From: a virus | Lineage: Duplodnaviria > Heunggongvirae > Uroviricota > Caudoviricetes | Length of the DNA: 53,943 nucleotides | Virus record (IMG/VR): IMGVR_UViG_2869947659_000002 | Reading direction: 5' to 3' (one strand) | Shown: positions 1 through 53,943 of the stretch, in pieces | How the letters are laid out: each line of letters begins with the position of its first letter | Position numbering within the stretch: position 1 is the stretch's first letter | Program-made: the position numbers and the translations under genes | The notes under the pieces: model-generated | The model's database searches: none | The model's input: only the letters and a program-made list of their open reading frames with translations | What the model was told of the DNA's origin: nothing

Positions 1-147
1 TCAATAAATCCCATCATTGCGATCAACCTCATCCTTAACCATTGATGCGAGCAGTTCTTCCAGTTTCTGCGCTGACAGCTTTACCTGGTGATCTTCAGCA
101 TCTTCCCGGGCTATTGTGGTTCGCGCAGTGGCTGATTTTGCTGACAT
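1..147 (-). CDS. hypothetical small protein (48 aa), speculative
   Basis: ATG at 147..145 to TGA at 3..1; it is the only protein-like part of six-frame ORF 1..282; no recognisable family; weak RBS. Confidence 0.2.
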   Translation of the reverse strand: MSAKSATARTTIAREDAEDHQVKLSAQKLEELLASMVKDEVDRNDGIY

Positions 148-285
148 CACCACAGGGGGCAGACGGACCATTGAACCATGGCCTCCGGAACAAATAAGGG
201 CAAAAATAACAACCACTATCGAAAGCTCACAAACTAACCGCAGCACGTTCCTGCATACGACGTGTCTGCGGCATAATCCCAATGA

Positions 286-555
286 TTACTCCCTGACAGG
301 ATTTGCAGGCCACTCAATATCAGGTACAGTTGATGTATCAACACGATTCAACAATACCCGATATTTATTCCATGCCTCCAGCAACGATCTTTCTTCCTCC
401 GTTGCGATTTCCAGATCTACAGCATCCTGCAGTGGCGCAATATACTCACTGAATTCCTGGATGTAGAACTGTGTGGTGACGGTCTTCCAGCCATTCGGCT
501 CCTGCTGTATCGAAGCATACCAGGCTATTTCAATATCGCTATGCTGCGGCAGCAT
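286..555 (-). CDS. tail fiber assembly protein fragment (Tfa-like C-terminal segment)
   Basis: C-terminal ~55 aa ([53 protein letters not shown]) closely matches the C-terminus of the Tfa at 1335..1685; N-terminal part unrelated; DNA 238..557 is a near-repeat of 1281..1520. Confidence 0.55.
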
Positions 556-611
556 TTAACCCCTTGTAATTCATCGCCATAATTGATTTAATTCACAAAT
601 AAAACTATAAC

Positions 612-1280
612 ATGGTGAAATCAATGAAAAAAAACACAGATGATGGGGCTAAAATTTACACACCACTTACCCTAAAGCTTTATGACTGGTGGGTTTTGGG
701 AGTATCAAATCGGCTTGCATGGGGATGTCCTACAAAGGAACACCTTCTTCCACACTTTCTGGAACATGTAGGTAACAACCATCTGGATATTGGTGTTGGA
801 ACTGGGTTTTACCTTACTCACGTACCTGAGAGTAGTCTGATATCTTTAATGGATTTGAACGAAGCTAGCCTGAACGCGGCATCTACAAGGGCTGGGGAAT
901 CAAAAATTAAACATAAAATTAGCCATGATGTTTTTGAACCTTATCCCGCGGCGTTACATGGTCAATTTGATTCCATTTCCATGTTTTACCTTCTTCACTG
1001 CCTGCCTGGAAATATATCTACAAAAAGCTGTGTAATACGCAATGCGGCGCAGGCCTTAACTGACGATGGAACTCTATACGGAGCCACAATTCTTGGCGAT
1101 GGAGTTGTGCACAATAGCTTCGGTCAAAAACTGATGGGCATTTACAATCAGAAAGGCATCTTTTCAAACACAAAAGATTCCGAAGAAGGCTTAACACATA
1201 TACTCTCAGAGCATTTCGAGAATGTTAAAACCAAGGTTCAAGGTACTGTAGTAATGTTTTCCGCTTCAGGGAAAAAATAG
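612..1280 (+). CDS. class I SAM-dependent methyltransferase (cargo gene)
   Basis: Motif I-like HLDIGVGTGFYL, acidic post-I residue (LMDLNE), motif II-like FDSISMFYLLHCLP; lower GC than flanking phage genes; start could be ATG 612 or ATG 624. Confidence 0.75.
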   Translation: MVKSMKKNTDDGAKIYTPLTLKLYDWWVLGVSNRLAWGCPTKEHLLPHFLEHVGNNHLDIGVGTGFYLTHVPESSLISLMDLNEASLNAASTRAGESKIKHKISHDVFEPYPAALHGQFDSISMFYLLHCLPGNISTKSCVIRNAAQALTDDGTLYGATILGDGVVHNSFGQKLMGIYNQKGIFSNTKDSEEGLTHILSEHFENVKTKVQGTVVMFSASGKK

Positions 1281-1334
1281 CATCCAACCGCAGCACGTTC
1301 TTGCTTAAGACGTGCTGCGGCATAATCCCAATGA

Positions 1335-1685
1335 TTACTCCCTGACAGGATTTGCAGGCCACTCAATATCAGGTGCAGTTGATGTATCAACACGGTTCAG
1401 CAACACCCGATACTTTTTCCAGGCTTCCAGCAATGAGGTTTCTTCCTCCGTTGCAATTTCCAGATCTGCAGCATCCTGAAGCGGCGCAATATGCTCACTG
1501 GCTACCTGCATCAGGTTGTTTTTTGTTTCTTCCGCTTCCCGTATCCGAAACAGTTTTTCTGCTTCTTCATCTTTCACCCAGGATGTGCCGTTCCACTTCT
1601 GAAACTCCCCTTCCGGGGATAACCAGGTGACATTTTCCGGTAATGAGCCGAGTTCAGAAATAAATAACGCGTCGCCGGAAGCCAC
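1335..1685 (-). CDS. tfa: tail fiber assembly protein Tfa, N-terminally truncated (GTG start)
   Basis: Protein matches Tfa of lambdoid phages ([12 protein letters not shown]...[46 protein letters not shown]); in-frame TGA 24 nt upstream of the GTG, so the usual ~75-aa N-terminal part is absent. Confidence 0.7.
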
Positions 1686-1847
1686 GTCATAAACCGTTTT
1701 ACCCCGATGATCCCATCAGTAACAGACAACGGACCTGAAATAGTCCCTCCAGTTGTTGGCAGCGCTCCAATATCTGATGGTGTAGGTTTCTGATGTGAGC
1801 TATACATCGTATAAACAACACCATCGGTAACGCTGGTGGATTTGCCC

Positions 1848-2753
1848 CTATATTTCCAGACATCTGTTATCACTTAACCCATTACAAGCCCGCTGCCGCA
1901 GATATTCCCGTGGCGAGCGATAACCCAGCGCACTATGCGGATGCCATTCGTTATAATGTTCGAACGCCTCTGCAAGGTTCTTTGCTGCCGTTAACCCGTC
2001 TGGTTTGGGCATGATACTGATGTAGTCACGCTTTATCGTTTTCACGAAGCTCTCTGCTATTCCGTTACTCTCCGGACTCCGCACCGCCGTGTTCTTCGGT
2101 TCAAGTCCCAACATCCGGGCGAACTGGCGTGTTTCATTAGCCCGGTAGCATGAACCATTATCCGTCAGCCACTCCACTGGAGACGACGGAAGATCGTTGC
2201 CGAAGCGGCGTTCCACCGCACCCAGCATGACGTCCAGTACTGTTTCACTGTTGAAGCCGCCGGTAGTCACCGCCCAGTGCAGTGCCTCACGATCACAGCA
2301 GTCCAGCGCGAACGTGACACGCAGTCTCTCTCCGTTATCACAGCAGAACTCGAACCCGTCAGAGCACCATCGCTGATTGCTTTCTTTCACGGCCACTCTG
2401 CCTGTATGTGCCCGTTTCGATGGCGGTACAGCAGGTTTTCGCTCAAGCAACAGCGCATTCTGGCGCATGATCCGGTAAACACGTTTGGCATTGATCGCAG
2501 GCATACCATCAAGTTCTGCCTGTCTGCGAAGCAGCGCCCATACCCGACGATAACCATACGTGGGCAGCTCTCCGATAACATGGTGTATACGGAGAAGCAC
2601 ATCCGTATCATCAGTGTGACGACTGAGGCGGCCATCCATCCAGTCATCGGTTCGTCTGAGAATGACGTGCAACTGCGCACGCGACACCCGGAGACAACGG
2701 CTGACTAAGCTTACTCCCCATCCCCGGGCAATAAGGGCGCGTGCGCTATCCAC
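1848..2753 (-). CDS. insD: IS2 transposase OrfB (InsD)
   Basis: 301-aa ORF with IS3-family DDE transposase features; identical to the copy at 46075..46980. Confidence 0.95.
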
Positions 2754-3076
2754 TTTTTTGCCCGTCCATATTCAACGGCTTCTTTGAGGAGTTCATTTTC
2801 CATCGTTTTCTTGCCGAGCAGGCGCTGGAGTTCTTTAATCTGCTTCATGGCGGCAGCAAGTTCAGAGGCAGGAACAACCTGTTCTCCGGCGGCCACAGCA
2901 GTAAGACTTCCTTCCTGGTATTGCTTACGCCAGAGAAATAACTGGCTGGCTGCTACACCATGTTGCCGGGCAACGAGGGAGACCGTCATCCCCGGTTCAA
3001 AGCTCTGCTGAACAATTGCGATCTTTTCCTGTGTGGTACGCCGTCTGCGTTTCTCCGGCCCTAAGACATCAATCAT
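2711..3076 (-). CDS. insC: IS2 OrfA (InsC), HTH protein
   Basis: 121 aa from [18 protein letters not shown]; overlaps insD as expected for a -1 frameshift fusion. Confidence 0.9.
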
Positions 3077-3674
3077 CTGTACTCCAATGACTAGTCTAAA
3101 AACTAGTATTAAGACTATCACTTATTTAAGTGATACTGGTTGTCTGGAGATTCAGGGGGCCAGTCTAGCTGGAAGGCTTACTCGCTGAATATGTTAGCGA
3201 GGTATAAATAGAAACTGACGCATTTGTAGTACAATCCCAATGGATATTTACACTCGTCGCATAATTGCCAATCTCAACGTAAATATCATATATATCGCCG
3301 GATGTGTTGATCCAGGCGAAATTCGTTAATCCGACGGCTGTACGCTTCCACAAAGCTCCGGTAATCCCTTTGGGGTTTCCATTGCCTGCTCGTAGAACCA
3401 GTTCAGATATACCTGCCTGTTGAGGTGCCCCCACGTTAAATCCAGCGCCACCAATCAATGCGATGTAAACGATGGAACTCGCTTGTGGCATGGTAACCGT
3501 TGCCAGTTTGAACCACCCTGCCCCGCCAGAGAAAGAGATCGTTACTGAATTTAAAGTGCCAATATCTTTCGGTGTTAATGTTATATCCGCAGTCAGTGCT
3601 TTCCCGTTAACTTTTCGGTTAGATGGTACCCTGAGGTGTACTGGCAATAGCGGACACTACCATTTGTTCTTTTT

Positions 3675-4493
3675 TTAAGCAGCTATCTGATGATATTTTT
3701 CCCTGAAGGCTGCCGGGGAGATATTCCCCAGACGAGAGTGACGACGCTGACGATTGTAGAAAATCTCAATGTATTCCCGTATTACTGAGATGGCTTCATC
3801 CCGGTTATTAAAACGATAGTGGCTCAGGCTCTCATTTTTCAGCGTTCCCCAGAAGCTTTCCATCGGAGCGTTGTCGTAACAGTGACCTTTACGCGACATT
3901 GATGTTTTCAGACCAGACTGCTCCTGTATGACCCGGTAATCGTATGCGCAGTACTGTGAACCTCGATCAGAGTGGTGGATTAGCCCGGCAGGTGGGCGCT
4001 GGCTCCTGAGCGCCATAAACAGGGCTTTACCTGTCAGCTCTTTTGTCATGCGCTCTCCCATGGCGTAGCCGACAATTTCGCACGTATAAACATCTTTGAT
4101 GCCAGCGAGGTACAACCATCCCTCCTGTGTGGCAACATACGTCAGGTCCGCCACCCAGACCTGATTTGGTGCTGTAGGAGCGAACGTCTGGTTCAGCAGA
4201 TTTGGCGCAACTGGCAGATTGTGGTTCGGGTTCGTAGTCGCTCTGAACTTGCGTTTCTGCTTACAGCGTAGCCTTAGCTCCTTACGAAGACGTGCCAGTC
4301 GGTCACGACCAACGATGATGCCATTCTCTGCCAGCTCCGTCTGGAGCCGCCGGGTTCCATATGTTTCGCGAGTGCGGATATGTGCCACCTTAATCTCCAG
4401 TTTTAGCCGCTCATCACTTTGTTTTCTGTCTGAGGGTTCATGCTGTACCCAGTTGTAATAACCGCTCCTGGATACACCAAATACCTGACACAT
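3675..4493 (-). CDS. IS3-family transposase OrfB (DDE integrase domain)
   Basis: 272-aa ORF; same protein (one residue different at the C-terminus) as the copy at 48769..49587. Confidence 0.9.
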   Translation of the reverse strand: MCQVFGVSRSGYYNWVQHEPSDRKQSDERLKLEIKVAHIRTRETYGTRRLQTELAENGIIVGRDRLARLRKELRLRCKQKRKFRATTNPNHNLPVAPNLLNQTFAPTAPNQVWVADLTYVATQEGWLYLAGIKDVYTCEIVGYAMGERMTKELTGKALFMALRSQRPPAGLIHHSDRGSQYCAYDYRVIQEQSGLKTSMSRKGHCYDNAPMESFWGTLKNESLSHYRFNNRDEAISVIREYIEIFYNRQRRHSRLGNISPAAFREKYHQIAA

Positions 4494-4528
4494 CGCTTCA
4501 ATGGGAAATTGTTGTCGCCATTGTTCGA

Positions 4529-4831
4529 TTAACGCGTATTTTTCAGCGACTCCTGTGCAAAATACGCTGTTGCTTTTTTTAATATATCTCGCTCAAGGCG
4601 AGCTTCATTTAACGCCTTACGCAGTTGCAGAATTTCAGATTCCAGTTCAGCCACCGTGCGGGAACCAGGAGTACCGAGCCCTTTTCTGGCGGCGGTAACC
4701 CATTGTCCTAAAGTGCCTTCAGGAAGGGATAATCGGGAAGCGCCTTCACTGATCGAAAGTTGATTTTCAAGAACCGTTCTGACAGCTTCGGCTTTGAACT
4801 CTTTAGAGTAACGTTGGTTTTTTCTGCTCAT
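4529..4831 (-). CDS. IS3-family OrfA (HTH/leucine zipper)
   Basis: 100-aa ORF MSRKNQRYSKEFKAEAVRTVLENQLSISEGA...; identical to the copy at 48431..48733. Confidence 0.9.
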   Translation of the reverse strand: MSRKNQRYSKEFKAEAVRTVLENQLSISEGASRLSLPEGTLGQWVTAARKGLGTPGSRTVAELESEILQLRKALNEARLERDILKKATAYFAQESLKNTR

Positions 4832-6071
4832 TATTAGCTCCTTCTGATGCCATTCTATTTCAGGAAGGAGTGTCCGTTAAACTCAGGCTACCTCACCCTG
4901 CCATTCGCATTGTCATTCGCTGCTTTAACTGCCTTCGGTGTCGCGGCAAGCGTTTCAGATGTGCTGTTGGTTGCACTGCTGAGCTGTACTATCCCCTTTT
5001 TCGTCGTGCTCGCATCCTCAAGCGCCACGGCGGATGCAATATCCTCTGCCCGTTTTGCCGCTGTCTCGGCGCGCGTTGCCGCGGATTCCGCCGTACTTTT
5101 GCTCTGAGCTGCCGCCGTCACACTGCCAGCTGCCTCTGTCGCCTTCGTGGATGCCGTCGTGGCGCTGCCCTTTGCTGCTGACGCCTGTCTGGTCGCCTCA
5201 TCTTTTGAAGCAGACGCAGATGATGCCGATGACGCCGCCGAACTGGCGGACGATGCGGCAGCCGTTTTTGAGGATTCTGCGCTGGTTTCCGAGGCTTTCG
5301 CGTTCGTTTCGGATGTCTTCGCTGCCTCTTTTGAGGCCGCCGCATCCCGTGCTGAAGTGGCTGCTTCTGACGCTTTCGTGGTCGCGGTGGATGCAGAAGT
5401 GGCTGCTGATTGTTGTGACGCAGCCGCATTCGTTTCTGACGTTTTCGCCGCACCGGCACTGGTAGCCACCGCGCTTTTTGAGGACTCTGCAGCGGCAGCA
5501 CTTTTTGATGCTTCAGTAGCCTTTGTTGATGCCGTTCCTGCGCTGGAAGACGCTGACTGAGCCGACGTCGCGGCCTGCCCGGCTGATGTGCTGGCTGCAC
5601 GTGCTGAGCCTGCAGCATCAGTCGCATGGGTTGCCGCCTCACTGGCAGATATGCTGGCATCGCTGGCTGACTTCTTCGCGGCTGCCGTGTTCTGTGCAAC
5701 CGCGGAGGCGTTACGTGACACCTCTTCCACCATCTGCTCAAAGCGGCGCAGTGCCTCCGGTCGGACATCATCCTCCGTCATGGCACCGAGAAAATCATTC
5801 AGCGTACCTGGTCTGGAACCTTCATAGACGGTAATGGTCCCGGCATGTGAAGGCGGAAAACCTTCAACCAGCAGGGTGACGCTGTACTGGCCATGCTCAA
5901 CATCCATGCTGTAACGTCCGGCTTCATCCGGATTTTCAGAGGCCACCGTGTTCACCACCACCGTGCTGCTGGTTCGTCTGGCCTTCAGCACAATGGTGCA
6001 GTTCTGTACTGGTTTTCCTGTGCCATCTTTAAGCACGCCAGAAATTTTTACTGTCATACTTTTCCACCAAT

Positions 6072-6102
6072 AAAAAAAGCCCGCAGCAGTGACGCCACGG
6101 GC
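6072..6102 (-). terminator. intrinsic terminator downstream of lom
   Basis: Minus-strand hairpin GCCCGTGGCGTCACTGCTGCGGGC followed by T7. Confidence 0.55.
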
Positions 6103-6208
6103 TTCAGGACAGTGTAACTTTACGTTTCCTCAAACGCAGTTCACCCCATAAGGTGGATGAACCTGCGTATCATAACAATATTTACAGAAGATAAATCGGC
6201 GTCTGTTG

Positions 6209-6808
6209 TCAGAAACGGTATCCGATACCAACAATAAATGCATCCGTTCGCCAGTCGCCACTACCGGAACCTTCATAAGCAAGGTCAATGGTCACGGATT
6301 CGGTCGGGTTAAACTGCACGCCAGCCCCCCACGCCAGAGACGTGTTGCTGTGGCGACCGTCATCACTTCCGGTCAGCACATCGTGCGTTTTCCCCTTGTT
6401 GTCAGTTACGCGGAGATAATCCCCGGAGAAAGTCGACACACGGCTGTAAGCCACACCCGCCATCGAATACGCGCTGAACCATTCATTCACGCGTACAGAC
6501 GGCCCCGCCATCACGCTGAACCAGCGGTTACGCACGGAATCTTCATGCCAGCGGGTATCGCTGTAGCGCGTTTTTTGCTCATCCTCAGCATTGGCATAAC
6601 TGAAGGACGTAATCAGCCCCAGCGCGTCCGTAAACTCATAACGGTATTTCACGTTAATCCCGTTCAGATCATCACTACCGGGAACGTTCGTCGAGGCATG
6701 GAGATACCCCGCGCTCAGCGTGGACTGATGTTCTGCTGCACTCGCTGGCGTAGCAGCGGCGACCTGCCAGACTACTGCGGACAAAATAACAGCACATAAT
6801 TTACGCAT
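6209..6808 (-). CDS. lom: Lom/Ail-family outer membrane beta-barrel protein
   Basis: 199 aa with signal peptide and C-terminal ...IGYRF; lies between J and stf as in lambda. Confidence 0.85.
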   Translation of the reverse strand: MRKLCAVILSAVVWQVAAATPASAAEHQSTLSAGYLHASTNVPGSDDLNGINVKYRYEFTDALGLITSFSYANAEDEQKTRYSDTRWHEDSVRNRWFSVMAGPSVRVNEWFSAYSMAGVAYSRVSTFSGDYLRVTDNKGKTHDVLTGSDDGRHSNTSLAWGAGVQFNPTESVTIDLAYEGSGSGDWRTDAFIVGIGYRF

Positions 6809-6832
6809 AATTACCTCTCGCTTTTCTGCAAT

Positions 6833-6856
6833 AAAAAAGGCGCCATTTCTGGCGCC
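6833..6856 (-). terminator. intrinsic terminator downstream of J
   Basis: Minus-strand hairpin GGCGCCAGAAATGGCGCC followed by TTTTTTATT. Confidence 0.55.
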
Positions 6857-6875
6857 CGTATCTGGGTTATAAAAT

Positions 6876-9800
6876 TCAGCTAATCGTGATGCCTGCAGTG
6901 GCTTTCTTCATCACCACAACCAGCAAATCGCTGATACTTGCTGTGGGATACCAGTTATTTACCAGCCATGCTGACACCGAAAACTCCAGTGTCATGTGAC
7001 CGTGACCGGCAGGCATATCAATAACACCACTGTAAATCAGCGTATTATCCAGCGCGGTACGGTTATAAATTTCAGCACCGTTTTTCCGCACTATCAGACG
7101 GCATGAGGAGTAAATATCAGTATGCTCTTTCTCATGTTTAGCGCCGCTGAATGCCACCGCCGGAATAACAATCTGCCGGTCAAACGGCTGATCGTCATAA
7201 ACCCTGACGGTAATGGTTCCTGATGGCCACCGCTCCGGTGCACGGGAGTCCCGGGGGAAAGCTTTGCCCACTGTTTTAACGAGATCGCCTTCAATCTGGT
7301 TCGCGGACAATTTTCCCAGAACCCGACAGTTCTCGTTAATCGTGACGTTGTTGAGCGTCCCGGAGTTCGCATTCACGTTACCGCTGATATCGGCATTTTT
7401 CGCCGTCAGCCGCCCGTCCGGTGTCAGGGAAAATGCCGGAGGATTACCGCCGCTGGTAATGGTGGGGGCCGTCAGGCGTTTCAGGAACACGTCGTTCATG
7501 AATATCTGATCACCCTGACCAACAAACATCGGTTTTGTGTTGCCATTTGCAGGATTAATCATCGCAATCCTGTCTGCCGCCAGCAGCACCTGACTCTGCA
7601 TGCCGTCGGGGGTGTTCTCAATACCGGCACCGATACCCGCAATATAAAGGCGTCCGTCCTGCATCTGCTGCAGCTTCACAGCCCACATGCTGTTCAGATT
7701 ATTATTTGTATCAACCTGAACCTTCTGTATCTGCTGGATCGCTGCACTCTGGTCTTCCAGTTTTTTATTGACGGTCTGCGTGATTTCATTGCTGACATCC
7801 GTAATGGACGTCCTGATTTCAGCCAGGTCAGGCGCAAGCTGACCGTTATCAATCTGCGTCCACAACTCCTGAGCCAGATGGGTTTTCCCTATCTCTCCTT
7901 TGAAAAAATCCAGATAGCCGGATGCATCATCACTCGGCTGGCCAACAGCCTCCACAAATGCCGATTTGCCAACAGTATTCACACTGCGGATATAAAAATA
8001 ATAATCATGGCCCGGTTTGATATTGATACTGGCAGCTATCCAGTACAGCGCCGAGCCAAGATAGCGGGCTGCGGTTTCAACCTGCCTGATATCCGCAATC
8101 CGCTTTTCCGAGAACCAGAACTCAAACTGTACCGTCGGGTCATAAACGGCAAGATGCGGCGTGGCGGTTATCTGAAAATAGCCCGGCGTCAGCTCAATCC
8201 GCGACGGTGCTGCCGGTGCGGCAATCCGGAAGGTGGTGGTGGCAGGTTCACCCTGCTGGCCATAGCTGTTTATCGCCCGCACCGTCAGGGTGTATTCCCC
8301 GAGCGGCAGGCCGCTGAAACGGTGCTCCGTGTCTGCGGTGATGGCGGTGGTCACCAGTCTGGCATCCGTTCCCTTACCACTGGTCAGGCGCAGACTGAAG
8401 CGCACGCCCTTCACCACCCGCGGCGTGTCCCATTTAGCCTGCGCCAGATACTGGCCGTCAGCTGCGCTCACCTCCACCGTCAGGTGCTGTACTGCCGGTG
8501 GGATGACGCTGTTCAGGGAGCCTGACTGCGGCTCAAAGCGGGCACCGTTATCCACGATGGCTTCTTTTTCCGGTACGTGCTGCACCGCCGTGATGGCAAA
8601 GGTGCCGTCCGTGTTTTCCCGGATGGAGACACAGCGGAACAGGCGACGGCGCAGTGACGGCAGGGAGAGTCCCCACACCCCGTATGTCTCCACACCATCA
8701 GGCAGGGTACTGACCTGTATCCGGTCCGGCGCGGGGTGTTCGGTGATGTCCACACTCACCGGCTTACCGCTGCCGTTAATCAGGTTCACCGTGGCGGCAC
8801 CGGTCTCCGGCAGGGTAACCTCACGGTCCAGCGTCAGGGTGCGGGTGGCAGCATCAATGGACAGGACACGTCCACCGGTCAGGGTCCCGGCATAGTCATT
8901 ATCACAGATTTCAATAATGTCACCGGGTGTGTGCCGCAGCCCCTGAGACCCGAGCGTGAAATCCACCGTCTGCGTTTCCAGCAGTTCGGTCTTTATCACC
9001 CACAGTCCGGCACGGTGGGCCTGACCGCGGCTGGTACAGCCGAACGCGTCCATCTTCAGCAGATTGCGCCCGTAGCGCAGTATGGCTTCCGGGTCTTCCA
9101 CCAGTTCCGTGGAGGTCTGCCAGCCGTTCTGCGGGTCGGTGTAATTCACCTCCACCGCCGTGTGCCGGTCCTTCAGGGCACTGAAGCTGTAGCGGAACCC
9201 CACGCCGTTATCATCCACCACCACATCGCTGTTGGTGTACGGCCACACCACATCCGACAGGCGGTCCTGAACAAACGTCAGCATCTGGCCGTTCCATACC
9301 GGCATACAGCGCATCGCCGAGCAGAAATCACTGAGAACATCCCACGCCTTACGCTGTTGTGCCAGGTACGCATTGAAGGTCATCCGCGGCTCGGTGCCCC
9401 CGAAGCCATCCGGCACCATCTGGTCGCAGTACTGCCCGATGGCATACAGCGCCCACTTGTCCACATCCGCCGCCCCCAGACGTTTTCCCATGCCGTAGCG
9501 CGGGTGAGTCAGCATGTCCCACAGACACCAGGCCGGATTGTTGCTGTATGCCGGTTTCAGACTGCCGTCCCAGATACCACTGTACGTGCGTTTTTCCGGG
9601 TCATAGTTTGACGGCACCTGGATGATGCGACCGCGGATATGGTAGTTCACCGTCATCTGCTGACCACCAAACTGCTCCGCATCCACCTGCATCCCCACAA
9701 TGGCCGTGTTCGGGTAGCACTGTTTCACATCGATGATTTCGGTGTATGACGACCACAGCGTTCTGTTCTGCAGCTGGTCCGTGGTGCTGTCCGCCGTCTC

Positions 9801-10349
9801 CCTGACCATCCGGATGTTAAAGGGGCGGGGAGGCAGATTATCCAGAATCACCGAGGCCAGGAACTGTGAGGTGGTCTTGCCGTTAATGGTGACATCCTTT
9901 TCTGTCACCCAGTTACCGTTACGCTGTAACTGAATCAGCAGACGGACAGAGGACGGATTACGGTCACCCTTTGACGTGGTCTCCACCAGTGACTGCACCC
10001 CGAAGGTCACCCGCAGGCGGTCAATGTTCGCTGACGTAATGGTGCGTGTTACCGGTTTTGCCCTGGTCACTTCGACACCCAGTACAGTTTCAGAGCCGGA
10101 GGACTCAAAGCCTTCCGGTGGTGTCTGCTCCTGCTCCCCGGCACGCCAGACCGCGGTCACACCGTGTATCACGGGATTACCGTCCGTGTCCGTCAGCGGG
10201 GTTTTGTTCACCAGAATACTCTGCAGGCCTTTCACCGGGCCTTCTATCGGTCCCTCACCAATCGCATCAATCACGCTCATCATCTGCGTGGATTTGAGAT
10301 TGTCTTTCGCCTCACGCGGTGTGTGCGCCTTGCCGCCACCTTTGCCCAT
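6876..10349 (-). CDS. J: tail tip host-specificity protein J
   Basis: 1157 aa; N-terminus [39 protein letters not shown]... matches lambda gpJ. Confidence 0.95.
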
Positions 10350-10452
10350 TACATCACCTCTTACCGTGATAATTGTTCACTCACAAAAACAACAGGCACC
10401 TCACCGGGTGCCTGCGTCATGACGGAATAAAATTTCTGAATATCTTCACATT

Positions 10453-10584
10453 TTCACACACTGACTGTGGCGCGTATAATTTCGCTGCGTTAGTGTTTTT
10501 TTGCCCGAGTAACAAAAACAACTCCTTCACATTGATCTTCATTTGTCTGTCCCCGCAGCTCCGCGATCACTGCGGGATTTTTTT
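10453..10584 (+). ncRNA. candidate small RNA unit antisense in the I-J intergenic region (promoter to terminator)
   Basis: TTCACA (10453..10458), 16-nt spacer, TATAAT (10475..10480); hairpin CCCGCAG...CTGCGGG (10552..10576) followed by T7 (10578..10584); no credible ORF with RBS in between. Confidence 0.3.
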
Positions 10585-10589
10585 ATGTT

Positions 10590-11270
10590 TTATCCCTGTC
10601 GCCCGATAACCACGACCTTTCCGCCCCCGCCTTCATCACGGGTGCTGATGTCCTGGGATATACGGCGGGAGCCAACCAGCATTTCCCCGTAAGGCACCGG
10701 CATCGGGTTCCCCTGGGCAATCATGTTATCCAGCGAGGAAAAGTACGTGTTCTGTCTGCCGTTATCCGTTGCGCGGTAATCCGGTGTTTTTGCCTTCGGG
10801 GCCAGCATCTGGGCCACACCGCCCAGAATCATGCTGGCTCCAAGTGAAAACAGCATCGTGGTGGCAGAAAAACCACCGGCTGCCAGGGCTGAACCCCATA
10901 ACGCCATTGATGCCCCGGCAGTGAAGAAAGAGCCCACGATGGCTGCCGCCCCCAACACAATCTGCAGTCCACCCTTTCCGGCCCCGGCCAGTCGCGGCAC
11001 AATGTGGATGACCGTTCCCTCACCCAGCTGTTCGTGAAGGCGGGCGTACACCACCTCCGGTGCCGTGTCTTCACCGGCAATACGTATCTGGTACCAGCCT
11101 TCGTTCATCTGACGGCGAAAGCCCGGCATCTGCATCGACAGGGCGCGGATGGCTTCCGCTGCCATGTTCACATACAGGCTGAGGCGGCGGCCAAATCGTT
11201 GCAAATCCCCGTGAAGGCAGATGTGTGCCAGTGGCGGTGACGCCAGACAGAATGCGTTCGTCGTTGCCAT
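10590..11270 (-). CDS. I: tail assembly protein I
   Basis: 226 aa; matches lambda gpI (ICLHGDLQRFGRR..., C-terminal Gly-rich). Confidence 0.9.
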   Translation of the reverse strand: MATTNAFCLASPPLAHICLHGDLQRFGRRLSLYVNMAAEAIRALSMQMPGFRRQMNEGWYQIRIAGEDTAPEVVYARLHEQLGEGTVIHIVPRLAGAGKGGLQIVLGAAAIVGSFFTAGASMALWGSALAAGGFSATTMLFSLGASMILGGVAQMLAPKAKTPDYRATDNGRQNTYFSSLDNMIAQGNPMPVPYGEMLVGSRRISQDISTRDEGGGGKVVVIGRQG

Positions 11271-11911
11271 TTTTCGGAATACCTCTCCCGTTTACTCAGT
11301 TGTTCAGGAATATGGTGAAGCAGTTCACCGTTGCCGCAGTAAATGGCGGCATGATTAGCCACCGATGCGCCGAAGCAGCACAGCAGGATATCGCCCGGCT
11401 GTGCAGAGGACAGGGGCACCCGGTAAAAGCCGGTGACCGCCATATTGTCCAGGTACAGGTTCTGGCCGTTGCGCCACCAGTCATCCTCGCGATGAAAATC
11501 CGGCATATCAATTCCCGCCAGATGGTATGCATCCCGGAACAGCGTGTAACAGTCCGTCACCCCGTGCTCAAAGCGCCGTCCTGTCAGATGTGGCACACAG
11601 CGGAATTTATGAATTTCCCCCCGGCAGACCAGCCACCAGGGTAGTGCGCTTTTTATCTGCAGCCGCCGGTCAGCCTCGCTCAGCCAGGGCAGCTCACCGG
11701 GATGACTGTGGACCAGTGCCACAATCTCCCCCTGCATCTCTGCCCGCAGCCAGTCTTCCGGTGCGATACGAAAATACGCCTCCGGCTCTGCGGAAATATT
11801 CACACAAGGGATATACCGCTCCCCCTCCGGCGTGCTTATCACGAAGCCGCACGACTCCGCAGGCGCACACCGCCGGGCATGCGCCAGAATCGCTGATTCA
11901 GTCTGTGTCAT
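11168..11911 (-). CDS. K: tail assembly protein K
   Basis: Starts MTQTESAILAHARRCAPAESCGFV... as lambda gpK; six-frame ORF extends upstream to 12172 but the homologous start is ATG 11911; overlaps I as in lambda. Confidence 0.9.
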   Translation of the reverse strand: MTQTESAILAHARRCAPAESCGFVISTPEGERYIPCVNISAEPEAYFRIAPEDWLRAEMQGEIVALVHSHPGELPWLSEADRRLQIKSALPWWLVCRGEIHKFRCVPHLTGRRFEHGVTDCYTLFRDAYHLAGIDMPDFHREDDWWRNGQNLYLDNMAVTGFYRVPLSSAQPGDILLCCFGASVANHAAIYCGNGELLHHIPEQLSKRERYSEKWQRRTHSVWRHRHWHTSAFTGICNDLAAASACM

Positions 11912-11921
11912 AAACCGGGAT

Positions 11922-12620
11922 TTACTGCGAAAGTTTATTAATGGAAAGGAAACCGCCAAAATTGCCGACATTCCTGCGCAGTTCACACCCGCGCATGCAC
12001 TTGCTGCATCTGTCCTTACGGATATCCGTGGTGGGTTTATCGAACTCATCCGCCACAGCCCCGCCCGTGTAACCACACTCATCAGAGCGGTAGGTCCACA
12101 TACAGGTGTTCGCCAGCATGATACGACCGGGAAACTGCGCTCCGTCCGTCTCGGTCGGTGTGGCCAGCACAAACGAGGCCGTCATGGCTGTCAGCTGCGA
12201 CATCTGCTCCACCACCCAGCGGTCGCTCAGCTCCTGCTCCGGGTCCGCTTCCGGATTGCCCGCCACAAAATTCACCGCATCCAGAAAACGGGCATACACC
12301 CGGCGGCGGACCACCGTGGCCCCCACCAGACTCTGCAGGTCTTCCGCCATCCCGGTGACAAGGCCGAACAGATTGGACACCGTCAGCGACGGTCTGGCAC
12401 TGCTGCCTTTCCCGTTCATTTCAAAGCCGCTGCCATCAATCGGGTACGCCTCATACTTACGCCCCTGCCAGGTGACCGGCTCCCCTTTTTCATTCAGCTC
12501 ATTACAGAAAAAATACCGCTCACCACCCTGTACCGTCAGGTCGATTTCCCAGAGTACCACCCGCGGTGACTGCTCTGACTTAACCGACTCGTTCAGACTT
12601 TCTTCGCGAATATCCTGCAT
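11922..12620 (-). CDS. L: minor tail protein L
   Basis: 232 aa, matches lambda gpL in size and position. Confidence 0.9.
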   Translation of the reverse strand: MQDIREESLNESVKSEQSPRVVLWEIDLTVQGGERYFFCNELNEKGEPVTWQGRKYEAYPIDGSGFEMNGKGSSARPSLTVSNLFGLVTGMAEDLQSLVGATVVRRRVYARFLDAVNFVAGNPEADPEQELSDRWVVEQMSQLTAMTASFVLATPTETDGAQFPGRIMLANTCMWTYRSDECGYTGGAVADEFDKPTTDIRKDRCSKCMRGCELRRNVGNFGGFLSINKLSQ

Positions 12621-12949
12621 CAGTTCACCACCTGCTTAAACTCCGCGCTGAACTCAACGCGCAACATCCCGACCCGCGCAGACCACCCGGCACAGGTCAC
12701 CTTTATCTGCCGGTATGCATAGGGTGGCTTCCACAAAAATGCCTTCCAGCCACCGTGCTCTGCCAGAAACGACTCCAGCGCCGTGGCCTCCTCACGGGAG
12801 ACAGACAGCGTCACGCTGTACGTTTTCAGGTCAGCGTTCAGCCCGGCAGGCGCACGCTGGGAATAGCCATCACCAAAGCGCACCTCCCTGACGGAAGGAG
12901 CCGATGTCACATCCATCCCGGGTTTCACTTTCCAGCGGAAGGTTTTCAT
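12620..12949 (-). CDS. M: minor tail protein M
   Basis: 109 aa, matches lambda gpM. Confidence 0.9.
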   Translation of the reverse strand: MKTFRWKVKPGMDVTSAPSVREVRFGDGYSQRAPAGLNADLKTYSVTLSVSREEATALESFLAEHGGWKAFLWKPPYAYRQIKVTCAGWSARVGMLRVEFSAEFKQVVN

Positions 12950-15519
12950 CGTCCACCTCCGGAGAACAGACCACCATCGCGCATCTGTGCCTGGATTTCA
13001 TCACGGGCACCCTTGCGGGCCATGTCATACACCGCCTTCATCATCTGTGGACCTGGCAGACCATTCGTACCGTCGTTCTGAATCACCACGTGATTGTTCT
13101 GATTAAAATTAATGCCTTCGGCCCGCCGCATTTGCGCCGGACTTCCGGTGCCACCGACATAACCGCCGGTGGCATAGCCGCGCATCAACCGGTAGAGATT
13201 TCCCACGCCAATCCGGCTGGTTGCCTCCTTCGTGAAGACAAATTCACCACGGTGAACAATCCCCGCTGGCTCATATTTGCCGCCGGTTCCCGTAAATCCT
13301 CCGGTTGCAAAATGGAATTTCGCCGCAGCGGCCTGAATGGCTGTACCGCCTGACGCGGATGCGCCGCCACCAACAGCCCCGCCAATAGCGCTGCCGATAC
13401 TCCCGACAATCCCCACCATTGCCTGCTTAAGCAGAATTTCTGTCATCATGGACAGCACGGAACGGGTGAAGCTGCGCCAGTTCTGTTCACTGCCGGTCAG
13501 CATCGCCGCCATATTCTGTGCAATACCATCAAAGGTCTGCGTGGCCGTGTTTTTAACCTGCGAAAAACTGTCCGTCGCACTTTCCGCCCACTCGCCCCAG
13601 CCGGACTTCATCCCGGCCATCCAGCTTCCACGAAGCTGCTCCTCCGCAGACCAGGTGTTCTTCAGTGCCGATGTGGCCTTCGCCAGCGCAGCCGGATTAT
13701 CACCGTACACCTCACGAAGGCGCTGCTCTTCCGACTCCCGCTGCGCCTGACGGTCGGTGAGGCCGCGGGCTTTTGCTCTGATTGCCGCCTGCTTCGCGCT
13801 TTGCTGCTGTTCAAACCGCGCCGCCTGCTGTGCCAGCTCATTCAGCCGCTTCTGGTGTTCAATCTTGTCTCCCAGCTCAGCCAGCTGGCGTTTGTACTCC
13901 AGCGTCTCTTTCTCATGAGCCAGCAGGGATTTTTCCTGCTCAGATAACTGCCGTTTCGTGGCGGCCTCTTTCAGGACCACATACTGATTTTCCGCTTTCC
14001 ATAAATCACGGCGCTGCTGGCTGATTTTTTCATTCGCACCGCTGTGCTTCTCCAGCGTCCTGAGCTCAGTTTCAAGCGCCAGCAGGGCTGCATGCGCCTG
14101 GTCTTCCTGGCGCTCACCGGCAGACACCTTCACACCGGACGGCTTTTTCTGCGTCGACTCATAATCCTTTTTTGCCGACGCCATCAGCGTGTTGTAATCC
14201 GCCTGCAGGATTTTCCCGTCTTTCAGGGCCTTATTCAGCTCTTCCTGCCGGGCGGTATATTTCTCCAGTGGCGTCAGCAGGCGCTCATACGCCTTCTGCG
14301 CCTCTCCGGTATACTTCAGCTGTGACGACTCACGCTCAGCCCTGTCCCTTGCCGCCAGTTCACCGGCTTTTTCCATATCCGACTGCAGCGTTACCGCTGC
14401 CAGACCCAGACGGGCATTTTCCCGGTCATCCCATGCGCCCTGAAGGTTGGCACGAAAAGAGGCGGTTTTTCCCCGGCGCTGGCTCCGGCTCTGGTACCAC
14501 TGCCATTTTTTATCCGCCTCATCAAATGCCTTCTGTGCACTGGCGAGCATATCCGCTGAGGACTCAGGACGACCGATATCCAGAATGGCATCCCACATCG
14601 ATTTGAATGCCTTCCCTGTTTTATCCGCCCAGGTCTCCAGTGTTCCCATGTTTTCTTTCAGGCGACGGGTCTGCTCATCAAAGCCTTTCGTGGCGATATC
14701 GTTCGCCGCCTGCAATGCCCCGGCCTCGTCTCCGGAACGCTGCAGCTGTGCAACATACGCAATCTGCTCTGCCGTCACGTTACGGAACTGGCGCGCCATC
14801 GCCATCAGTCCCGACGTCGGGTCAGTGGTCAGCTTCCCGAAGGCTTCAGCGACTTTATCCACCTCCACACCGGATGCAGACGCAAAACGCGCGACACTCT
14901 GGTTGATGGCATCAAACTGTTCACCACCACGCACACCGGCATTCACCAGGGCTGCCAGTGACTCTCTCGCCTGGTTAAACGTCAGCCCTGCTGCCTGCCC
15001 GGCTCTTGAGAGAGTCAGCATACGATCGGCAGTCAGTCCGGACTGATTACCGGAAAGAACCAGGGTTTTATTAAACGCTGAAAGCGTGGAATCTCCCTGG
15101 TACCAGGCGTACACCAGCGCACCTGTCGCCACCGCCAGCGAGGTGACCCCGACCATCGGCAGGGTGATCGCACCGGCGAGCCCCCTGAACATGGGGATCA
15201 TCCCGCCGAAGGAGTCCTTCACCTGACCGCCCTGTTGCAGCAGGATCAGCCAGGGATTCTGACCACCGGCAAGCTGCGTGGCGATATCCGTAAACTGTGC
15301 GGGCAGGGTTCGCATGGCCGCTTTATACTGCCCGACGGAAATCCCGGCTTTTTGTGCAGCCAGCGCCTGGCGGCTCAGGCCCTGTTCAACAGCACTGGCG
15401 GTTTTTCTGGCGTCGGTATCCAGACCTGAAAAATGACGCCTTACCCGGCTCATCTGCTCATCGAAACGGACAGCATCCAGACTCAGGTCAATAACAAGAT
15501 CACCAACCGGCTGGGACAT
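12946..15519 (-). CDS. H: tail tape measure protein H
   Basis: 857 aa, coiled-coil rich, lambda gpH-like. Confidence 0.95.
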   Translation of the reverse strand: MSQPVGDLVIDLSLDAVRFDEQMSRVRRHFSGLDTDARKTASAVEQGLSRQALAAQKAGISVGQYKAAMRTLPAQFTDIATQLAGGQNPWLILLQQGGQVKDSFGGMIPMFRGLAGAITLPMVGVTSLAVATGALVYAWYQGDSTLSAFNKTLVLSGNQSGLTADRMLTLSRAGQAAGLTFNQARESLAALVNAGVRGGEQFDAINQSVARFASASGVEVDKVAEAFGKLTTDPTSGLMAMARQFRNVTAEQIAYVAQLQRSGDEAGALQAANDIATKGFDEQTRRLKENMGTLETWADKTGKAFKSMWDAILDIGRPESSADMLASAQKAFDEADKKWQWYQSRSQRRGKTASFRANLQGAWDDRENARLGLAAVTLQSDMEKAGELAARDRAERESSQLKYTGEAQKAYERLLTPLEKYTARQEELNKALKDGKILQADYNTLMASAKKDYESTQKKPSGVKVSAGERQEDQAHAALLALETELRTLEKHSGANEKISQQRRDLWKAENQYVVLKEAATKRQLSEQEKSLLAHEKETLEYKRQLAELGDKIEHQKRLNELAQQAARFEQQQSAKQAAIRAKARGLTDRQAQRESEEQRLREVYGDNPAALAKATSALKNTWSAEEQLRGSWMAGMKSGWGEWAESATDSFSQVKNTATQTFDGIAQNMAAMLTGSEQNWRSFTRSVLSMMTEILLKQAMVGIVGSIGSAIGGAVGGGASASGGTAIQAAAAKFHFATGGFTGTGGKYEPAGIVHRGEFVFTKEATSRIGVGNLYRLMRGYATGGYVGGTGSPAQMRRAEGINFNQNNHVVIQNDGTNGLPGPQMMKAVYDMARKGARDEIQAQMRDGGLFSGGGR

Positions 15520-15913
15520 ATCTCACACCTCCCGGAATCCCCGCTGAAGCCATCATTAATGCGGCATCATCCACCATGACATCCGCCACATCCGCAGACG
15601 ATAAAATATCGCGCCCTCCGTCCCCACCGAACCGGACGCCTCCGGCAAGTCCTGCCGCTTTCTGCATCAGCATTTTGTCCTCATCCGGCCTCTCCACCTG
15701 CTCTTCCTCATGCCGGGGGACAAGCAGACTGAAATCAGAGGGATGCATATCCGGATCGCAAAAAAACAGGCTGAGTACAGCGTACGTCAGCCCGGAAAAA
15801 TGCATATCCAGCTGGGTATCCTGAAAATAATGCGTGCGGTAAAAACGGTGCCAGTCGGCATATTCGGTGGATGTCATCCCGGCAAGCATGGCGCGCCAGT
15901 CGGGTCTCCCCAT
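15500..15913 (-). CDS. T: tail assembly chaperone T segment (expressed as G-T fusion by -1 frameshift)
   Basis: ORF in -1 frame relative to G; reading from the slippery site gives ...VFDGELNFALRLAREMGRPDWRAM... Confidence 0.85.
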   Translation of the reverse strand: MGRPDWRAMLAGMTSTEYADWHRFYRTHYFQDTQLDMHFSGLTYAVLSLFFCDPDMHPSDFSLLVPRHEEEQVERPDEDKMLMQKAAGLAGGVRFGGDGGRDILSSADVADVMVDDAALMMASAGIPGGVRYVPAGW

Positions 15914-15939
15914 CTCACGCGCCAGTCTGAGGGCAAAGT

Positions 15940-16371
15940 TCAGCTCGCCGTCGAAGACTTTCCCGCAGAAAAATCATCATCAGTCAGCGTGTTATTTTTC
16001 GCCACTTCAGTAATATCAGTATCCGGACGAACAGCTTCGATCATCCCGGACAGGCACAACACCACGTCTTCCGCCCGGGCAATGGCATCGGCAGGCCAGG
16101 TGGTGAGCACTTCCTGCTCTATCTTCATCACGGCCTCATTCATTGACGGTGACTGCGTTTTCTGTGGATGGTTATGCCACAGGGACATCGCCACCAGAAA
16201 CGCGCCGGTTCTGACGAGATCTTCCACGCTTACCTGCAGGTTGCCGCAGGATTCTGCCTGTTCTGCACGCCGTTTCAGGAGGGCAAGATGCTCGATACGC
16301 TGCAGCGCAGACAATTCGGAAAGCGTGACAGACACACCGTTATATTCAAATTGTTCTGTTTTCAGAAACAT
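15940..16371 (-). CDS. G: tail assembly chaperone G
   Basis: 143 aa MFLKTEQFEYNGVSVTLSELSALQRIEHLALLKRRAEQAES..., lambda gpG-like. Confidence 0.9.
   Translation of the reverse strand: MFLKTEQFEYNGVSVTLSELSALQRIEHLALLKRRAEQAESCGNLQVSVEDLVRTGAFLVAMSLWHNHPQKTQSPSMNEAVMKIEQEVLTTWPADAIARAEDVVLCLSGMIEAVRPDTDITEVAKNNTLTDDDFSAGKSSTAS
15958..15964 (-). other. programmed -1 ribosomal frameshift site (G GGA AAG) for G-T
   Basis: Heptamer GGGAAAG in the G frame 6 codons before the G stop; T ORF continues in the -1 frame. Confidence 0.75.
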
Positions 16372-16384
16372 GTATTACCTCCGT

Positions 16385-17137
16385 TTACCCTGCAGCGCCC
16401 GCTTCAGTAACGGTGACTTCAGCCACTGCGGCGAACTGACCATTTCCGCTCACCACAGGGATCTGCACCTTACCTGTCGCCACGCCGTTTACCGTAATTG
16501 TCATATCTTTCACACTAATGGTGGCTTTCGACGGATCGGCGGAAACCGCTCTGAACGTCTTGTCGGTTGCACTTTCCGGCTCAAAAGAAACCGTCAGGGT
16601 GGTTGTTTTCCCTTTTGCCACCGTACCGGATGTCGGCGTCACCTTAATCGCACTGACCGGCGTAATTTTGCTGCGTTCTTCCGCTACAGAAGGTTTACCC
16701 ACGTTAGTGACTTTCACCGTGCGGGTGATCACTTCTTTCGCCGTCACGGCCTTACCGATACTGCTGACCCAGCCACGAAACACATCCACCGTGCCATTCG
16801 GAAAACGGATTTTATAGGCCCGGACATCGCCGCTTTCAAACCAGCCTATAAGCCCTTTCTGGCCTTCCTCTCCCGGTTTCCAGGCCAGCGTAAAACTGGT
16901 ATCACCTGCAGATTTCTGCCCCTGCCCGGTCGCGGTCCAGTCCGCGTCTTCATCATCCAGGTAGTTATCATCGTAGGATTCTGCCGTCATCTCGCCCGGC
17001 GTCAGATCCTTCACCTTAGCCAGTCGCTGCCAGTCATCGTCTGACAACGGGTTTGCATAAGCATCACCCTTGCCGTTGTAAACCCACAGAGTGGTACCGG
17101 CACCTTTTACCGGCTCAAGGGGATTTGGTGTTGCCAT
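16385..17137 (-). CDS. V: major tail protein V
   Basis: 250 aa, lambda gpV-like with C-terminal Ig-like region. Confidence 0.95.
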
Positions 17138-17144
17138 ATCGTCC

Positions 17145-17540
17145 TCACATCTCGTATGTAATGGAATAAGTCAGATCTGCAGAACTCCATAACGCCATAT
17201 CGTCATCACGACGATACTCATAGCCCTGCGTAACCATCGTGGTAATCAGTCCTGCCAGTGCCGGGATCGCGGTCATCGCCGGGTAAATCCGGCTTTCCAT
17301 CCACTGATCAAGCTCTGAATCCGGTACCTGTGCCGGTAAAAACACCTCAATATGCAGCGTGGCCCGCCAGGTATCTGCATCCAGCTCTTCACCGGTATAC
17401 TCTGCATCCGTCAGATAAACCGCGATCGCAGGAAAATCCTCTTCGTCAAAAACAACGGGGCGACCATCAAACAGCGTCGCCCCGTGTTCATGCTGCTCGA
17501 GTGCATCCAGCACTGCGGCACGAATGTCAGTGTGTTTCAT
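17145..17540 (-). CDS. U: tail terminator protein U
   Basis: 131 aa [37 protein letters not shown]..., lambda gpU-like. Confidence 0.9.
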
Positions 17541-18070
17541 CGTTTTATTGCAATCCTCAGTTGTTGTTTCAGCGCGTATGCCAGTTCTTTAGGCAGGCGT
17601 TCACGCCGGATACGGTCAACATTCTCATCAAATGCCTGTTTCAGTGGGGCCGCCATCGGGATTTTCACCACATCAATGGGGTAACGGTTTTTCCCGGCCA
17701 CACGCTGCATGACATGCCAGCGACCATTTTTTAATCGCTGAATAAATGCCCGCTGATACCGATGCTGACCGGCTTTAAGTATGCTGTTCGGGCGACGCCC
17801 CAGCATCCTGATCCCCAGCTTAATCACAGGGAGATCACCGCGGTTAACGATAATTTTGGCATTCGGATTTCTGACCGTCGCCCGTTTCAGTCTGGACCGT
17901 TCCTTAACCAGTTTCCGGCGAACCTTTGTCTCCCGGGCAACCTGTGATGAAGACTGATTAATCGCCGTTGTGGCCACGCGGTTAATGGCCATTGCTGAAG
18001 CCGCCGGAATGGCGTTTTTACGAACCCGGCTCAGATTGTCAATCGCCTGATCAAGCCCTTTTATCGCCAT
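17537..18070 (-). CDS. Z: tail completion protein Z
   Basis: 177 aa MAIKGLDQAIDNLSRV...IQRLKNGRWHVMQRVAGKNRYPIDVVKIPMA, lambda gpZ-like. Confidence 0.9.
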   Translation of the reverse strand: MAIKGLDQAIDNLSRVRKNAIPAASAMAINRVATTAINQSSSQVARETKVRRKLVKERSRLKRATVRNPNAKIIVNRGDLPVIKLGIRMLGRRPNSILKAGQHRYQRAFIQRLKNGRWHVMQRVAGKNRYPIDVVKIPMAAPLKQAFDENVDRIRRERLPKELAYALKQQLRIAIKR

Positions 18071-18085
18071 AATTTCACCCTGCGT

Positions 18086-18439
18086 TTATCGTCGCCGGTT
18101 AACTGCGGGTGGTTGACCACGGTTGAGCCAGAGATAACAGCTGCCCCCGTCATCCGGAGAAACACGATCCACCCAGAATATCTCACCATTAATGGTCAGC
18201 GTGTCACCACGCCGCACGGCACGAACCGTATCCGTCCGCACAAATAATGACGGGCTGCTTCCTTCAATACGGACCCCGCCACCGGCAAACCCCAGCGACT
18301 CCGGATCGTCAAAAACCCCCTGAACTTCGCTGCCACACTGTGCCCCCGAGGTGAACTGCGCACAGAGCCCCATCACTTCAACGATCGTACTTTCTACCCC
18401 GGCGAGGGCAGCATCAAAGGCATTCTGAAAATCACGCAT
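18086..18439 (-). CDS. FII: head-tail joining protein FII
   Basis: 117 aa at the lambda FII position. Confidence 0.85.
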   Translation of the reverse strand: MRDFQNAFDAALAGVESTIVEVMGLCAQFTSGAQCGSEVQGVFDDPESLGFAGGGVRIEGSSPSLFVRTDTVRAVRRGDTLTINGEIFWVDRVSPDDGGSCYLWLNRGQPPAVNRRR

Positions 18440-18815
18440 ATTCAGCCGTTCCGTGCTGTATCATGGCCGTTGCCAGTGATGATGGCACCAGAACACGCAT
18501 ACCCCGTAACGCCAGCTCAACGGGACGACCTGTCTCCGGGCAATACCCCATTACTTGCAGGCACTTCCGTACCCGGACGGCTTTAACATCATCCGGAGCA
18601 TCCGTGTTGTTCAACTGCTCACCATCGTCTGTGTGATTTTGATCAGCCCCGCTCTCATCAGAGTGCATAATGCCCTCCGGGGAAACAGCAAGCTCCTCTT
18701 CCCACTCAGACACACGTTGAGCAATATCCGCAGCACTCCCCGACATATCCGCCTCGCGCCCCAGCAGGCCAGCCAGTTGACGAAGACGATTCAGATTTTC
18801 TTCTTTTGTTGCCAT
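18432..18815 (-). CDS. FI: DNA packaging protein FI-like
   Basis: ATG 18815 preceded by AGGAGG; six-frame ORF extends to 18863; acidic protein at the lambda FI position. Confidence 0.7.
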   Translation of the reverse strand: MATKEENLNRLRQLAGLLGREADMSGSAADIAQRVSEWEEELAVSPEGIMHSDESGADQNHTDDGEQLNNTDAPDDVKAVRVRKCLQVMGYCPETGRPVELALRGMRVLVPSSLATAMIQHGTAEYA

Positions 18816-18866
18816 CTCAGCCTCCTGTGAAAAAAGACACGGGGGCATTTCGCCCCCGCTCACGGA

Positions 18867-19895
18867 TTATTTCACCTGTACCACCACAAACTCATCCGGA
18901 TCCGGCAGCACCATCAGCGGAGCGGACTGCGTCATGGTGAATTCACAGGACGGATCGCCCACGGTCAGCCAGTGTTTCGGGTAACGGGAAGAAGCCACCA
19001 CTCCTTCAGACAACGCCTGTGCATCCTTAATGGCACCATAGCAACGAATCCCCTCTGCCGCCGTATTCCCCAGCACCAGCATGCCCTCCGGCAGATAACG
19101 TTTTTCGGTACCGTCCTCTGCCACATAAGACGTTTTCGCCACCACAATGGCCAGATCGCCGTAATACCCCTTGAAGGACACCACTGCGCCCAGCTCTTTC
19201 ACTGCCGTTTCGAGTTGTGAATTTGAGCCGCGACGGGTATCCAGTTTTTCGCGGAACAGCTTAAAGCCATTCAGCAGACGCCAGACCGTACCGTCCATAA
19301 TGGCGATATTCACAAGGCCGCTGGCCTGATCGCAGTAGAGGTCAATATCATGCGTCGGATCAAACGTATCACGGTCCTGCTCAGACCATTTTTTACCGTC
19401 AGCCTGCTCAATGTTATTTCCTTCAGAGCGCCCGAAATCCACCTCGACAGTATCAAACTGATCCCCTTCCATGGTGTATTTGCCATACAGCACGGCATTC
19501 ACCGCCTGCATTTCTTCCACCTGGACAATGGCGTGCTCTTCCTGTTTGAGGTTATCGGTAATGATACGCAGACGACGGTAGGCCGGGTCGTTCAGCTGAG
19601 CCGGATCTTCACCAGGAAGGCGCTCAACCGCCTGCTGGTAATTAAATTCGTGTTTCGGCTTGACGTAGCCCGGACGCAACACGCGGGTTTCACCACCACG
19701 ATGGCGCAGCACTTTTCCTTCAACGATCGGGGAGACATAGGCCGCCACCGGCGTTTTTCCGGTAATTTTGTCCAGCATCACCTCTTCGGTGTGGAAATTC
19801 ACCGTACGGCGGAAAAACAGCTCCAGAAATAGCGCACGGAATTTAACTTTTTGTTCGGTATAACCGAGTAACTGGCGGGTCGTAAACAATCCCAT
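18867..19895 (-). CDS. E: major capsid protein E
   Basis: 342 aa, lambda gpE-like (...SPIVEGKVLRHRGGETRVLRPGYVKPKHE...KLDTRRGSNSQLETAVKELG...). Confidence 0.95.
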   Translation of the reverse strand: MGLFTTRQLLGYTEQKVKFRALFLELFFRRTVNFHTEEVMLDKITGKTPVAAYVSPIVEGKVLRHRGGETRVLRPGYVKPKHEFNYQQAVERLPGEDPAQLNDPAYRRLRIITDNLKQEEHAIVQVEEMQAVNAVLYGKYTMEGDQFDTVEVDFGRSEGNNIEQADGKKWSEQDRDTFDPTHDIDLYCDQASGLVNIAIMDGTVWRLLNGFKLFREKLDTRRGSNSQLETAVKELGAVVSFKGYYGDLAIVVAKTSYVAEDGTEKRYLPEGMLVLGNTAAEGIRCYGAIKDAQALSEGVVASSRYPKHWLTVGDPSCEFTMTQSAPLMVLPDPDEFVVVQVK

Positions 19896-19952
19896 AAATC
19901 AGTTCCTTTCATTCAGAAATCAGTCAGGCCACCATGGTGGCCTGATAACGTG

Positions 19953-20300
19953 TTACGGCAGAGCCGCGTGACTCAGGGCTGTGCCGGCAAAGGCATTTGC
20001 CTTTTTGTGTTCATCCACACTGTCAGGCCAGCGGATTGCCTCCGTCGCAAAGGTCCCCGACTTGTAATAGGTCAGCACCGTCTCTGTGCCTTCAAGCGGC
20101 AGTACCAGTATGCCAACCGCACTACCGGCTTTCTGTCCATCCCAGACCACCAGTTTCCCGGTGGCTTCATCCAGCATCAGGGGCGTCAGAGCCGGTGTTG
20201 CAGAAGAAATCCCGCTGCTGCCTGTGGCGGTATGAGCCGGATCATTACCAGCAAAAATACGTACTTCCGCACGCTGTTCAGTGATGGTTTTCGTCACCAT
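19953..20300 (-). CDS. D: head decoration protein D
   Basis: 115 aa with DPAHTATG...TPLMLDEATGKLVVWDG..., lambda gpD-like. Confidence 0.9.
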   Translation of the reverse strand: MVTKTITEQRAEVRIFAGNDPAHTATGSSGISSATPALTPLMLDEATGKLVVWDGQKAGSAVGILVLPLEGTETVLTYYKSGTFATEAIRWPDSVDEHKKANAFAGTALSHAALP

Positions 20301-20336
20301 TTTGTTAAAACCTCATATTGATGGTCAGCACTGACT

Positions 20337-21842
20337 TCATGGCAGGGCCATGAGCATTTTCACGTCCGCATCACCGTCTGCTGACGTCTGTGACACGCCA
20401 CCCCGCACCGCTGCCGGTGAATGATTCGCCATGAAATGTTCAAACAGGGCGGTTGTGGATGCAGAGACCGGTTCGGCCTTACCTGATCCCGCAGCCAGCA
20501 CAGCCCGGGCGTTCTCCACGGTCATTCCCGGGCAGGCCGCCAGTTTTTCAGCCTGCGCTTCTGCCCCTTTTGCCTCATCCAGGGCCATGATCTGATCACG
20601 AAGTGAGGGCCCGGCATTCGCCTGCGGTGAGGCAGCCAAGATCGGGCGGGCTTTTTCCACCGTCATCTCCGGCATCGCCGCCAGCGTTGCCGCCAGTTGT
20701 TCACGACCTTTCGCTTCTTCACACGCCATAATGCGATCGGCTTCACTCTGCGCGGATGCCACCGGCTGCTGTGGTGCCGCCGCGGCCAGAATCGCCCGGG
20801 CCTGTTCAATGCTCATGCCCTGTTGTCCTGCCAGCATCGTGGCAAGCTGTTCACGTCCTTTCGCTTCCTGACACGTCAGGATCCCCATCACTCGCTGGTT
20901 CTCCTGCACGGCAGCTTCCGTTGCAGTTAATTGCGGCATAGTGCCTCCTGTATCATGAGTGTTCAGCGCCGCAGCCATCACGCTGATGGCATCCGACGCA
21001 TTGATTAATTCATCCGCCAGTCCGGCCTTAATAGCGGACTGACCTTCAAAAACGGCAGCCTCTGTCCCCGTGACAGCTTCCACAGACAGCCCCGTATACA
21101 TCGCCACTTTTTCGGCAAACATCCGGTGCGCCGCATCAACCCGCTGCTGCATGTCCTGACGCACCTCTGCCGATAAGGCTTCAAACTGATTGCCATCCAC
21201 CTTGTGCGCCCCGGCATAAATCAGCGTGATATCCACCCCGGCCTGCGCCAGATGACCGGCATAGCTGACATGGCTCATCATCACGCCAATGGAGCCGATA
21301 CGGGATGTCTGGGTAACCAGCCGTCGGGAGCAGGCCGACGCCAGCAGCATGGCTGCAGAACAGGCCGTGTCATTGCACAGTGCCCAGACCGGCTTCTGCT
21401 GACGGAGGCGGTAAATCATGTCAGCGCAGTCAAACGCGCCGGCGGCCTGCCCGCCCGGACTGTCAATGTCCAGCAGTACGCCCCGCACCTGGCTATCTGC
21501 CATTGCCTGCTGAAGACAGGCGACAATGCCGTCATAGCCTGTCATTCCGGAAAATGGCCGCATACCGCCCAGCCGGTGCACCAGCGTGCCGGTCACCGGC
21601 AGTACAGCAATACCGTTCACCACCCGGTAAACACGGGCCGGTCGTTTACCTCCGGCCATGTACTCGTCCGTTTCAGCCAGCATTCCGGGAGCATCAAGCT
21701 GTACCTGTTGTTGTGGTACCGAAAGACTTGCTGCCCCCATCTCGCGCCCGAGCGCGCAAAAGAAAACCCGCGCATAGGCGGGCTCCAGAAGCAGCGGTTC
21801 ATTGAATGCTGCGGCAATAATGTGTGAAAGATTACGTCTCAC
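20337..21842 (-). CDS. C: capsid assembly protease C (S49 family), with nested scaffold Nu3 region
   Basis: 501 aa; ClpP/SppA-like segment VLLDIDSPGGQAAGAFDCADMI; Ala/Glu-rich C-terminal scaffold region; true start uncertain. Confidence 0.85.
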   Translation of the reverse strand: MRRNLSHIIAAAFNEPLLLEPAYARVFFCALGREMGAASLSVPQQQVQLDAPGMLAETDEYMAGGKRPARVYRVVNGIAVLPVTGTLVHRLGGMRPFSGMTGYDGIVACLQQAMADSQVRGVLLDIDSPGGQAAGAFDCADMIYRLRQQKPVWALCNDTACSAAMLLASACSRRLVTQTSRIGSIGVMMSHVSYAGHLAQAGVDITLIYAGAHKVDGNQFEALSAEVRQDMQQRVDAAHRMFAEKVAMYTGLSVEAVTGTEAAVFEGQSAIKAGLADELINASDAISVMAAALNTHDTGGTMPQLTATEAAVQENQRVMGILTCQEAKGREQLATMLAGQQGMSIEQARAILAAAAPQQPVASAQSEADRIMACEEAKGREQLAATLAAMPEMTVEKARPILAASPQANAGPSLRDQIMALDEAKGAEAQAEKLAACPGMTVENARAVLAAGSGKAEPVSASTTALFEHFMANHSPAAVRGGVSQTSADGDADVKMLMALP

Positions 21843-23424
21843 GTGGTGTTGTCTCCTCTTCCGGCCTGCGACTCTCCGCTATCTGCTGCTGATACGCCTG
21901 CGCTATCCACACCGGGCGTGAGAGTCCGGCTTTTTCCCGCTCTGCAGATTCCCTGACCTGCTGGCGGAAAATGTCCTGATAATCCTCGCCCATCAGCGCC
22001 AGCTCTTTCTCATACGTGCTCAGTCCGGCCTCAATGCGCATCACTGATTCCTGAACCTCCTTGAGCCCGTCAATGGCCATTCTTCCGGCTCCAATCCACT
22101 CAGCCCGTGACCAGGCTGATCGCGCCTGATAAAAATCAAACCGTGCCCGTGGCGGACGAATAATCCCCCGAAGAAGTGCCTCTTCCAGCCAGCAGGAAAA
22201 CATCTGCGTGGCCAGCCGGGACGCAATAAATTTTCGCCGCCCCATAAAATAGCGCCACGACTCATTGGCGGATGCGCGGGCACTTGAGTAACTGACCTTC
22301 GAGTAATCACGGGACAACTGTTCGTAGGAAACGCCAAGACCGGCGGCGATATACCGCAGCAGCGCCTGTTCAAGCGCCGAAAATCCATTGTCTGAATCCT
22401 GCGCGGTCTGAAGTTTCAGATCATCACCGGGGAAAAGGTGCGGAATTTTGACACCGCCCAGCGTCACGCTATTCGTGTCATACCAGGTGGAGAACTTATC
22501 CAGAATATTAATAAGCGGATTATCCTTCTGCCCCTGCGGCGCACCGGCGATATATTCAAAGGCCTTTTCGGTATCAAGGTCACTTTCAATCGTCGCTGCA
22601 TACATCGCCTTCACTATGGCCGACTGAAGCTGTGTTGCCTGCAGGGAATCCAGCATCTTCAGCCGTTCCATAACGCTGTAAAACTGATTGGCTCCACGGG
22701 TCTGCCCGTCCTCCACCGGCTCGAAAATATGCAGCATGGCCGGACGCCCGGTGGGTAGTTCACGCGGGATCCGTTCCCATCGTCCACTCCCGGAGCGAGG
22801 AAAATCATCCTCACAGATATGGTACGCAACGGCACGGCCATATCGATCAACCTCCACACCGGCCCGCAGAAAACGGTTCCCGATACCGTGTCCTGGCGTG
22901 TCCACCCGTTTCGGACTCACGGCTTTAAAACGCGTACGAAACAGTTGCGTACTCTCCGTATCCCAGACCGGCTGCACAAAGATTTCGCCGTTAAACGCAT
23001 GAACGCCCACACCTTCACGGATAAATTCCGTAAACGTGCGTTTCCCTTCCACGTCGATCTCACCAAACATCCCTTCTGCGTATTCTGACCAGGCCGCCTC
23101 CACCTCATCGACAAAACTTTTTGCCGCGGTCTCCCGCATCCCCAGCCAGCGCCAGTTCGGACGGTAGCTAATCAGAAACATATGCCCGACAATGTGATCC
23201 TTATGCAGGGCCACCGCATTGGCCGCTATTCCGTTATTGCGCACCAGATCATCTGCACGGGCATTCCCCAGACGCAACGCGGGCAGCAGGGCCGCATCGG
23301 CACTCTGCGAGGGTGGCAACCACTCTGCCATTTGCCCGCCAAATCCTGCACCGCCACCGGTGTAGCTGAGGCTCTCCCGAAGCGGAACGCCGTTCACATC
23401 AATCAGGACAGGCGTTCGTTTCAT
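21832..23424 (-). CDS. B: portal protein B
   Basis: 530 aa, lambda gpB-like. Confidence 0.95.
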   Translation of the reverse strand: MKRTPVLIDVNGVPLRESLSYTGGGAGFGGQMAEWLPPSQSADAALLPALRLGNARADDLVRNNGIAANAVALHKDHIVGHMFLISYRPNWRWLGMRETAAKSFVDEVEAAWSEYAEGMFGEIDVEGKRTFTEFIREGVGVHAFNGEIFVQPVWDTESTQLFRTRFKAVSPKRVDTPGHGIGNRFLRAGVEVDRYGRAVAYHICEDDFPRSGSGRWERIPRELPTGRPAMLHIFEPVEDGQTRGANQFYSVMERLKMLDSLQATQLQSAIVKAMYAATIESDLDTEKAFEYIAGAPQGQKDNPLINILDKFSTWYDTNSVTLGGVKIPHLFPGDDLKLQTAQDSDNGFSALEQALLRYIAAGLGVSYEQLSRDYSKVSYSSARASANESWRYFMGRRKFIASRLATQMFSCWLEEALLRGIIRPPRARFDFYQARSAWSRAEWIGAGRMAIDGLKEVQESVMRIEAGLSTYEKELALMGEDYQDIFRQQVRESAEREKAGLSRPVWIAQAYQQQIAESRRPEEETTPRET

Positions 23425-23627
23425 AACCTCACTCCCAGCGGACGACGGCGACGGCGGGTTGTCCCCAGTACCGACTCCGCATCATTGATCGCCCGGTTAA
23501 GCTCATCCAGAGAAGCTGCCGTATATTCAATTCTGCGACCATCTTTCTGGACAGACACCACCCGTTTACCGGTTAATAAATCAAGGCGCGCCTGACGCAG
23601 CGCCTGCAGTTCAGCGACTGTAACCAT
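23421..23627 (-). CDS. W: head-tail joining protein W
   Basis: 68 aa (...LLTGKRVVSVQKDGRRIEYTAASLDEL...), lambda gpW-like. Confidence 0.85.
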   Translation of the reverse strand: MVTVAELQALRQARLDLLTGKRVVSVQKDGRRIEYTAASLDELNRAINDAESVLGTTRRRRRPLGVRL

Positions 23628-25539
23628 TCACTCCTCCGGACAGCTTCGCTGCCAGTTCTTTAAGGGTTGGCCGGGTCGTCTCTTCTTCCCGGGATTTTGC
23701 CAGTACAGCCAGATCAAGCTGCCAGCGTTGCACGGACACACGTAATGCCGCGTAGGCATACACCAGGCAGTCCAGCGCTTCGTTACGCCGCTTTTTGTTA
23801 TCCCACAGCAGACGCATCTTTCCTTTTTCCCACTTCTCCACAAGCTCTTCCGCCACCAGTTGCTGCGCCTCTGTCTGCGAAAAAATCTCCGGATCATCAG
23901 GAAAACGGATGGCATACGACGTGGCTTCATCCGCAGGCGTGGGATCGGCTTTCATACGGGCATAGAGAATTTCTTTTGCGGTGTCCGTCCCCACTTCGCA
24001 CAGATACACGCCCCGCTGATTGCGGGTTTTTGGCATGGTGATCACCGGCTTGCCATAAACAGATGCACCTTTTACCGGCAGCACCCGGAAAACACCGTGT
24101 TTTTTTGACCTCTGATAGACAATTTCGCCATCGATCCCCCCGGTGTCCCAGCAGACACGGGAAATGGTCATTTCGGTTCCGTCTGCATGGCGGTATTTTT
24201 TGTTGATCGCCACATCCACACGTAACAGCGTCTCTTCCTCATCGGGACGCCCCATAATGATGATTTTATCCACCAGAAAGGCTTCCTCTCCCGGAGCCCA
24301 TCCCCAGACATACATCTCAAAACGGTTTCGCTGCGAGTCAATGCCCGCCGTCAGATAAACCACCCGGGAAGGCACCGCAGCCGTGTAACGCACAACCTTA
24401 TCCATCAGCACCTGGTGATCGAGTTTTTCGCCCACGGCCTCTTCCCAGGTCTCGCCCAGCGTGGTGTTCACAAAGGTTTTCAGGCCGTTGGGATCTTTCA
24501 GTGCATCCAGCCAGTCATAGACAATCTGTACCCAGGTGGTGAACGGACTGTACGCCGTCCAGATATGGAATGTGATGGAGCGCGGCGGCGGAATTTCATT
24601 ATCCGCGGCGCTGAAAAATGTCAGACCGTCACGAGTCCACATGCCCGTGTTTTCACAGATCCACCGCCCATTACTCTGGTCAAGCTCAGACTGATGGATC
24701 ACACAGCCATGATGCTCACAAAGGTAGAAAACACTTTCTGGCTTATTCTTCTCCCACTTAAGACCGAAAGGCGAGGCATCATCGCCAAATTTCAGATACT
24801 GCTCCTCCCCACAGTGCGGACAGGGCACATAAAAACGCATGAAATGTGCCGACTCGTTAGCGGCTTTTTCGATCTGGCAGGAGCCTTTGATTTTAGGCGT
24901 CGAGCCGCGAATGGATTTTGGCCATACAGAGCCCTCAATACGTTTATCCCCCAGCAGGGTTGGCGAACCCTCTTTTTCAACATCCGGTTCGAACGAGGAA
25001 AGCTCGTCATAACAAACCACATCCACGGATTTTTCACGGTAGTTTTTTGCTGCCGCTCCCCCCAGACACCAGAAACCCACACCGGAGGAAAAACGCTTCA
25101 GGGTGAGCGTATTATCGCGGTGTTTTCTTCCGAACCATGGAGCCAGCTCCAGCAATGCAGGAACATCCCTTATCGTTGGCTCAACATGAGATTTCATAAA
25201 ATCTTCAGCAGCTGAGTCCGTGGGCTGAAAAAGAAGGCTGTTGCGTGATTTATGCTCAATAAAATAAGCCTCCACTCCCAGCAACATCTTTGTATAACCA
25301 ACACGGGCAGATTTAATCAGGTTAACAGTGCGAATCAAATCGTTGCCCATACAGTTCATGATGCCAACCTGAAACGGCAGTGTTTCCCACCGCCCCGGGG
25401 TATAAGACGACTCTTTAGGAAGGTAATAATGTTTATTGGCCCACTGAACTGTCGTCAGTGGAACAGGAATAATGAGAGATAAAAGCCCTGTAGCTATCGC
25501 ACCGGCTGCATTAGCTGCCTTCTGTGCGTCTGAAATCAT
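23611..25539 (-). CDS. A: terminase large subunit A
   Basis: Lambda gpA-like ([20 protein letters not shown]..., [12 protein letters not shown]...); start at ATG 25539 (MISDAQK) gives ~642 aa and a Nu1 overlap as in lambda; six-frame ORF extends to 25581. Confidence 0.95.
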
Positions 25540-26059
25540 CGATCCACCCGCCCACGTTTTCACCGGCCTTAGCTGCAACATTGGAGGCTTTCGCGATTTC
25601 AGTTTTCACCACATCAAGGTGTGATGGTGAAATGTCCGGATATTTACGCTGTAATGTCAACGGCACACGCACAAGTATCCCCGAAATCTCCTGTGCCACA
25701 CGTTGCAGAATGAAGGTAAACAGTTCAGTTTTCAGCACCACTCCGTCTTCACGGGCATTTTTCAGTTCCTGCGCATCTGCCTGCGCTTTTGTGAGCCGGT
25801 AGCGTTCATAGTCAATGGTGCCGGGTTGTAAATCTGACTCCGCTGCCGCACGCAAATCGGCCAGTTCTTTGCGGAGCTTTTCGTTTTCGATATCAGTTTC
25901 CCTCTGCGCATACCACTGAATTGCCATGGCAGTATCAAATACAGATTCAATGCCCTTACTGCCTTTGGAGACGCAAGGGAGCCCCTGAGACTGCCAGCGT
26001 TCAATCGTCCGCGGGTCCACGTTAAAAATTTCGGCAAGCCTCTTTTTATTAACCTTCAT
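25511..26059 (-). CDS. nu1: terminase small subunit Nu1
   Basis: From [28 protein letters not shown]...; lambda Nu1-like HTH and ...[29 protein letters not shown]... Confidence 0.9.
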
Positions 26060-26233
26060 AGAACAACCCATTATCAAATACAAGGCCCGACATGAAAACG
26101 CCAGAAAAAGGCATTTTCGGACACTTTCATGTCGGACATTTATGAATGCAATATTAAAAAAAACAAAAAGTTATATTCGAGAAGTACCGACACGATTTTC
26201 CCTGAAAAATTTTCATAAATAGTGAAAAACCGC

Positions 26234-26245
26234 GAGGTCGCCGCC
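26234..26245. other. cosN cohesive-end site (12-nt lambda-type)
   Basis: Minus strand reads ...GTTACGGGGCGGCGACCTCGCGG..., matching the lambda cos sequence GGGCGGCGACCT just upstream of Nu1. Confidence 0.8.
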
Positions 26246-26469
26246 CCGTAACGATCTGGATCACAGGAAAGGACCCGCCAACGACTTTCGCGTGCAGGCA
26301 TTAAAAATTTTGCAGTTCCATGCCTAGTTGAAACCTCGATTTCTATAACATCCAATTTTGTAAATTTAGATATAGCTCAACTTTTCCCAATGTTTTCAAG
26401 TGTATAAAAACAATTGGCGTTACGCCATAACACTATACTTAGGATAAGTAAAGATTTTAAGGAGTTTTA

Positions 26470-27537
26470 ATGAGTCAACATCAATATTATCCACAGCTGA
26501 AATGGAAGCCTGCTGAATATGAATCTCTGATGCTTTTAGATCAAACTACGCTCTCTGGTTTTACTCCGATCATTACCATTCCAGACATAGACTGGGATTA
26601 TGAAAACGAATGCTACAAGAAGAATTTGAGTTCTTACTTATCTGACTTCGGTATTAACCTTGCGGCATCCTGGAAAGCCAATCGTCCTGTTTTGCTGGAT
26701 GTTAAATATTTAGATAAACATGGTTCGAGCCGCCATCATCCTCTAGATATGTGTATCCAAGATGCTAGAGTAAATGGTAAGGAAATTATCCCTGTTGTTT
26801 CTCCCGCATATTCAACAAACTATATACATGCTGTTCAACGCAACTTAATCAATGGGCTCGCTATATCTATCACCCCCCAGACATGGCACCAATTCACAAG
26901 TCTGGTTAACCACTTAAATATTCATCCTAGTTTAATTGATGTAATCATTGATTTTGGAGATATTCAAAACGCAACTGATAGTTTAAAACAACAAGCATTA
27001 AGCATGGTCAACACATTATCAGGCCAAGCTCCGTGGAGAAACTTGATTTTATCTTCAACCGCATACCCGGCATCACAGGCAGGGATACCGCAACATCAAG
27101 TTCATCATATTCCGCGCCATGAATACGATCTTTGGATGTACGTAGTACAGAATTTTAGCAATGGAAGAACGCCAAGTTTTAGTGATTATCCCACCGCTAG
27201 CTCTACCATTACGAGCGTAGACCCACGCTTCATGTCTCAGTATGTCTCAGTGAGATATTCGAACGATACCTCATGGATCTTTGTAAAAGGTACCGCAGTT
27301 AAAGGAAATGGATGGGGCCAAACTAAAAACTTATGTACTACCCTTGTTAGTTCGCCAGAGTATCAAGTCTTTGGCTCCAAATTTAGTTGGGGGGATGATT
27401 ACATTTACCAAAGATCATTAGGCGCTAACAAATCTGGCGGCTCTAAAGAATGGCGTAAAGTTGCACATACGCACCATATTACGTTAGTCGTGAGACAGCT
27501 TTATTGGTTGGCGCAGACTCAGCCTGCCAAGCCTTAA
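26470..27537 (+). CDS. hypothetical protein (355 aa), cargo gene; candidate component of a two-gene module
   Basis: ATG with AAGGAG RBS 7 nt upstream; AT-richer than phage genes; no motif I can assign; 3' end overlaps the convergent gene 27479..28099 by 59 bp. Confidence 0.7.
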   Translation: MSQHQYYPQLKWKPAEYESLMLLDQTTLSGFTPIITIPDIDWDYENECYKKNLSSYLSDFGINLAASWKANRPVLLDVKYLDKHGSSRHHPLDMCIQDARVNGKEIIPVVSPAYSTNYIHAVQRNLINGLAISITPQTWHQFTSLVNHLNIHPSLIDVIIDFGDIQNATDSLKQQALSMVNTLSGQAPWRNLILSSTAYPASQAGIPQHQVHHIPRHEYDLWMYVVQNFSNGRTPSFSDYPTASSTITSVDPRFMSQYVSVRYSNDTSWIFVKGTAVKGNGWGQTKNLCTTLVSSPEYQVFGSKFSWGDDYIYQRSLGANKSGGSKEWRKVAHTHHITLVVRQLYWLAQTQPAKP

Positions 27538-28099
27538 CTTTCCAGCCTACGCGTTTCTTTAAGGCTGTTCTGACTTCAGGCCTGAGATTCGCTATTGGAA
27601 TATTTTCCGCAATAATATTCCATAACTCAAATCGGGGCTTGCTTTTGATTCCTTTGGAATAGCCCCATCGTTCAAGTACGTCGATACATTCATCTTTCCA
27701 AAGCAATTGAGCGAGCATCAATGTGTCATGGTTTCGATTAAGCTTTTCTCCACGCATGTGCTTTATAAGAATGGCGCCTTTTGGCCCAACAGAAACCGTT
27801 TTAACGCCCCACCAACCTGGGATTAACTTTAATGCTCCCTCAAGGTGTTTCTCAGCTACGACAAGAGTAACCTTGTCCATTACAGAAGAATAATGCTTGA
27901 TTTGAAGAGGCAAACGCTCCAAAGAGTCATATTCACTTTTGAGCTCGTACCCGTGTATAACACCATTTATTACAGCAATGTCTGCTCTACTGGCGCCAAG
28001 GGATATGGAAAATTCATCGACCACAAGGCAGTCTGGATCTAAATGCGATTCTTTCAAAAGCTTATGATGCACCGCGAACCTAACATCTTGATCTTTCAT
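27479..28099 (-). CDS. hypothetical protein (206 aa) with PD-(D/E)xK-like nuclease motif
   Basis: ATG with AAGGAG RBS; segment SRADIAVINGVIHGYELKSEYD fits the D...(E)xK restriction-endonuclease-fold signature; sits at the lambda bor position. Confidence 0.7.
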   Translation of the reverse strand: MKDQDVRFAVHHKLLKESHLDPDCLVVDEFSISLGASRADIAVINGVIHGYELKSEYDSLERLPLQIKHYSSVMDKVTLVVAEKHLEGALKLIPGWWGVKTVSVGPKGAILIKHMRGEKLNRNHDTLMLAQLLWKDECIDVLERWGYSKGIKSKPRFELWNIIAENIPIANLRPEVRTALKKRVGWKVKAWQAESAPTNKAVSRLT

Positions 28100-28448
28100 G
28101 ACTTCTCCTTACTCCCTCCGTTATTGAATTATAGCGCACTGCATTTTACTGCATTTGAGAGATTTGACCACTTCAATCACAAAATGCTTATCTGCAGCAA
28201 CAAGATTCATAGCCATACGACTATGGTGATTACCTTTTGTCTGGAAAAATGACCATTCCACGAAGATCAGATAGGTCTATAGAATCTTGGTTTGTCATAG
28301 CGTTCGTCTTACTTTGAGATGAACCTTTGCTGCATAGGAGATCAGCCCGTCAAGGCTCACCAGCACTAACTGACTACTCAAAGGCTCATTCCAAAGGGTT
28401 TGGTTCGACGTGGTTGAGTGCGCTGCGGTGCGCGGTGAAATACCTGTA

Positions 28449-28480
28449 CAAAAATGCCCCGCATCTGCGAGGCATTTTCC
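28449..28480. terminator. bidirectional hairpin terminator downstream of Rz
   Basis: AAAATGCC-12 nt loop-GGCATTTT stem with A/T tracts on both sides. Confidence 0.5.
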
Positions 28481-28515
28481 TGAAAGTCACGTATTAAATT
28501 TCAGTGAAATTAAAA

Positions 28516-28989
28516 TTATTTTAAGCACTGCGTCCTGATGTACTCCTGCAGGTAGTTGACCTGAGCGGTTAACTTGTCGATTCCACTTCGGAGACGGTAA
28601 TAATTGAGTTCAGCATCTGCTGTAAGTCTTGGGCTTTCTCCATCGCCCATGCTGCTGGCTCCGGTCGTTGACTTTGCACAGGTGGCGGCGACTTGCAGGC
28701 GCTTACGCCCAGCAGAAACATCAGCACGAAGACTTTCGATAGTCGCGTTAGCATCAGCAAGCTCCTTTGTGTATCTGGCGTCGAGTTCTGCTACATCACG
28801 CTGACGCATCTGCATGTCAGTAATTGCCACGTTCGCCAGCTTCAGTTCTCTGGCATTTTTGTCGCGCTGGGCTTTGTAGGTAATGGCGTTATCGCGGTAA
28901 TGATTAACAGCCCATGACAGGCAGACGATGGTGCAGATAACCAGAGTATAAATAATCGCTGCGACTCTGCTCACTGAGCTATCCCCCAA
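28516..28989 (-). CDS. Rz: i-spanin Rz
   Basis: 157 aa with N-terminal TM, coiled-coil; immediately downstream of the lysozyme gene. Confidence 0.85.
28569..28760 (-). CDS. Rz1: o-spanin Rz1 (lipoprotein embedded in Rz, +1 frame)
   Basis: 63-aa ORF inside Rz with lipobox-like LLGVSAC and Pro-rich [13 protein letters not shown]. Confidence 0.7.
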
Positions 28990-29504
28990 CAGGCTAATGC
29001 GCTTTCCTGGTCACGACGAATAACCTGTCCATAGCAGTTATTTGAACGTATGCGGCAATCGCGCCCACCATCTTTTATCCACCAGCGAATCGCCTCGCAT
29101 GCGCCCTTACGATCACCGGCATTCAGCCGCTTATAAAACGTCGACGGGAAACACTTACCGGGGCCAATGTTATAGGGACATAATGACGCTATACCCGCTT
29201 TCTGTGGTTCGGTCAGTGGTACTTTAATATTGCGCTCCACCCATGCCAGCGCCTTATCACGTTCAATAGCGTTAACCTGGTCGCATTTTTCCTTCGACAG
29301 CTTCATTCCCGGTATGACGGGCTTACCATCCACCATTGTGGCACCACGACAGATGGTCCATATACCGGAACCATCGCGGTATGCCGTAGTGTGGTTACCC
29401 TCTTTTTCATCCAGAAACTGGTCAAGTATTTGAGGAGCAGACGCGCCTGCAGCAATCAGCGCCAGAACAGCAGCTGACAGGCCGTATTTGATTTTTGCGC
29501 TCAT
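28971..29504 (-). CDS. R: phage lysozyme (endolysin, lysozyme-like fold, with N-terminal signal-anchor)
   Basis: 177 aa; hydrophobic N-terminus [14 protein letters not shown] then ...[18 protein letters not shown]... Confidence 0.9.
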
Positions 29505-29559
29505 GGATATTTATCAGGATGCTACCAATGAAAGATACTGGAAAGCCAACTGCAAAAAG

Positions 29560-29874
29560 CTAACAACCCGTAATCGAGTTATCAGAACTGTTAATTTTTA
29601 TGGTATACCGCGCCTCTGAACAGGGGCGCGTTTCTGGCAACAGCTCGTCCCCTTCACATAACCCGGCAGCAACATCCAGGAAGACCTGTCTGATGCTCCT
29701 TCTGGCTGCTGCCTCATAAAACTCCAGCGCGGCACCTTCAACACGGTCCAGCGAGATGTCCAGGTCAAAAATTTCACCGTCAAAGCGTTTTTTGTCCCGT
29801 AACGCTAAAGTTACCGTAACTTTATTCTCAAAATTGCGGATCCCTTTCACAATCAGTTCATAGTTTTGAGTCAT
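29560..29874 (-). CDS. small phage protein between holin and lysozyme (YdfR-like by position)
   Basis: 104-aa ORF in the same position as ydfR between essQ and rrrQ in Qin; assignment from position and size only. Confidence 0.5.
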   Translation of the reverse strand: MTQNYELIVKGIRNFENKVTVTLALRDKKRFDGEIFDLDISLDRVEGAALEFYEAAARRSIRQVFLDVAAGLCEGDELLPETRPCSEARYTIKINSSDNSITGC

Positions 29875-29878
29875 TGAA

Positions 29879-30094
29879 TTACTCTCCCCGTGCAGCCTTA
29901 CGACGGTCCTCTCTGATTTTGAAATACAGGTTAGTCAGATATGTCAGCAGCCCAAACAGCAGACTCCCCAGCACGCCTATTGCCGCCCACTGAGACGGGG
30001 AAACCCTGTCCAGCAACTGCAGGAACCAGTAGCCCGTTCCCACCGCTGACGTGGTGTATGACACACCTGTTGTGATTTTTTCCATCTGGTACAT
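29879..30094 (-). CDS. S: holin (phage 21 S-type pinholin family), dual-start motif
   Basis: [71 protein letters not shown]; two TM segments; Met1 and Met4 dual start; six-frame ORF extends to 30172. Confidence 0.85.
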
Positions 30095-30244
30095 ACCCCG
30101 TCTCCCGTTATCCGGAAGCTGACAACAATAAAAAAAGCCACCAGTTAAGTACTGATGGCTCTGATAACTCATGCAGGCATCTCAGACGACCCACTGACAC
30201 TACCGGTGAGTTTAACGATACCTTCCATTTGACTGGCTCACTTT

Positions 30245-32101
30245 TTATGATGATGCTGGTGCATTTATCTCCAGCACCAGACTTTCTATCTCAACGCCAT
30301 ACGCTGCATTTTTGGTAATATCCGTCAGCGTCAGCGCATTCAGCCCCAGTGTCAGACTGTCTTTTATGACCTGGAATGCCGGGCCAGCCACTCCATTCAG
30401 TTTCGGAGTAACCGTGGCACTGCCGGCGGTGAACACCAGCTCCAGCGTCTGCCAGTCGTTACTGTAATTCCCGAACTCGCCCAACTTTGTGTTTCCTGCT
30501 TTCCTGTGATGCATCAGATTCAGTTTGCCGTCTGTGGTCTGGGTGAAGAACGACATCAGGAACGGGTTACCAGTCCCGGTCATCGCCACGACGTCAGGTA
30601 ACGCTACATCGGTATACAGATAAATTCCCAGACCGAACTGGTTGTTGGTCAGTGCGCCTGACAGTCGAAACTTACAGCTCAGTCTGCCACCCCGTGTCAG
30701 CAGGGAGACTGCGTCATCCACCGGATGCATCAGGGACCAGGTTTTATTGCTCTGCTTGGTAACCTTAAACACACCATCTTCCAGCGCAACACTGCCGCCG
30801 GTGATGGTCCAGCCCTGCGCAGCAGCCTCTCCGGCTGTCGGCAGCAGGGAGACTGTACGAACGGATGTGTCACCATCAGACGGCCCCGATGGAGTGTCGC
30901 CGCCGGGCGAGGGTTTGATTTCCGGTGCCTTACCACTAATGAAGGCTAAGGTGCGACCGGCTACGTTCAGAATAGCAGTTGCCATACGATCGGGAATAAT
31001 GCCACGACGCGCCCATGAGCTGAAATGCGTCGGGCGATTTGATGATACCCAGTTTTTGTTCGTTCGGGATGCCGAACCGTAATAACCAGACCCGGCAATA
31101 TCAGGATCTTCTGACGGGTTGTTTGTCGGTGTATTAACTCCGCTACCATCGGTCATAAAGGGAACAAAATAAATCTGCTGGGATTCTTTACCTTTATATG
31201 CACCATATACCACTTCATATTGCGTACCGTGTTCTTGTTTCCACGCGTATGTCGTGTCGCCACAAATCCAGGGGACTGATGCCGGACTTCCACCGTGACA
31301 CTGCGCCGCCAGCCCGGCAAGGTCAGCACGGAACTGCTGTACCATTGCAAGAAATGCTGCTGGCTGCTGGGCGTAACTGGCATTCGTCATATCGAATTCC
31401 CCCTGCATCCAGCATATCGCCAGCAAAACGTTTTTCGGGTTTTTCTGCAATGCTGCCTTCGTGCGGAAAAGCAGATCCTGATATAACGGCTTACCCACTC
31501 CCCAGCGAGCCGAATCCTGACTGGCCCCCGTGGACTCGCTGAATGTCCCCTCCGTGCCCTGGGTGAATGCCGAACCACCACGACAGCATGGTACCAGCAG
31601 GATCCCCGCGTTATTAGGGATATACGGAAGCAGTTTTTTGGCAATATGTAAGCCCTGTCCGACACAGCCGTACTGCCCTTTGCTCAGGTCAGCCCGGGGA
31701 TGGTTAATCGTACTCATATCCTGAACATCATGCAGACAATGGTCAGCAGGAATGATGTCGTTAAATACGCATACTTCACCACCGGGAGTCACTGTGTTAC
31801 GACGGGCCAGTTGCTTAATGCGCGGATGGGGCGCATCGTATGAATCCGGCAGCGGAAGCCCTTCACCGTAAGCCATGGCATTGGACTGCCCGGCCAGTAC
31901 GATGACGTAGTACCAATCCGGCTCAGTTGCACCACTGACCACCACATCACCTTCTGCTGCAATCGCCTGCATCAGGGTATAAGGGGTTATGGCCACCGGA
32001 CTACCAAACGGCTGCCAGCCCTCCTTCAGTTTTTGTGTCAGTCGTTTCGCAAGGTCTGACGGCGATACCGCCCTGACCACGTCATAGTGTTTAAATGCCA
32101 T
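30245..32101 (-). CDS. prophage 9-O-acetyl-sialate esterase (NanS-p-like, SGNH/SASA domain)
   Basis: 618 aa; N-terminal small domain, then YVIVLAGQSNAMAYGE (GQSN esterase motif); strong RBS GGGAGGA; same slot as nanS-p downstream of stx in Stx phages. Confidence 0.85.
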   Translation of the reverse strand: MAFKHYDVVRAVSPSDLAKRLTQKLKEGWQPFGSPVAITPYTLMQAIAAEGDVVVSGATEPDWYYVIVLAGQSNAMAYGEGLPLPDSYDAPHPRIKQLARRNTVTPGGEVCVFNDIIPADHCLHDVQDMSTINHPRADLSKGQYGCVGQGLHIAKKLLPYIPNNAGILLVPCCRGGSAFTQGTEGTFSESTGASQDSARWGVGKPLYQDLLFRTKAALQKNPKNVLLAICWMQGEFDMTNASYAQQPAAFLAMVQQFRADLAGLAAQCHGGSPASVPWICGDTTYAWKQEHGTQYEVVYGAYKGKESQQIYFVPFMTDGSGVNTPTNNPSEDPDIAGSGYYGSASRTNKNWVSSNRPTHFSSWARRGIIPDRMATAILNVAGRTLAFISGKAPEIKPSPGGDTPSGPSDGDTSVRTVSLLPTAGEAAAQGWTITGGSVALEDGVFKVTKQSNKTWSLMHPVDDAVSLLTRGGRLSCKFRLSGALTNNQFGLGIYLYTDVALPDVVAMTGTGNPFLMSFFTQTTDGKLNLMHHRKAGNTKLGEFGNYSNDWQTLELVFTAGSATVTPKLNGVAGPAFQVIKDSLTLGLNALTLTDITKNAAYGVEIESLVLEINAPASS

Positions 32102-32325
32102 GAATCCTCCCGGCCGGGATAATATTGTGAGTAAAATAAGGAGCGGGCTGAAGTCCGGAAGTTACAGGACAATGGCAGAAGAGAGACGACAGCCCGCAAT
32201 TCGAAAAAGACCGCGCAGTTGCGCAGAGTGATTACTATGGGGTATTATTCGCCAGCTGAAATATTACTTCACGTTTTATTGTTTATTCCTTGCCGCCCGC
32301 GTCTCCCAGCGCGGGCTTTTTTTGC

Positions 32326-32575
32326 CCACAAGAAAACCCCTCCGGAGAGGGGCTAAAGCCGCGTATCTGTATCATCATGCACATGGTGCCGGGTGCCTCC
32401 CGGTGAGTTCAGCCCGGTGCCACTAAACCCGCGTCATTCTCGTTTTGATAATCAGAGATTATACCGTCACCAGTCGCCCCTCCGCTCAGGGGGATTCACC
32501 ATGCGAAATTTTTTTAACAAATGCCCAGTCTGACAGGCAACTGTCAACTTACTGAATTGTGAGCAACATAGCATT
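32326..32575. repeat. structured ~245-bp repeat unit A (imperfect direct repeat of unit B)
   Basis: Shares conserved blocks with 32815..33060: CCCCTCCGGAGAGGGGCT hairpin, CATGGTGCCGGGTGCCTCCCGGTGA, GCCCCTCCGC.CAGGGGGATTCACCATGC, CTGAATTGTGAG. Confidence 0.6.
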
Positions 32576-32814
32576 TAACGGGGAACCTGTTTTCTGCAGT
32601 AAAAAGGCCCACCGGAGCGGATGGGCCTGGAAGGATAGCGGTCATGTGATGCCGGTTTCCCGGTAACTCAGCACCGGTATCTGAGTCAACGTTTTCTCTA
32701 CTGGGTCATTTCCGATACGCCCTGCCTGCTGACAGGCTTTCATCACATCTGAAAATATAGCACCCTGACTGATACTGTAGTACCTAAGGTTCCAGAAACT
32801 GTGATGTATCCGGC

Positions 32815-33060
32815 ACAGAAAAGCCCCTCCGGAGAGGGGCTGGAGAGTGGCGCTATGTGCCATTGCATGGTGCCGGGTGCCTCCCGGTGAATTCAGTACC
32901 AGCACCTGAATCCGCGATTATCCCATATACCTACTCGCTGATTGCCCCTCCGCACAGGGGGATTCACCATGCCAGTTTCTTTTAACAAACTCCCCGCAAA
33001 CCAGACAACAGTCAACCGCCTGAATTGTGAGACATTTAAAAAAAAGCCCGCAAAAGCGAG
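32815..33060. repeat. structured ~245-bp repeat unit B
   Basis: See unit A; the GC hairpin is followed by a T-tract on the minus strand (terminator-like); lies directly downstream of the tRNA cluster. Confidence 0.6.
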
Positions 33061-33076
33061 CCAGGGAAAATAAGTG

Positions 33077-33153
33077 TGGCGCGTTGTACTGGATTCGAAC
33101 CAGTGACCGATTGCTTAGAAGGCAATTGCTCTGTCCGGCTGAGCTAACAACGC
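33077..33153 (-). tRNA. argN: tRNA-Arg (anticodon UCU)
   Basis: 77-nt cloverleaf read by eye: GCGUUGU acceptor, D-arm AGCUCAGCCGGACAGAGC, anticodon loop CUUCUAA, T-loop GGUUCGAAUCC, CCA end. Confidence 0.85.
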
Positions 33154-33166
33154 AGGATACAGATAA

Positions 33167-33243
33167 TGGACCGCCTTCGGGGACCCGAACTCCGCGCAAC
33201 CAGCTTCGAAGGCTGGCGCTCTTTCCTGATGAGCTAATGGCGG
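33167..33243 (-). tRNA. tRNA-like gene, probably tRNA-Arg (anticodon UCG), possibly degenerate
   Basis: Anticodon stem-loop CCAGC-CUUCGAA-GCUGG and CCA end, but an A-A mismatch in the acceptor stem and an imperfect T-stem. Confidence 0.5.
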
Positions 33244-33250
33244 TATGTGA

Positions 33251-33326
33251 TGGTGGCCCTTGCTGGATTTGAACCAGCGACCTGGCGATTATGAGTCGCT
33301 CGCTCTCACCACTGAGCTAAAGGGCC
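33251..33326 (-). tRNA. ileZ: tRNA-Ile2/Met-type (anticodon CAU), ileX-like
   Basis: GGCCCUUUAGCUCAGUGGUGAGAGC...CUCAUAA...GGUUCAAAUCC...GGGCCACCA; closely resembles E. coli tRNA-Ile2. Confidence 0.8.
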
Positions 33327-33366
33327 GGGAGCCGCATAATAACGACGCGTAATTAATTCTTCAATA

Positions 33367-34425
33367 TCATCCGTTCTGGCTGACTAAATCCTGTACTTCC
33401 CGAACCGTCTGCTCAAAACGTTCAGTCTCCAGCTCAACGCCAATTGCACGACGCCCGAGCGCCAGTGCCGCTTTCACTGTCGAACCCGACCCCATGAAAA
33501 AATCTGCAATCAGGTCACCCGGACGACTGCTAGCGCTGATTATCTGCTGCAGCATTTCTGCCGGTTTTTCGCACGGATGTTTCCCGGGATAGAACTGCAC
33601 CGGTTTATGCGTCCACACATCGGTATACGGCACCTGCACCGTCACGCCAAAATACCGCCGCAGATGTTTATATTCACTCAGCAGCTCCGCATACTGCCGG
33701 TTCAGTGAGGTATACGTATCCACCAGCTGGTGGTGGAGCTTTTCCAGTTCACCACGCCGATGCTTCTCTTCTGCCACCCGGGCAAACAGCGCCTGTAATT
33801 TCAGATAATCGCTTTCATTCGGCAACTGCCACTGACTGGCACTGAACCAGTGCGACACCATGTTTTTCTTTCCTGTGGCATCTGCAATCTGTTTTGCCGT
33901 TATCCCCAGGGCAGCTCGCGCATCACGAAAGTAAGAAATCAGCGGGGCCATCACATGCTGTTTCAGTGCACTGCCCTTCACCGCATACCCGGCATCTTTC
34001 GGACGATACGGCCCCTGATAATGTTCCGCGAACAGAATGCGCTCTGTGGCGGGGAAATACGCCCGCAGGCTTTCCTTGTTGCATCCGTTCCAGCGTCCGG
34101 ACGGCTTCGCCCAGATAATATGGTTCAGCACACTGAAGCGTTCACGCATCATGATTTCGATATCAGATGCCAGGCGATGACCACAGAACAGGTAAAGACT
34201 TCCGGCAGGTTTCAGCACCCGCCAGAACTGCGCCAGACACTGGTCCAGCCACTTCAGGTAATCATCGTCGCCCTTCCACTGGTTATCCCAGCCCTCAGGC
34301 TTCACTTTAAAGTACGGCGGGTCCGTGACTATCAGGTCAACAGAATTTTCGGGTAACGACCGGATAAATTCCAGGCAGTCGGCGTTGATTAACTCACAAC
34401 TGGATATTTTTACAGTATTAAGCAT
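33367..34425 (-). CDS. DNA methyltransferase (N6-adenine/N4-cytosine type, beta class), no adjacent restriction enzyme
   Basis: 352 aa; motif IV DPPY (IVTDPPYF) near the N-terminus and motif I FFMGSGST near the C-terminus. Confidence 0.85.
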   Translation of the reverse strand: MLNTVKISSCELINADCLEFIRSLPENSVDLIVTDPPYFKVKPEGWDNQWKGDDDYLKWLDQCLAQFWRVLKPAGSLYLFCGHRLASDIEIMMRERFSVLNHIIWAKPSGRWNGCNKESLRAYFPATERILFAEHYQGPYRPKDAGYAVKGSALKQHVMAPLISYFRDARAALGITAKQIADATGKKNMVSHWFSASQWQLPNESDYLKLQALFARVAEEKHRRGELEKLHHQLVDTYTSLNRQYAELLSEYKHLRRYFGVTVQVPYTDVWTHKPVQFYPGKHPCEKPAEMLQQIISASSRPGDLIADFFMGSGSTVKAALALGRRAIGVELETERFEQTVREVQDLVSQNG

Positions 34426-34575
34426 GGATCATTAAGCCTGTCTCTGATAGGCTCATTCTGCTTTTGCGCAAAGCAGTGGGCCTGAGGTTTGCTTGTGATC
34501 CGGACGCATGAGCAGATGGCTGGTGGGTGCCCCTAACACCCACCAGCCGCCCATTTACCACAAATAAAAAAGCCT

Positions 34576-34773
34576 TCACTGCGGAAGGCGTCTGTAACAA
34601 CCGAACTGATAGTCTGCCAGACCCGCCATAACCAGCTGAGTCAGTATTAACTGGCAGCGTTCGCGTGAAAGGTAAGTATTCTGCGCTATCTCCCCGACTG
34701 TCGCCGGGTCGGTAACGCTTAATTCATTAAACACCACTCTGGCGGTTTCTGTCATATCCTGCTGTTTTAGCAT
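34576..34773 (-). CDS. hypothetical small protein (65 aa)
   Basis: ORF between the tR'-like terminator and the DNA methyltransferase gene; no family recognised. Confidence 0.4.
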   Translation of the reverse strand: MLKQQDMTETARVVFNELSVTDPATVGEIAQNTYLSRERCQLILTQLVMAGLADYQFGCYRRLPQ

Positions 34774-34893
34774 GTCTTTTCCTTTTCCGGTTAACGTGAC
34801 ACACCAATAACTCTTGTCGAAAAAGCCAGCAAGCTGAAAGACAGGTATTCACCGCCACCAGCGCGTTTACTGTACTGACGCGATTTCAGTCAT

Positions 34894-34992
34894 AAAAAAC
34901 CCGCCAGGCGGCGGGGTGTAAAAAATCTTCTAACGTCAGGCATAAAACGCCCATCGTTAGAGCAAATTTACCACAGATTCGGGAAAAATCAA
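34894..34992 (-). promoter_or_regulatory. late promoter pR'-like with short leader RNA and tR'-like terminator (Q antitermination module)
   Basis: Minus strand: TTGATT (34992..34987), 16-nt spacer, TAAATT (34970..34965), then hairpin CCCGCC-GCCT-GGCGGG (34915..34900) followed by T6 (34899..34894); directly downstream of the Q-like gene. Confidence 0.6.
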
Positions 34993-34997
34993 CAACA

Positions 34998-35819
34998 CTA
35001 TCGCGTTACCCTCTTTAACTGCCGCTCCGCCCATGCCTCTTCAATGTCAAACCGAACCACCAACGTATCGTAAAAGCGTTTCACTGATTTTTTCCACGTA
35101 TCAAGCGTGATAGCACTCGTCACTTTGCATATGGCATTAAATGCCTCCGTTGATGGCAGCCTTTCACAGCCACGACCACCACAACGCTGGCAATCTCTGA
35201 TAACAGGCATACCACGTTTTACCGACTCTTCACGATGAATGGCGACACCACGCCCACGGCAATCCTTACAGGCGGTGGAAACCTCACCCTTTCCGCCACA
35301 CTCCGGACAGGCAACTTTTACCACCTCCCTGACTTTTTTCCATTCTTCCCAGTAAGACGGATACACGCCTTTTGTGCACTTTGCCCACACTGGTGGCTTA
35401 CCATCCGGATACTGGATCTTGTTTGTAAAAACCTCGCTTTCAATAAATTTTTTTCCGTGACAGCAGGGGCACTGTTTTTTGCTCGCCGCGCTACGGGCAT
35501 AATCTTCAAACGCATACGAAGCCATAATGCGCATCACTACCGGTTTTATTTCTGCCGGAAGTTTTCTCAACGCCGCCACACGATCGCACCGACTGAGTGC
35601 ATAATCTGCCAGTAATTCTGTTGCCCGCGCCCTGTCATTCATACTGATGCCCATTTTCCCCAGGAACGCAGAAAACCCCATCTCAGCCCGATTCTGTGTC
35701 ATGCCCTGCGCGGCCATCACATCAGTGATACTCAGCGCATCTTTTGACGTTGAGGCCGATGCATCGGTCAGGCCAGGGGATTTTGGGGAGTAGTATTTCG
35801 GTAAATCTTCCAGTTTCAT
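34998..35819 (-). CDS. late antiterminator Q-like protein (Cys-rich zinc-binding)
   Basis: 273 aa with several CxxC pairs (CPCCHGKK, CPECGGKG, CKDCRGRG, CQRCGGRG); lies between rusA and the pR'-like promoter. Confidence 0.7.
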   Translation of the reverse strand: MKLEDLPKYYSPKSPGLTDASASTSKDALSITDVMAAQGMTQNRAEMGFSAFLGKMGISMNDRARATELLADYALSRCDRVAALRKLPAEIKPVVMRIMASYAFEDYARSAASKKQCPCCHGKKFIESEVFTNKIQYPDGKPPVWAKCTKGVYPSYWEEWKKVREVVKVACPECGGKGEVSTACKDCRGRGVAIHREESVKRGMPVIRDCQRCGGRGCERLPSTEAFNAICKVTSAITLDTWKKSVKRFYDTLVVRFDIEEAWAERQLKRVTR

Positions 35820-36190
35820 TTTTTGACCTGCTCTTCATGCATTATGGGGTAAATCTTCACCCCCATACGTCCACCAGATACTGGCTGACCACGAACGATA
35901 TTGATTTCATCAAACTGCTCATCGTCCATTAACACTCCCGCATGCGTCAGCGCATCCAGCGGTGCTTTCAGGATATTGTCCAGGTCGCGACGACGCTTAT
36001 CCGGTGGCTCTGCAATCACCTTTATCGCCAGCCTTCCGGACAGGCTTAATTTCAGCCGCTGCTGGCGAACAATAAGCGCCACAGCCCGGCGATAACGCTT
36101 TCCCTCCTCCGAGATAAAATATGTGCTGCCACGGCGTCGCCAGTAAGTGTTCACCGTCGGCGGGTAAGGTAAAACCAAATCTATGAGCAT
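35816..36190 (-). CDS. rusA: Holliday junction resolvase RusA
   Basis: 124 aa with RusA signature ...PPDKRRRDLDNILKAPLDALTHAGVLMDDEQ... Confidence 0.9.
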   Translation of the reverse strand: MLIDLVLPYPPTVNTYWRRRGSTYFISEEGKRYRRAVALIVRQQRLKLSLSGRLAIKVIAEPPDKRRRDLDNILKAPLDALTHAGVLMDDEQFDEINIVRGQPVSGGRMGVKIYPIMHEEQVKK

Positions 36191-36202
36191 CAGTCACCTC
36201 TT

Positions 36203-37249
36203 TTACCCAAGCACGCCAGTTGCAAAGGCGTGATCAAGAAAACGAAAAATTAAATCAACCTGAGAACCATGCTTTTCTTCGAACGCCAGAGGATCCGCAT
36301 GAAGCTCGTTGTGATGCTCCCGACACAGCGGTAGCGTGAAAATATCGTGAGATTTTGTCCCCATTCCGCCCTGACCATGACCAATCAGGTGATGGGGATC
36401 GTCGGCTGGCTTACCACAACACGCACACGGCTGTGTCTTCACCCAGCGTGTGTATTTCTCGTTAACCCAGCGGCGACGTTTAGGTCGTTTCATGAAAGAT
36501 TCCGGAGACTCAGGATCAACGGCAATGCTGACCACCGTCTCTTCCTGTGGCAGGTTTTGCTGGTGGGCGTGAGGCAGCGGCGCAAGATTTTTTGTGCGCT
36601 GCTTCAGTATGCTGGTGGCGGTCTGCTCTCCCGGTACGATGTCGCTTTCACGGTACATTGAGCGGATTTTTTCCGCACGCAACCCCAGCGAACGACGTAA
36701 TACCGCTTCCGGTAGCGCGTCCGCCACCTGATTGCGGACCGCCCACCAGGATAATTCAGCCAGCGATAATTCCCGTTCCTGCGAGCCATTCATTGCATGG
36801 AGTATGACGTCAATCATCCATGCAGACAGGTTTTGGTGAGCAAGTTGCCCGAGTGATTCGGAGGTCTGGTCGCGCAGCTGGTTGTCGCAGTGCCAGCACA
36901 ACACCATTGCGCCGGTACCATAACGGTGAATGACGGTTTCACTGTGGTGATAATCGCCGTGTGGCCACTGGCAGGATTTAACATGGCGCAGTAACCAGTC
37001 AGACAATGCGCCAGCGCCACCAGCAGCACGAATCACTCGTTCGTCGCTGAAAAATGGCAGTAATGATTTATCCTCCGCCAGCGGCTGGCGAACGGCAGGA
37101 ACGACCCCGGACGACAGATTACGCATGCTTTTCGGTTCCGGCTCCACCAGTACCCGGGTATTGTGGAATACCGGCATGGATTCACGGCCCGGCTTAACGA
37201 TCACCAGCCCGAGTTCCGGTACCAGAACAGGTCGAAGTAATACCCGCAC
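36203..37249 (-). CDS. nin-region protein with C-terminal HNH-like motif (YdfU-like by position and size)
   Basis: 348 aa; C-terminal CACCGKPADDPHHLIGHGQGG...CREHHNELH Cys/His cluster. Confidence 0.7.
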   Translation of the reverse strand: MRVLLRPVLVPELGLVIVKPGRESMPVFHNTRVLVEPEPKSMRNLSSGVVPAVRQPLAEDKSLLPFFSDERVIRAAGGAGALSDWLLRHVKSCQWPHGDYHHSETVIHRYGTGAMVLCWHCDNQLRDQTSESLGQLAHQNLSAWMIDVILHAMNGSQERELSLAELSWWAVRNQVADALPEAVLRRSLGLRAEKIRSMYRESDIVPGEQTATSILKQRTKNLAPLPHAHQQNLPQEETVVSIAVDPESPESFMKRPKRRRWVNEKYTRWVKTQPCACCGKPADDPHHLIGHGQGGMGTKSHDIFTLPLCREHHNELHADPLAFEEKHGSQVDLIFRFLDHAFATGVLG

Positions 37250-37250
37250 G

Positions 37251-37529
37251 TTACCTCCAGATACGTTGCTGGAATGTGCGGGACGGACGCGGTGGCCGTT
37301 CGGAGTAAGGGAGCCTGACGGAGATTATCCAGTGACGGTAGTCGAGGCTAAGGGCTTTTTTAACCTCGCATCCGCGCCTGCGGTAACACTGAATGAGCCA
37401 TTCGGCCTGTTCTTCAGTGCATGGGGGGTGCTGGTACCAGTCTGACTTAAATGCATGAGAATACCGCTCGTGCGTGTGGGCAAGAACGGTCGAATTATCA
37501 TGATTGTAATATTTTGCGTTGCGTGCCAT
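37251..37529 (-). CDS. hypothetical nin-region protein (92 aa)
   Basis: ORF immediately upstream of the YdfU-like gene in the same operon; no family recognised. Confidence 0.5.
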   Translation of the reverse strand: MARNAKYYNHDNSTVLAHTHERYSHAFKSDWYQHPPCTEEQAEWLIQCYRRRGCEVKKALSLDYRHWIISVRLPYSERPPRPSRTFQQRIWR

Positions 37530-37595
37530 CGGTTTTCTCCGGTGGCACGGTGTTACTCAGCGGGAGTTCAGCCCCGCGCAAGATTGTAGATGAGT

Positions 37596-37847
37596 TTATT
37601 CTTCTGAAAAAGCAGAAAAGCCAGCTTTTATTCCGATCTCTTTCAATGCCTGTAATGAAGTGACAAACTCACCGTCGCGCAAGATAAATCCGTCCGTCAC
37701 TCGGGCATCCACAAAATTAATTAACGCAGCCCCATTTTTTTGCAAACACACAATGCGGTAATGACTAACAATATTTCCATTTTCAACGCACACAGCATAG
37801 AGGCCATCTTCACAAAAAATTTTACGCAGTTCTTCGATGTTCATCAT
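37596..37847 (-). CDS. small hypothetical protein (83 aa), Rem-like by position
   Basis: Same size and position as rem between hokD and ydfU in Qin. Confidence 0.5.
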   Translation of the reverse strand: MMNIEELRKIFCEDGLYAVCVENGNIVSHYRIVCLQKNGAALINFVDARVTDGFILRDGEFVTSLQALKEIGIKAGFSAFSEE

Positions 37848-37962
37848 CAGAATCCTTCCGGATAATTAGCTCTCCCCTTTAAGGGACCATCCCTCTTATC
37901 CCTGCGCGCTACTTAAGTATTTTTGATTCTATTCCGGCACCGTCCAGAACTTCAAACGCGTT

Positions 37963-37993
37963 GAAAATAAAAACAAAAACCCGCCGAAGCGGG
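37963..37993 (-). terminator. intrinsic terminator at the 3' end of the hok mRNA
   Basis: Minus-strand hairpin CCCGCTTCGGCGGG followed by TTTTTGTTTTTATTTT. Confidence 0.5.
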
Positions 37994-38063
37994 TTAAGTG
38001 CGGGTGCGTTGAGGATGCCTGCCACATCAGAGGTGGCGAGGGATTTCTCCCTCGCCGGGTCTC

Positions 38064-38219
38064 TTACTCCTCAGGTTCGTAAGCTGTGAAGACAGCGACC
38101 TCCGTCTGGCCGGTTCGGATTCGTACCTCGCAGAGGTCTTTCCTCGTTACCAGTGCCGTCACTATGACGGTTAAACAGATGACGATCAGGGCGATTAGCA
38201 TCGCCTTTTGCTGCTTCAT
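38064..38219 (-). CDS. hokD: Hok/Gef-family type I toxin (HokD/RelF-like), with overlapping mok-like frame to 38276
   Basis: MKQQKAMLIALIVICLTVIVTALVTRKDLCEVRIRTGQTEVAVFTAYEPEE; six-frame ORF 38064..38276 gives the mok-like upstream extension. Confidence 0.9.
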   Translation of the reverse strand: MKQQKAMLIALIVICLTVIVTALVTRKDLCEVRIRTGQTEVAVFTAYEPEE

Positions 38220-38961
38220 AGCCTGCTTCTCCTTGCCTTTCGGCACGTAAGAGGCTAACCTACGTGTGTAGAGCATAGATATGGCCTCAGATTAATGTTA
38301 AGCGTCTTGCCGGACGCGTAATGTTAACTGGGGCTTTTCTCTATCTGCCTTTGGTGTTGATGCCCGAGGCAGATAGCCTCAAGCACCCGCAGCAATTCTA
38401 CTTAACTACCGTTACCTCGCCAATATGAAATCAATCAGAAAGGTGATCCATAAGAACAACAGCAAGACAATAAATTGCCATTACAGCAGCAATAGCCAGC
38501 GCACATTTGAGAACCAGCACCACAACCTCCTGTATTGGACGTACACCAGTCCTGATAAATATGAGGCTGTCTCGTCAGTGATTCAATACAACTACTGGGT
38601 ATAGTTTCTATGATTTTGTTCTGTGGAAATGGAAAACAGCAACCAGTCACCACCAGCACTTCTTTAAACATGCCAAGTCACACGCAAGCCAACATTATAG
38701 TTCCCTTTGAGCGAGCAGATGAAGCTAGCAAAAATATTGATCACTTAGGATGCATTACTAACGTTGCTATGTGTTAACGAACAGGGAGTGGGTCATCAGC
38801 ATAAATATTTATGCAGTAGGTTTCTTTTAGGACTAGATTAATCAAAAACATTTAGATAAAATTATAAAATCAAGAAATTGGTGGCAATTAATCTTTAATT
38901 GTGCCAGCTGAATTTCGTTATTATAGAAGATTAGCTTTTTTTTGAATGTTTGGAGAGTAAA

Positions 38962-39657
38962 ATGTTAGAACCACCAAAGAGTTATAATGAAATGTTGCCT
39001 ATGCTCCATAAGGCGACTTTTATTACTACATTTATATTTTACCTATCATTAGTCATTTATGGCTACATGCCATTGGTTGGCATTAATGCCAAGTATATCC
39101 TCCCCGTTAAAGACTACGAGGAATTTATTAAATGGATATTAACCTTTGGCATATTACCAATTGCATCTTCAGTTTTTTGGTCAGTAATTAGTGGAGCTTT
39201 AGATCTACATAATAATGTAGCAAAAATTATTGGAATAAGGAAGATGTGGGATAGTCATTTAATTATTAAACCATTAGCAAAAATTGCAGGCGTTACGAGA
39301 AAATTAACTACTGATGAATCTCACAAGGTAATGAGTAAACTGTATTACCCAGAAGTTAAAGAGTTAAAAGACAAACATTACGTTGAACTTTTCTGGAACA
39401 AAGTTTATTACTTTTGGGTTTTCTTTGAACATACAGTAATCGCATTTGTTACTATTTTAATAATAAGTATCGCCAAATTAACAAATATATTCTCTGTTAC
39501 TGGCTCTTTAATTAATCTTTGGTTGTGGATTATTTCTCTTGTCGCATTTGACTTCCTTATTTTCATAGCATCAGTTAAACCAAGAACAGAAAGCCAAGTA
39601 AGACAAATACCTGATAGCAAAATAAAAGAATTCTTTAACAATAACAATATTTTTTAA
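38962..39657 (+). CDS. hypothetical integral membrane protein (about 4 TM), AT-rich cargo
   Basis: ATG 38962 after GGAGAG; hydrophobic segments ATFITTFIFYLSLVIYGYMPLVGI, WILTFGILPIASSVFWSVISGAL, VYYFWVFFEHTVIAFVTILIISIA, LINLWLWIISLVAFDFLIFIASV; very low GC. Confidence 0.7.
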   Translation: MLEPPKSYNEMLPMLHKATFITTFIFYLSLVIYGYMPLVGINAKYILPVKDYEEFIKWILTFGILPIASSVFWSVISGALDLHNNVAKIIGIRKMWDSHLIIKPLAKIAGVTRKLTTDESHKVMSKLYYPEVKELKDKHYVELFWNKVYYFWVFFEHTVIAFVTILIISIAKLTNIFSVTGSLINLWLWIISLVAFDFLIFIASVKPRTESQVRQIPDSKIKEFFNNNNIF

Positions 39658-39663
39658 ACGAGG

Positions 39664-40323
39664 TTGATTTTGAATTACAAAATAAATGGAATAAACATAC
39701 GTTCAGAAAATGCAGCGAAACCGCACACTATGCCATCTAACTATCTCTGTAAACAGATTGAAAGCACTAATAAAAATGGCAATGCCCTTGATTTTGGATG
39801 TGGAAAACTTAGATATTCAGAACAATTAGTAAATAAATTTGAAACTGTGACATTTTTAGATTCCAGAAGACAACTAGAAAGAGTGCAAATTATCAGAGGT
39901 GTACAAACCACGATTCCAGATTACGTGATAAATAACTATAAGAATGCTAATATTGTTTCTTATGAAAATATAGATAAAATAACAAATCATTATGATTTCA
40001 TACTTTGCACAAACGTGCTTTCCGCAATTCCATGTGAATCCACAATTCACAAAGTCCTCAGTGCGATTAGAGAATTATTAAAGAGTGATGGTGAAGCACT
40101 GATTGTCAATCAATACAAAAGTTCTTATTTCAAGAGGTACGAGAGCGGTATTAAACATTTGCATGGGTATATATACCAAAACTCTCGTAATGCTTTCTAC
40201 TATGGTTTATTAGATGTGGATACTGTAAGTAAAATATGCTCAGATAATAATTTAGAAATAATAAAATCATGGAGCAAAGCAGGTAGTTCATATGTGGTTG
40301 TTGGTAAACATATACATATTTAG
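39664..40323 (+). CDS. hypothetical protein with class I SAM-methyltransferase fold, AT-rich cargo
   Basis: Motif I-like ALDFGCGKL, acidic post-I (TFLDS), motif II-like YDFILCTNVLSAIP; starts 6 bp after the membrane protein gene. Confidence 0.7.
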   Translation: MILNYKINGINIRSENAAKPHTMPSNYLCKQIESTNKNGNALDFGCGKLRYSEQLVNKFETVTFLDSRRQLERVQIIRGVQTTIPDYVINNYKNANIVSYENIDKITNHYDFILCTNVLSAIPCESTIHKVLSAIRELLKSDGEALIVNQYKSSYFKRYESGIKHLHGYIYQNSRNAFYYGLLDVDTVSKICSDNNLEIIKSWSKAGSSYVVVGKHIHI

Positions 40324-40638
40324 TTTATTTCAACAAATTATTAGAAAGAGTGATTTGCTTGTTAATTATTAGCTCGGCAGTGCCGGATCGACATGACCCT
40401 GCCACTTAGGCCATTGCCGGTTTACCTACTTTTGTAAGGTTCTGCATGAAGTTTTTATATACTCTTCCTAATATCAATAGTGATGCTCGCTTATGTTAGC
40501 TGCTTCTTGTACATAGTAGCCTTCTCCGACAGTACTGCAATGAGCGGAGAGTAAAAGTCGATAAACAATAAGGAGGTTCACAATAAATATTTCTCGGTGA
40601 AACTTTCAAAGCATTCTCTGTTTTGCTAAATCGACCAA

Positions 40639-41539
40639 TTATAAATCAACAACATTTAGTGTTATATCAATATTATTTAGCCTTGCAATCTCTGATGAAT
40701 CACTTGCTATTTTAGCTTTTAATTTATCAATATTAATCATATCTTCATGGCTTATATAAACCATATCACCTTGGTTAACTTTAGATTTGTTCACTATGGC
40801 TTGAATAACAGACAAATCATCCATTACACCTCTCATAAATTTCACCATGCTTTGATCTTTGAAGTCAGATATCGATTTTGAACGTTGCTTACGTTGAATT
40901 GTTCCTTTTGTAATTACTTCATTAATTTCTTTTAAACCAGTGAGCATATCAGACAGACTGCCTTCGCAACTCATCCGATGTTTTATTGCATTGCGATTAA
41001 TAATATTGAGTATAATTTCGAGTGAATCTTTATCACTCCATGGATGTAATGATGTATAATCATGATGGCGTCGAATGGCGTCAATCATATCCTGGACCAT
41101 ATCTTCATCTGCTTTATCGCAAAGTTCATTCACGAAATAGCTGGGGTCGATTATTTTACAATAACTTGGAGTTAGGTATCTTGAGGCTTTACAAAAACCA
41201 AAAATATATAAAGTAGAGTATTTATCTTTCAGACTCTCTCCTATTTCATTTGTTTCCTCAAAAGATTCGATAGTTTTTTTTAATTTTTGCTGGACTTGCA
41301 TTCGTAGTAACTTGAACTGCTATCATGTTTTTATTATCAGCTAAATCAATGGCGGGAAAATTAACTTTAATCTGATTCATGTTTACCAGTTCACCCATTT
41401 TCAGCGCGCGAAACATAAAGATGGTCAATGACTCAATTATTCTTTCCATGTCATGAAAGCCTGCCTGTTTGCGTTGCGCGATATAAAGCTGGAGTAGTGC
41501 AATATCACTCTGTAAGTTTCTAATAAGTGGATCAATCAT
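40639..41539 (-). CDS. hypothetical protein split into two ORFs (41258..41539 and 40639..41301) by a 1-nt frame change at an A8 tract
   Basis: ATG 41539 with AAAGGA RBS; upstream frame stops just after the A8 run (plus-strand T8 at 41274..41281); contraction to A7 would give one ORF of about 305 aa; second ORF has no RBS of its own. Confidence 0.5.
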
Positions 41540-41791
41540 AGCTAATAATCCTTTTCAATGAAGCTGGAGGTGTGTTTAACTATTAGTTAAATTTCTATTT
41601 TTATAGAAACAAGCTTTACAACTTCATCAAAGTTTCTCAAATCCTAATCCACTTTGCAAATCCACTAACCATGCTGAATGCTTTCTGTTGTTAAACATAT
41701 CCGCTGCTGGCACCAAGCAGACAAACACACTAACTCTACCCTACTCCACAAAAGAGCCAATCAATATCTGAACTAATAAACTTTAATCTCA

Positions 41792-42214
41792 TCACTTCAA
41801 TAAATATCGAGCATTTCCCTGATAGAATGCTAGTATGCGCTGCATAACTTCACTCTTCCGGCACTCGCGACAGATTATGTTCTGACGCCTGTCGTAGCGA
41901 CGTATTTCTCCGTCAGGTAATGACCAGATAAGGTCCGGATCAACCGCAGATGGTTCCTTCAGCTTTGCCCTTGAGAGCTTTTTACGGGCATTTTGCCAGT
42001 CCTTACGCGCCTGTTCAGACGGGAATAACCCGTAACCAGAGTTGTATACATCGCCGCTGGCAACCAGCTCTCTTGCGAGAACGCTCATCAGATATCTTGT
42101 CGCACCTGTCTTGACTTCCAGTTGCCGTAACGTCTCACGACCGCTCTGGCGCACGAGTTCCACCACCTGCCCTTTAATTTTTTCCCGCTCTTCTTGTGTA
42201 AAAACTTTTGCCAC
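41792..42214 (-). CDS. hypothetical early-region protein (140 aa)
   Basis: ORF downstream of the replication-initiator-like gene; basic, contains CRECRK; no family recognised. Confidence 0.5.
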   Translation of the reverse strand: MAKVFTQEEREKIKGQVVELVRQSGRETLRQLEVKTGATRYLMSVLARELVASGDVYNSGYGLFPSEQARKDWQNARKKLSRAKLKEPSAVDPDLIWSLPDGEIRRYDRRQNIICRECRKSEVMQRILAFYQGNARYLLK

Positions 42215-42254
42215 AAGTCCCCCTTAAAATTACCTCATGACCTGAAATCAAAAC

Positions 42255-43274
42255 TTATCCTCTGAAACCAGGCGGAATTTCTGTATCCGGTTCAGAAATA
42301 TGATTAACACAACGCTGTACAGGTGAACGCCCCAGGCGGATGACCAGTTCGTCCCATTTTTCGCGGAGCTTTGACGGGCTCATGATGTTTTTTACCCAGA
42401 ACGGATCCCGCTGTACCCGACCAAACATTTCACAAATTTGTCTGTGGCTTCTGCCATCCAGCATCCGCATTGTGCGCACATCATTGGCCCAGACAGTCCA
42501 GTTAGGCTCTTTTGGTCGCATGATCTCGCCATCATCACTGGCGGCCTGTTCGTAGAGACCCACGATCCGCCCCCATATCCACTGCGCACACGCCAGATCC
42601 TCCTGGCTACCCCACTGGCGTTTTTTCGCACTAAACACAACTGCGCCAGGGTGCCGGATTAAAAAATCCTGTTCAGCCGTCTGCGGGTCCGGTTGCGAAG
42701 CTTCCGGACGAAAAGTGTTTTTATTCTCTGTAGTAATCTCTGTTGTATTCTCTGTAGGATCATCGGGCCATTTTGACCCGATGACATTGGGTCGTTTTGA
42801 ACCAATGGAGCGTTTCATTTTGACCTCTTCCATCGTGTCATTTTGACCTGATGGAGCGGCGCATTTTGAACCGATGGATTCGCTCAATTTGCCATCATCT
42901 AAAAGCTCGCTCCCATAGTTAATCGTGTAGAAATTGGTCATATCGCGCTTTGATTTATTGAGCTTTTCACAACGCAAGAGCCCCAGCGTTTTCAGACTTG
43001 CAAACGCGCGCTTTAACGTTGACTCTGACCAGAATGGGAACTGTTCCAGCCATTGTTCCGTTGTGTTGTAAATCCAGCGAACACCATCACATTCCATGCC
43101 GGAATTGGTATCTCTCAACCAGTAATGCAACTGCTGCAACACAATGGCTTCATTTAAGCCAATCTTCATCGCAAGCTGTGTGTTTATAACCAGTGGGCGT
43201 TCAGCAAAAAGAAGGCTCATAATTCCATCCAGCTTTTTGTTGGTATTGCTGTCGATACGCAAGTTTGAAAGCAA
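42255..43274 (-). CDS. putative phage replication initiation / replisome organizer protein
   Basis: 339 aa; N-terminal region (...LNEAIVLQQLHYWLRDT...) resembles replisome-organizer N-domains; position downstream of cro-like gene. Confidence 0.5.
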   Translation of the reverse strand: MLSNLRIDSNTNKKLDGIMSLLFAERPLVINTQLAMKIGLNEAIVLQQLHYWLRDTNSGMECDGVRWIYNTTEQWLEQFPFWSESTLKRAFASLKTLGLLRCEKLNKSKRDMTNFYTINYGSELLDDGKLSESIGSKCAAPSGQNDTMEEVKMKRSIGSKRPNVIGSKWPDDPTENTTEITTENKNTFRPEASQPDPQTAEQDFLIRHPGAVVFSAKKRQWGSQEDLACAQWIWGRIVGLYEQAASDDGEIMRPKEPNWTVWANDVRTMRMLDGRSHRQICEMFGRVQRDPFWVKNIMSPSKLREKWDELVIRLGRSPVQRCVNHISEPDTEIPPGFRG

Positions 43275-43722
43275 TTGCTTTTTCTATAAGTTCGTCAGTT
43301 TCACGATCCACTACGGCAGGATCAGCAAAAAGCAGTCCGGACTCCACCACATCGCCATATTCTTTGTTTAACCCGGCGATCATGTACGTGATGCTTTTTC
43401 CGTCACTAATTTCACGATACAACCTGAAATCATTAATCCGGATAGCCTCCATAATTGCAGGCACTAGCGCCGTGAACTTTTCACGCTTATCCCTGGTGTC
43501 GATAGCCTTCCAGCGTTCGAATATCTTCACTCGATTAACGCCAAGCGCTCGCTGATCAACCGCGCCACCTTCATCTGTGACACGCTGAACATCGATGTTC
43601 GGGCGCTCTTTCAAAGCCCAGAATGCTTCAGTGATTAATATCGTCGCCTGCTCCTGTGTCATTCCTGGTCGACATATCCAGGCATCCAGAGCCTCACGAG
43701 CCTGTTCAGGAGTGATTTTCAT
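43201..43722 (-). CDS. hypothetical early-region protein (173 aa)
   Basis: ORF immediately downstream of dicC; no family recognised. Confidence 0.5.
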   Translation of the reverse strand: MKITPEQAREALDAWICRPGMTQEQATILITEAFWALKERPNIDVQRVTDEGGAVDQRALGVNRVKIFERWKAIDTRDKREKFTALVPAIMEAIRINDFRLYREISDGKSITYMIAGLNKEYGDVVESGLLFADPAVVDRETDELIEKAIAFKLAYRQQYQQKAGWNYEPSFC

Positions 43723-43933
43723 TGTTCAACCGCCCCGCCCGCTTCGTCTTACGATATTCGTCATAAACCTTGGGATCATACAGAAGCTCGCCGCCAGATG
43801 CCTCCTGTAGACGCATCGCGCGACCTTCAGGAACTAGCTCTTGCCATTGAGAAACAGCAGATGGGTCAACGCCAGCAGCTTTCGCTACTTTGGCTTTCGT
43901 ACCGTAAAAATTAATTACGTCTGATTTAAACAT
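43706..43933 (-). CDS. dicC: Cro-like repressor DicC
   Basis: From MFKSDVINFYGTKAKVAKAAGVDPSAVSQWQ...VPEGRAMRLQEASGGELLYDPKVYDEYRKTKRAGRLNNENHS; divergent from dicA; six-frame ORF extends to 43960. Confidence 0.8.
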   Translation of the reverse strand: MFKSDVINFYGTKAKVAKAAGVDPSAVSQWQELVPEGRAMRLQEASGGELLYDPKVYDEYRKTKRAGRLNNENHS

Positions 43934-44010
43934 CGCACCTCCAATATTGAGTTTTCTCAATGCTAATCACTCAAGGAATCTCAAGTCAAGGATTATTAAG
44001 ATATCTAAAT
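43934..44010. promoter_or_regulatory. immunity-region operator/promoter region between dicC and dicA
   Basis: Contains 14-bp palindrome TTGAGTTTTCTCAA (43947..43960) and CTCAAG half-site repeats; related sites recur at the pL-like promoter. Confidence 0.5.
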
Positions 44011-44418
44011 ATGAACGAGAAAACTTTAGGTCAACGCATTAGAGAAAGACGTAAGCAGGTAGGCTTAAGTCAAAACGGTTTAAGCAAAGCTGCTGGCGTA
44101 TCTGGCTCATCAATTTCATTATGGGAAAGTGACCATACAGCCCCGCGCGGGCAAAATTTGCATCGCCTCGCCGAGGTATTGCAATGTTCACCAACCTGGA
44201 TACTGTTTGGCGACGAGGACAAAACACCAGCTCCCCCTGTTTCACTCGATAGTACCCTAGACTTATCGGAAGATGAGTTAGAGATGCTGCGTTTGTATCG
44301 CGCACTTCCTAAATCAGAGCAACAAGCACAACTCAGCGAACTCCGCGCCCGCGTTGAGAATTTTAATCGCCTGTTCACCGAGCTATTAGAGGCTCGCAAA
44401 CGCAACAAGCATCAATAA
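44011..44418 (+). CDS. dicA: prophage repressor DicA (CI-like HTH)
   Basis: MNEKTLGQRIRERRKQVGLSQNGLSKAAGVSGSSISLWESDHTAPRGQNLHRLAEVLQCSPTWILFGDEDK..., 135 aa. Confidence 0.85.
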   Translation: MNEKTLGQRIRERRKQVGLSQNGLSKAAGVSGSSISLWESDHTAPRGQNLHRLAEVLQCSPTWILFGDEDKTPAPPVSLDSTLDLSEDELEMLRLYRALPKSEQQAQLSELRARVENFNRLFTELLEARKRNKHQ

Positions 44419-44505
44419 TCATCCCTTCACAAAATTTTAAAGCCTTACATTTCAATGTATTGGCTTTATCTTGCGCCAACACTTGAGTTTTCTCATCAAA
44501 AAACC

Positions 44506-44534
44506 TTGACGAAAAATAATGAGAAAACTAAATT
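44506..44534 (+). promoter_or_regulatory. pL-like early-left promoter with overlapping operator-like sites
   Basis: TTGACG (44506..44511), 17-nt spacer, TAAATT (44529..44534); flanked by TTGAGTTTTCTCA (44484..44496) and its near-inverse TGAGAAAACTAA. Confidence 0.45.
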
Positions 44535-44610
44535 ACCTCCATCAACACACCGCACGGTGTTCTCCGCAAACAGTTCCGCTACCCCGGCGTTAAGGGGAAA
44601 TGAGGTCAGC

Positions 44611-44766
44611 ATGGATACTATCGATCTTGGCAACAACGAATCTCTGGTGTACGGCGTGTTTCCAAACCAGGACGGCACGTTCACCGCAATGACGTATACC
44701 AAAAGCAAAACGTTTAAAACCGAAAATGGTGCCCGTCGCTGGCTGGAAAGAAACTCAGGTGAGTGA
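44611..44766 (+). CDS. ydfA: small prophage protein YdfA-like (51 aa)
   Basis: ATG 44611 with GAGG RBS; size and position after dicA as in Qin; the upstream part of six-frame ORF 44455..44766 overlaps the promoter. Confidence 0.7.
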   Translation: MDTIDLGNNESLVYGVFPNQDGTFTAMTYTKSKTFKTENGARRWLERNSGE

Positions 44767-44767
44767 T

Positions 44768-44896
44768 ATGGATTTCGACACAATCATGGAAAAGGCTTAC
44801 GAAGAATACTTCGAAGGCCTTGCCGAAGGCGAAGAAGCTCTCAGCTTCAGTGAGTTTAAACAGGCGCTTTCCAGCTCGGCAAAATCTAACGGCTGA
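44768..44896 (+). CDS. ydfB: small prophage protein YdfB-like (42 aa)
   Basis: ATG overlapping the ydfA stop (TGATATG); MDFDTIMEKAYEEYFEGLAEGEEALSFSEFKQALSSSAKSNG. Confidence 0.65.
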   Translation: MDFDTIMEKAYEEYFEGLAEGEEALSFSEFKQALSSSAKSNG

Positions 44897-44925
44897 TAAG
44901 CGAAGCAGCACCGCGAGGAATCAGT

Positions 44926-45144
44926 ATGCAGAAACGAGAACCCGTCATCATCGCGCCAGACTATACCGATGATGAACTTTATGAGTGGATGCACCAGAAA
45001 ATTAATGCAGCGCAGGATCTGAAATGGGCCAATGAAGCCAGGGCTAAGCAGGCTGAAAATCTGTCCGCTCTGGAGCAGGATATCACTAATCTGGAAAAAG
45101 CAGCGGCATTAAGCATTGCCAGAATGATTACATACCCGCGTTAA
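44926..45144 (+). CDS. ydfC: small prophage protein YdfC-like (72 aa)
   Basis: 72-aa ORF immediately upstream of the DicF precursor region. Confidence 0.7.
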   Translation: MQKREPVIIAPDYTDDELYEWMHQKINAAQDLKWANEARAKQAENLSALEQDITNLEKAAALSIARMITYPR

Positions 45145-45485
45145 TAGCTAACCAACGAAGCTAAGGTTGGTAATTAAGGAGTTCTCCACGGGTGAGGTGG
45201 AGTGCGTGCGCCGGACACGGGTGAGCATCCGGCACTGACAGTTTACTGAAAGGATATTTCCCTGAAAAGTCAGACCATAACGCGAAAGCGCACGGCGAGG
45301 TAGCTGGTTCATAGATAGCCTGTCGTTAAATTTTCGTCGACCGTGCGCTTCCGGTTGTGGCAATCCGCGAAATGGCGCGGCGGTAAGTATGGCGGGGTTA
45401 TTCCTTCCACCGTTGAGGACACCGGGTTGTCAGGTTGACCATACGCTTAAGTGACAACCCCGCTGCAACGCCCTCTGTTATCAAT

Positions 45486-45543
45486 TTTCTGGTGACGTTT
45501 GGCGGTATCAGTTTTACTCCGTGACTGCTCTGCCGCCCTTTTT
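45486..45543 (+). ncRNA. dicF: DicF small regulatory RNA (53-nt mature form plus U-tail)
   Basis: Exact match to the DicF sequence as I recall it: TTTCTGGTGACGTTTGGCGGTATCAGTTTTACTCCGTGACTGCTCTGCCGCCC followed by TTTTT. Confidence 0.85.
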
Positions 45544-45751
45544 AAAGTGAATTTTGTGATGTGGTGAATGCGGCTGAGCGCACGCGGAACAGTTAAAACC
45601 AAAAACAGTGTTATGGGTGGATTCTCTGTATCCGGCGTTAATTGTTAACTGGTTAACGTCTAGACTGGCCCCCTGAATCTCCAGACAACCAGTATCACTT
45701 AAATAAGTGATAGTCTTAATACTAGTTTTTAGACTAGTCATTGGAGTACAG

Positions 45752-46117
45752 ATGATTGATGTCTTAGGGCCGGAGAAACGCAGACGGCGTACCACACAGG
45801 AAAAGATCGCAATTGTTCAGCAGAGCTTTGAACCGGGGATGACGGTCTCCCTCGTTGCCCGGCAACATGGTGTAGCAGCCAGCCAGTTATTTCTCTGGCG
45901 TAAGCAATACCAGGAAGGAAGTCTTACTGCTGTGGCCGCCGGAGAACAGGTTGTTCCTGCCTCTGAACTTGCTGCCGCCATGAAGCAGATTAAAGAACTC
46001 CAGCGCCTGCTCGGCAAGAAAACGATGGAAAATGAACTCCTCAAAGAAGCCGTTGAATATGGACGGGCAAAAAAGTGGATAGCGCACGCGCCCTTATTGC
46101 CCGGGGATGGGGAGTAA
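45752..46117 (+). CDS. insC: IS2 OrfA (InsC)
   Basis: Identical to copy 1 InsC. Confidence 0.9.
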
Positions 46118-46980
46118 GCTTAGTCAGCCGTTGTCTCCGGGTGTCGCGTGCGCAGTTGCACGTCATTCTCAGACGAACCGATGACTGGATGGATGGCCGC
46201 CTCAGTCGTCACACTGATGATACGGATGTGCTTCTCCGTATACACCATGTTATCGGAGAGCTGCCCACGTATGGTTATCGTCGGGTATGGGCGCTGCTTC
46301 GCAGACAGGCAGAACTTGATGGTATGCCTGCGATCAATGCCAAACGTGTTTACCGGATCATGCGCCAGAATGCGCTGTTGCTTGAGCGAAAACCTGCTGT
46401 ACCGCCATCGAAACGGGCACATACAGGCAGAGTGGCCGTGAAAGAAAGCAATCAGCGATGGTGCTCTGACGGGTTCGAGTTCTGCTGTGATAACGGAGAG
46501 AGACTGCGTGTCACGTTCGCGCTGGACTGCTGTGATCGTGAGGCACTGCACTGGGCGGTGACTACCGGCGGCTTCAACAGTGAAACAGTACTGGACGTCA
46601 TGCTGGGTGCGGTGGAACGCCGCTTCGGCAACGATCTTCCGTCGTCTCCAGTGGAGTGGCTGACGGATAATGGTTCATGCTACCGGGCTAATGAAACACG
46701 CCAGTTCGCCCGGATGTTGGGACTTGAACCGAAGAACACGGCGGTGCGGAGTCCGGAGAGTAACGGAATAGCAGAGAGCTTCGTGAAAACGATAAAGCGT
46801 GACTACATCAGTATCATGCCCAAACCAGACGGGTTAACGGCAGCAAAGAACCTTGCAGAGGCGTTCGAGCATTATAACGAATGGCATCCGCATAGTGCGC
46901 TGGGTTATCGCTCGCCACGGGAATATCTGCGGCAGCGGGCTTGTAATGGGTTAAGTGATAACAGATGTCTGGAAATATAG
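46075..46980 (+). CDS. insD: IS2 transposase OrfB (InsD)
   Basis: Identical to copy 1 InsD. Confidence 0.95.
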
Positions 46981-47048
46981 GGGCAAATCCAACGTCACCT
47001 GGAGGCACCAGGCACCGCATCACAAAATTCATTGTTGAGGACGCGATA

Positions 47049-47237
47049 ATGAAAACGTTATTACCAAACGTTAATACGTCTGAAGGTTGTTTTGAAATTG
47101 GTGTCACTATCAGTAACCCAGCATTTACTGAAGATGCCATTAACAAGAGAAAACAAGAACGGGAGCTATTAAATAAAATATGCATTGTTTCAATGCTGGC
47201 TCGTTTACGTCTGATGCCAAAAGGATGTGCACAATGA
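47049..47237 (+). CDS. dicB: cell division inhibitor DicB
   Basis: MKTLLPNVNTSEGCFEIGVTISNPAFTEDAINKRKQERELLNKICIVSMLARLRLMPKGCAQ (62 aa); six-frame ORF starts inside IS2. Confidence 0.85.
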   Translation: MKTLLPNVNTSEGCFEIGVTISNPAFTEDAINKRKQERELLNKICIVSMLARLRLMPKGCAQ

Positions 47238-47425
47238 ATTCAGCATTTGTGCTTGTTCTGACAGTTTTTCTTGTTTCCGGAGAGCCAGTTGATATTGCAG
47301 TCAGTGTTCACAGGACAATGCAGGAGTGTATGACTGCAGCAACCGAACAGAAAATTCCCGGTAACTGTTACCCGGTCGATAAAGTTATTCACCAGGATAA
47401 TATCGAAATCCCGGCAGGTCTTTAA
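47234..47425 (+). CDS. ydfD: small secreted/lysis-associated protein YdfD-like
   Basis: MNSAFVLVLTVFLVSGEPVDIAVSVHRTMQECMTAATEQKIPGNCYPVDKVIHQDNIEIPAGL; ATG overlaps the dicB stop. Confidence 0.75.
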   Translation: MNSAFVLVLTVFLVSGEPVDIAVSVHRTMQECMTAATEQKIPGNCYPVDKVIHQDNIEIPAGL

Positions 47426-48430
47426 AACAGTTCCGTAATAAATATCCGGTTTCATTCTTATATGCCAGCAATGGCAGGGATTTGTTCATCCTTAAATCTG
47501 TCATGAGGTTAAAACAAATGAGTAAAGTCTTTATTTGCGCCGCTATTCCTGACGAACTGGCAACAAGGGAAGAAGGCGCTGTGGCTGTAGCCACAGCCAT
47601 TGAAGCTGGCGACGAACGCCGTGCTCGAGCAAAATTTCACTGGCAATTCCTGGAACATTATCCGGCTGCTCAGGACTGCGCTTATAAATTTATTGTCTGC
47701 GAGGATAAACCTGGCATACCCCGCCCTGCCCTCGATTCATGGGATGCTGAATATATGCAGGAAAACCGCTGGGATGAGGATTCTGCTTCTTTTGTCCCGG
47801 TTGAGACTGAATCCGATCTGATGAACGTCACTTTTGACAAGCTGGCCCCTGAAGTACAGAACGCTCTCATGGTTAAGTTCGACACATGTGAAAACATCAC
47901 CGTTGATATGGTTATTAGCGCACAGGAATTGTTGCAGGAAGACATGGCAACATTCGACGGCCATATCGTTGAAGCGTTGATGAAAATGCCAGAAGTTAAC
48001 GCCATGTATCCGGAGCTTAAGTTGCATGCCATTGGGTGGGTTAAGCATAAATGTATTCCTGGTGCTAAATGGCCCGAAATTCAGGCAGAGATGCGCATCT
48101 GGAAAAAACGTCGTGAAGGTGAACGCAAGGAAACCGGAAAATACACGTCTGTTGTTGATCTTGCCCGCGCCAGAGCCAATCAACAGTACACTGAAAATTC
48201 AACAGGAAAAATCAGCCCGGTCATTGCTGCCATTCATCGCGAATACAAGCAGACATGGAAAACACTGGATGACGAACTGGCCTACGCTCTCTGGCCTGGT
48301 GATGTGGATGCCGGAAACATTGACGGCAGCATCCATCGCTGGGCAAAAAATGAAGTTATCGACAACTGAGGTAGCCTGAGTTTAACGGACACTCCTTCCT
48401 GAAATAGAATGGCATCAGAAGGAGCTAATA

Positions 48431-48733
48431 ATGAGCAGAAAAAACCAACGTTACTCTAAAGAGTTCAAAGCCGAAGCTGTCAGAACGGTTCTTGAAAATC
48501 AACTTTCGATCAGTGAAGGCGCTTCCCGATTATCCCTTCCTGAAGGCACTTTAGGACAATGGGTTACCGCCGCCAGAAAAGGGCTCGGTACTCCTGGTTC
48601 CCGCACGGTGGCTGAACTGGAATCTGAAATTCTGCAACTGCGTAAGGCGTTAAATGAAGCTCGCCTTGAGCGAGATATATTAAAAAAAGCAACAGCGTAT
48701 TTTGCACAGGAGTCGCTGAAAAATACGCGTTAA
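48431..48733 (+). CDS. IS3-family OrfA
   Basis: Identical to 4529..4831. Confidence 0.9.
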   Translation: MSRKNQRYSKEFKAEAVRTVLENQLSISEGASRLSLPEGTLGQWVTAARKGLGTPGSRTVAELESEILQLRKALNEARLERDILKKATAYFAQESLKNTR

Positions 48734-48768
48734 TCGAACAATGGCGACAACAATTTCCCATTGAAGCG

Positions 48769-49587
48769 ATGTGTCAGGTATTTGGTGTATCCAGGAGCGG
48801 TTATTACAACTGGGTACAGCATGAACCCTCAGACAGAAAACAAAGTGATGAGCGGCTAAAACTGGAGATTAAGGTGGCACATATCCGCACTCGCGAAACA
48901 TATGGAACCCGGCGGCTCCAGACGGAGCTGGCAGAGAATGGCATCATCGTTGGTCGTGACCGACTGGCACGTCTTCGTAAGGAGCTAAGGCTACGCTGTA
49001 AGCAGAAACGCAAGTTCAGAGCGACTACGAACCCGAACCACAATCTGCCAGTTGCGCCAAATCTGCTGAACCAGACGTTCGCTCCTACAGCACCAAATCA
49101 GGTCTGGGTGGCGGACCTGACGTATGTTGCCACACAGGAGGGATGGTTGTACCTCGCTGGCATCAAAGATGTTTATACGTGCGAAATTGTCGGCTACGCC
49201 ATGGGAGAGCGCATGACAAAAGAGCTGACAGGTAAAGCCCTGTTTATGGCGCTCAGGAGCCAGCGCCCACCTGCCGGGCTAATCCACCACTCTGATCGAG
49301 GTTCACAGTACTGCGCATACGATTACCGGGTCATACAGGAGCAGTCTGGTCTGAAAACATCAATGTCGCGTAAAGGTCACTGTTACGACAACGCTCCGAT
49401 GGAAAGCTTCTGGGGAACGCTGAAAAATGAGAGCCTGAGCCACTATCGTTTTAATAACCGGGATGAAGCCATCTCAGTAATACGGGAATACATTGAGATT
49501 TTCTACAATCGTCAGCGTCGTCACTCTCGTCTGGGGAATATCTCCCCGGCAGCCTTCAGGGAAAAATATCATCAGATGGCTGCTTAA
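48769..49587 (+). CDS. IS3-family transposase OrfB
   Basis: Same as 3675..4493 apart from one C-terminal residue. Confidence 0.9.
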   Translation: MCQVFGVSRSGYYNWVQHEPSDRKQSDERLKLEIKVAHIRTRETYGTRRLQTELAENGIIVGRDRLARLRKELRLRCKQKRKFRATTNPNHNLPVAPNLLNQTFAPTAPNQVWVADLTYVATQEGWLYLAGIKDVYTCEIVGYAMGERMTKELTGKALFMALRSQRPPAGLIHHSDRGSQYCAYDYRVIQEQSGLKTSMSRKGHCYDNAPMESFWGTLKNESLSHYRFNNRDEAISVIREYIEIFYNRQRRHSRLGNISPAAFREKYHQMAA

Positions 49588-50170
49588 AAAAAGAACAAAT
49601 GGTAGTGTCCGCTATTGCCAGTACACCTCAAACGACCGCGAAGACTGGAAGCGTATCTCGGCATCAATGCGCAAACAGCCTGATGTCCTTCGCTACGACC
49701 GCCAGACTATTTTTGGCCTTGTCCGTGAACGTCCGATCGACATTCACAAAGACCCTGTGGCACTGAACAAATACATTACTGAATACCTGACTACAAAGGG
49801 CGTGTTTGAAGATGAAGGAAGAAATCAGAGCGCAACTGATACTCTCTCGTCGCCAGTACCAGAAACTGATGCAGTGGAAACGGCAATTCCGGACAACGAA
49901 AAAACCGAATGCAAAGTGGAAGTCGAACCATCTGTAGAGCGTGAGGGGCCGTTCTACTTCCTCTTCACCGACAAGGATGGCGAAAAATACAGTCGCGCAA
50001 ACAAACTTTCTGGTCTGGATAAGGCGCTGGCTGCCGGGGCAACTGAAATCACGAAAGAAGAATATTTTGCCCGCAAAAACGGCACATACACAGGTTCACA
50101 ACAAAATGAGGTAGCCTGAGTTTAACGGACACTCCTTCCTGAAATAGAATGGCATCAGAAGGAGCTAATA

Positions 50171-50458
50171 ATGAGCAGAAAAAACCAACGTTACTCTAAA
50201 GAGTTCAAAGCCGAAGCTGTCAGAACGGTTCTTGAAAATCAACTTTCGATCAGTGAAGGCGCTTCCCGATTATCCCTTCCTGAAGGCACTTTAGGACAAT
50301 GGGTTACCGCCGCCAGAAAAGGGCTCGGTACTCCTGGTTCCCGCACGGTGGCTGAACTGGAATCTGAAATTCTGCAACTGCGTAAGGCGTTAAATGAAGC
50401 TCGCCTTGAGCGAGATATATTAAAAAAGCAACAGCGTATTTTGCACAGGAGTCGCTGA
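50171..50458 (+). pseudogene. IS3-family orfA, frameshifted
   Basis: Frame lost after ...ERDILKK at an A7-to-A6 contraction relative to copies 1 and 2. Confidence 0.8.
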
Positions 50459-50507
50459 AAAATACGCGTTAATCGAACAATGGCGACAACAATTTCCCAT
50501 TGAAGCG

Positions 50508-51344
50508 ATGTGTCAGGTATTTGGTGTATCCAGGAGCGGTTATTACAACTGGGTACAGCATGAACCCTCAGACAGAAAACAAAGTGATGAGCGGCTAAAA
50601 CTGGAGATTAAGGTGGCACATATCCGCACTCGCGAAACATATGGAACCCGGCGGCTCCAGACGGAGCTGGCAGAGAATGGCATCATCGTTGGTCGTGACC
50701 GACTGGCACGTCTTCGTAAGGAGCTAAGGCTACGCTGTAAGCAGAAACGCAAGTTCAGAGCGACTACGAACCCGAACCACAATCTGCCAGTTGCGCCAAA
50801 TCTGCTGAACCAGACGTTCGCTCCTACAGCACCAAATCAGGTCTGGGTGGCGGACCTGACGTATGTTGCCACACAGGAGGAATGGTTGTACCTCGCTGGC
50901 ATCAAAGATGTTTATACGTGCGAAATTGTCGGCTACGCCATGGGAGAGCGCATGACAAAAGAGCTGACAGGTAAAGCCCTGTTTATGGCGCTCAGGAGCC
51001 AGCGCCCACCTGCCGGGCTAATCCACCACTCTGATCGAGGTTCACAGTACTGCGCATACGATTACCGGGTCATACAGGAGCAGTCTGGTCTGAAAACATC
51101 AATGTCGCGTAAAGGTCACTGTTACGACAACGCTCCGATGGAAAGCTTCTGGGGAACGCTGAAAAATGAGAGCCTGAGCCACTATCGTTTTAATAACCGG
51201 GATGAAGCCATCTCAGTAATACGGGAATACATTGAGATTTTCTACAATCGTCAGCGTCGTCACTCTCGTCTGGGGAATATCTCCCCGGCAGCCTTCAGGG
51301 AAAAATATCATCAGATGGCTGCTCAAAAAAAGAACAAATGGTAG
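50508..51344 (+). CDS. IS3-family transposase OrfB with stop-loss extension (6 extra residues)
   Basis: Identical to copy 2 OrfB except one Gly-to-Glu change and read-through ...[11 protein letters not shown]. Confidence 0.8.
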
Positions 51345-52586
51345 TGTCCGCTATTGCCAGTACACCTCAAAATACTGATGCATCTGACACGACCGCACAA
51401 CCAGACCTGGTAAAAGTTACCGCTGACGAAGTAAACAAAATTATGCAGGCAGCCAGTATCAGCCAGCCTGACGCTAATAAGTTGCTCGCTGCATCACGTG
51501 GTGAATTTGTTGAAGGGATTAGCGACCCGAATGATCCGAAATGGGTGAAGGGGATTGAAACCCGCGATTCTGTGCACCAGAACCAGTCAGAAACGGAACA
51601 GTACGACCAAAAAGCGGAACAAAACAGCCAAAATGCGTTACAAAACGAGCCAGAAACGAAACAACCTGAACCAGTCGTGCAACAGGAAGAGGAAAAAGTT
51701 TGTACCGCATGCAATCAGACTGGTGGTGGTAACTGCCCTGATTGTGGCGCAGTGATGGGTGACGCAACCTACCAGGAGACATTCAACGAAGAAAGCCAGG
51801 ATGAAGCCCGGGAAAAAGATCCAGAGGAAATAGAAAATGCCGGACTCCCGAACAAGGAGTGCACCGAAGGCGATCAACATGCCAATGACAATAATGAAAT
51901 AGGCGAGACAGCAAATCCCTTAATTAAGGTGAACGGTCATCGTAAAAGCACATCCACCAGCAGGTTGTGGCACCATCTGATGATTGACCTTGAAACCATG
52001 GGAAAAAATCCTGATGCCCCGATTATCTCAATAGATGCAATATTTTTCGATCCGCAAACCGGAGATATGGGACCGGAATTTAGTAAGACTATCGATCTGG
52101 AAACTGCTGGCGGAGTCATTGATCGTGACGTCATTAAAAGGTGGCTGAAGCAATCACGTGAAGCGCAGTCTGCCATTATGACCGATGAAATCCCGTTAGA
52201 TGATGCACTGTTACAATTGCGGGAATTTATCGACGAAAACTCCGGTGAATTTTTTGTTCAGGTCTGGGGAAATGGAGCCAACTTCGAAAACACGATTTTG
52301 CGCCGTTCATACGAACGGCAGGGGATCCCCTGCCCATGGCGTTACTACAACGATCGCGATGTACGCACAATCGTTGAGCTGGGGAAAGCCATAGACTTCG
52401 ATGCCAGAACGGCTATTCCATTCGAAGGTGAGCGCCATAATGCACTTGATGACGCCCGTTACCAGGCAAAATACGTTTCAGTTATCTGGCAAAAACTGAT
52501 CCCGAATCAGGCTGATTTTTAATGTTCAACCCCGGTCGTTGCCCACCAGCTATAGTGGCGGCGACCATGATTAGCGAACGACGCTC

Positions 52587-52835
52587 ATGGCAAGACTTAT
52601 TCTGCTCACTGAGTGGGCAAAAGAGGAATTCAGTGAACCGGTCCCAACTCCGAGTACGTTAAGTAAATACGCTAAAGCCGGAATGATATTTCCTCTCCCC
52701 AAAAAAGTTGGAAGACGCTGGCGAGTGGATCCGCAAGCTCGCTTTGTCGGAATGGTAAACAAGCCGGAGGTGATCGCCACAGATCACCCTGCTTTGAAGA
52801 GGATACTGGAAGATGGCGCGCCCGCGAAAATATAA
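52587..52835 (+). CDS. xis: excisionase-like protein (Xis)
   Basis: 82-aa basic protein directly upstream of and overlapping the integrase gene. Confidence 0.7.
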   Translation: MARLILLTEWAKEEFSEPVPTPSTLSKYAKAGMIFPLPKKVGRRWRVDPQARFVGMVNKPEVIATDHPALKRILEDGAPAKI

Positions 52836-53943
52836 AACCAATGTTCCGGGGTTATCTCCGTATTTTGACAAAAGAAATAACAAAGTTTACTGGCGTTACA
52901 GGCATCCCATAACAGGCAAAAATCACGGTCTCGGCAGTATTGACCAGAAACTGGCAGAAACTATTGCAGCAGAAGCGAACAGCCGTCTTGCCCGGCAGCA
53001 AATGGAACAAATGCTCAGTCTGCAGGAGAAAATTATTAGTGATACCGGCGGTTCATCAACCGTTACCATTTTTCTGAATAATTACAGAAAAATTCAACAG
53101 GAAAGATATGAAAACGGCGAGATCAAACTCAACACGCTGAAACAGAAAGCGGCCCCTCTCAGGGTATTTGATGAACGTTTTGGCACCAGACCGTTAGATG
53201 CCATAACCGTAAAAGATGTGGTATCAGTACTGGAAGAGTACAAGGCCAGAGGACATAACAGAATGGGACAAATTTTCAGGAAGGTACTGATCGATGTTTT
53301 CCGGGAAGCTCAGCAAACGGGCGATGTCCCGCCAGGCTTTAACCCTGCAGAATCGGCAAAAAAACCGCAGGTGCGGATATCAAGACAGCGACTGACTTTT
53401 GATGAGTGGATGATGATTTATAACGCAGCGGAAAAGGATGGTTACTTTTTACAGCGCGGTATGCTGCTGGCACTGATGACAGGCCAGCGCCTTTCAGATA
53501 TTTGCAAAATGCAATTTTCGGATATCCGGGATGGTTATCTTCATGTCGAACAGCAAAAAACAGGAACCCGGATTGCCATCCCTCTGGCTCTGCGTTGCGA
53601 TAAATTAAATCTCACCCTAGATGATGTGGTGTCATCCTGCCGCGATTGCGTTCTTAGTCCGTGGCTATTGCACCACCATCACGCGAAAGGGACAGCTAAG
53701 CGCGGCGGGATGGTTAAGCCAGCAACATTAACCGTTGCATTTAAAAAAGCCCGGGATTCTGTGGATTACAACTGGCGTGCTAATGGCACCCCACCCTCTT
53801 TCCATGAGCAGAGATCTTTATCAGAGCGATTGTTCAGAGAGCAGGGGGTTGATACCAAAATTTTGCTGGGCCATTCGAATCAAAAAATGACCGATATTTA
53901 CAACGACGCACGCGGTAAGGAATGGAAAAAACTGGTCATTTGA
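52813..53943 (+). CDS. int: tyrosine-family integrase (lambda Int-like)
   Basis: 376 aa with catalytic-domain motifs (...LMTGQRLSDI..., ...HEQRSLSERLF..., ...LLGHSNQKMTDIYNDARG...); stop at window end, so attL lies beyond the window. Confidence 0.9.
   Translation: MARPRKYKTNVPGLSPYFDKRNNKVYWRYRHPITGKNHGLGSIDQKLAETIAAEANSRLARQQMEQMLSLQEKIISDTGGSSTVTIFLNNYRKIQQERYENGEIKLNTLKQKAAPLRVFDERFGTRPLDAITVKDVVSVLEEYKARGHNRMGQIFRKVLIDVFREAQQTGDVPPGFNPAESAKKPQVRISRQRLTFDEWMMIYNAAEKDGYFLQRGMLLALMTGQRLSDICKMQFSDIRDGYLHVEQQKTGTRIAIPLALRCDKLNLTLDDVVSSCRDCVLSPWLLHHHHAKGTAKRGGMVKPATLTVAFKKARDSVDYNWRANGTPPSFHEQRSLSERLFREQGVDTKILLGHSNQKMTDIYNDARGKEWKKLVI

Follow-up and report, generated by a model that had tools for sequence, protein, structure and literature searches.

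A ybcY-type methyltransferase gene between tfa-derived sequences is a common accessory gene of Escherichia coli and Shigella lambda-like prophages

Lambdoid phages carry accessory genes, and the moron concept, which covers lom, bor, ompT, and similar genes, reportedly goes back to Hendrix and colleagues. The described counterpart of the locus considered here is the tfaD-ybcY-tfaX segment of prophage DLP12 in E. coli K-12. The feature is already known: it is routinely annotated as a "class I SAM-dependent methyltransferase," is present in most E. coli genomes, and carries the names ybcY and tfaX in the K-12 annotation. Our literature searches found no functional study of ybcY, of tfaX/DLP12, or of a lambdoid tail-fiber-assembly moron methyltransferase.

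In the window (i.e., the whole 53,943-nucleotide stretch of the tailed-virus record analyzed here), gene order and orientation are the same as in DLP12. The methyltransferase genes are 98.9% identical at the nucleotide level, and the N-terminal piece of tfaX and the right hairpin are 98 to 99% identical. Near-identity together with the tfa-methyltransferase-tfaX synteny identifies the gene as a ybcY orthologue. As an accessory ("moron") gene it is widespread in the lambda-like prophages of E. coli and Shigella and has been annotated before, and its arrangement is ordinary. The sequence-only reading had taken the capture of the gene for an event of this prophage, a claim that does not hold, as the same arrangement is old and widespread (e.g., ybcY in K-12 DLP12). 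We consider it probable that positions ~463 to 1334 form a ready-made moron cassette of many Escherichia and Shigella lambdoid phages, which moves via tfa ends and whose enzyme methylates a small or lipid-soluble molecule.

The methyltransferase gene was found where it had been placed, at 612 to 1280 on the plus strand, as a listed open reading frame (ORF) of 222 amino acids; the real start is likely the ATG at 624, which gives 218 amino acids. The 222-amino-acid ORF passed the Pfam gathering scores of Methyltransf_12 (37.5 bits; cutoff, 30), Methyltransf_23 (27.7 bits; cutoff, 27), Methyltransf_25 (27.6 bits; cutoff, 27), and Methyltransf_11 (24.6 bits; cutoff, 21.2). Across 29 homologues from several genera, 59 alignment columns were invariant, including the motif LDIGVGTG (D59, G61, G63, G65), D81, D106, and D120. 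We take the glycine-rich motif I and the acidic residues after strands 2 and 3 to be the SAM-holding residues of the class I fold. The predicted structure is a confident model with the seven-stranded alpha/beta fold of class I methyltransferases, and from sequence and model the protein is assigned to the class I SAM-methyltransferase fold. The family has motifs of its own (YDWWVL, HDVF, and YNxKGIFSN). The match to PHROG 2132 runs end to end (E = 6.2e-156; ORF residues 5 to 222 on profile positions 1 to 218 of 218), and that PHROG is a label of unknown function. The ratio of dN to dS against the Enterobacter and Klebsiella homologues was ~0.11, a pattern that shows purifying selection on the ybcY-type family as judged from sequence divergence, and the E. 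coli phage copies are too alike (dS ≤ 0.007) to gauge selection among them.

The surroundings of the gene are in a different state: the tail fiber locus is destroyed here, and the methyltransferase cassette beside it is intact. The tail fiber assembly gene tfa (1335 to 1685, minus strand; 116 amino acids from a GTG; Caudo_TAP 14 to 130, E = 1e-42) was correctly read as lacking its N-terminal third, since ~68 of the 194 codons of the intact E. coli 55989 gene are gone from its start and it aligns with the 585-bp tfa of 55989 only up to window position 1712. The break is a 1289-bp deletion junction with 11 bp of common sequence (1702 to 1712); window positions 1 to 1712 correspond to 8001 to 9712 of comparison locus L002, and 1702 to 1836 correspond to 11001 to 11135. 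Lost were the 5′ third of tfa and ~1.08 kb of the 3′ end of stf. An internal stf fragment remains (1713 to 1836, minus strand), out of frame with tfa. The stf frame does enter tfa out of frame, as had been noticed: the frame 1873 to 1574 (minus strand) crosses the junction, and its offset (1873 - 1685 = 188) is no multiple of 3. Further into stf lie an IS2 with a 5-bp target duplication (1837 to 3167, minus strand; rve and HTH_21 transposase domains), whose flanks match L002 positions 11001 to 11135 and 11131 to 11596 with an overlap of 5 bp, and a 1264-bp IS3-family element (3634 to 4894, minus strand). A second IS2 copy at 45660 to 46991 is 99.9% identical to the one in stf, and more copies of the IS3-family element occupy 48367 to 49630 and 50107 to 51369. 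Both the tfa truncation and the out-of-frame stf are due to the 1289-bp deletion. They had been counted as part of cargo capture and instead belong to a separate, later deletion plus the IS2 and IS3-family insertions. The deletion plus IS2 occurred in none of the 80 IMG/VR loci compared (80 listed of at least 167), and the junction sequence (1691 to 1730) had no exact match in a scan of genome contigs.

Such decay raises the question of whether the methyltransferase gene is itself a functionless remnant that hitchhikes by linkage to frequently recombining tail fiber sequence. We regard this as unlikely. The pseudogenes and IS elements around the gene, the stop codons in some alleles of the adjoining tfaX ORF, and the frameshift in the K-12 copy are all in its favor, as is the very similarity of the E. 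coli phage coding sequences, which leaves no selection estimate among them. However, the ORF is unbroken in this window and in the great majority of other copies (a 99%-identity protein cluster holds 6589 member sequences), intact copies reside in inducible phages, and the invariant columns and low dN/dS show a family conserved across genera. The K-12 frameshift does show that laboratory strains can do without the gene, and the enzyme may have escaped study only because of it.

As a genome feature, the gene is of little importance, and it flags a very common and strongly conserved orphan enzyme family, found in at least 272 proteobacterial species-representative genomes. Of 5426 complete E. 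coli genomes, 3836 contain the methyltransferase DNA, and the gene also occurs in 14 records of sequenced lambdoid phages (≥97.7% protein identity). At least 167 IMG/VR stretches encode a relative, the 80 listed of these being at least 98% identical. Across Gammaproteobacteria, homologues at 50 to 68% identity stand alone on the chromosome. No neighbor gene was conserved across genera in Salmonella, Enterobacter, Yersinia, Erwinia, Aeromonas, Klebsiella, Citrobacter, and 80 species-representative loci; neighbors were kept within genera only (e.g., DUF6388, enoyl-CoA hydratase, and CorA in Pseudomonas). Two neighbor families only were common to several genera, a short-chain dehydrogenase and what we assume to be a LysR-type regulator, both of which we take to be generic. 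A methyltransferase/esterase pairing was considered and rejected, as the alpha/beta hydrolase beside the cassette in ev243 and O157 is unrelated to the carboxylesterase beside the Erwinia homologue. At this position the gene is no housekeeping gene, and the protein is claimed by no characterized family, both in agreement with the sequence-only reading.

Could the gene serve anti-phage defense or counter-defense, for example, by methylating a signaling molecule or a receptor component? The location is suggestive, as this accessory hot spot of the prophage also houses other genes of benefit to the lysogen (lom, ompT, appY, and catalase), and such hot spots are where prophages habitually keep defense genes. 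The gene is also a self-sufficient single gene that mobile elements have spread, and in Aeromonas and Klebsiella there are copies flanked by IS elements. Nevertheless, we consider a defense role improbable, as PADLOC returned no meaningful match (best, mad2; E = 0.0099, 12.7 bits) and its homologues lie outside defense islands, as ordinary genes of the chromosome, in Salmonella, Enterobacter, Yersinia, Erwinia, and Pseudomonas.

The gene itself lies at the extreme tail-fiber end of the prophage on the strand opposite to the tail genes. Its G+C content is 0.41, compared with 0.47 to 0.49 in the tfa sequences on both sides and 0.50 to 0.61 for the greater part of the stf, lom, and J genes next to it, so that its base composition is unlike that of its neighbors (41% versus ~49 to 57% around it), as would be expected of a moron. 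The cassette consists of a short AT-rich spacer with putative promoters, the gene for the 218-amino-acid cytoplasmic methyltransferase, which would be transcribed against the late tail operon, and a strong stem-loop at which the convergent tfa closes too. The spacer (556 to 623, plus strand) is 95.6 to 100% identical among the contexts compared and holds sigma-70-like promoter candidates and a Shine-Dalgarno-like GGTGA (614 to 618). The promoter scan gave the pair TTAACC-16-CATAAT at 556 to 583, and its two hits compare with 3.5 expected in shuffled sequence (i.e., no enrichment). A second pair, TTGATT-17-TATAAC (583 to 611 here), is the ybcY pair in the K-12 RpoD genomic SELEX table (PMC3946193), and the same table marks an H-NS site within the K-12 ybcY-tfaX spacer (PMC3946193). 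Expression in the prophage may thus come from the gene's own sigma-70 promoter, with H-NS probably damping it.

Folding confirmed that a strong hairpin accompanies each repeated tfa end, as had been proposed. The left stem-loop (238 to 271; minimum free energy, -18.8 kcal/mol; z = -3.9) flanks the tfa remnant on its 3′ side and is followed on the minus strand by a U-rich tail, with a terminator-like site at 255 to 239 on that strand. The right stem-loop (1288 to 1320; -25.1 kcal/mol; z = -4.9) marks where the conserved cassette ends on the right and is common to the convergent methyltransferase (stop codon, 1278 to 1280) and tfa (stop codon, 1335 to 1337). On the plus strand, no U-tract directly follows the right stem, so that the methyltransferase transcript is assumed to end there.

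On both sides, the cassette is embedded in tfa-derived sequence, which is a tfaX remnant to its left and the resident tfa to its right. The claim of two direct-repeat copies of the tfa 3′ end proved sound in substance, the repeat being real and far above chance, and had its boundaries wrong: the copies span 236 to 462 and 1286 to 1511 rather than 238 to 557 and 1281 to 1520. The 227-bp repeat is made of the 3′ ends of two tfa genes on the minus strand, each with its terminator-like hairpin, and aligns in two segments (266 to 462 with 1315 to 1511, and 236 to 264 with 1286 to 1314) at 90% identity each. The left copy (Caudo_TAP 75 to 130) and the right copy, which belongs to the resident tfa, both consist of the last 58 tfa codons, the stop codon, and the 3′ hairpin. 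The copies differ chiefly at synonymous sites, and the excess of pS (0.26) over pN (0.07) indicates that they derive from different tfa alleles. Neither flanking ORF matches Caudo_TAP at full length, both giving strong partial matches (75 to 130 of 131 on the left and 14 to 130 on the right). An Rfam "IS009" match lies inside the tfa coding sequence (1378 to 1576, minus strand; 218.8 bits versus a gathering threshold of 117), and the left copy falls slightly under the threshold (329 to 532; 112.5 bits); since the match is tfa coding sequence on its coding strand, membership says little on RNA function.

The left copy sits in a chimeric tfaX-type ORF of 89 amino acids (286 to 555, minus strand; phrog_2341, 1 to 88 of 88), the equivalent of K-12 tfaX. 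It is tfa-like at residues 31 to 86 only, and its first 31 codons (463 to 555) have no relation to tfa. This ORF is probably a remnant and not a selected gene. Selection on tfaX had been considered in view of a low dN/dS between alleles, yet the K-12 and phage Kati alleles bear in-frame stop codons, and because of these, sequence exchange with tfa genes that are functional accounts better for the low ratio. Farther left, at the very end of the prophage, is the C-terminal remnant of another tail-fiber-type gene of the DUF4376 type (1 to 282, minus strand; phrog_1141 "tail fiber protein" and phrog_7703, residues 34 to 93), which runs past the window start; its counterpart in 55989 is a RefSeq DUF4376 pseudogene adjoining yciE/ompW.

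Comparison of the stf-tfa-cargo junction with related prophages, which the sequence-only reading had called for, showed that the tfa flanks recur and that tfa can stand without the cargo. In all Escherichia and Shigella contexts sampled, the methyltransferase was flanked by tfa-derived sequence. The core (463 to 1334) was 97 to 100% identical in eight contexts, whereas identity in the tfa-derived flanks fell to 86 to 87%. Homology broke at 214, 236, 308-309, 331, or 526 on the left and at 1306-1326, 1429-1432, 1455, or 1463 on the right; the breaks cluster inside the flanks and hairpins, and many contexts lose homology at 1306-1326. The hairpin is also the exact insertion point of extra cargo: catalase and ferritin-like genes in O157:H7 and, in phage Kati, a DNA invertase that separates the cassette from tfa. 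A tfa that shares this hairpin and 3′ flank but lacks the cassette occurs in NCTC9066, and in tfaQ-type genes the match is confined to the tfa part; between the same flanks, then, related phages lack the gene. The near-clonal core and the mosaic flanks with breaks inside them support a cassette that moved between phages via tfa recombination. The cargo interpretation thus stands (opposite strand, low G+C content, tail-fiber end, and tfa flanks), and for its second half, capture through recombination between tfa genes, we infer that the cassette would pass between phage genomes by homologous recombination at the conserved 3′ ends of tfa. The locus may serve as a clean example of conserved tfa 3′ ends acting as handles, with near-clonal cargo behind many tail-fiber modules. 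Mosaic flanks could also come from gene conversion of tfa remnants by another resident tfa, the cassette staying unmoved.

The repeated ends might instead have been made in place, as a target duplication at cassette insertion or as debris of an invertible (Pin/Gin-type) segment, an origin suggested by the direct repeats that bound the cassette and by the invertase of phage Kati. We judge this highly improbable, as the copies are 10% diverged with the strong synonymous bias of two functional alleles, and the left copy changes between contexts while the core remains constant. Moreover, the alternative tfa genes of invertible segments are inverted relative to each other, whereas the repeats here are direct, and no invertase was seen near the cassette in the window, where the adjoining ORFs are tail-fiber remnants and IS transposases.

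What the carried enzyme acts on is suggested by its relatives. The best fold matches were phosphatidylethanolamine (PE) N-methyltransferase, JHAMT, CysG/BelI/SgvM, phosphoethanolamine methyltransferase, DhpI, and Coq5, at ~12 to 21% identity each and none outstanding. PmtA (8ys9), UbiG, insect JHAMT, and CysG/BelI/SgvM are 12 to 21% identical to the protein, and the motifs YDWWVL, HDVF, and YNxKGIFSN are assignable to none of them. The UbiG match was local only (E = 6e-4), and scores stayed below the NCBIfam equivalog cutoffs for PmtA (14.6 versus 390), RquA (16.8 versus 175), and CpaM (17.6 versus 180). Given these weak fold matches and the uninformative neighborhoods, the assignment of a substrate class is tentative: the enzyme appears to resemble small-molecule or lipid methyltransferases, not DNA methyltransferases. 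It would O-, N-, or C-methylate a small or lipid-soluble molecule of cellular or environmental origin, would need no partner protein, and would benefit the lysogen rather than virion production. Possible, if doubtful, is the more specific proposal of lysogenic conversion, in which the methyltransferase modifies a host membrane lipid or quinone, or detoxifies a small molecule from the gut or the environment, and thereby alters the fitness or phage susceptibility of ~70% of E. coli strains.

The 222-amino-acid protein had no match among the DNA methyltransferase profiles (the N6_N4, Dam, and Dcm Pfam families and PADLOC), whereas the prophage DNA methyltransferase ORF at 33367 to 34425, used as a positive control, matched N6_N4_Mtase (E = 2.8e-43) and MTase_II (E = 4e-164). 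As the protein is not of the DNA methyltransferase type, the changes in host methylation that had been suggested as a readout seem unlikely in the DNA sense. A nucleic-acid methyltransferase that shields phage or host DNA from restriction or marks RNA deserves almost no credence, as the DPPY/NPPY-type motif is absent along with any DNA methylase match in Pfam or PADLOC, the closest sequence and fold matches are small-molecule enzymes, and the prophage already has its typical N6_N4 DNA methyltransferase.

As a putative cargo enzyme, the gene is in several respects like the described lambdoid morons. Both have a deviant G+C content and lie between genes that are contiguous in relatives, and both occupy the accessory region from the tail fiber to the attachment site, here beside lom and in relatives beside ompT; the gene would likewise be an independent transcription unit. 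The lambdoid morons encode an envelope protein, whereas this gene encodes a cytoplasmic enzyme whose expression in the prophage is predicted. The likeness to DLP12 is closer, as both cassettes lie at the tail-fiber end of a lambdoid prophage beside accessory genes, with appY/ompT adjoining in DLP12. The two differ in that K-12 carries a frameshift in ybcY and an in-frame stop codon in tfaX, and the tfa-derived flanks of DLP12 are only 87 to 96% identical to those of the window. In DLP12, the tail genes are deleted and tfaD abuts terminase remnants, whereas in the window the prophage is mostly present, with stf and tfa broken.

The methyltransferase gene (612..1280, plus strand; 222 aa in the ORF listing) was proposed in a sequence-only reading to have a class I methyltransferase fold, and a profile search agreed, with the product scoring above the Pfam gathering scores of four generic class I domains (Methyltransf_12, _23, _25, and _11). 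Its NCBIfam scores were far under every cut-off. The start codon is likely ATG 624 rather than 612, because M5 is invariant in an alignment of 29 family sequences, the PHROG profile aligns only from residue 5 of the 222-aa ORF onward, and GGTGA can be read in the sequence 5 nt upstream of ATG 624; every homologue from another genus also begins at the M5 equivalent.

The gene is flanked by two minus-strand ORFs that match Caudo_TAP, the Pfam profile of the tail fiber assembly protein (Tfa). The left one (286..555, 89 aa) covers only profile positions 75-130, and the right one (1335..1685, 116 aa) covers positions 14-130. The 3' ends of both form a 227-bp direct repeat (236-462 versus 1286-1511, 90% identity), each copy of which opens with a strong stem-loop (238-271, z = -3.9; 1288-1320, z = -4.9, relative to shuffled sequence). 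The direct repeats and hairpins reported earlier are therefore real, with limits (238..557 and 1281..1520) drawn slightly too wide, as the left ORF does not resemble tfa over its opening 31 codons (463-555). A 45-aa ORF (1225..1362, minus strand) extends over the 3' end of the methyltransferase gene and the hairpin; its equivalents in E. coli 55989 and K-12 are called "hypothetical protein" or "nucleocapsid protein" by RefSeq, and it is probably a spurious annotation artefact. Rfam IS009 (RF02111) matches 1378-1576 (minus strand) at 218.8 bits (threshold, 117), and a left match at 329-532 (minus strand) falls just below threshold (112.5 bits). Both lie on the coding strand of Tfa coding sequence, so that this "RNA family" looks like conserved tail fiber assembly coding sequence; a published analysis likewise placed IS009 within genes (PMC5331693).

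Several observations support tfa sequence as the likely recombination substrate of this cassette. Across eight contexts (K-12, 55989, ev243, Kati, O157:H7, an E. coli strain, Shigella flexneri, and E. albertii), the core at 463-1334, comprising the tfaX N-terminal piece, spacer, methyltransferase, and right hairpin, is 97 to 100% identical in nearly every segment, the right hairpin being only 89 to 93% identical in two of the eight, whereas the tfa-derived flanks fall to 86 to 87% identity in K-12, Kati, ECMA0423, and S. flexneri. Among 60 evenly sampled genomes and 80 viral contigs, homology breaks recur on the left at 214, 236, 308-309, 331, and 504-526 and on the right at 1306-1326 (the hairpin), 1429-1432, 1455, and 1463. 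Exactly at the hairpin, O157:H7 has gained a catalase gene plus ferritin-like genes, and phage Kati 1.75 kb of DNA that includes a DNA invertase; in NCTC9066, a tfa sharing the hairpin and 3' flank lacks the cassette. Finally, the divergence between the window's two tfa copies (pS, 0.26; pN, 0.07) shows that they go back to two different functional alleles instead of being a recent local duplication. Among tfaX alleles the same synonymous bias is seen, yet some contain in-frame stop codons; we read this bias as the outcome of recurrent exchange with functional tfa genes and not of selection acting on tfaX. The original observation is thus confirmed and its interpretation, cargo captured by recombination between tfa genes, is supported in its essentials, except that the capture is ancient and shared, not new to this prophage.

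The broken tail fiber locus has a separate history. Window positions 1-1712 correspond to 8001-9712 of the intact-prophage locus of E. coli 55989 (99.1% identity) and positions 1702-1836 to 11001-11135, which indicates a 1289-bp deletion, with 11 bp common to both sides of the joint, that took the 3' end of stf, the side tail fiber gene, and roughly the first 68 of the 194 codons of tfa. This accounts for the missing N-terminal third of tfa and for the stf frame running into it out of frame, as had been noticed from the sequence. Two of five insertion sequence copies noted in the prophage lie within stf: an IS2 (1837-3167, 5-bp target duplication) and a 1264-bp IS3-family element (about 3632-4895, with target duplication). 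The second IS2 lies at 45660-46991 and the other 1264-bp IS3-family copies at 48367-49630 and 50107-51369, a load that suggests a Shigella-like or otherwise IS-expanded host. The deletion and IS2 junction occurred in none of the examined complete E. coli genomes or IMG/VR loci, and the deletion and IS insertions are unconnected with acquisition of the methyltransferase.

The methyltransferase gene is transcribed opposite to the late genes and has a G+C content of 41%, compared with 47 to 49% in the adjacent tfa sequences and mostly 50 to 61% in stf, lom, and J beyond. In 55989 it is no more than ~600 bp from where the prophage ends, adjoining yciE/ompW, and many prophages called in IMG/VR have it equally close to the end of their contig. 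A promoter scan and reading of the 68-nt upstream spacer gave several sigma-70-like hexamer pairs, including, at 583-611, the TTGATT-17-TATAAC listed from K-12 genomic SELEX, which placed one site for the RpoD holoenzyme and one for H-NS between ybcY and tfaX (PMC3946193). Because the scan showed no enrichment over shuffled sequence, a methyltransferase promoter here is a plausible candidate only.

Beyond Escherichia, the family occurs in 272 species-representative genomes at 50 to 68% identity, with hosts including Yersinia, Proteus, Erwinia, Pantoea, Pasteurellaceae, Pseudomonas, Xanthomonadales, and Oxalobacteraceae. It is well conserved (59 invariant columns among the 29 aligned sequences) and is under purifying selection (dN/dS of ~0.11 versus Enterobacter and Klebsiella). 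Homologues at 79 to 90% identity occupy mobile settings of other kinds, beside DinI at a prophage end or in IS-flanked islands, and no tfa lies near copies at ≤75% identity. The only neighbors conserved across genera belong to two families that appear generic, of which one is a short-chain dehydrogenase, and thus the enzyme appears self-sufficient. A more distant E. coli homologue, at 83% identity (L104 6001-6663 and L105 3199-3861), shares an IS-bounded island with genes for a tannase, an esterase, a catechol-type O-methyltransferase, and a TetR regulator, a possible hint, from this one context, of phenolic-compound metabolism.

The AlphaFold model is confident (pLDDT, 90.4), and PDB sequence searches returned nothing more than weak local matches to JHAMT and UbiG. 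Neither a DNA methyltransferase signature nor a PADLOC assignment was obtained for the ybcY-type protein; as a control, the N6_N4 DNA methyltransferase of the prophage itself (33367-34425) was readily recognized. We infer that this very common orphan enzyme acts on a small or lipid-soluble molecule shared by many proteobacteria or by their environments.

The N6_N4 gene (minus strand) is of typical phage type, with a DPPY motif and a PADLOC MTase_II match (E = 4e-164). It lies downstream of two copies of the STnc100 sRNA (32324-32533 and 32811-33001) and of three tRNA genes (33080-33326), the same layout as in Stx-type phages; no stx genes were seen among the listed ORFs of ≥80 aa at 26000-37500. 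A 618-aa ORF (30245-32101, minus strand) with DUF1737, SASA (sialate O-acetylesterase), and DUF6645 domains is a NanS-p-like esterase of the kind that Stx-type prophages carry beside lysis genes. Adjoining the terminase small-subunit gene, a convergent overlapping gene pair (26470-27537, plus; 27479-28099, minus) is candidate anti-phage defense cargo in a second accessory slot, one gene matching Pfam Beta_protein (E = 7e-56) and PADLOC PD-Lambda-2_C/beta and the other PADLOC "cll" (E = 8e-31). The early region carries a sok antitoxin RNA of a hok/sok-type module (38214-38388, minus strand) and a DicF antisense RNA (45487-45538, plus strand), both by Rfam.

Overall, the element is widespread. 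Of 5426 complete E. coli genomes, 3836 carry its methyltransferase DNA (query, positions 560-1285 of the window; ≥95% identity), the median being a single copy per genome, and a tfa annotation lay under the same match in all 42 sampled E. coli records containing the gene. The gene is also carried by 14 phage records, among them those of the inducible lambdoid phages ev243, 2G7b, Kati, Turner, and the PhiR series; in IMG/VR, a relative is encoded by at least 167 stretches, the 80 listed all being ≥98% identical. The protein matches PHROG 2132 ("unknown function") end to end, and its 99%-identity cluster has 6589 members. The defective prophage DLP12 of K-12 (ER1821R) is annotated with the same arrangement, in the order nohD, terminase remnant, tfa remnant, methyltransferase, tfa remnant, appY, and ompT, and we take the tfa-methyltransferase-tfa portion to be tfaD-ybcY-tfaX. 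The K-12 literature uses ybcY and tfaX for the divergent pair (PMC3946193). In DLP12, the "class I SAM-dependent methyltransferase" is frameshifted and the tfa remnant between it and appY has an internal stop. Such an element is ordinary for a lambdoid prophage, and this one was known and annotated before.

What the first reader, a model, noticed from the sequence alone, without database searches (positions are those of the whole stretch)
10381..10590. Promoter-terminator unit antisense to the tail operon in an enlarged I-J gap (candidate sRNA)
The I-J gap is 240 bp here, much longer than in lambda as I recall it. On the plus strand, opposite to the tail genes, there is a near-consensus promoter (TTCACA, 16 nt, TATAAT) and about 100 nt downstream a strong intrinsic terminator (CCCGCAG...CTGCGGG plus T7), with no credible ORF between. 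On the tail-gene strand a separate hairpin plus T-tract (10395..10416) sits about 45 nt upstream of the J start. Together this looks like a small RNA gene plus a possible attenuator.
Basis: partly seen in the sequence, partly recalled or inferred. Interest (0 to 1): 0.55.

Follow-up and report, generated by a model that had tools for sequence, protein, structure and literature searches.

The report
Known prophage small RNA PasB

Summary
The I-J gap is 240 bp, against 60 bp in lambda. The plus strand carries TTCACA-16-TATAAT at 10453-10480 and a 7-bp GC-rich hairpin followed by U7 at 10552-10584. The tail-gene strand carries a hairpin and T-tract at 10381-10415.

The unit is the sRNA PasB. The gap is 239/240 identical to the I-J gap of prophage PP6 in EPEC E2348/69. 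The published 83-nt PasB maps to window 10502-10584 (+), and its Northern probe matches 10557-10579 exactly. PasB was validated by Northern blot, is Hfq-dependent, and has 37 RIL-seq partners (Pearl Mizrahi 2021).

New here:
- The conserved promoter predicts a 98-nt primary transcript starting near 10487.
- The 166-bp cassette behaves like an antisense "sRNA moron". It occurs in the I-J gap of at least 20-30% of complete E. coli genomes and in most long-tailed Stx phages, as several diverged alleles.
- Only the terminator is a conserved structure.
- The top RIL-seq partners pair with an unstructured core at 10523-10547, often across the ribosome-binding site and start codon (napF: 16 bp).

The tail-strand hairpin is conserved with compensatory changes, and lambda has a hairpin at the same position. 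Its role as an attenuator is untested.

Verdict: already known, low novelty.

The parts
10350..10589 (.). I-J intergenic gap, 240 bp (lambda: 60 bp)
   Evidence: ORF map; lambda annotation; 239/240 identical to the E2348/69 PP6 gap
10424..10589 (+). Conserved 166-bp cassette (upstream block, promoter, sRNA, terminator) abutting the I stop codon. It has the layout of a 'moron' inserted antisense into the late operon.
   Evidence: Most megablast hits in E. coli genomes start at query position 75/78, which is window 10424/10427, and run to the end of the gap. 147 phage records hold it full length.
10424..10452 (+). A/T-rich conserved block upstream of -35 (UP-like or regulator site). Contains a first TTCACA copy at 10445-10450.
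   Evidence: Conserved in alleles found with a pattern that does not include it. Function is inferred only.
10453..10458 (+). -35 hexamer TTCACA
10475..10480 (+). -10 hexamer TATAAT, 16-nt spacer
   Evidence: Across 128 loci the -10 is TATAAT in 85, TATCAT in 23, AATAAT in 17.
10487..10584 (+). Predicted primary transcript, about 98 nt. The TSS is inferred as the 7th nt after the -10; GCGTTA is conserved there.
   Evidence: Inference from the promoter and the conserved +1 region. The family profile built here matches 10487-10584 at E = 7e-23, the only copy in the window.
10502..10584 (+). PasB as annotated in E2348/69 (83 nt), identical here
   Evidence: Table S6 of PMC8550237, mapped through the alignment. 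The probe matches 10557-10579.
10511..10522 (+). AAC AAA AAC AAC: four A-R-N triplets, a candidate Hfq distal-face site
   Evidence: Sequence. An A-rich tract is kept in all alleles. The Hfq contact is inferred.
10523..10547 (+). Unstructured core UCCUUCACAUUGAUCUUCAUUUGUC, the predicted seed region
   Evidence: Unpaired in the MFE and in the consensus fold. The best helix with 9 of 12 top RIL-seq partners falls here, against 31% for random windows.
10552..10584 (+). Intrinsic terminator: stem 10552-10558 / 10570-10576, then A and U7 at 10578-10584
   Evidence: It is the only consensus structure across 28 distinct alleles, with one compensatory G-C to A-U change.
10381..10415 (-). Tail-strand hairpin (10415-10392) plus T-rich tract (10391-10381), about 30 nt upstream of the J start codon
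   Evidence: Present in 28 of 29 distinct J-proximal segments, with C-G to U-A compensatory changes. Lambda has a different hairpin at the same position.
6876..10349 (-). Tail tip protein J gene (context)
   Evidence: the homologue is annotated gpJ in E2348/69
10590..11270 (-). Tail assembly protein I gene (context). The annotated homologue corresponds to 10590-11171.

Best explanation
The unit is pasB, the gene for a prophage-encoded, Hfq-dependent, trans-acting small RNA.

It is a self-contained cassette: an A/T-rich upstream block, a near-consensus sigma-70 promoter, a roughly 100-nt non-coding transcript and an intrinsic terminator. The cassette lies between the stop codon of tail gene I and the ancestral hairpin that precedes tail gene J, and it points against the late operon.

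Proposed mechanism:
1. In a lysogen, host RNA polymerase starts near 10487 and terminates at the U7 tract (10584).
2. The stable species reported in EPEC is 83 nt (10502-10584). The first ~15 nt are therefore either trimmed or were under-covered in RNA-seq.
3. Hfq binds the terminator hairpin and U-tail, and probably also the AAC-AAA-AAC-AAC tract.
4. The unstructured core (10523-10547, UCCUUCACAUUGAUCUUCAUUUGUC) pairs with mRNAs, often across the Shine-Dalgarno sequence and start codon. Examples are napF, yijD, tolC, caiF and ydbJ. This is expected to block translation initiation.

Shown by the published work on E2348/69: the RNA exists, depends on Hfq, is more abundant in static LB, and is ligated to these partners on Hfq.

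Shown here: identity of the sequence, conservation of the promoter and cassette, absence of a conserved ORF, the terminator as the only conserved structure, and enrichment of partner complementarity in the core.

Inferred: the TSS, the Hfq contact sites, the direction of regulation, and expression in this particular strain.
For: Identity:
- The gap is 239/240 identical to E2348/69 PP6, and the PasB stretch is 83/83 identical.
- PasB coordinates, strand, length and probe come from Table S6. The probe's reverse complement matches 10557-10579 exactly.
- The context is the same, tail assembly protein / gpJ. IS009 lies nearby, as reported for PasB flanks.

Published function:
- Northern blot, Hfq-dependent stability, higher level in the non-activating condition.
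- log2FC in delta-hfq is -6.8 and -2.4; 37 interactions; the sRNA is RNA2 in about 100% of chimeras.

Conservation:
- Found in 1116 of 5426 complete genomes. The O157-type gap is in 1612 of 5426.
- 147 phage records carry it.
- 104 of 104 viral loci that contain both I and J have it inside the I-J gap.
- The promoter is kept in most copies found with a promoter-independent pattern.

Non-coding: the 41-aa minus-strand ORF is cut to 22 aa in E2348/69-type alleles and is not conserved in other alleles.

Structure: only the terminator is a consensus structure, with one compensatory pair.

Seed:
- Partner helices are stronger than background (Mann-Whitney p = 7e-5).
- They centre on nt 37-61 in 9 of 12 partners, against 31% for random windows (binomial p = 0.002).
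- napF forms a 16-bp helix spanning -10 to +5, dG -26.6 kcal/mol.
Against: - No expression data exist for the strain this window comes from.
- The published 5' end (10502) lies 15 nt downstream of the start predicted from the promoter. Neither end has been mapped by 5' RACE or dRNA-seq in anything I could read.
- The original authors found no common target motif for PasB (no PasB entry in Table S7).
- My seed test uses 12 hand-picked top partners and a simple contiguous-helix score. Three of the twelve best helices fall outside the core.
- Several partner sites lie inside coding regions (yhhX, hflX, map, rplX).
- No regulatory outcome has been measured for any target.
Confidence: 0.88

Rival explanations
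1. PasB acts mainly in cis. It is perfectly complementary to the I-J intercistronic stretch of the late tail mRNA. During lytic growth it would pair with that RNA and trigger RNase III cleavage or decay, tuning expression of J and the distal tail-fibre genes. Its convergent promoter could also interfere with late transcription. This is compatible with a trans role.
For: The gene is antisense to the late operon in every one of 104 loci. The position, directly after the I stop codon, is invariant across diverged alleles. Tandem copies keep the same orientation.
Against: The overlap (10487-10584) covers no coding sequence and no ribosome-binding site. The J start is about 135 nt away. The RNA is abundant in uninduced lysogens and is ligated to chromosomal mRNAs on Hfq. 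Alleles diverge in the body, which changes nothing for a cis-antisense RNA but is what diversifying trans seeds would look like. No data exist on late-mRNA processing.
Confidence: 0.12
2. The enlarged gap encodes a small protein on the tail-gene strand (ATG at 10542, 41 aa, ending at 10417). On this reading the plus-strand signals are incidental.
For: An ATG-initiated 41-aa ORF lies in the gap on the operon strand.
Against: In the commonest PasB alleles, including E2348/69, a T at the position equivalent to 10474 creates a stop and cuts the ORF to 22 aa. Other alleles have different frames, lengths and sequences. The ORF start lies within the reverse complement of the PasB body. Published strand-specific data place the RNA on the opposite strand.
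Confidence: 0.02
3. The promoter and terminator are chance matches or a decayed moron, with no functional product.
For: One 11/12 promoter match per 54 kb is about what chance gives. The scanner finds terminator-like sites at near-background frequency.
Against: The same promoter-RNA-terminator arrangement is conserved across alleles that are only 75-80% identical, and across more than a thousand genomes. The identical sequence yields an Hfq-bound RNA in vivo.
Confidence: 0.01
4. Concerning only the tail-strand hairpin (10381-10415): it is a true attenuator or terminator that limits transcription into J unless RNA polymerase is Q-modified. The alternative is that it is a 3'-end stabiliser or processing site for the upstream tail mRNA.
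For: 9-bp GC-rich stem plus a T-rich tract, z = -3.5. It is retained in 28 of 29 J-proximal variants with compensatory changes. An unrelated hairpin with a T-tract occupies the same place in the long-gap variant and in lambda.
Against: Late transcription in lambdoid phages is Q-antiterminated and reads through intrinsic terminators (established knowledge). Termination would therefore matter only for unmodified polymerase. The T-tract is interrupted (TGTTTTTGTG). One variant (L095) lacks the hairpin. No transcript-end data are available.
Confidence: 0.4

Closest known systems
PasB (pathogenicity-associated sRNA B) of EPEC E2348/69 prophage PP6. Sources: Pearl Mizrahi et al. 2021, Sci Adv (PMC8550237); Zhu, Shabalina & Storz 2026 preprint (10.64898/2026.05.13.724894).
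   Same: The 83-nt sequence is identical. The strand relative to the tail genes, the 240-bp I-J gap, the terminator and the neighbouring IS009 element are all the same.
   Different: One base differs just upstream of the -10 (G here, T in E2348/69, at 10474). Expression in this strain is unknown. The papers I read do not describe the promoter, the I-J position or the diverged alleles.
Phage 'morons': autonomous promoter-gene-terminator cassettes inserted between genes of lambdoid late operons (Juhala et al. 2000, from my own knowledge; cited in PMC4104026).
   Same: A self-contained promoter-to-terminator cassette of 166 bp sits between two adjacent late genes. Lambda has only 60 bp there, and the ancestral junction hairpin is retained beside the cassette.
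   Different: The cargo is a non-coding RNA, and the cassette points against the operon.
Other prophage sRNAs of pathogenic E. coli: AgvB/AsxR (PR' moron site), HnrS/EcOnc10-12 (downstream of Rz), svsR (3' end of cI), PasA/C/D, STnc100, DicF.
   Same: They are prophage-borne, Hfq-associated and end in an intrinsic terminator. They link the prophage to host regulons.
   Different: Different loci and sequences. There is no Rfam match in the gap. AgvB/AsxR lie at PR', svsR lies in cI, and HnrS lies next to the lysis genes in Sakai Sp9.
Class II-like Hfq sRNAs (ChiX, MgrR, CyaR), from my own knowledge.
   Same: An unstructured body with an (ARN)n tract plus a terminator U-tail. Strong Hfq dependence. 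Pairing at ribosome-binding sites.
   Different: The class assignment is inferred from sequence only. Hfq face usage was not tested.

Membership tests
PasB sRNA | Sequence of the 83-nt RNA (NC_011601 1466343->1466261, minus strand) | tested here: met
   83/83 identical and gap 239/240 identical. Probe target is an exact match at 10557-10579.
PasB sRNA | Location in a lambdoid prophage, embedded in the phage structural operon, on the strand opposite the flanking tail genes | tested here: met
   It lies between the tail assembly protein I gene and gpJ in E2348/69 and in the window. 104 of 104 related loci agree.
PasB sRNA | 3' stem-loop followed by poly-U (intrinsic terminator) | tested here: met
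   7-bp stem plus U7. Consensus structure in 28 alleles.
PasB sRNA | Detectable ~80-nt transcript whose stability depends on Hfq | not testable with these tools
   Reported for E2348/69 only. There are no expression data for the source of this window.
Hfq-dependent trans-acting base-pairing sRNA | Own promoter and own Rho-independent terminator with a U-tail of at least 6; no ORF | tested here: met
Hfq-dependent trans-acting base-pairing sRNA | Accessible seed complementary to multiple mRNAs, with direct regulation shown by compensatory mutations | tested here: inconclusive
   Complementarity is enriched in core nt 37-61 for RIL-seq partners. No regulatory assay exists.
Cis-antisense regulator of the overlapping gene | Overlap with the coding sequence, ribosome-binding site or a processing site of the opposite-strand gene | tested here: not met
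   The transcript (10487-10584) overlaps only intercistronic RNA. The I stop codon is at 10590-10592 and the J start at 10349.
Any Rfam 15 family (including AgvB RF02702, AsxR RF02703, STnc100, DicF) | Covariance-model score at or above the gathering threshold | tested here: not met
   No hit in the gap at gathering threshold. Only chance-level hits appear at E up to 10.
HnrS (EcOnc10-12) | 66-nt sRNA in the late region of Sp9/Sp10/Sp12 | tested here: not met
   Sakai EcOnc12 lies downstream of Rz/Rz1, not in an I-J gap.
Phage moron | Extra DNA between two genes that are adjacent in related phages, carrying its own promoter and terminator | tested here: met
   Lambda gap 60 bp against 240 bp here. 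The 166-bp cassette has both signals.

The most novel reading that the evidence does not exclude
The I-J junction of lambdoid E. coli phages may be a dedicated slot for a diversified family of antisense-oriented 'sRNA morons'.

Family members share one promoter architecture, a conserved +1 region, a CU-rich/AAUCUUC motif and one terminator. They carry at least four diverged bodies (75-80% identity) and are sometimes present in tandem. The family occurs in roughly a quarter to a third of complete E. coli genomes and in most long-tailed Stx1/Stx2 phages.

Only the PasB allele has been studied. The alleles would have different regulons: the predicted napF hybrid is -26.6 kcal/mol for PasB but -10.5 for the commonest other allele. 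The RNAs might also act on the late tail mRNA in cis.
Probability: 0.4. Interest if true: 0.45.

Novelty: already known. Interest (0 to 1): 0.2.

Why it matters
As a discovery it does not matter much. PasB was found and validated in 2021, and its distribution was surveyed in 2026.

The exercise does show that a promoter-terminator reading of raw sequence can recover a genuine Hfq sRNA that is absent from Rfam and left unannotated in every RefSeq and GenBank record I inspected.

Three points could be useful to people working on PasB:
1. The promoter and a predicted TSS 15 nt upstream of the annotated 5' end.
2. The precise position of the gene, as a 166-bp cassette between the I stop codon and the ancestral junction hairpin.
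3. A candidate seed region with testable targets: napF, tolC, yijD, caiF and ydbJ at their translation start regions.

In addition, much more diverged alleles occupy the same slot in Stx phages and are missed by high-identity BLAST surveys.

Tried and rejected
- **Rfam.** Searches at gathering threshold and at E up to 10 found no family in the gap.
- **Other prophage sRNAs.**
  - AgvB/AsxR were rejected because they lie at the PR' moron site.
  - svsR was rejected because it lies at the 3' end of cI.
  - HnrS/EcOnc10-12 were rejected because they lie next to Rz/Rz1 in Sakai. The HnrS sequence itself was not obtainable, since no supplement is held.
- **Small protein on either strand.** Rejected, because no ORF is conserved.
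- **Conserved 5' hairpin (U-run pairing with the A-tract).** It appears in the single-sequence MFE of the 98-nt form but RNAalifold does not support it.
- **Genome-contig scan.** My pattern was too loose and returned 120 mostly chance terminators from unrelated bacteria. Only E. albertii and two probably contaminated contigs were true hits.
- **First body-based viral scan.** Too strict; it returned 4 hits.
- **Full-length RNAduplex on long partner windows.** It gave unrealistic multi-loop hybrids and was replaced by a contiguous-helix score with controls.
- **Full-text search for PasB sequence strings.** No paper found.
- **O157:H7 Sakai copy.** I could not locate it, so I could not check it against the EcOnc list or the dRNA-seq/Term-seq data (one search did not list Sakai).
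- **Promoter regulator.** No FNR, CRP or OmpR-type site was convincingly recognisable by eye. This was not tested formally.

Full report
**1. The observation**

- The window has a J-like ORF at 6876-10349 (-) and an I-like ORF ending at 10590 (-). The gap between them is 240 bp. Lambda's I-J gap is 60 bp, so "enlarged" is correct.
- On the plus strand the scanner finds TTCACA-16 nt-TATAAT at 10453-10480, an 11/12 match.
- This is the only match of 11/12 or better on either strand of the 54-kb window. About 0.8 are expected by chance. The match is suggestive because of where it sits, not because of its score.
- Downstream lies CCCGCAG(N11)CTGCGGG, then A and U7, at 10552-10584.
- On the tail-gene strand a 9-bp hairpin (10415-10392) is followed by TGTTTTTGTG. 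It folds far better than shuffled sequence (z = -3.5).

**2. Identification**

- Rfam has nothing for the gap.
- The literature search led to the Pas sRNAs of EPEC E2348/69.
- Table S6 of Pearl Mizrahi et al. 2021 gives PasB as NC_011601.1, minus strand, 1466343->1466261, 83 nt, prophage PP6, probe AATCCCGCAGTGATCGCGGAGCT.
- The probe's reverse complement occurs once in the window, at 10557-10579 (+), with no mismatch.
- In E2348/69 the RNA lies in a 240-bp gap between "tail assembly protein" and "gpJ", on the opposite strand.
- That gap and the window gap differ at one base: 10474 is G here and T there.
- PasB therefore maps to window 10502-10584 (+) and is 83/83 identical.
- The IS009 element that the Zhu/Shabalina/Storz preprint reports near PasB is also in the window, at 1378-1576.

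**3. What is already published for this sequence**

- It is more abundant in the "non-activating" condition, which is static LB at 37 C.
- In the delta-hfq strain it falls by log2 6.8 (activating) and 2.4 (non-activating).
- It has 37 RIL-seq interactions and is almost always the second RNA (RNA2) in chimeras, the position typical of sRNAs.
- Neither paper, as far as I could read, describes the promoter, a mapped TSS or the I-J position.

**4. Anatomy and conservation**

*Prevalence*
- Megablast finds the gap in 1116 of 5426 complete E. coli genomes. Most hits start at window 10424/10427 and run to 10589.
- The conserved unit is thus a 166-bp cassette that abuts the I stop codon, while the J-proximal 74 bp vary.
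- The O157/O26/O111/O145-type gap (342 bp) occurs in 1612 of 5426 genomes.
- In the phage collection 147 records hold the cassette full length, 127 of them at only 60-80% identity. Almost all are Stx1a-, Stx2a- or Stx2c-converting phages, and none annotates it.

*Alleles*
- A scan of viral contigs plus the fetched loci gave 128 copies. These comprise 48 distinct promoter-to-terminator sequences and 37 distinct transcripts.
- All 104 loci with recognisable I and J carry the cassette inside the I-J gap.
- At least four body types exist.
- All alleles keep GCGTTA at the predicted +1, a U6-9 run, an A-rich tract (here four A-R-N triplets at 10511-10522), a CU-rich motif (AACUCCUU), AAUCUUC, and the terminator.

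*Promoter*
- A promoter-independent scan still finds the same upstream architecture in most copies.
- About 15 copies have unrelated sequence upstream of +3, and a few loci hold tandem copies.

*Structure and coding potential*
- RNAalifold on 28 distinct transcripts predicts only the terminator stem, with one compensatory G-C to A-U change.
- The body is unstructured.
- No ORF on either strand is conserved. The window's 41-aa minus-strand ORF is cut to 22 aa in E2348/69-type alleles.

**5. The 5' end**

- With the -10 at 10475-10480, initiation is expected near 10487, which would give 98 nt.
- The published 5' end (10502, the last U of the U7 run) was set from RNA-seq coverage and approximate Northern size.
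- No promoter-like sequence would place a start at 10502.
- I therefore infer a 98-nt primary transcript that is trimmed, or whose U-rich 5' end was under-covered. This is unresolved.

**6. Mechanism**

*Partners*
- I read the PasB rows of the RIL-seq table and fetched 12 top partner regions from E2348/69.
- Many chimera windows straddle translation starts: napF, tolC, caiF, ydbJ, rpoS, and the yijD and yrdD starts in operon junctions.

*Test of complementarity*
- The longest contiguous helix between PasB nt 1-66 and each partner is stronger than for 1482 random windows. The means are 10.0 against 8.3 (Mann-Whitney p = 7e-5).
- The best helix centres on nt 37-61 (window 10523-10547) in 9 of 12 partners, against 31% for background (binomial p = 0.002).

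*Individual partners*

| Partner | Pairing site relative to the start codon |
|---|---|
| napF | 16-bp helix (15 Watson-Crick + 1 G-U) spanning -10 to +5, which covers the SD and the GUG start |
| yijD | -17 to -7 |
| tolC | -4 to +6 |
| caiF | +2 to +11 |
| ydbJ | -21 to -12 |

- Local hybrid energies are -26.6 (napF), -23.5 (caiF), -20.0 (ydbJ), -17.3 (yijD) and -13.6 (tolC) kcal/mol.
- The commonest other allele gives only -10.5 for napF.

*Reading*
- This fits a canonical Hfq sRNA that occludes ribosome-binding sites, with alleles likely to differ in regulon.
- The pairing is predicted, not demonstrated. The partners were chosen by chimera count, and the original authors reported no common motif for PasB.

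**7. The tail-strand hairpin**

- A hairpin with a T-tract precedes the J ribosome-binding site in 28 of 29 distinct J-proximal segments.
- It shows compensatory changes: CAGGCACCC/GGGTGCCTG against CAGGCATCC/GGATGCCTG.
- The long-gap variant has an unrelated hairpin in the same place.
- Lambda has AAACCGCC-TGCG-GGCGGTTTTGTCATTTAT in its 60-bp gap.
- It is therefore a conserved feature of the I-J junction in general and is independent of PasB.
- It could be a terminator for polymerase that is not Q-modified, or a 3'-end stabiliser for the upstream tail mRNA. This cannot be decided here.

**8. Rivals**

- A purely cis-antisense role is unlikely to be the main one. The overlap covers no coding sequence or ribosome-binding site, and the RNA is abundant and Hfq-bound in uninduced cells. 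It is not excluded as an additional role.
- A small protein and chance signals are both rejected.

**9. Verdict**

- The element is PasB, which is already known.
- The increments here are the promoter and TSS prediction, the cassette or "sRNA moron" description, the diverged allele family in Stx phages, and a candidate seed with targets.
- These are modest and partly inferential.
- Interest is 0.2.

Noticed in passing
window 1378-1576 (-): Rfam IS009 (RF02111) match at 218.8 bits, in the tail-fibre end of the prophage. It is the same element the Pas preprint reports as typical of PasB flanks.
   Followed up: partly
window 32324-32533 (-), 32811-33001 (-), 33080-33326 (-): Two STnc100 copies next to three tRNA genes. 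The Pas preprint proposes that STnc100 and PasD share an ancestor.
   Followed up: no
window 38214-38388 (-) and 45487-45538 (+): A sok antitoxin RNA (implying a hok/sok module) and a DicF sRNA in the same prophage window.
   Followed up: no
window 10474: The only difference from the E2348/69 gap is G here against T there, at -13 just upstream of the -10. The T variant also introduces the stop that truncates the minus-strand ORF.
   Followed up: yes
L010 757-1180; L013, L059; L047 4419-4693; L276, L297, L302: Some I-J gaps (about 421-424 bp or longer) hold two PasB-like cassettes in tandem, in the same orientation. Each has its own terminator and CU-rich motif.
   Followed up: partly
L052 (viral contig IMGVR_UViG_2534681940_000025): An IS element is inserted between the -35 and -10 of the PasB-type promoter. 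A 1599-bp gap seen may be this locus; I did not check that.
   Followed up: partly
L266, L268, L277, L278, L283 and about 10 more viral loci: A PasB-like body and terminator with completely different sequence upstream of about +3. The promoter has been replaced or lost by recombination right at the start site.
   Followed up: partly
L005, L008, L009 (gap 342-343 bp; O157:H7, O26, O111, O145): The long-gap variant carries about 100 extra nt between PasB and J, with a bidirectional terminator-like hairpin AAAACCCCGGTATC-TGCT-GATACCGGGGTTT. The variant is present in 1612 of 5426 complete genomes.
   Followed up: partly
L248 (contig labelled Streptomyces flavalbus, 3.4 kb) and L194 (Parendozoicomonas haliclonae, 460 nt): Full-length PasB-family matches in short contigs of unrelated taxa. 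This is most likely E. coli or prophage contamination of those assemblies.
   Followed up: no
L262 (E2348/69 3102290-3102590): One abundant PasB RIL-seq partner labelled 'nlpD IGR' actually covers the start of rpoS. That gene is annotated as frameshifted in E2348/69.
   Followed up: no

What the first reader, a model, noticed from the sequence alone, without database searches (positions are those of the whole stretch)
15940..15964. Conserved G-T programmed frameshift site
The heptamer G GGA AAG lies 6 codons before the G stop and the T ORF continues in the -1 frame, as in lambda. This supports the tail chaperone module being intact even though the tail fiber is degraded.
Basis: partly seen in the sequence, partly recalled or inferred. 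Interest (0 to 1): 0.2.

Follow-up and report, generated by a model that had tools for sequence, protein, structure and literature searches.

The report
Lambda-type G–T tail chaperone frameshift site
This is the well-known "slippery" sequence at which about one ribosome in 25–30 slips back one base to make the longer of two tail-assembly helper proteins of lambda-like phages; it is intact here, in a prophage that is otherwise peppered with insertion sequences, and it is ordinary.

Summary
On the minus strand, gene G (16371..15940, 143 aa) carries G GGA AAG (15964..15958) in the X_XXY_YYZ register, followed by five sense codons and TGA, exactly as in lambda. The -1 frame is closed by three tandem TGA codons just upstream. 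It then runs 154 codons from the heptamer to a TGA at 15502..15500, overlapping the tape-measure gene H. The predicted 290-aa fusion matches the NCBIfam equivalogs for lambda G and lambda T and is 71% identical to lambda gpGT. The 921-nt region is 100% identical in many E. coli genomes. All 18 relatives checked, in 8 distinct upstream sequence contexts and down to about 39% T identity, keep a slippery heptamer at the same codon (G GGA AAG, G GAA AAG or A AAA AAG). This is the known programmed -1 ribosomal frameshift of lambdoid tail assembly chaperones and is not novel. One loose end is a predicted RNA structure 7-8 nt downstream of the heptamer, shared by the lambda/phi80/N15 clades, with some covariation. 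It may modulate slippage but is unproven.

The parts
15940..16371 (-). Gene G (tail assembly chaperone gpG, 143 aa), translated in the 0 frame. GGAGG Shine-Dalgarno at 16382..16378, 6 nt before the ATG.
   Evidence: ORF and translation. Pfam Phage_TAC_2 3e-50. NCBIfam equivalog phage_lambda_G, 163 bits against a cut-off of 74. RefSeq names the identical sequence gpG.
15958..15964 (-). Slippery heptamer G GGA AAG (X_XXY_YYZ), the site of the -1 tandem tRNA slip. Gly-Lys is encoded in both frames.
   Evidence: Register computed. Aligned to lambda's heptamer. A slippery heptamer occupies the homologous codon in all 18 relatives checked (8 distinct upstream sequence contexts).
15940..15942 (-). 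G stop codon TGA, five sense codons after AAG. It lies inside the conserved CTG-A of the T-frame motif G-E-L.
   Evidence: 13 of 18 relatives keep the stop at this position; in the other five it comes earlier.
15974..15982 (-). Three tandem TGA codons in the -1 frame (from GAT GAT GAT in the G frame). They close the T frame 3 codons upstream of the heptamer. No start codon lies between them and the slip site.
   Evidence: Read from the sequence. The upstream stop was computed.
15500..15958 (-). T-specific coding segment (-1 frame), 152 codons plus the stop TGA at 15502..15500. It is expressed only as the C-terminal part of the 290-aa gpGT fusion (16371..15958 joined to 15958..15500).
   Evidence: Pfam Phage_tail_T 1e-13. 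NCBIfam equivalog phage_lam_T, 209 bits against a cut-off of 77. 71% identity to lambda gpGT over 286 aa.
15880..15950 (-). Predicted RNA structure beginning 7-8 nt 3' of the heptamer. An outer stem CGGCGAGC/GCUUGCCG encloses a GC-rich hairpin. It is a possible modulator of slippage and is unproven.
   Evidence: MFE -40.5 kcal/mol, z -4.3. The same architecture appears in the lambda, phi80 and N15 clades.
12946..15519 (-). Gene H (tape measure protein, 857 aa), the partner of gpG/gpGT. Its ATG at 15519 overlaps the end of T by 20 nt.
   Evidence: Pfam TMP_2 4e-69 and Tape_meas_lam_C 3e-21. ORF.
16385..17137 (-). Gene V (major tail tube protein, 250 aa), the partner of the T domain.
   Evidence: Pfam Phage_TTP_12 2e-69 and Big_2.

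Best explanation
This is the programmed -1 ribosomal frameshift site of a lambda-type tail assembly chaperone gene pair in a lambdoid prophage. Most ribosomes translate G from its own Shine-Dalgarno sequence and ATG and stop at TGA 15942..15940, giving gpG (143 aa). A few per cent (about 4% in lambda) slip while decoding G GGA AAG. The P-site tRNA-Gly re-pairs from GGA to GGG and the A-site tRNA-Lys (anticodon mnm5s2UUU) re-pairs from AAG to AAA. Those ribosomes continue in the -1 frame for 152 more codons and give gpGT (290 aa). By analogy with lambda, many gpG copies and a few gpGT copies coat the tape measure protein H through the G domain. The T domain recruits the tail tube protein V, so that the tube polymerises to the length set by H. 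Neither chaperone remains in the finished tail. Shown here: the sequence anatomy, the homology, the gene order and the conservation. Inferred from work on lambda: the slip itself, its frequency and the chaperone role.
For: The heptamer is in the correct register, with the same distance to the stop as in lambda. The -1 frame is open for 154 codons and is closed by three TGA codons immediately upstream, with no start codon in between. The fusion matches NCBIfam equivalogs phage_lambda_G (residues 1-138) and phage_lam_T (143-252), both far above cut-off, and the corresponding Pfam families. It is 71% identical to lambda gpGT. The gene order V-G-T-H-M-L is that of lambda. The slip-site flank TTTCTGCGGGAAAGT is invariant between the window and lambda, although the 60 nt upstream have diverged with indels. 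Eighteen relatives (8 distinct upstream sequence contexts; several records are near-identical to one another), including phi80, N15, HK225, mEp460, Fels-1, Gifsy-1 and a Klebsiella phage, all carry G GGA AAG, G GAA AAG or A AAA AAG at the same codon, with the -1 frame open for 115-154 codons. Several of those records annotate it as the frameshift site. The only in-frame ATG near the start of T (15913, used by PGAP) is a Phe codon in the phi80, N15 and Gifsy-type relatives, so no independent start is conserved. The mechanism and role are as reviewed in PMC5009743, PMC3296357 and PMC7618472.
Against: There is no expression data for this locus. The prophage carries five IS copies and may not be inducible, so the site may currently be silent. 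The efficiency of slippage here is unknown. The codon after the heptamer differs from lambda (GTC/TCT against GTG/TGT), and the downstream structure is predicted to be somewhat more stable than in lambda. Either could shift the gpG:gpGT ratio.
Confidence: 0.93

Rival explanations
1. T is a separate gene translated from its own ATG at 15913 (137 aa), as RefSeq/PGAP and some GenBank phage records annotate it. On this view the heptamer is irrelevant.
For: The ATG-initiated ORF 15913..15500 exists. It is annotated as 'phage tail assembly protein T' in RefSeq genomes and as a separate CDS in PhiR12_1.
Against: There is no Shine-Dalgarno sequence at a usable distance before that ATG (the sequence is ...CTGGCGCGTGAG ATG). 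The Met codon is Phe in the phi80, N15, mEp460, Fels-1 and Gifsy-1 T sequences, while the 17 codons between the heptamer and this Met are conserved as protein (GK[VA][FL]..EL.F.[LM].LARE). That conservation makes no sense for untranslated sequence. The NCBIfam T equivalog model begins at fusion residue 143, 14 residues upstream of that Met. The reviews report that lambda T is made only as the fusion.
Confidence: 0.03
2. The site is intact only by recent descent. The prophage is a decaying remnant, so the G-T module is no longer expressed or selected in this host.
For: There are five IS copies in 54 kb. The side tail fibre is destroyed and the early/recombination region (45.6-51.4 kb) holds three IS elements. 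No complete E. coli genome holds the first 12 kb of the window (the tail-fibre/IS end) contiguously.
Against: Every head and tail ORF from Nu1 to J has full length. The G-T region is 100% identical to that of many E. coli prophages. It is 99.3% identical to the PhiR12 phage records, whose listed hosts are laboratory strains (E. coli K-12 MG1655 and E. coli C). This rival concerns present activity, not what the element is.
Confidence: 0.25
3. The heptamer is a chance occurrence, or the frame change is made by RNA polymerase slippage rather than by the ribosome.
For: GGGAAAG occurs at chance frequency in the window (7 copies against 7.8 expected).
Against: Position, register and flanking ORF geometry match lambda exactly, and the position is kept in 18 of 18 relatives (8 distinct upstream contexts). 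A run of only three A residues is, from established knowledge of slippage sites, far too short for transcriptional slippage.
Confidence: 0.01

Closest known systems
Bacteriophage lambda G / G-T programmed -1 frameshift (Levin, Hendrix and Casjens 1993; Xu, Hendrix and Duda 2004, 2013, 2014, as cited in PMC5009743)
   Same: The heptamer G GGA AAG, its register and the five sense codons before the G stop are identical. The -1 frame T ORF ends inside H. The gene order is V-G-T-H. The fusion protein is 71% identical.
   Different: G is 3 aa longer and its C-terminal 25 residues have diverged (two in-frame indels). T is 8 aa longer overall (a 4-aa insert plus 4 extra C-terminal residues). T therefore overlaps H by 20 nt rather than 8. 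The codon after the slip is GTC, not the GTG once taken as a T start in lambda.
G-T sites of phi80, N15, HK225, mEp213, LLS, Gifsy-1 and Fels-1 (G GAA AAG) and of Stx1 and ASU11-type phages (A AAA AAG)
   Same: The slip is at the homologous codon. The T N-terminus is conserved (GK..EL.F...LARE.GRPDWR), and so is the position between the tail tube and tape measure genes.
   Different: The heptamer variant differs. The G modules are unrelated at the DNA level: nucleotide similarity to the window begins within about 25 nt of the heptamer.
IS3-family transposase orfA-orfB -1 frameshift (IS2 and IS600, both present in this same window) and E. coli dnaX
   Same: A -1 tandem slip on a heptamer ending in AAG or AAA and decoded by tRNA-Lys.
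   Different: From established knowledge, those sites work with defined stimulators (an upstream Shine-Dalgarno-like element and/or a downstream stem-loop) and at higher efficiency. [quoted passage not shown]

Membership tests
Lambda-type tail assembly chaperone pair with programmed -1 frameshift (gpG/gpGT) | Two overlapping ORFs lying between the major tail (tube) protein gene and the tape measure gene | tested here: met
   V 16385..17137, G 15940..16371, T frame 15500..15973 and H 12946..15519 are all on the minus strand.
Lambda-type tail assembly chaperone pair with programmed -1 frameshift (gpG/gpGT) | [quoted passage not shown] | tested here: met
   G GGA AAG at 15964..15958, at index 407 of G (407 mod 3 = 2), with 5 sense codons before the stop.
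Lambda-type tail assembly chaperone pair with programmed -1 frameshift (gpG/gpGT) | Downstream ORF in the -1 frame, open through the slip site and lacking its own conserved start codon and ribosome binding site | tested here: met
   The -1 frame is open for 154 codons. Three TGA codons lie 3 codons upstream with no start codon between them and the heptamer. The first ATG (15913) has no Shine-Dalgarno sequence and is not conserved in relatives.
Lambda-type tail assembly chaperone pair with programmed -1 frameshift (gpG/gpGT) | Sequence homology of both parts to lambda gpG and gpT | tested here: met
   TIGR01674 at 163 bits (cut-off 74) and TIGR01715 at 209 bits (cut-off 77). PF06894 and PF06223. 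71% identity to lambda gpGT.
Lambda-type tail assembly chaperone pair with programmed -1 frameshift (gpG/gpGT) | Slip site conserved at the homologous position across diverged relatives | tested here: met
   18 of 18 relatives (8 distinct upstream sequence contexts), down to about 39% T identity, carry G GGA AAG, G GAA AAG or A AAA AAG at the same codon.
Lambda-type tail assembly chaperone pair with programmed -1 frameshift (gpG/gpGT) | Production of a G-T fusion protein at a few per cent of gpG, required for tail assembly | not testable with these tools
   This needs protein expression or mass spectrometry. It is known for lambda (PMC5009743, PMC3296357).
Stimulator-dependent bacterial -1 frameshift sites (dnaX / IS3 type) | Shine-Dalgarno-like element about 10-14 nt upstream of the heptamer | tested here: not met
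   The upstream sequence is ACTGATGATGATTTTTCTGC, which has no GGAGG- or AGGA-like element.
Stimulator-dependent bacterial -1 frameshift sites (dnaX / IS3 type) | Stable RNA structure starting 5-9 nt downstream of the heptamer that raises slippage | tested here: inconclusive
   A structure is predicted from 7-8 nt downstream (z -4.3), with some covariation and more stability than synonymous recodings. It is absent in the mEp460/Fels-1/Gifsy-1 clade, and its effect on slippage is untested.

The most novel reading that the evidence does not exclude
The lambda-type G-T frameshift is treated in the literature as a stimulator-free slip. It may instead be tuned by a conserved mRNA structure that begins 7-8 nt after the heptamer (window 15950..15880, minus strand). 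In it an 8-10 bp outer stem encloses a GC-rich hairpin formed by the codons for LAREMGRPDWRA. The structure is predicted in the lambda, phi80 and N15 clades. One outer-stem pair occurs as A-U, G-C and C-G in different phages. The native sequences fold more stably than synonymous recodings of the same protein.
Probability: 0.25. Interest if true: 0.4.

Novelty: already known. Interest (0 to 1): 0.08.

Why it matters
The finding matters little in itself. It confirms that the tail-chaperone module of this prophage is sequence-intact and that the textbook lambda G-T recoding signal is present. Practically, it shows that automatic annotation of 'T' as a separate 137-aa protein starting at an internal ATG is wrong for this family, and that the gene should be annotated as a joined G-T CDS. 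The only item of wider interest is the possible downstream RNA structure. If real, it would revise the view that tailed-phage G-T frameshifting needs no stimulatory signal. It would also offer a handle on how the roughly 30:1 gpG:gpGT ratio is set.

Tried and rejected
1. Chance occurrence was rejected. The heptamer count alone is uninformative, but register, ORF geometry and homology are decisive.
2. Independent initiation of T at ATG 15913 was rejected, because there is no Shine-Dalgarno sequence and the Met is not conserved.
3. An Rfam search of 15300-16600 at E<=1 gave only a spurious lncRNA hit, so no described RNA family covers the site.
4. The search for related loci with the T peptide in viral contigs returned 80 loci that were all 99-100% identical, which was useless for measuring diversity.
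5. The genome-contig scan with G returned mostly lambda-identical low-coverage contigs in unrelated genera, probably lambda DNA contamination. Only E. albertii, E. coli and Escherichia sp. E1V33 were informative.
6. Attempts to read Levin et al. 1993, Xu et al. 2004 and Xu et al. 2013 failed because they are not held. What those papers say about downstream sequence requirements could not be checked. My recollection that Levin et al. saw some dependence on downstream sequence is unverified.
7. A PDB sequence search with gpGT found no solved relative.
8. RNAalifold on all 15 sequences recovered only part of the structure, because the mEp460/Fels-1/Gifsy-1 clade does not share it.

Full report
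**1. Observation**

The finding's coordinates (15940-15964, + strand) cover, on the minus strand, the last 25 nt of a 143-codon ORF (16371..15940). The minus strand reads ...TTT TCT GCG GGA AAG TCT TCG ACG GCG AGC TGA.
- The heptamer GGGAAAG occupies 15964..15958. It starts at index 407 of the ORF (407 mod 3 = 2), so it is read G|GGA|AAG, the X_XXY_YYZ register needed for a tandem -1 slip.
- AAG is followed by five sense codons and then TGA.
- Lambda's G gene (J02459 9711-10133) has the same heptamer at 10109-10115, in the same register and at the same distance from its stop.
- The -1 frame read from the first G of the heptamer is open for 154 codons, to TGA at 15502..15500.

The only correction is that the genes lie on the minus strand.

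**2. More than chance?**

The heptamer alone is not informative: the window has 7 copies against 7.8 expected. The combination of features is specific.
- I scanned all 409 XXXYYYZ (Y = A or T) heptamers on both strands. The test was a long 0-frame ORF ending soon after the site, a -1 frame closed just upstream, and a -1 frame open for a long stretch downstream.
- The genuine hits are this site and the four orfA-orfB frameshift sites of the IS2 and IS600 copies in the window. Other entries in the list are cases where the '-1 frame' is simply the real gene.
- Three tandem TGA codons in the -1 frame (15982..15974, produced by GAT GAT GAT in the G frame) lie 3 codons upstream of the heptamer, with no start codon between.
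- The T frame can therefore be entered only by slippage or at the internal ATG 15913.

**3. Identity**
- The conceptual fusion (290 aa) matches NCBIfam equivalog phage_lambda_G over residues 1-138 (163 bits, cut-off 74) and phage_lam_T over residues 143-252 (209 bits, cut-off 77).
- It also matches Pfam Phage_TAC_2 (3e-50) and Phage_tail_T (1e-13).
- It is 71% identical to lambda gpGT over 286 residues.
- The flanking genes are lambda V (tail tube; Phage_TTP_12), U and Z upstream, and H (tape measure; TMP_2 plus Tape_meas_lam_C) downstream. This gives the canonical order V-G-T-H-M-L.
- The 921-nt G-T region is 100% identical in many complete E. coli genomes, including the type strain ATCC 11775. 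RefSeq there names the genes 'phage tail assembly chaperone G' and 'phage tail assembly protein T'.
- It is 99.3% identical in the PhiR12 phage records and 75.5% identical to lambda.

**4. Conservation of the signal**

In the window-lambda alignment the 60 nt before the slip site have diverged heavily, with two in-frame indels, yet TTTCTGCGGGAAAGT is invariant. I extracted the junction from 18 relatives, which fall into 8 distinct upstream sequence contexts (several records are near-identical to one another).

| Heptamer | Phages or genomes |
|---|---|
| G GGA AAG | lambda, PhiR12_1, E. albertii, an E. coli strain, Escherichia sp. E1V33 |
| G GAA AAG | phi80, mEp213, LLS, Klebsiella phage Kp4865-4, N15, HK225, Enterobacter phage MStein, mEp460, 569R4, Fels-1, Gifsy-1 |
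| A AAA AAG | ASU11, an Stx1 phage |

- In every one a slippery heptamer ending AAAG sits at the homologous codon.
- The 0-frame stops 1 or 5 sense codons after the heptamer's last codon (AAG), the -1 frame is closed 3-20 codons upstream, and the -1 frame is open for 115-154 codons downstream.
- The T N-terminus begins GK(V/A)(F/L)..EL.F in all of them, including the 17 codons that precede the window's internal ATG. That Met is Phe in the phi80, N15 and Gifsy-type sequences.
- Protein-level conservation upstream of the only candidate start, together with non-conservation of that start, argues against independent initiation of T.
- Several GenBank records (N15, phi80, LLS) annotate the heptamer as the frameshift site.

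**5. Mechanism**

Steps shown here are the sequence anatomy, the homology, the synteny and the conservation. The following steps are inferred from lambda.
- Low-level -1 frameshifting links the synthesis of gpG and gpGT at a molar ratio of about 30:1.
- gpG and the G part of gpGT bind the tape measure protein. The T domain binds the major tail protein and recruits it to polymerise around the tape measure. Neither chaperone is in the virion (review PMC5009743).
- About 96% of ribosomes stay in frame. The Lys codons of both frames are read by tRNA-Lys(UUU), whose U34 thiolation restrains slippage. Disturbing the gpG:gpGT ratio lowers phage yield (PMC3296357; PMC7618472).

Transcriptional slippage is implausible on a run of three A residues (established knowledge).

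**6. Context claim**

Comparison with the ATCC 11775 prophage shows that the side tail fibre gene is broken.
- Window 4888..6057 encodes only the N-terminal 389 aa (phage_tail_N plus one fibre repeat).
- It is followed by a 1264-bp IS600 (3632-4895), a 400-nt stf remnant (3229-3631), and a 1332-bp IS2 (1837-3168).
- Next comes sequence matching the 3' part of tfa and beyond. About 1 kb is missing.
- The central fibre J (1157 aa, all six gpJ Pfam domains) and lom (listed only as a 199-aa ORF) are intact.
- M and L are full-length ORFs of lambda's size; K and I were seen only as ORFs of the expected size.

So 'tail fibre degraded, chaperone module intact' is right, with the qualification that only the dispensable side fibre is affected. 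Lambda PaPa itself lacks functional side fibres (from memory).

The window holds two further IS600 copies and one further IS2 copy at 45660-51371, in the early region. No complete E. coli genome holds the first 12 kb of the window (the tail-fibre/IS end) contiguously. This IS load suggests a Shigella-like host (inference), and the prophage may not be inducible.

**7. A loose end: downstream RNA structure**

Folding the 90 nt after the heptamer gives a stable structure beginning 7-8 nt downstream. It has an outer stem (CGGCGAGC with GCUUGCCG) enclosing a GC-rich hairpin. The MFE is -40.5 kcal/mol with z = -4.3 against dinucleotide shuffles. For lambda the values are -38.7 kcal/mol and z = -2.5.

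Evidence in favour:
- The same architecture is the MFE fold in lambda, E1V33, mEp213, Kp4865-4, LLS, MStein, N15, HK225 and the Stx1 phage; phi80 (at 90 nt) and ASU11 keep at least the inner hairpin.
- On a 15-sequence ungapped alignment, 83.9% of cells pair, against 22-44% when partners are slid by 1-3 columns.
- One outer-stem pair occurs as A-U (7), G-C (5) and C-G (2). Another occurs as C-G (7), U-G (5) and G-U (2).
- The covariation score is 0.144, against 0.02-0.08 for the slid controls.
- Native sequences are more stable than synonymous recodings of the same peptide in 9 of 12 homologues (z from -1.8 to -3.3). A control segment further into T averages near zero.
- Synonymous differences are somewhat rarer in the structured segment than further downstream (25% against 36%).

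Evidence against or limiting:
- The structure was derived from one of the tested sequences.
- The sequences are related, and the peptide is highly conserved.
- The mEp460/Fels-1/Gifsy-1 clade does not share the fold.
- RNAalifold recovers only part of it.
- The review literature states that such phage shifts 'seem not to involve stimulatory signals' (PMC5009743).
- No Rfam family matches the region.

I rate this a lead, with a probability of about 0.25 that it is a functional modulator.

**8. Verdict**

This is a correct identification of a long-known element: the lambda-family G-T programmed -1 frameshift. It is present here in a sequence shared identically by many E. coli prophages. Novelty is 'already known' and interest is low.

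Noticed in passing
window 15880-15950 (-): A predicted conserved RNA structure starts 7-8 nt 3' of the G-T heptamer. It is shared by the lambda, phi80 and N15 clades, shows some compensatory pair changes, and is more stable than synonymous recodings. The literature treats this frameshift as stimulator-free.
   Followed up: partly
window 15500-15913 (-); L003 20488-20901; L002 3484-3873: RefSeq/PGAP and the PhiR12 GenBank records annotate T as a stand-alone CDS starting at an internal ATG. That ATG has no Shine-Dalgarno sequence and is not conserved in relatives. The joined G-T frameshift product is not annotated in those records.
   Followed up: yes
window 15958-15985 (-), compared with phi80, mEp213, LLS and Kp4865-4 (L103-L106): Nucleotide similarity to phi80-type phages begins within about 25 nt of the heptamer (query positions 413-437 onward). 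The G modules have been exchanged while the T N-terminus is shared, so a mosaic joint sits at the recoding site.
   Followed up: partly
window 1837-3168, 3632-4895, 45660-46991, 48367-49630, 50104-51371: There are two IS2 copies and three IS600 copies. One IS600 and one IS2 interrupt the side tail fibre gene stf and remove about 1 kb (stf C-terminus and tfa N-terminus). The other three sit in the prophage early region. Four of them carry their own orfA-orfB -1 slip sites (A AAA AAG at 2759(-) and 46069(+); A AAA AAA at 4580(-) and 48682(+)).
   Followed up: partly
window 26470-27537 (+) and 27479-28099 (-): A convergent gene pair lies between the terminase small subunit gene and the lysis cassette. 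It is absent from the ATCC 11775 prophage. One is a 355-aa Pfam 'Beta_protein' matching the PADLOC model PD-Lambda-2_C (6e-32). The other is a 206-aa protein matching PADLOC 'cll' (4e-31). This is a possible anti-phage defence moron.
   Followed up: partly
window 30245-32101 (-): A 618-aa protein has DUF1737, a SASA sialate O-acetylesterase domain and DUF6645. It lies upstream of the holin gene. From memory this resembles the NanS-p esterases of Stx phages. No stx genes were seen.
   Followed up: no
L006-L018, L020-L022 (genome-contig hits): Lambda-like G-T sequence (most hits about 69% identical to the window G, as lambda is; the partial hits range from 64 to 81%) turns up on short contigs, several at about 1x coverage, in assemblies of Neobacillus, Pseudomonas, Shewanella, Kitasatospora, Chromatium and others. 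This is almost certainly lambda DNA contamination of those assemblies.
   Followed up: no
hit H127, MW057783.1 'Campylobacter phage CJLB-4' (48,361 bp): This record has a T region as similar to the window as lambda's is, at roughly the same coordinates as in lambda (10028-10291).
   Followed up: no
window 15500-15519 (-): T ends 20 nt inside H (...GGVRYVPAGW*), compared with an 8-nt overlap in lambda (...GGVRYG*). T therefore carries four extra C-terminal residues here.
   Followed up: yes
whole window: No complete E. coli genome among 5,426 holds the first 12 kb of the window (the tail-fibre/IS end) contiguously; the best coverage is 78%. An E. albertii contig has an identical G. Together with the IS600/IS2 load this suggests a Shigella or a similarly IS-rich Escherichia host.
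   Followed up: partly

Follow-up and report, generated by a model that had tools for sequence, protein, structure and literature searches.

Described systems with β and cII genes

The gop-β-cII system of satellite phage P4 is the closest described relative of the locus reported here. It consists of three genes that adjoin cos in the P4 reference genome, namely gop (247-648, +), β (651-1718, +, 355 aa), and cII (1746-2540, -, 264 aa). When all three genes were cloned together (pFD238), they conferred protection against phages λ and P1 (Rousset et al. 2022, PMC9122126). In the same study, gop and β were taken to be a toxin and its antitoxin that bring about abortive infection, and the HHpred table for cII already contained matches to MmcB-like proteins, NucS, and DpnII (Rousset et al. 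2022, PMC9122126). The system also responds to a phage gene, as the accessory gene orf184 sets off cell death via gop-β-cII (Silas et al. 2023). A survey of 2024 still placed gop-β-cII among genes of unknown function.

The second described relative is PD-λ-2, which is composed of a HigB-like protein, an Xre-peptidase, and the β homolog PD-λ-2C (Vassallo et al. 2022, PMC9519451). Neutralisation of the toxin does not depend on PD-λ-2C, but defence does (Vassallo et al. 2022, PMC9519451). In addition, a three-gene form is found in Pasteurella phage Pmp11, where a 131-aa protein with two transmembrane segments and a coiled coil accompanies β and a 260-aa cII. The 131-aa protein has no significant similarity to gop (E = 0.17), and the Pmp11 cII is 35% identical to that of P4. 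The literature that was searched contained no study that tests the pair of β and cII without gop or that gives either protein a biochemical activity. Searches under the family names of both proteins returned only mentions in genome annotations or irrelevant matches.

The β/cII locus

The window, which here means the whole stretch of 53,943 nucleotides that was analysed, contains two convergent open reading frames (ORFs). The first encodes a 355-aa protein (β) at 26470-27537 (+), and the second encodes a 206-aa protein (cII-like) at 27479-28099 (-). An AAGGAG ribosome-binding site, read directly from the sequence, lies 5 nt from the ATG of β at 26459-26464 (+), and another lies 5 nt from the ATG of the cII-like gene at 28105-28110 (-), where it reads CTCCTT on the + strand. 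A first-pass annotation of this DNA had described two convergent, 3'-overlapping genes of 355 and 206 aa, each preceded by AAGGAG, and its coordinates and ribosome-binding sites were found to be exact. The best homologue matches of the two proteins have E-values of 1e-242 and 3e-131. Such strong homologues, together with the conservation of the pair across phyla, indicate that the two genes are real and not chance ORFs.

The genes are also AT-richer than their flanks, as had been annotated (GC 0.41-0.43 against 0.52-0.55). β has a GC content of 0.410, cII one of 0.433, and the region 26100-28300 one of 0.405, compared with 0.552 in the left flank and 0.521 in the right flank. At third codon positions, GC content is 0.37 for β and 0.41 for cII, against 0.56 for the large terminase gene. 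The composition of the β/cII module is foreign. The module occurs in 126 of 5,426 complete E. coli genomes, and the copies among those listed are intact and about 99.9% identical. At the DNA level, it was found in none of 50,697 phage records. RefSeq names the genes of exactly the same module 'beta family protein' and 'sce7726 family protein', so both members of the pair already have names.

The accessory slot between cos and the lysis genes

A λ-type cosN, GGGCGGCGACCT, is located at 26235-26246 (-) as an exact and unique match. The sequence GGGCGGCGACCTCGCGG likewise has an exact, unique match at 26230-26246 (-), for which the chance expectation is 0. On its right side, the packaged genome ends at cosN. 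To the left of the module are the small terminase gene, which adjoins cosN, and the large terminase gene, and to the right are Rz, lysozyme, and holin, starting from 28516. The placement between cos and the lysis cassette is therefore the one originally annotated.

Homology with three sibling prophages (L011-L013) ends at 26278-26284 and restarts within Rz at 28695-28705, and the small-terminase/cos DNA is about 98% identical between the window and these siblings. This break and resumption delimit a variable accessory-gene slot at 26285-28700, with a GC content of 0.405. In the siblings, the slot is occupied by Iss (a bor homolog) and a TonB-family protein, by DUF6979 and hypothetical proteins, or by an IS66 insertion. 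The occurrence of iss in the same slot is in agreement with the first-pass remark that the two genes stand where λ carries bor, and the differing contents among siblings agree with its mention of a prophage accessory-gene hotspot. The slot between cos and the lysis genes is an accessory-gene hotspot that varies among siblings, and β/cII is one further documented cargo type of the cos-proximal bor/iss slot in λ-like prophages. Besides the β/cII cassette, the slot of the window contains a short remnant related to the P22 rha region.

Absence of gop and distribution of the two-gene form

When the whole window was searched with P4 gop by tblastn, the best match (E = 0.018, 39 aa) straddled the border between two genes of the lysis cassette and was regarded as noise. 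Transmembrane-like segments are likewise absent from the small ORFs in 26050-26480 and 28090-28530. β starts just 224 bp from cosN, which leaves no room for gop.

A search of IMG/VR with a cII profile yielded 80 loci. This set is redundant, as roughly half of it consists of near-identical versions of the window locus or of a single further E. coli lineage. A β ORF is present in 78 of these 80 loci, and the two genes are adjacent and convergent in 77. A gop-like ORF was found in 0 of the 80, and none of these viral loci revealed a recurrent third gene beside the pair. At one viral locus (L053), Ser/Thr kinase-like and PP2C phosphatase-like genes stand in place of β. At two other viral loci, β is split by an insertion sequence or frameshifted.

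The gop-less pair is found in diverse contexts. In a Providencia integrase island, it lies beside a PDDEXK_4 gene and an MvaI/BcnI restriction-modification system, and in Vibrio prophages it is adjacent to the integrase. A Yersinia prophage carries it within the lysis cassette, and a Cronobacter HK97-like prophage carries it between HNH/TerS and the lysis genes. The pair stands beside a CI-like repressor in Acinetobacter and Pasteurella prophages. It also occurs on a Burkholderia contig and at a non-phage chromosomal site in a JGI metagenome-assembled genome, and an annotated β/cII pair is present on Rhodococcus, Sinorhizobium, and E. coli plasmids. Two phages provide further examples. Escherichia phage Rac-SA53 (KU052037) encodes 'beta' and a 'CII phage-like protein' as convergent genes with a 41-nt overlap. 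In Gordonia phage Powerball, gp33 (β, Pfam 5e-37) is convergent with gp32, labelled 'exonuclease', with an 89-nt overlap, and gp32 was assigned to the cII family by profile comparison (probability 100%, E = 2.6e-53). As judged from the sequences compared, the arrangement without gop is the most common one across phyla, covering Proteobacteria, Actinobacteria phages, and plasmids. The pair stands alone in every context examined, and the absence of gop from the window is therefore not a local loss.

These data bear on two alternative explanations. The validated system has three genes, and the lack of gop could mean that the two-gene locus is a degenerate, inert remnant of gop-β-cII left after gop was lost. 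Neither ORF is disrupted, both have strong ribosome-binding sites, the module is present in 126 E. coli genomes with listed copies that are nearly identical, the form without gop predominates across phyla, and a short cII of about 190-210 aa dominates the best 150 of 3,606 clusters of the family. Decay is thus extremely improbable, and this explanation was rejected on account of the conservation of the gop-less form across phyla and the near-identical, intact E. coli copies.

According to the second alternative, the pair serves the phage itself, either in the control of lysogeny, as the name 'cII' would imply, or in recombining or processing its DNA, a role to which the 'exonuclease' label in Gordonia would point. 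The historical gene name, the labels 'regulatory protein' and 'exonuclease' on homologs, and the position of some copies next to the immunity region are consistent with such a role. It is nevertheless very unlikely, as the genes are non-essential in P4 (PMC9122126) and are lacking in sibling prophages that differ little in other respects. The pair is also found at non-phage chromosomal sites and on plasmids, and its position varies among phages between the lysis cassette, the cos end, the vicinity of the integrase, and the immunity region.

The cII protein

The cII-like gene encodes a member of the sce7726/Phage_P4_cII family. The 206-aa protein matches NCBIfam NF033832 (sce7726 family) with 184.1 bits (cutoff 70; E = 2.3e-54), and Pfam PF26915 (Phage_P4_cII) is the precomputed assignment on all of its close homologs. 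The PADLOC model 'cll' also matches the protein (E = 4e-31), and BLASTP aligns it with P4 cII, a distant homolog, at 27% identity (E = 3e-19). The profile searches of both proteins that the first-pass annotation had recommended thus returned families, NF033832 for this protein and PF14350 for its partner. The cII family is large, since an exhaustive profile search at E <= 1e-10 gave 3,606 clusters at 50% identity. Among the best 150 of these clusters, a length of 190-210 aa prevails.

Eight residues (E29, R38, D40, E52, K54, S55, D58, and Q66) are invariant among 36 members of the family, of which at least 90% also have Y70. E29, D40, E52, K54, Q66, and Y70 are all present in the cII of the window. 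The E / D / ExK / QxxxY motif set is a hallmark of RecB/Cas4-type nucleases. D40, E52, and K54 belong to the segment SRADIAVINGVIHGYELKSEYD, in which the first-pass annotation had recognised a PD-(D/E)xK signature, and the invariance of these three residues bears out that assignment. Their codons are located at 27980-27982 (D40), 27944-27946 (E52), and 27938-27940 (K54) on the - strand. cII is a predicted PD-(D/E)xK nuclease, and its active site looks intact because the RecB/Cas4-type motif set is invariant in the family.

The predicted nuclease domain covers residues ~1-120 (27740-28099, -) and has a restriction-endonuclease-like αβββαβ core. It is followed by a SAP-like helical region at residues ~126-182 (27554-27724, -), which is a putative DNA-binding region.

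The β protein

The 355-aa protein matches Pfam PF14350 (Beta_protein) over the entire profile (1-342 of 342) with 190.6 bits (cutoff 27; E = 7.2e-56). No motif had been assignable to this protein in the first-pass annotation, a statement that is overturned by this match at 7e-56 to a family named after P4 β. The protein also matches two PADLOC models, 'PD-Lambda-2_C' (6e-32, residues 141-344) and 'beta' (7e-10). BLASTP aligns it with P4 β, likewise a distant homolog, at 21% identity (E = 3e-7). A match to the NCBIfam model ndhI (E = 0.069) is far under the cutoff and was rejected as noise.

β is predicted to fold into an eight-fold, (βα)8 TIM barrel, which is extended by helices at the C-terminus. 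In BFVD, a structure search matched the Gordonia ortholog and otherwise nothing but weak, generic barrels, and the nearest functionally annotated folds include GDPD/PLD-type phosphodiesterases. Profile searches of PDB sequences with β and cII gave no meaningful match to any solved structure. Fourteen β sequences, ranging from P4 to actinophages, share twelve invariant residues (Y6, P8, E16, L20, P33, D77, V109, P200, D239, G281, W328, and H336), and D161 and Y263 are conserved in at least 90% of them. D77 and D239 are located at the C-terminal ends of predicted barrel strands. The conserved acidic and histidine residues look like an active or ligand-binding site.

The possibility of an active site in β leads to the main rival reading, in which the roles of the two proteins are reversed. 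The β TIM-barrel enzyme would then be the effector and might, for example, be a phosphodiesterase or a hydrolase with a nucleotide, a cofactor, or an envelope component as its substrate. cII would be the DNA-binding sensor or regulator, which would detect phage DNA as it enters or replicates. The invariant E16, D77, D239, and H336 and the nearly invariant D161, which are found partly at barrel strand ends, are typical of active sites, and the fold neighbours of β include phosphodiesterases. In addition, PD-λ-2C is needed for defence itself (PMC9519451), and the SAP-like region of cII would fit a sensor of DNA. Such a reversal is considered unlikely, and on the grounds given below cII is proposed as the effector instead.

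The 3' overlap and expression signals

β and cII overlap at their 3' ends by 59 nt (27479-27537). This segment holds the codons for the 19 C-terminal residues of β and, in the opposite direction, for residues 188-206 of cII alone, which form a disordered tail (pLDDT < 50). The 59-nt region does not fold into an unusual RNA structure (z = 0.38), and an Rfam scan of 25900-28700 returned no family. The terminator scan found no terminator-like site between the two genes. A weak σ70-like promoter candidate (TGGTCA-16-TAAAAT, 9 of 12 consensus positions) is located upstream of cII at 28143-28170 (-); in the promoter scan of the region, consensus sites were not above the shuffled expectation. The two-gene homologs have 3' overlaps of 4-89 nt, except for one that has a 4-nt gap. 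The convergent overlap, which has no terminator, may couple the expression of β and cII. It can be hypothesized that such coupling would take place through antisense pairing or transcriptional interference.

The layout also bears on a third alternative, in which the pair is an addiction or stabilisation module similar to toxin-antitoxin systems that retains the prophage or island and has no anti-phage role. P4 gop/β was originally described as a toxin-antidote pair, the β/cII pair occurs on plasmids and integrative islands, and some copies have decayed through frameshifting or insertion-sequence splitting of β, all of which is compatible with addiction. The convergent and separately transcribed layout, however, is unlike the operons of classical type II toxin-antitoxin systems. 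Related systems with these components protect against phages (PMC9122126, PMC9519451), and the location of the pair in prophage moron hotspots, with restriction-modification genes and CI repressors nearby, is typical of defence cargo. A role restricted to addiction is therefore quite unlikely.

Proposed function

Both proteins match PADLOC models from experimentally validated systems, which supports the first-pass proposal that a nuclease and its partner form candidate defence cargo. The module is probably a self-contained, horizontally acquired two-gene relative of P4 β/cII that serves the prophage in defence or abortive infection, with cII as the effector and β as the regulator or sensor. 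The prophage would express the pair and thereby shield its host against infection by other phages, through either superinfection exclusion or abortive infection. cII would act as a DNA-cutting effector that is kept on DNA by its SAP-like region. β would hold cII inactive and afterwards either respond to a phage cue or carry out an enzymatic reaction to license cII.

The assignment of roles is based on three observations. cII, the proposed effector, is better conserved than β, the proposed controlling partner, in 70 of 78 pairwise comparisons, with a median difference of 14 identity points. In P4, β is protective rather than toxic (PMC9122126). Homologs of β also function together with toxins of unrelated kinds, and the defence step of PD-λ-2 requires such a homolog (PMC9519451). 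Since gop, which the P4 studies regard as the toxin, is absent here, defence by the two genes is something that we infer. The gop-less pair may not defend at all, or it may work differently from P4.

If the pair does defend alone, the P4 mechanism, with gop as the toxin and β as the antitoxin, cannot be the whole story. In that case, the conserved machinery would consist of a TIM-barrel protein and a PD-(D/E)xK nuclease. This pairing is widespread. A broader and doubtful, though possible, extension can also be put forward. The ancient autonomous core, extending over Proteobacteria and Actinobacteria with their phages and plasmids, may be the β/cII pair and not gop/β, in which case β would be a TIM-barrel enzyme or ligand sensor that uses its conserved acidic/His pocket to license a SAP-tethered PD-(D/E)xK nuclease. 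Gop and HigB/Xre-peptidase would be bolt-on effectors acquired in some lineages, and the overlap would be a switch, based on antisense or transcriptional interference, that sets the β:cII ratio. If such a core exists, the description of the P4 system as a gop-β toxin-antitoxin pair is incomplete, and PADLOC and DefenseFinder would miss most members if their rules require gop.

Several elements of this locus are already known. Both families have names, RefSeq annotates the genes, the cII nuclease fold had been noted earlier, and homologs occur in defence systems that have been validated. In relation to the literature searched, the new elements are the gop-less pair as the apparently predominant form across phyla, β as a predicted TIM barrel with conserved pocket-like residues, and the seemingly conserved convergent overlap. 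The module is a sound lead for researchers of defence systems and comes as no surprise. It is otherwise routine for E. coli genomics, because both genes already bear RefSeq family names.

Comparison with known systems

The predicted nuclease core of cII can be compared with MmcB-like and RecB/Cas4-type nucleases (PDB 3dnx, Can2, NucS). The fold of the core and the catalytic pattern E…D…ExK…QxxxY are common to these proteins and cII. cII differs in that its C-terminus carries a SAP-like region of its own and in that β is its obligatory partner.

The pairs of Rac-SA53 and Powerball resemble that of the window in lacking gop and in being accessory genes of temperate phages, but they are of different lineages and stand elsewhere in the phage genome. 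In Rac-SA53, β is 32% and cII 54% identical, and the genes are located in the hok/Q region. In Powerball, β is 28% and cII 43% identical, and the genes lie beside the integrase and HicAB.

PD-λ-2 resembles the locus in its third component, since PD-λ-2C belongs to the β family, as does the β of the window. The partners of PD-λ-2C are a HigB-like protein and an Xre-peptidase fusion, neither of which adjoins the β of the window, whose partner is the cII nuclease. The neighbours of this β are the small terminase gene and cos on one side and cII and Rz on the other, and the only PD-λ-2 component present is the homolog of PD-λ-2C.

The P4 gop-β-cII system (DefenseFinder 'Rst_gop_beta_cll') is similar in more respects. 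Both loci contain homologous β (PF14350) and cII (PF26915) genes, which are convergent and directly beside cos in a mobile-element hotspot, and β is 355 aa in both. In contrast, P4 has gop, a protein with two transmembrane segments that is regarded as the toxin, upstream of β, and the window has none. The cII of the window is 206 aa and lacks the C-terminal region of the 264-aa P4 cII. The genes of the window overlap by 59 nt, whereas a 27-nt gap containing a terminator separates β and cII in P4. The window belongs to a λ-like E. coli prophage, whereas P4 is a satellite phage. The three-gene forms of P4 and Pmp11 share a long cII and have no 3' overlap, in contrast to the short, overlapping cII of the window, and they look like a minority branch. 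The module of the window is a recognisable variant of the known P4 system rather than something new.

Repeats and accessory genes of the prophage

Two families of IS-sized repeats were found in the window. The first is a 1,332-bp, IS2-sized repeat with two mutually inverted copies at 1837-3168 and 45660-46991 (99.9% identity), and the second is a repeat of approximately 1,265 bp with three copies at 3632-4895, 48364-49632, and 50104-51371 (99.7-99.9% identity), one of which is inverted relative to the other two. Both families border the prophage on either side in inverted orientation; therefore, these repeats could mediate inversion or rearrangement.

A further accessory gene of the prophage (30245-32101, minus strand) lies between the holin and the late-regulatory region and encodes a 618-aa protein with DUF1737, SASA (sialate O-acetylesterase-like), and DUF6645 domains. 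An N6/N4 DNA methyltransferase is encoded at 33367-34425 on the minus strand (Pfam, 2.8e-43; PADLOC MTase_II, 1e-164), and no adjoining restriction gene was noticed. It is likely a phage orphan methylase with an anti-restriction role.

Other sequences in and beside the cos-to-lysis slot

The stretch separating the cII start from Rz (28295-28500) matches the rha region of P22/BTP1-type Salmonella phages at approximately 86% identity and looks like a leftover of previous cargo in the same hotspot. At the cos end, a 71-aa ORF (26140-26355, minus strand) spans cosN; it has neither a ribosome-binding site nor homolog support and is almost certainly spurious.

Variants of the β/cII module

In IMG/VR contig IMGVR_UViG_2684622845_000002 (L053:5001-6810), β is replaced, and the cII homolog is followed by co-directional Ser/Thr kinase-like and PP2C phosphatase-like genes, which may represent an alternative partner set of the nuclease.

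Pasteurella phage Pmp11 (L103:2145-4437) has a P4-like three-gene arrangement, with a 131-aa 2-TM/coiled-coil protein encoded where P4 carries gop. The similarity of this protein to gop is not significant (E = 0.17), which suggests that analogous small membrane proteins were recruited or that they diverged past recognition.

β and cII are convergent and overlap at their 3' ends with no terminator, an arrangement kept from enterobacterial prophages through a Gordonia phage, with overlaps of 4-89 nt (the window and homologous loci L003-L010 and L094-L102). In the window (27479-27537), the part of cII encoded within the overlap is only its disordered tail. Unlike these two-gene forms, the three-gene forms of P4 and Pmp11 have no β/cII 3' overlap.

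Follow-up and report, generated by a model that had tools for sequence, protein, structure and literature searches.

A probable array of four small RNA genes, three of STnc100 type and one convergent, in the late operon of a lambdoid prophage

What fills the roughly 1 kb of DNA between the tRNA cluster and the nanS-p-like esterase gene of a lambdoid prophage, and what are the hairpins and T-tracts crowded into it? The question arises from a viral sequence of 53,943 nucleotides (IMG/VR record IMGVR_UViG_2869947659_000002, Caudoviricetes), referred to in its entirety as the window. Its late operon lies on the - strand and runs from the antiterminator gene Q through a 65-aa ORF, a methylase gene, three tRNA genes and the gap to the esterase gene and the holin/lysis genes (Table 1). 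The original prediction, made from raw sequence, took the gap to be non-coding, and protein searches agree: none of the four ORFs in or overlapping the slot (32102-33076) matches a Pfam family, and RefSeq (which names the esterase a 'SASA family carbohydrate esterase') places only a single pseudo 'hypothetical' fragment there. The gap very probably consists of four separate sRNA genes in the 'moron' slot of the late operon: three tandem genes of the STnc100 superfamily, and one gene convergent with them.

Table 1. Features of the late region, in the direction of late transcription
Feature	Position	Strand	Details
Antiterminator Q	34998-35819	-	Pfam Antiterm PF03589
PR'-like promoter	34950-34992	-	TTGATT-16-TAAATT with AACGAT pause-like element, directly after Q stop
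tR'-like terminator	34915-34900	-	hairpin + T6; terminator scan; -12.6 kcal/mol
65-aa ORF	34576-34773	-	tR'-like terminator on one side, methylase on the other; weak sub-threshold TrmB-type helix-turn-helix match (17 bits, E 0.004)
DNA methylase	33367-34425	-	
Phage tRNA cluster ileZ-argN-argO	33077-33326	-	upstream border of slot; ARAGORN + Rfam
tRNA-Met/Ile2(cat)	33251-33326	-	
tRNA-Arg(tcg)	33167-33243	-	
tRNA-Arg(tct) (argO)	33077-33153	-	
Non-coding gap	32102-33076		between tRNA cluster and esterase gene
Terminator directly after argO	33038-33062	-	hairpin 33062-33045, then T8; -11.4 kcal/mol
STnc100 unit c2 (= EcOnc05)	32811-33031	-	Rfam match 32811-33001
Conserved 5' box of c2	33031-33020	-	CTCACAATTCAG
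Terminator hairpin of c2	32841-32822	-	
Middle STnc100-like unit	32599-32800	-	sub-threshold Rfam match 32599-32772
Extended -10-like box of middle unit	32762-32754	-	TGCTATATT
Terminator hairpin of middle unit	32628-32605	-	
STnc100 unit c1	32324-32573	-	Rfam match 32324-32533
5' box of c1	32563-32552	-	CTCACAATTCAG; TGCTATGTT just before, at 32573-32565
Sixth, weak terminator-like site	32539-32522	-	inside c1
Terminator hairpin of c1	32354-32335	-	
Terminator of + strand gene	32295-32323	+	-16.9 kcal/mol
Seed-like CCTTGCC	32288-32294	+	just before terminator 32295-32323
Convergent sRNA gene	32142-32323 (5' end approximate)	+	homologue of EcOnc08/21/42 and EPEC sRNA
Fifth late-strand hairpin + T-tract	32203-32226	-	hairpin 32226-32211; -9.3 kcal/mol
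Box in esterase leader	32124-32139	-	TTATTTTACTCACAAT; third copy of the CTCACAAT box that opens c1 and c2
ATTGTGAG copies	32124-32131, 32556-32563, 33024-33031		esterase leader, c1 5' edge, c2 5' edge
nanS-p-like esterase	30245-32101	-	downstream border of slot; DUF1737 + SASA + DUF6645 (Pfam)

In the RefSeq/PGAP records NZ_CP042878 and NC_007946 (UTI89), none of the four RNA genes is annotated in the stretch equivalent to 32102-33076, although two of these four lie far above the Rfam gathering score. 'Hypothetical proteins' are drawn across the RNA genes in several GenBank phage records. Further Rfam families scoring above their gathering thresholds in the same prophage are DicF (45487-45538, + strand, 76.7 bits), the sok antitoxin RNA of a hok/sok-type locus (38214-38388, - strand, 114 bits) and IS009 (1378-1576, - strand, 218.8 bits).

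The late strand of the slot is built of three tandem units of ~200-240 bp each. Global alignment of the outer two, c1 (32324-32563) and c2 (32811-33031), gives 77% identity over aligned positions and a score of 245, as against 67 ± 8 in shuffles. The two imperfect direct repeats of ~245 bp that had been described on inspection are therefore real, but they are two members of a set of three and do not adjoin: a repeat search finds their common blocks at 32327-32563 and 32814-33031, with start-to-start spacings of 468-487 bp, which places them apart. Between them lies a diverged unit (32599-32800) that is ~68% identical to either, with alignment scores of 103-108 (shuffles, 58-64 ± 8-9). TRF finds no tandem array over the slot because the copies are too divergent, and the tandem nature of the slot becomes visible only with a covariance model.

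A covariance-model search and alignment to published prophage sRNAs, two of the kinds of check that the original prediction had named, both yield clear matches. With the Rfam STnc100 model (RF02076; gathering score 47 bits), c1 (32324-32533) scores 161 bits (E 3e-37) and c2 (32811-33001) 136.3 bits (E 7e-31), each over model positions 1-206, that is, the full length; c1 and c2 are clear members of the family. Over 182 nt, c2 is 100% identical to the STnc100 copy of Sakai Sp4, which overlaps EcOnc05, and the 5' half of c1 is near-identical to the Sakai Sp5 copy, EcOnc27/sRNA103. The two units have the same fold as STnc100/EcOnc05/EcOnc27 and are placed alike, with phage tRNAs or stx2B on one side and the nanS-p esterase on the other; Sp4 and Sp5 carry one STnc100 copy each, whereas the window has three tandem units.

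EcOnc05 and EcOnc27, STnc100 RNAs of lambdoid prophages, are Hfq-associated in EHEC, and EcOnc05 (Sp4) has an Hfq-CRAC peak and a Northern signal at ~222 nt (Tree et al. 2014, PMC4104026). EcOnc27, which is sRNA103 and is encoded in Sp5 directly downstream of stx2B, is Hfq-crosslinked and detected at ~235/247 nt on Northern blots. In EDL933, 11 STnc100 copies are transcribed, one of them confirmed by Northern blot, and a 2025 study reported STnc100 in STEC vesicles and mapped one copy 75 nt downstream of stx2. Overexpression of sRNA103 reportedly raises fimZ and espA transcripts; the evidence on STnc100 function consists of these overexpression effects and in-silico pairing only. The complete identity of c2 to EcOnc05 of Sakai Sp4, together with the EDL933 data, suggests that its transcript is Hfq-associated as well. 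The reading of the repeats as paralogous phage sRNA genes, which was part of the original prediction, is thus supported by the STnc100 scores and by the identity of c2 to an RNA that has been crosslinked to Hfq and seen on Northern blots in EHEC.

RNAalifold, applied to an alignment of 11 paralogues (the three units, natural variants of related loci, the Sakai Sp5 and EPEC PP6 copies, and PasD1/PasD2), gives back the Rfam STnc100 fold, with 88% of cells paired. In this set of paralogues related by descent, 12 of 31 pairs carry a compensatory double change, compared with 6.1 ± 1.8 in shuffles (0/500 reach 12) and with at most 9 pairs in slid controls, all of which fall below the observed 12. 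Closing helix, three inner hairpins and terminator are all present, and with covariation. Conservation is lowest in the columns that connect the closing helix to the terminator; this is also where the seed of the EPEC sRNA PasD was placed on the basis of its RIL-seq targets, and variable columns 162-200 (alignment A4) coincide with that seed. The pattern suggests that the STnc100 superfamily combines a constant scaffold with a variable seed. Each late-strand RNA can be thought of as a conserved scaffold (a long closing helix around three hairpins), then a linker that varies and, last, a GC hairpin plus U-tail, which would end the RNA and is probably its Hfq-binding 3' end. Since the linker is the most variable part and the site of the PasD seed, the three units probably have different sets of targets.

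The middle unit (32599-32772) is the diverged one. It scores 30.1 bits against RF02076 (E of 1e-3 in a 6-kb search and of 4e-5 when 256 nt are searched alone), so that by gathering score it does not belong to STnc100, and it matches the model end to end. The closing helix, the three inner hairpins and the terminator are kept, and because all helices are retained the unit probably works like a family member, yet Rfam's cut-off leaves it outside the family. In this it resembles PasD1 and PasD2 of EPEC E2348/69, which are likewise sub-threshold STnc100 matches (38 and 41 bits, against 30), have the scaffold in common with it and lie immediately before the esterase gene. PasD and STnc100 have been proposed to share an origin (Zhu et al. 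2026, preprint). The middle unit is not a PasD orthologue, however; BLAST does not align the sequences, and the PasD seed UGUGAG (TGTGAG) is absent from the - strand of 32102-33076.

Two natural variants of the middle unit exist. They differ chiefly in the flanks, in hairpin 1 and in the terminator stem; both stems still pair, hairpin 1 being kept through structure-preserving changes. Of 5426 complete E. coli genomes, 673 carry the unit (347 at ≥99% identity and 327 at 90-95%), as do five GenBank phage records, and at the two loci examined it is flanked by two full STnc100 copies. No annotated feature lies under it among the matches listed that cover the unit. A scan for its 27-nt core in one genome per species matches E. 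albertii only, and there is accordingly no evidence of wider spread.

A score of only 30 bits, one variant whose closing helix is mismatched at its end, and the evident shuffling of modules among prophages would all fit an array that is only partly functional, in which the middle unit, and possibly one flanking copy, is a decaying duplicate left by prophage recombination. We regard this as a possibility of some weight, but on the whole unlikely: a core of ~95 nt differs by a single substitution between the variants while the flanks diverge around it, hairpin 1 and the terminator have changed with their pairing intact, and the unit is maintained in those 673 genomes and in E. albertii. Two things are new here, a modest addition: the expansion to a triplet, and the middle unit, unannotated and below the Rfam threshold. 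The rest of the array was already known.

The fourth gene, on the + strand, ends at 32323 and abuts the end of c1 at 32324, so that the two are convergent and back-to-back. Its terminator had been predicted at 32297..32325 and was found 2 nt away. The segment 32095-32335 (+) is 97% identical over 241 aligned columns to the PP6 locus of EPEC E2348/69 (counterpart at NC_011601 1444797-1444978, - strand), and this locus yields the Hfq RIL-seq sRNA 'E2348C_1409.E2348C_1408.IGR' (PMC8550237 table S6), which the authors of that work equate with EcOnc08/21/42 (PMC8550237). Identity to the Sakai Sp4 copy is 94.5% over 182 nt. EcOnc08/21/42 (Sakai Sp4, Stx1 phage) is Hfq-crosslinked and appears at ~271 nt on Northern blots of Sakai RNA (Tree et al. 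2014, PMC4104026); the Northern probe of that study maps to 32219-32250. By its homologues, the + strand RNA would thus measure 182 nt (EPEC coverage) or ~271 nt (Sakai Northern). The motif enriched in targets of the EPEC sRNA, which include cfa, dppA, tir and emrA, is GGCAAGG, and it is complementary to the CCUUGCC that precedes the terminator (32288-32294). With these RNAs the gene shares its terminator and CCUUGCC element, an antisense relation to the esterase leader and convergence with STnc100; it differs from them in a handful of substitutions, and has no Rfam family. Its fold is only marginally better than that of shuffles (z = -1.9), so that structure is not counted as an argument for it. 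A match to OmrA-B (32235-32323, + strand, 25 bits at a gathering score of 40, E 0.15) was rejected as similarity at the level of the terminator; the same region is instead 97% identical to the known EPEC sRNA locus.

The arrangement also recalls the anti-sRNAs AsxR and AgvB: a + strand gene that converges on, and abuts, an STnc100-type unit upstream of the esterase gene. The esterase-proximal DNA is shared with Sp5, including a TTGCGC hairpin that forms the AsxR -35 region. Membership in the AsxR/AgvB group was nevertheless rejected. The + strand RNA lacks the conserved 42-nt 3' region and nothing indicates a sponge function; alignment to Sp5 AsxR shares the T-tract alone; and the AsxR (RF02703) and AgvB (RF02702) models have no match at E <= 1 in 30000-36000, whereas Sp5 AsxR itself scores 88 bits. 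In EPEC PP5 (1385-1720) and another relative (1946-2281), the anti-adaptor gene iraM, encoded on the opposite strand, separates the STnc100 unit from the esterase gene, taking the place of the convergent sRNA gene of the window.

How, then, are the terminators to be read? A scan of the slot returns 10 terminator-like matches, compared with 2.1 ± 1.3 in shuffles, and these amount to five separate late-strand sites, a sixth weak one, and one site on the + strand, with hairpin energies of -9.3 to -17.3 kcal/mol. At least four had been foreseen on the late strand. As the unit hairpins would end the RNAs, the 'terminator cluster' is primarily a series of 3' ends of individual sRNA genes, to which the tRNA cluster adds a terminator of its own. 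The fifth hairpin lies 100-125 nt upstream of the esterase start, within the antisense of the + strand sRNA gene.

Judging by the homologous RNAs of EHEC and EPEC, a lysogen of this strain would make all four RNAs, and these would be Hfq-associated, base-pairing regulators that act in trans on host and virulence mRNAs. After induction, if the lambda paradigm holds, polymerase modified by Q at PR' would read through all of the terminators to the esterase and lysis genes. The promoter that follows Q is presumably the equivalent of lambda PR'; together with the tR'-like terminator it would give a constitutive RNA of ~60 nt, analogous in origin to StxS. A further terminator-like site (34589-34572, -) follows the 65-aa ORF.

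The start sites of the late-strand units are less sharply marked. There are exactly three copies of ATTGTGAG (on the late strand, CTCACAAT) in the 53.9 kb of the window, and the slot contains all of them; because the copies sit at the 5' edges of c2 and c1 and in the esterase leader, CTCACAAT marks module boundaries. CUCACA is at the same time the reported target motif of the EPEC sRNA PasD, which the slot does not encode. Ahead of the boxes stand weak -10-like elements, TGCTATGTT in c1 and TAAATG in c2; the corresponding element of the middle unit is TGCTATATT. Extended -10-like boxes noted by eye as unit promoters were not counted as evidence, because such boxes are too frequent by chance: TGnTAnnnT, found before the middle unit and c1, is expected ~0.6 times per kb per strand. 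That promoter DNA makes up the A-rich 5' part of the Rfam STnc100 model, as first supposed, is disfavoured because published Northern sizes put the 5' ends close to the CTCACAAT boxes. A sigma-70 scan of the - strand within the slot gave no convincing promoter, and the unit RNAs could stem from read-through or processing of the tRNA transcript rather than from promoters of their own. Immediately upstream of ileZ-argN-argO, the promoter scan finds a sigma-70-like site, TTGAAG-17-TATTAT (33364-33336, -; 9/12 matches), so that the tRNAs, and perhaps the first sRNA unit by read-through, could be Q-independent. At the other end of the slot, a -10-like box of the esterase leader (TATTTT, late strand) overlaps + strand -10-like boxes within 32118-32139, GATAAT at 32118-32123 and TAAAAT at 32132-32137. 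Transcription of the convergent sRNA could begin from the + strand boxes, and the overlap suggests back-to-back promoters at the esterase start.

The same slot accommodates toxin genes in other phages. In Sakai Sp5, stx2AB occupies precisely the interval from the shared argO terminator to the (C/G)TCACAATTCAG box at the opening of the first STnc100 unit. That unit starts downstream of stx2B with GTCACAATTCAG; in the window the same box, CTCACAATTCAG, directly follows the argO terminator (33062-33038), with no stx upstream of the array, and the window therefore looks like an empty stx insertion point. To this extent the original description of a slot equivalent to that of stx is justified. Its further statement, that the repeats and terminators are there instead of toxin genes, is not, for Stx2 phages carry the dyad too: in Sp5, STnc100 (4423-4628, +) and AsxR (4630-4682, -) are convergent and abutting. 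A dyad of STnc100 and a convergent sRNA downstream of stx2B means that the RNAs accompany the toxin genes and do not replace them. Three viral contigs in a survey of 80 carry the Sp5-type STnc100/AsxR pair and have no stx match.

A dyad of STnc100 and a convergent sRNA, located between the late promoter and the lysis genes, has been described before (Tree et al. 2014, PMC4104026), and prophage sRNAs at this position of pathogenic E. coli are also treated in a review (PMC7873438); the mention of such RNAs in the original prediction was correct. The literature places dyads in at least eight Sakai prophages. Here, too, two convergent sRNA genes lie between the PR'/moron region and an esterase-type ORF, as they do in Sp5 and Sp4, and Q, tRNAs, esterase and holin follow one another in the order expected for a dyad slot. 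In Sp4 the slot from argO to the esterase holds one STnc100 copy and then the convergent RNA. STnc100/EcOnc dyads of lambdoid late regions are thus already known, real but ordinary (PMC4104026, PMC7873438).

Some match to the 1.4-kb region is found in 3338 of 5426 complete E. coli genomes. At least 80% of the region is covered in 340 of the 5426, and the full array is present in ~340; the best matches, 99.0-99.1% identical, include UTI89, S88, IHE3034 and ATCC 11775. The repeat blocks are conserved in related prophages. Among 80 viral contigs with a close homologue of the esterase, c2 alone is found in ~37, the window's order of c2, middle unit, c1 and convergent RNA in 17, c2-middle-c2 in 11 and c2 followed by the convergent RNA in 8, so that the slot is assembled from the same modules in different combinations.

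Could the array also act in cis? One reading joins two proposals: that the dyad is a cis-acting control module over and above a pair of trans-acting sRNAs, and that the middle unit is a functional third subfamily. The + strand RNA, as antisense to the esterase leader and to late read-through, would act along with the stacked terminators to prevent expression of the esterase and lysis genes in the lysogen, and so fix how much Q is required for lysis. The middle unit, overlooked by Rfam and unannotated in ~12% of complete E. coli genomes, would have a promoter and a seed of its own. If true, such a module would offer a reason for the conservation of the dyad; the present results do not point to it in particular, and we think the combination quite improbable. 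Slightly less probable still is that the structured units are mainly cis-acting, forming a multi-terminator gate or insulator that silences the esterase and lysis genes in the lysogen, with the + RNA as antisense and any role in trans secondary. Seven intrinsic-terminator-like sites do lie between PR' and the esterase start; Sp4 and Sp5 of Sakai have the hairpin and T-tract of 32226-32203 ahead of their esterase genes as well; the + strand RNA shows full complementarity to the esterase leader and may extend as far as its start codon; and the position of the dyad between late promoter and lysis genes is kept in many prophages for a reason that the literature calls 'unclear'. However, in lambda tR' alone suffices, the homologous RNAs are abundant, discrete, Hfq-bound species that form chimeras with many unlinked mRNAs, and 37 of the 80 related loci have one unit and no convergent partner, so that a fixed gate architecture is not required. 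That the region codes for small proteins (an 87-aa ORF at 32642-32905, -, and a 42-aa ORF at 32857-32985, +) is scarcely credible, for all that ORFs of 40-93 aa are present, 'hypothetical protein' features stand in GenBank phage records and RefSeq, and some EDL933 STnc100 copies carry ribosome footprints, since Pfam has no match, the ORFs run across unit boundaries and terminators, conservation tracks RNA pairing with compensatory changes, and RefSeq labels its own fragment a pseudogene.

Four sRNA genes, three in tandem and one convergent, remain the preferred reading. A reading of the raw sequence alone had thus picked out a genuine group of regulatory RNAs encoded by prophages, the Hfq-binding sRNA dyads found beside stx in Shiga-toxin phages and in the same slot of stx-negative prophages. 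To these the present analysis makes a modest addition, the occurrence of three STnc100-type units in a prophage common among extraintestinal E. coli, with the full array in ~340 complete genomes. Strains such as UTI89 and ATCC 11775 would be convenient stx-free backgrounds in which to study the function of STnc100 and of the convergent arrangement.

What the first reader, a model, noticed from the sequence alone, without database searches (positions are those of the whole stretch)
38895..40323. AT-rich two-gene operon: 4-TM membrane protein plus methyltransferase-fold protein
The two genes are opposite in orientation to the phage early operon, separated by only 6 bp, and have much lower GC than the prophage; a plausible promoter lies at about 38895..38925. 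A membrane protein paired with a SAM-binding-fold protein at a prophage hotspot (the place where Qin carries relBE, ydfV and flxA) does not match any named system I can recall. It could be a defence or abortive-infection module, or a surface-modification function.
Basis: inference. Interest (0 to 1): 0.75.

Follow-up and report, generated by a model that had tools for sequence, protein, structure and literature searches.

The report
Prophage membrane-protein plus methyltransferase anti-phage pair
The two AT-rich genes are a divergent copy of the E. coli K-12 e14 prophage operon ymfE-ymfD, whose membrane protein was reported in a September 2026 preprint to protect against T5-like phages, and here the methyltransferase gene follows the membrane gene in every relative examined, a pairing that preprint does not mention.

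Summary
Two same-strand genes (38962..39657 and 39670..40323, GC 0.31) sit in a 3-kb AT-rich island of a Qin-site lambdoid prophage. They point opposite to the replication genes. The first encodes a 231-aa protein with four transmembrane helices; the second a 217-aa class I SAM-methyltransferase-fold protein.

The pair is not orphan. It is homologous over its full length to E. coli K-12 e14 ymfE (60% aa identity) and ymfD (68%), in the same order. A bioRxiv preprint of 11 Sep 2026 renamed YmfE "Kunado". It reports that YmfE is silenced by H-NS, protects against T5-like phages without blocking adsorption, and works when cloned alone. The preprint never mentions ymfD.

New here: in all 57 loci where downstream DNA was present (36 distinct protein pairs, Enterobacterales to Acidobacteriota), the membrane gene is followed directly by the methyltransferase gene. 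Seven of seven distant methyltransferase-anchored loci show the reverse pairing. Both genes are under purifying selection. The cassette sits in prophage accessory slots and next to Hachiman, ABC-3C, SIR2-STAND and Lit.

Neither protein matches a characterised family closely, and the membrane fold has no match among solved or viral structures.

Verdict: a new member of a just-described defence family. The role of the methyltransferase is open.

The parts
38650..41800 (.). AT-rich island (GC 0.33) between hokD/sok and the prophage replication module. It holds the two-gene operon and a convergent SMEK-domain gene.
   Evidence: Composition profile and GC values. Present at 99% identity or more in 146 of 5426 complete E. 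coli genomes, and in 151 overall.
38790..38961 (+). Upstream region that travels with the cassette in relatives 81-90% identical (membrane protein). It contains a -10-like TATTAT (38919..38924) and the ribosome-binding site GGAGAG (38952..38957). A promoter here is inferred, not shown.
   Evidence: Alignment of upstream regions from 14 loci. The consensus scan found no strong sigma-70 site on the + strand here.
38962..39657 (+). ymfE-like (Kunado-family) gene. It encodes a 231-aa inner-membrane protein with four transmembrane helices (about 18-40, 57-80, 148-172 and 183-205). The N-terminus, a 67-residue basic helical loop (81-147) and the C-tail are predicted to be cytoplasmic.
   Evidence: 60% identity to K-12 YmfE, E 5e-107. 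Hydropathy and charge distribution. AF2 pLDDT 88. No Pfam, NCBIfam, PADLOC or PHROG hit. dN/dS 0.08-0.15.
39670..40323 (+). ymfD-like gene. It encodes a 217-aa class I SAM-dependent methyltransferase-fold protein with an intact glycine-rich SAM motif (LDFGCGKLRYS) and an acidic residue after strand 2 (FLDS). The alternative start is TTG 39664.
   Evidence: 68% identity to K-12 YmfD, E 4e-113. Pfam Methyltransf_23 6.5e-9. Invariant residues in a 33-sequence alignment. AF2 pLDDT 89.7. Foldseek class I methyltransferases. dN/dS 0.12-0.31.
40639..41539 (-). Neighbouring SMEK_N-domain gene, frameshifted in this window by one extra A in a poly-A run near 41281. It shares the island but is not an obligate partner of the pair.
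   Evidence: Pfam and NCBIfam SMEK_N. The intact 299-aa form exists elsewhere. The frameshift was located. It co-occurs only in a subset of enterobacterial copies whose membrane protein is 83% or more identical to the window's.

Best explanation
The locus is a divergent allele of the e14 ymfE-ymfD operon, a prophage-borne anti-phage module of the Kunado family.

The first gene makes a small inner-membrane protein. Its conserved parts are a basic cytoplasmic helical domain between TM2 and TM3 and a glutamate buried in TM3. By homology, this protein stops infection by certain phages (T5-like in the K-12 homologue) after adsorption. The most likely point of action is genome entry across the inner membrane, or a step directly after it.

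The second gene, 6 or 12 bp downstream, makes a cytoplasmic SAM-dependent methyltransferase. It is co-inherited with the membrane protein in every relative examined. I infer that it acts at the membrane protein's cytoplasmic face as a modulator or second activity: methylating the membrane protein, a phage factor or a host factor, and tuning range or cost. I do not think it is the essential effector, because YmfE alone protected in K-12.

The 70% A+T content makes silencing by H-NS likely, as measured for the e14 copy.

Shown here: homology, architecture, strict pairing, purifying selection, mobility between accessory sites.
Taken from the preprint: anti-phage activity of the e14 homologue, its H-NS silencing, and no block of adsorption.
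Inferred: activity and target range of this allele, block of DNA entry, and any role of methylation.
For: Homology:
- Full-length homology to K-12 YmfE (60%) and YmfD (68%), in the same gene order.

Experimental evidence on the homologue (preprint 10.64898/2026.09.05.749240):
- Deleting ymfE in a delta-hns strain restores T5-like phage infectivity.
- Cloned ymfE protects a prophage-free strain against phages that use different receptors.
- Adsorption is not blocked.
- The lit/ymfE locus is bound and compacted by H-NS.
- An independent study lists the ymfD/ymfE region in a table of K-12 'promoter islands' in its section on H-NS complex formation (PMC3661553).

Pairing and selection:
- 57 of 57 loci with downstream DNA have the methyltransferase gene directly after the membrane gene.
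- 7 of 7 distant methyltransferase-anchored loci have the membrane gene upstream, often with overlapping start and stop codons.
- The divergence of the two proteins is correlated, r = 0.96, and both have dN/dS well below 1.

Mobile and defence contexts:
- After ogr in P2-like prophages.
- In an island with a P4-type cII/beta module, a relaxase and a reverse transcriptase.
- Next to Lit in e14, Hachiman, ABC-3C systems and a Dcm/HD-CE/ORC-CDC6-like system, and SIR2-STAND.

Conserved residues:
- The family-wide conserved residues H83, R93, D97, Y129, H139, W152 and E156 are all present in the window protein.
- The methyltransferase keeps all invariant residues of its family.
Against: - No experiment exists on this allele, and 60% identity leaves room for a different target range or none.
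- The only functional evidence is one unreviewed preprint, and its supplementary data could not be read.
- PADLOC (2023) does not recognise either protein beyond a weak match to a generic methyltransferase domain.
- Block of DNA entry is the preprint authors' suggestion, not a measurement.
- The methyltransferase appears dispensable for the one phenotype reported, so its strict conservation is unexplained.
- No match was found in 50,697 deposited phage genomes, so carriage by an active phage is not shown.
Confidence: 0.6

Rival explanations
1. It is an abortive-infection pair. The membrane protein is a latent pore or depolarising effector. The methyltransferase-fold protein senses infection (for example phage-induced SAM depletion, or a phage protein) and releases it, so the infected cell dies before phage release.
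For: - Small four-helix membrane effectors paired with a cytoplasmic partner are common among defence systems (general knowledge).
- A conserved glutamate lies inside TM3.
- All three IS-disrupted copies hit the membrane gene and leave the methyltransferase gene intact, which fits a costly effector.
- The e14 copy lies next to the abortive-infection protease Lit.
- The text I could read reports no assay for Kunado that separates entry block from abortive infection.
Against: - YmfE alone, on a multicopy plasmid with its own promoter, protected and was tolerated without the partner. A sensor-dependent effector should be inactive alone, and an antitoxin-dependent one should be toxic alone.
- Three IS cases are only an anecdote.
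Confidence: 0.15
2. It is a metabolic or envelope-modifying cargo. The enzyme methylates a lipid, quinone or toxic small molecule at the membrane (a TehA/TehB-like arrangement), or modifies a surface component. Any effect on phages would be indirect.
For: - The methyltransferase's nearest matches include TehB (Pfam 26.8 bits, above the 20.4 cut-off; PDB profile E 0.003), UbiG and small-molecule O-methyltransferases.
- PmtA appears weakly.
- tehAB is also a membrane-protein plus methyltransferase operon (general knowledge).
Against: - All these matches are generic class I similarities: 16% identity or less, TM-score about 0.6, and NCBIfam TehB scores of 16-32 bits against cut-offs of 218-303.
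- The partner is not TehA-like, and has no Pfam hit and no structural neighbour.
- Periplasmic exposure is only about 16 and 10 residues, which argues against surface modification.
- The cassette lives on mobile elements beside defence genes.
- Deleting ymfD gives no growth phenotype (PMC12096079).
- The homologue has a direct anti-phage phenotype without the enzyme.
Confidence: 0.08
3. The two genes are functionally independent neighbours. The membrane protein is a stand-alone superinfection-exclusion gene, and the methyltransferase is an unrelated cargo, for example a nucleic-acid methyltransferase.
For: - YmfE is sufficient for the reported phenotype.
- The ymfD knock-out lowered m6A peak counts in mRNA, but so did three unrelated knock-outs.
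Against: - Pairing is complete in both directions across distant phyla, often with overlapping or abutting reading frames, while everything around the pair changes.
- Divergence of the two proteins is correlated.
- No DNA-methyltransferase family is matched.
Confidence: 0.07

Closest known systems
Kunado (YmfE) of E. coli K-12 prophage e14, with its downstream gene ymfD (bioRxiv 10.64898/2026.09.05.749240)
   Same: - Full-length homology of both proteins (60% and 68% identity).
- Same gene order, with the two genes nearly abutting.
- Both are AT-rich and carried on a prophage.
- The family-wide conserved residues are kept.
   Different: - It is a different allele lineage: no megablast match at the DNA level.
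- It sits in a different prophage and site, between hokD and the replication genes of a Qin-site lambdoid prophage rather than at the lit/int end of e14.
- The upstream region differs.
- Its neighbour is a SMEK-domain gene instead of lit.
- Its activity and phage range are untested.
Membrane superinfection-exclusion proteins that block DNA entry (T4 Imm, P22 SieA, HK97 gp15; recalled from the literature)
   Same: A small inner-membrane protein encoded by a (pro)phage. In the homologue, protection comes after adsorption and is independent of the receptor used.
   Different: No sequence or fold similarity to anything in the viral structure library. None of those proteins is known to me to have an obligate methyltransferase partner. 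Block of entry has not been measured for this family.
TehA/TehB tellurite-resistance operon
   Same: A membrane protein plus a small class I SAM methyltransferase in one operon, with weak TehB-family matches.
   Different: Scores lie far below the TehB equivalog cut-offs. The membrane partner is unrelated to TehA. The pair is mobile and sits among defence genes rather than in a chromosomal housekeeping context.
Kiwa (KwaA membrane protein plus KwaB) and other defence pairs with a membrane protein and a cytoplasmic partner
   Same: Two-gene architecture with a multi-pass membrane protein first, located in defence islands.
   Different: No PADLOC match to KwaA, KwaB or any other membrane-component model. 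The partner here is an enzyme with a SAM-methyltransferase fold.

Membership tests
Kunado / YmfE family | Full-length sequence homology to E. coli K-12 YmfE (b1138) | tested here: met
   BLASTP gives 60% identity over 230 of 231 residues, E 5e-107. The K-12 locus scores 381.9 bits against the family profile.
Kunado / YmfE family | Small protein of about 220-250 aa with predicted membrane-spanning helices | tested here: met
   Hydropathy, AF2 helices, charge distribution. Family members are nearly all 218-250 aa.
Kunado / YmfE family | Protection against T5-like phages after adsorption | not testable with these tools
   Reported only for the e14 protein. It needs plaque and adsorption assays on this allele.
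Kunado / YmfE family | AT-rich, H-NS-silenced locus on a mobile element | tested here: inconclusive
   AT-richness (GC 0.31) and prophage location are met. H-NS binding cannot be tested here; it was measured only for e14.
YmfD-type class I SAM-dependent methyltransferase | Rossmann-type class I fold with a glycine-rich SAM-binding motif and an acidic residue after strand 2 | tested here: met
   Pfam Methyltransf_23, _12 and _11. D41, G43 and D64 are invariant in 33 sequences. Foldseek probability is 1.00 to many class I methyltransferases.
YmfD-type class I SAM-dependent methyltransferase | Homology to K-12 YmfD, and a position directly downstream of a YmfE-family gene | tested here: met
   68% identity, E 4e-113. 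Adjacency holds in 57 of 57 loci.
YmfD-type class I SAM-dependent methyltransferase | Methyl-transfer activity and a known substrate | not testable with these tools
   No characterised close relative: no PDB sequence hit with the single sequence, and only marginal profile hits.
TehAB tellurite resistance | TehB equivalog-level similarity and a TehA partner | tested here: not met
   NCBIfam TehB models score 16-32 bits against cut-offs of 218-303. The membrane protein matches no Pfam family at all, hence none for TehA.
DNA methyltransferase of a restriction-modification, BREX or MADS-type system | Match to a DNA methyltransferase family, with a target-recognition region | tested here: not met
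   No DNA-methylase Pfam or NCBIfam family is matched. PADLOC gives only mad2 at 1e-4 over the generic SAM domain. The protein is 217 aa with no extra domain.
Defence systems catalogued in PADLOC-DB 2.0.0 (2023) | A profile match of either protein to a catalogued system component | tested here: not met
   No hit for the membrane protein, and only the weak mad2 hit for the enzyme.

The most novel reading that the evidence does not exclude
Kunado is not a single-gene exclusion protein but an obligate two-component system found from Proteobacteria to Acidobacteriota, in which SAM-dependent methylation at the inner membrane is part of the immune mechanism. The methyl group could go onto the membrane protein, an incoming phage ejection or pre-early protein, or a lipid, and would set the range, the trigger or the self-protection. 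That would be a defence principle with no described precedent. The single-gene phenotype seen in K-12 would then be only part of the system's activity.
Probability: 0.25. Interest if true: 0.75.

Novelty: new member of a known kind. Interest (0 to 1): 0.5.

Why it matters
The family became known only through one 2026 preprint, which describes it as a single gene in one laboratory strain.

This window shows a second allele lineage in E. coli. It is present in 151 of 5426 complete genomes, against 283 for the e14 type.

The comparative data show that the membrane gene is paired with a distinctive methyltransferase gene in every locus examined, across distant bacteria. That turns an unexplained K-12 gene (ymfD) into a testable question: what does a methyltransferase do in a membrane-based anti-phage module?

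It also gives natural variants for mapping phage specificity. And it adds a case to the idea that AT-rich, H-NS-silenced prophage cargo hides active immunity genes.

Tried and rejected
- Pfam, NCBIfam, PADLOC and PHROGs gave nothing for the membrane protein.
- Foldseek of its confident model found no match at E 0.001 or better, against PDB or the viral library BFVD. A PDB profile search also found nothing.
- The methyltransferase gave only generic class I neighbours, so no substrate can be inferred. TehB, UbiG, PmtA and DNA-methyltransferase assignments were considered and rejected on score.
- Rfam found only sok and a sub-threshold isrK-like match outside the pair.
- The repeat search found no bounding repeats for the island.
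- Deposited phage genomes have no copy.
- Literature searches by accession and b-number added nothing. The SOS time course shows no induction of ymfD or ymfE.
- The preprint's supplementary files could not be read, so I could not confirm that the cloned fragment excluded ymfD or that a ymfD deletion was among the Keio strains screened.
- A structure prediction of the two proteins as a complex was not possible with the tools or remaining quota.

Full report
**1. The observation**

The window is an E. coli lambdoid prophage at the Qin site. It is 99.8% identical over the island to strain L65, where the prophage lies next to rspAB/ynfA.

On the + strand there are two adjacent ORFs, 38950/38962..39657 and 39664/39670..40323.
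- Gene A most likely starts at ATG 38962. GGAGAG lies at 38952-38957, and every homologue begins MLEPPK or MFEPPK.
- Gene B most likely starts at TTG 39670. GAGG lies at 39660-39663, and relatives begin MNYKING at that position. The highly conserved N-terminal SENAAKPHT block rules out the shorter 197-aa annotation that is common in databases.

GC is 0.305 and 0.315 for the two genes, against 0.507 for the window. The low-GC stretch runs from about 38650 to 41800.

The pair points away from the - strand replication genes. It occupies the position after hokD/sok (sok RNA, Rfam 114 bits) where K-12 Qin carries relEB, ydfV and flxA.

The consensus scan reports no + strand site there, although a TATTAT-like -10 at 38919..38924 is conserved in close relatives.

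**2. What the proteins are**

*Gene A.* It encodes a 231-aa protein with four hydrophobic helices. The AF2 model is confident (pLDDT 88, pTM 0.82).

Charge distribution puts the N-terminus, the 67-residue loop 81-147 (13 K+R against 8 D+E) and the C-tail in the cytoplasm. Only about 16 and 10 residues would face the periplasm.

It matches nothing in Pfam, NCBIfam, PADLOC or PHROGs. It also has no match among PDB sequences, PDB structures or the viral structure library.

*Gene B.* It encodes a 217-aa class I SAM-methyltransferase-fold protein (Pfam Methyltransf_23 6.5e-9; AF2 pLDDT 89.7). Its structural neighbours are generic: Trm9, small-molecule O-methyltransferases, NNMT and DhpI, with TM-score about 0.6 and identity of 16% or less. 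Profile hits to PDB sequences are marginal: a rickettsial protein-lysine methyltransferase, TehB and UbiG. No substrate can be inferred.

**3. It is the ymfE-ymfD pair**

One methyltransferase homologue was labelled ymfD by its source. The K-12 e14 locus confirms the link.
- The window proteins are 60% identical to YmfE (E 5e-107) and 68% identical to YmfD (E 4e-113).
- The gene order is the same and the genes nearly abut.
- The upstream DNA is not conserved between the two lineages, and megablast does not connect them.

The e14 type is in 283 of 5426 complete E. coli genomes. The window type is in 151: 146 at 99% identity or more, and 5 at 80-90%.

**4. What is known about the homologue**

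A bioRxiv preprint dated 11 Sep 2026 (10.64898/2026.09.05.749240) reports the following:
- Deleting hns in BW25113 or MG1655 uncovers resistance to T4-like and T5-like phages, and this maps to e14.
- Among Keio deletions of e14 genes, lit accounts for the T4 effect and ymfE for the T5-like effect.
- Cloned ymfE under its own promoter protects a prophage-free strain against T5-like phages that use different receptors.
- Adsorption is not blocked.
- The lit/ymfE locus is bound and compacted by H-NS.

The authors rename YmfE "Kunado" and suggest that it blocks DNA injection. The words ymfD and methyltransferase do not occur in the preprint.

Other literature adds little on ymfD and ymfE:
- The ymfD/ymfE region appears in a table of K-12 'promoter islands' in that paper's section on H-NS complex formation (PMC3661553).
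- A ymfD knock-out has no growth defect and no specific role in mRNA m6A (PMC12096079).
- A ymfD point mutation was neutral in an evolution experiment (PMC6828540).
- Neither gene is induced by SOS (PMC11002266).

**5. New comparative evidence: an invariant two-gene module**

*Family size.* A word-indexed search found only 39 clusters of the membrane protein at 90% identity. A profile search of 1.84 billion representatives found 220 clusters at 50% identity, nearly all 218-250 aa.

*Pairing.* I collected 58 loci from genomes, metagenomes and prophage contigs, giving 36 distinct protein pairs.
- Every membrane gene whose downstream DNA was present is followed directly, on the same strand, by a YmfD-family gene. 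The single exception ends at a contig edge.
- Starting from the enzyme instead, 7 of 7 distant homologues (41-48% identity) have a YmfE-family gene immediately upstream, often overlapping it. These come from Microbulbifer, Neptuniibacter, Pseudomonas, Colwellia, Marinobacter, Aeromonas and a marine metagenome.
- Acidobacteriota MAGs keep the pair even at 26% identity.

*Selection.* The divergence of the two proteins is correlated (r = 0.96). dN/dS against the window is 0.08-0.15 for the membrane gene and 0.12-0.31 for the enzyme. Correlated divergence is expected for any linked genes. The complete adjacency while all surroundings change is the stronger argument.

*Conserved residues.* Across 127 family members (median 21% identity to the window) the best-conserved residues are Y8, H83, R93, D97, M124, Y128, Y129, H139, W152, E156 and I216. 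These lie in the cytoplasmic loop and in TM3, where E156 is a buried glutamate. The window protein has all of them. The enzyme family has distinctive invariant blocks (NAAK, LDxGCGKLRY, DSxxQxxRxQ, NVxSAxP, NQxxSYFK), all kept here.

**6. Context**

The cassette sits in a different accessory position in each element:
- Between hokD and the replication genes in this prophage, and in a different lambdoid prophage in strain ECO21.
- At the lit/int end of e14.
- After ogr in P2-like prophages of Providencia and Enterobacter.
- In an island with a P4-type cII/beta module, a relaxase and a reverse transcriptase.
- In Pseudomonas, next to Hachiman, two ABC-3C systems and a Dcm/HD-CE/ORC-CDC6-like system.
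- Near a SIR2-STAND gene in Acidobacteriota.
- Beside transposases, resolvases, YoeB/YefM and Fic elsewhere.

This is the pattern of a mobile defence cassette. It is absent from 50,697 deposited phage genomes and occurs on only 3 plasmids.

Three copies are disrupted by insertions. All three insertions are in the membrane gene and leave the enzyme gene intact. That fits a costly membrane protein, but three cases are an anecdote.

**7. Mechanism**

The best-supported reading is that the membrane protein is the effector and acts at the cytoplasmic face of the inner membrane after adsorption. The enzyme would be an accessory partner.
- YmfE alone protected in K-12, so the enzyme is not required for that phenotype. 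It is also not a strict antitoxin, and the membrane protein is not merely its anchor.
- Its universal conservation argues that it nevertheless contributes. It could broaden range, set a trigger or limit cost. This part is inference.
- Because T5-like phages that use different receptors are all affected, a conserved post-adsorption step is a plausible target. Candidates are channel formation or T5's two-step DNA transfer. This too is inference.
- Abortive infection is not excluded, because the text I could read reports no survival or membrane-potential data for Kunado.
- A TehAB-like or lipid-modifying role is unlikely on scores, topology and context.

**8. Comparison with what is known, and verdict**

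The locus passes the testable membership criteria for the Kunado/YmfE family and for the YmfD-type methyltransferase family. It fails those for TehAB, for DNA-methyltransferase-based systems and for all PADLOC-catalogued systems.

It is therefore a new member, and a distinct allele lineage, of a family described in one recent preprint. It is not a new kind of system.

What remains open, and is not addressed by that preprint, is the invariable methyltransferase partner.

I rate interest as moderate (0.5). The biology is newly emerging and mechanistically unexplained, but the core discovery has been made elsewhere and nothing here tests function.

Noticed in passing
window 40639..41539 (-): A SMEK_N-domain gene is split into two ORFs by one extra A in a poly-A run near 41281 (A8 against A7). 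The intact 299-aa form (WP_000566847.1) exists in other strains. It travels convergently with the pair in a subset of enterobacterial copies whose membrane protein is 83% or more identical to the window's, including a different lambdoid prophage (L062), but not in e14, P2-like, P4-like or Pseudomonas loci. PADLOC matches its N-terminal part to an Aga_REase-PNTD1-PNTD2 model at 5.7e-17.
   Followed up: partly
window 38064..38388 (-): A hokD/sok type I toxin-antitoxin locus lies directly upstream of the operon and divergent from it (sok RNA, Rfam RF01794, 114 bits). A sub-threshold isrK-like match lies at 37974..38055.
   Followed up: partly
L060 1523..3417; L061 1523..2695; L059 4984..6902: Three natural copies of the cassette carry an insertion (IS5 and IS1 in the two annotated genomes; the insert in L059 was not identified). 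All three are in the membrane gene and leave the methyltransferase gene intact.
   Followed up: partly
L019, L020, L021: Copies 100% or 90% identical to the window cassette lie on short contigs filed under Candidatus Scatousia, a Haemophilus MAG and a Streptomyces assembly. These are probably mis-binned or contaminant enterobacterial DNA rather than real hosts.
   Followed up: no
L012 about 4240..4690 (K-12 e14, lit-ymfE intergenic region): The e14 copy has a run of TTTCATCA-like tandem repeats upstream of ymfE that is absent from the window allele.
   Followed up: no
L013 986..5146: In Microbulbifer the pair is preceded, on the same strand, by a 224-aa protein and two proteins of about 570 aa, none with a Pfam match. 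These may be further uncharacterised cargo of the same island.
   Followed up: partly
window 39730 (internal ATG) against 39670 (TTG): Many database entries annotate the methyltransferase as 197 aa, starting at the internal ATG. That start removes the invariant N-terminal NAAK block, so those entries are probably truncated annotations.
   Followed up: yes
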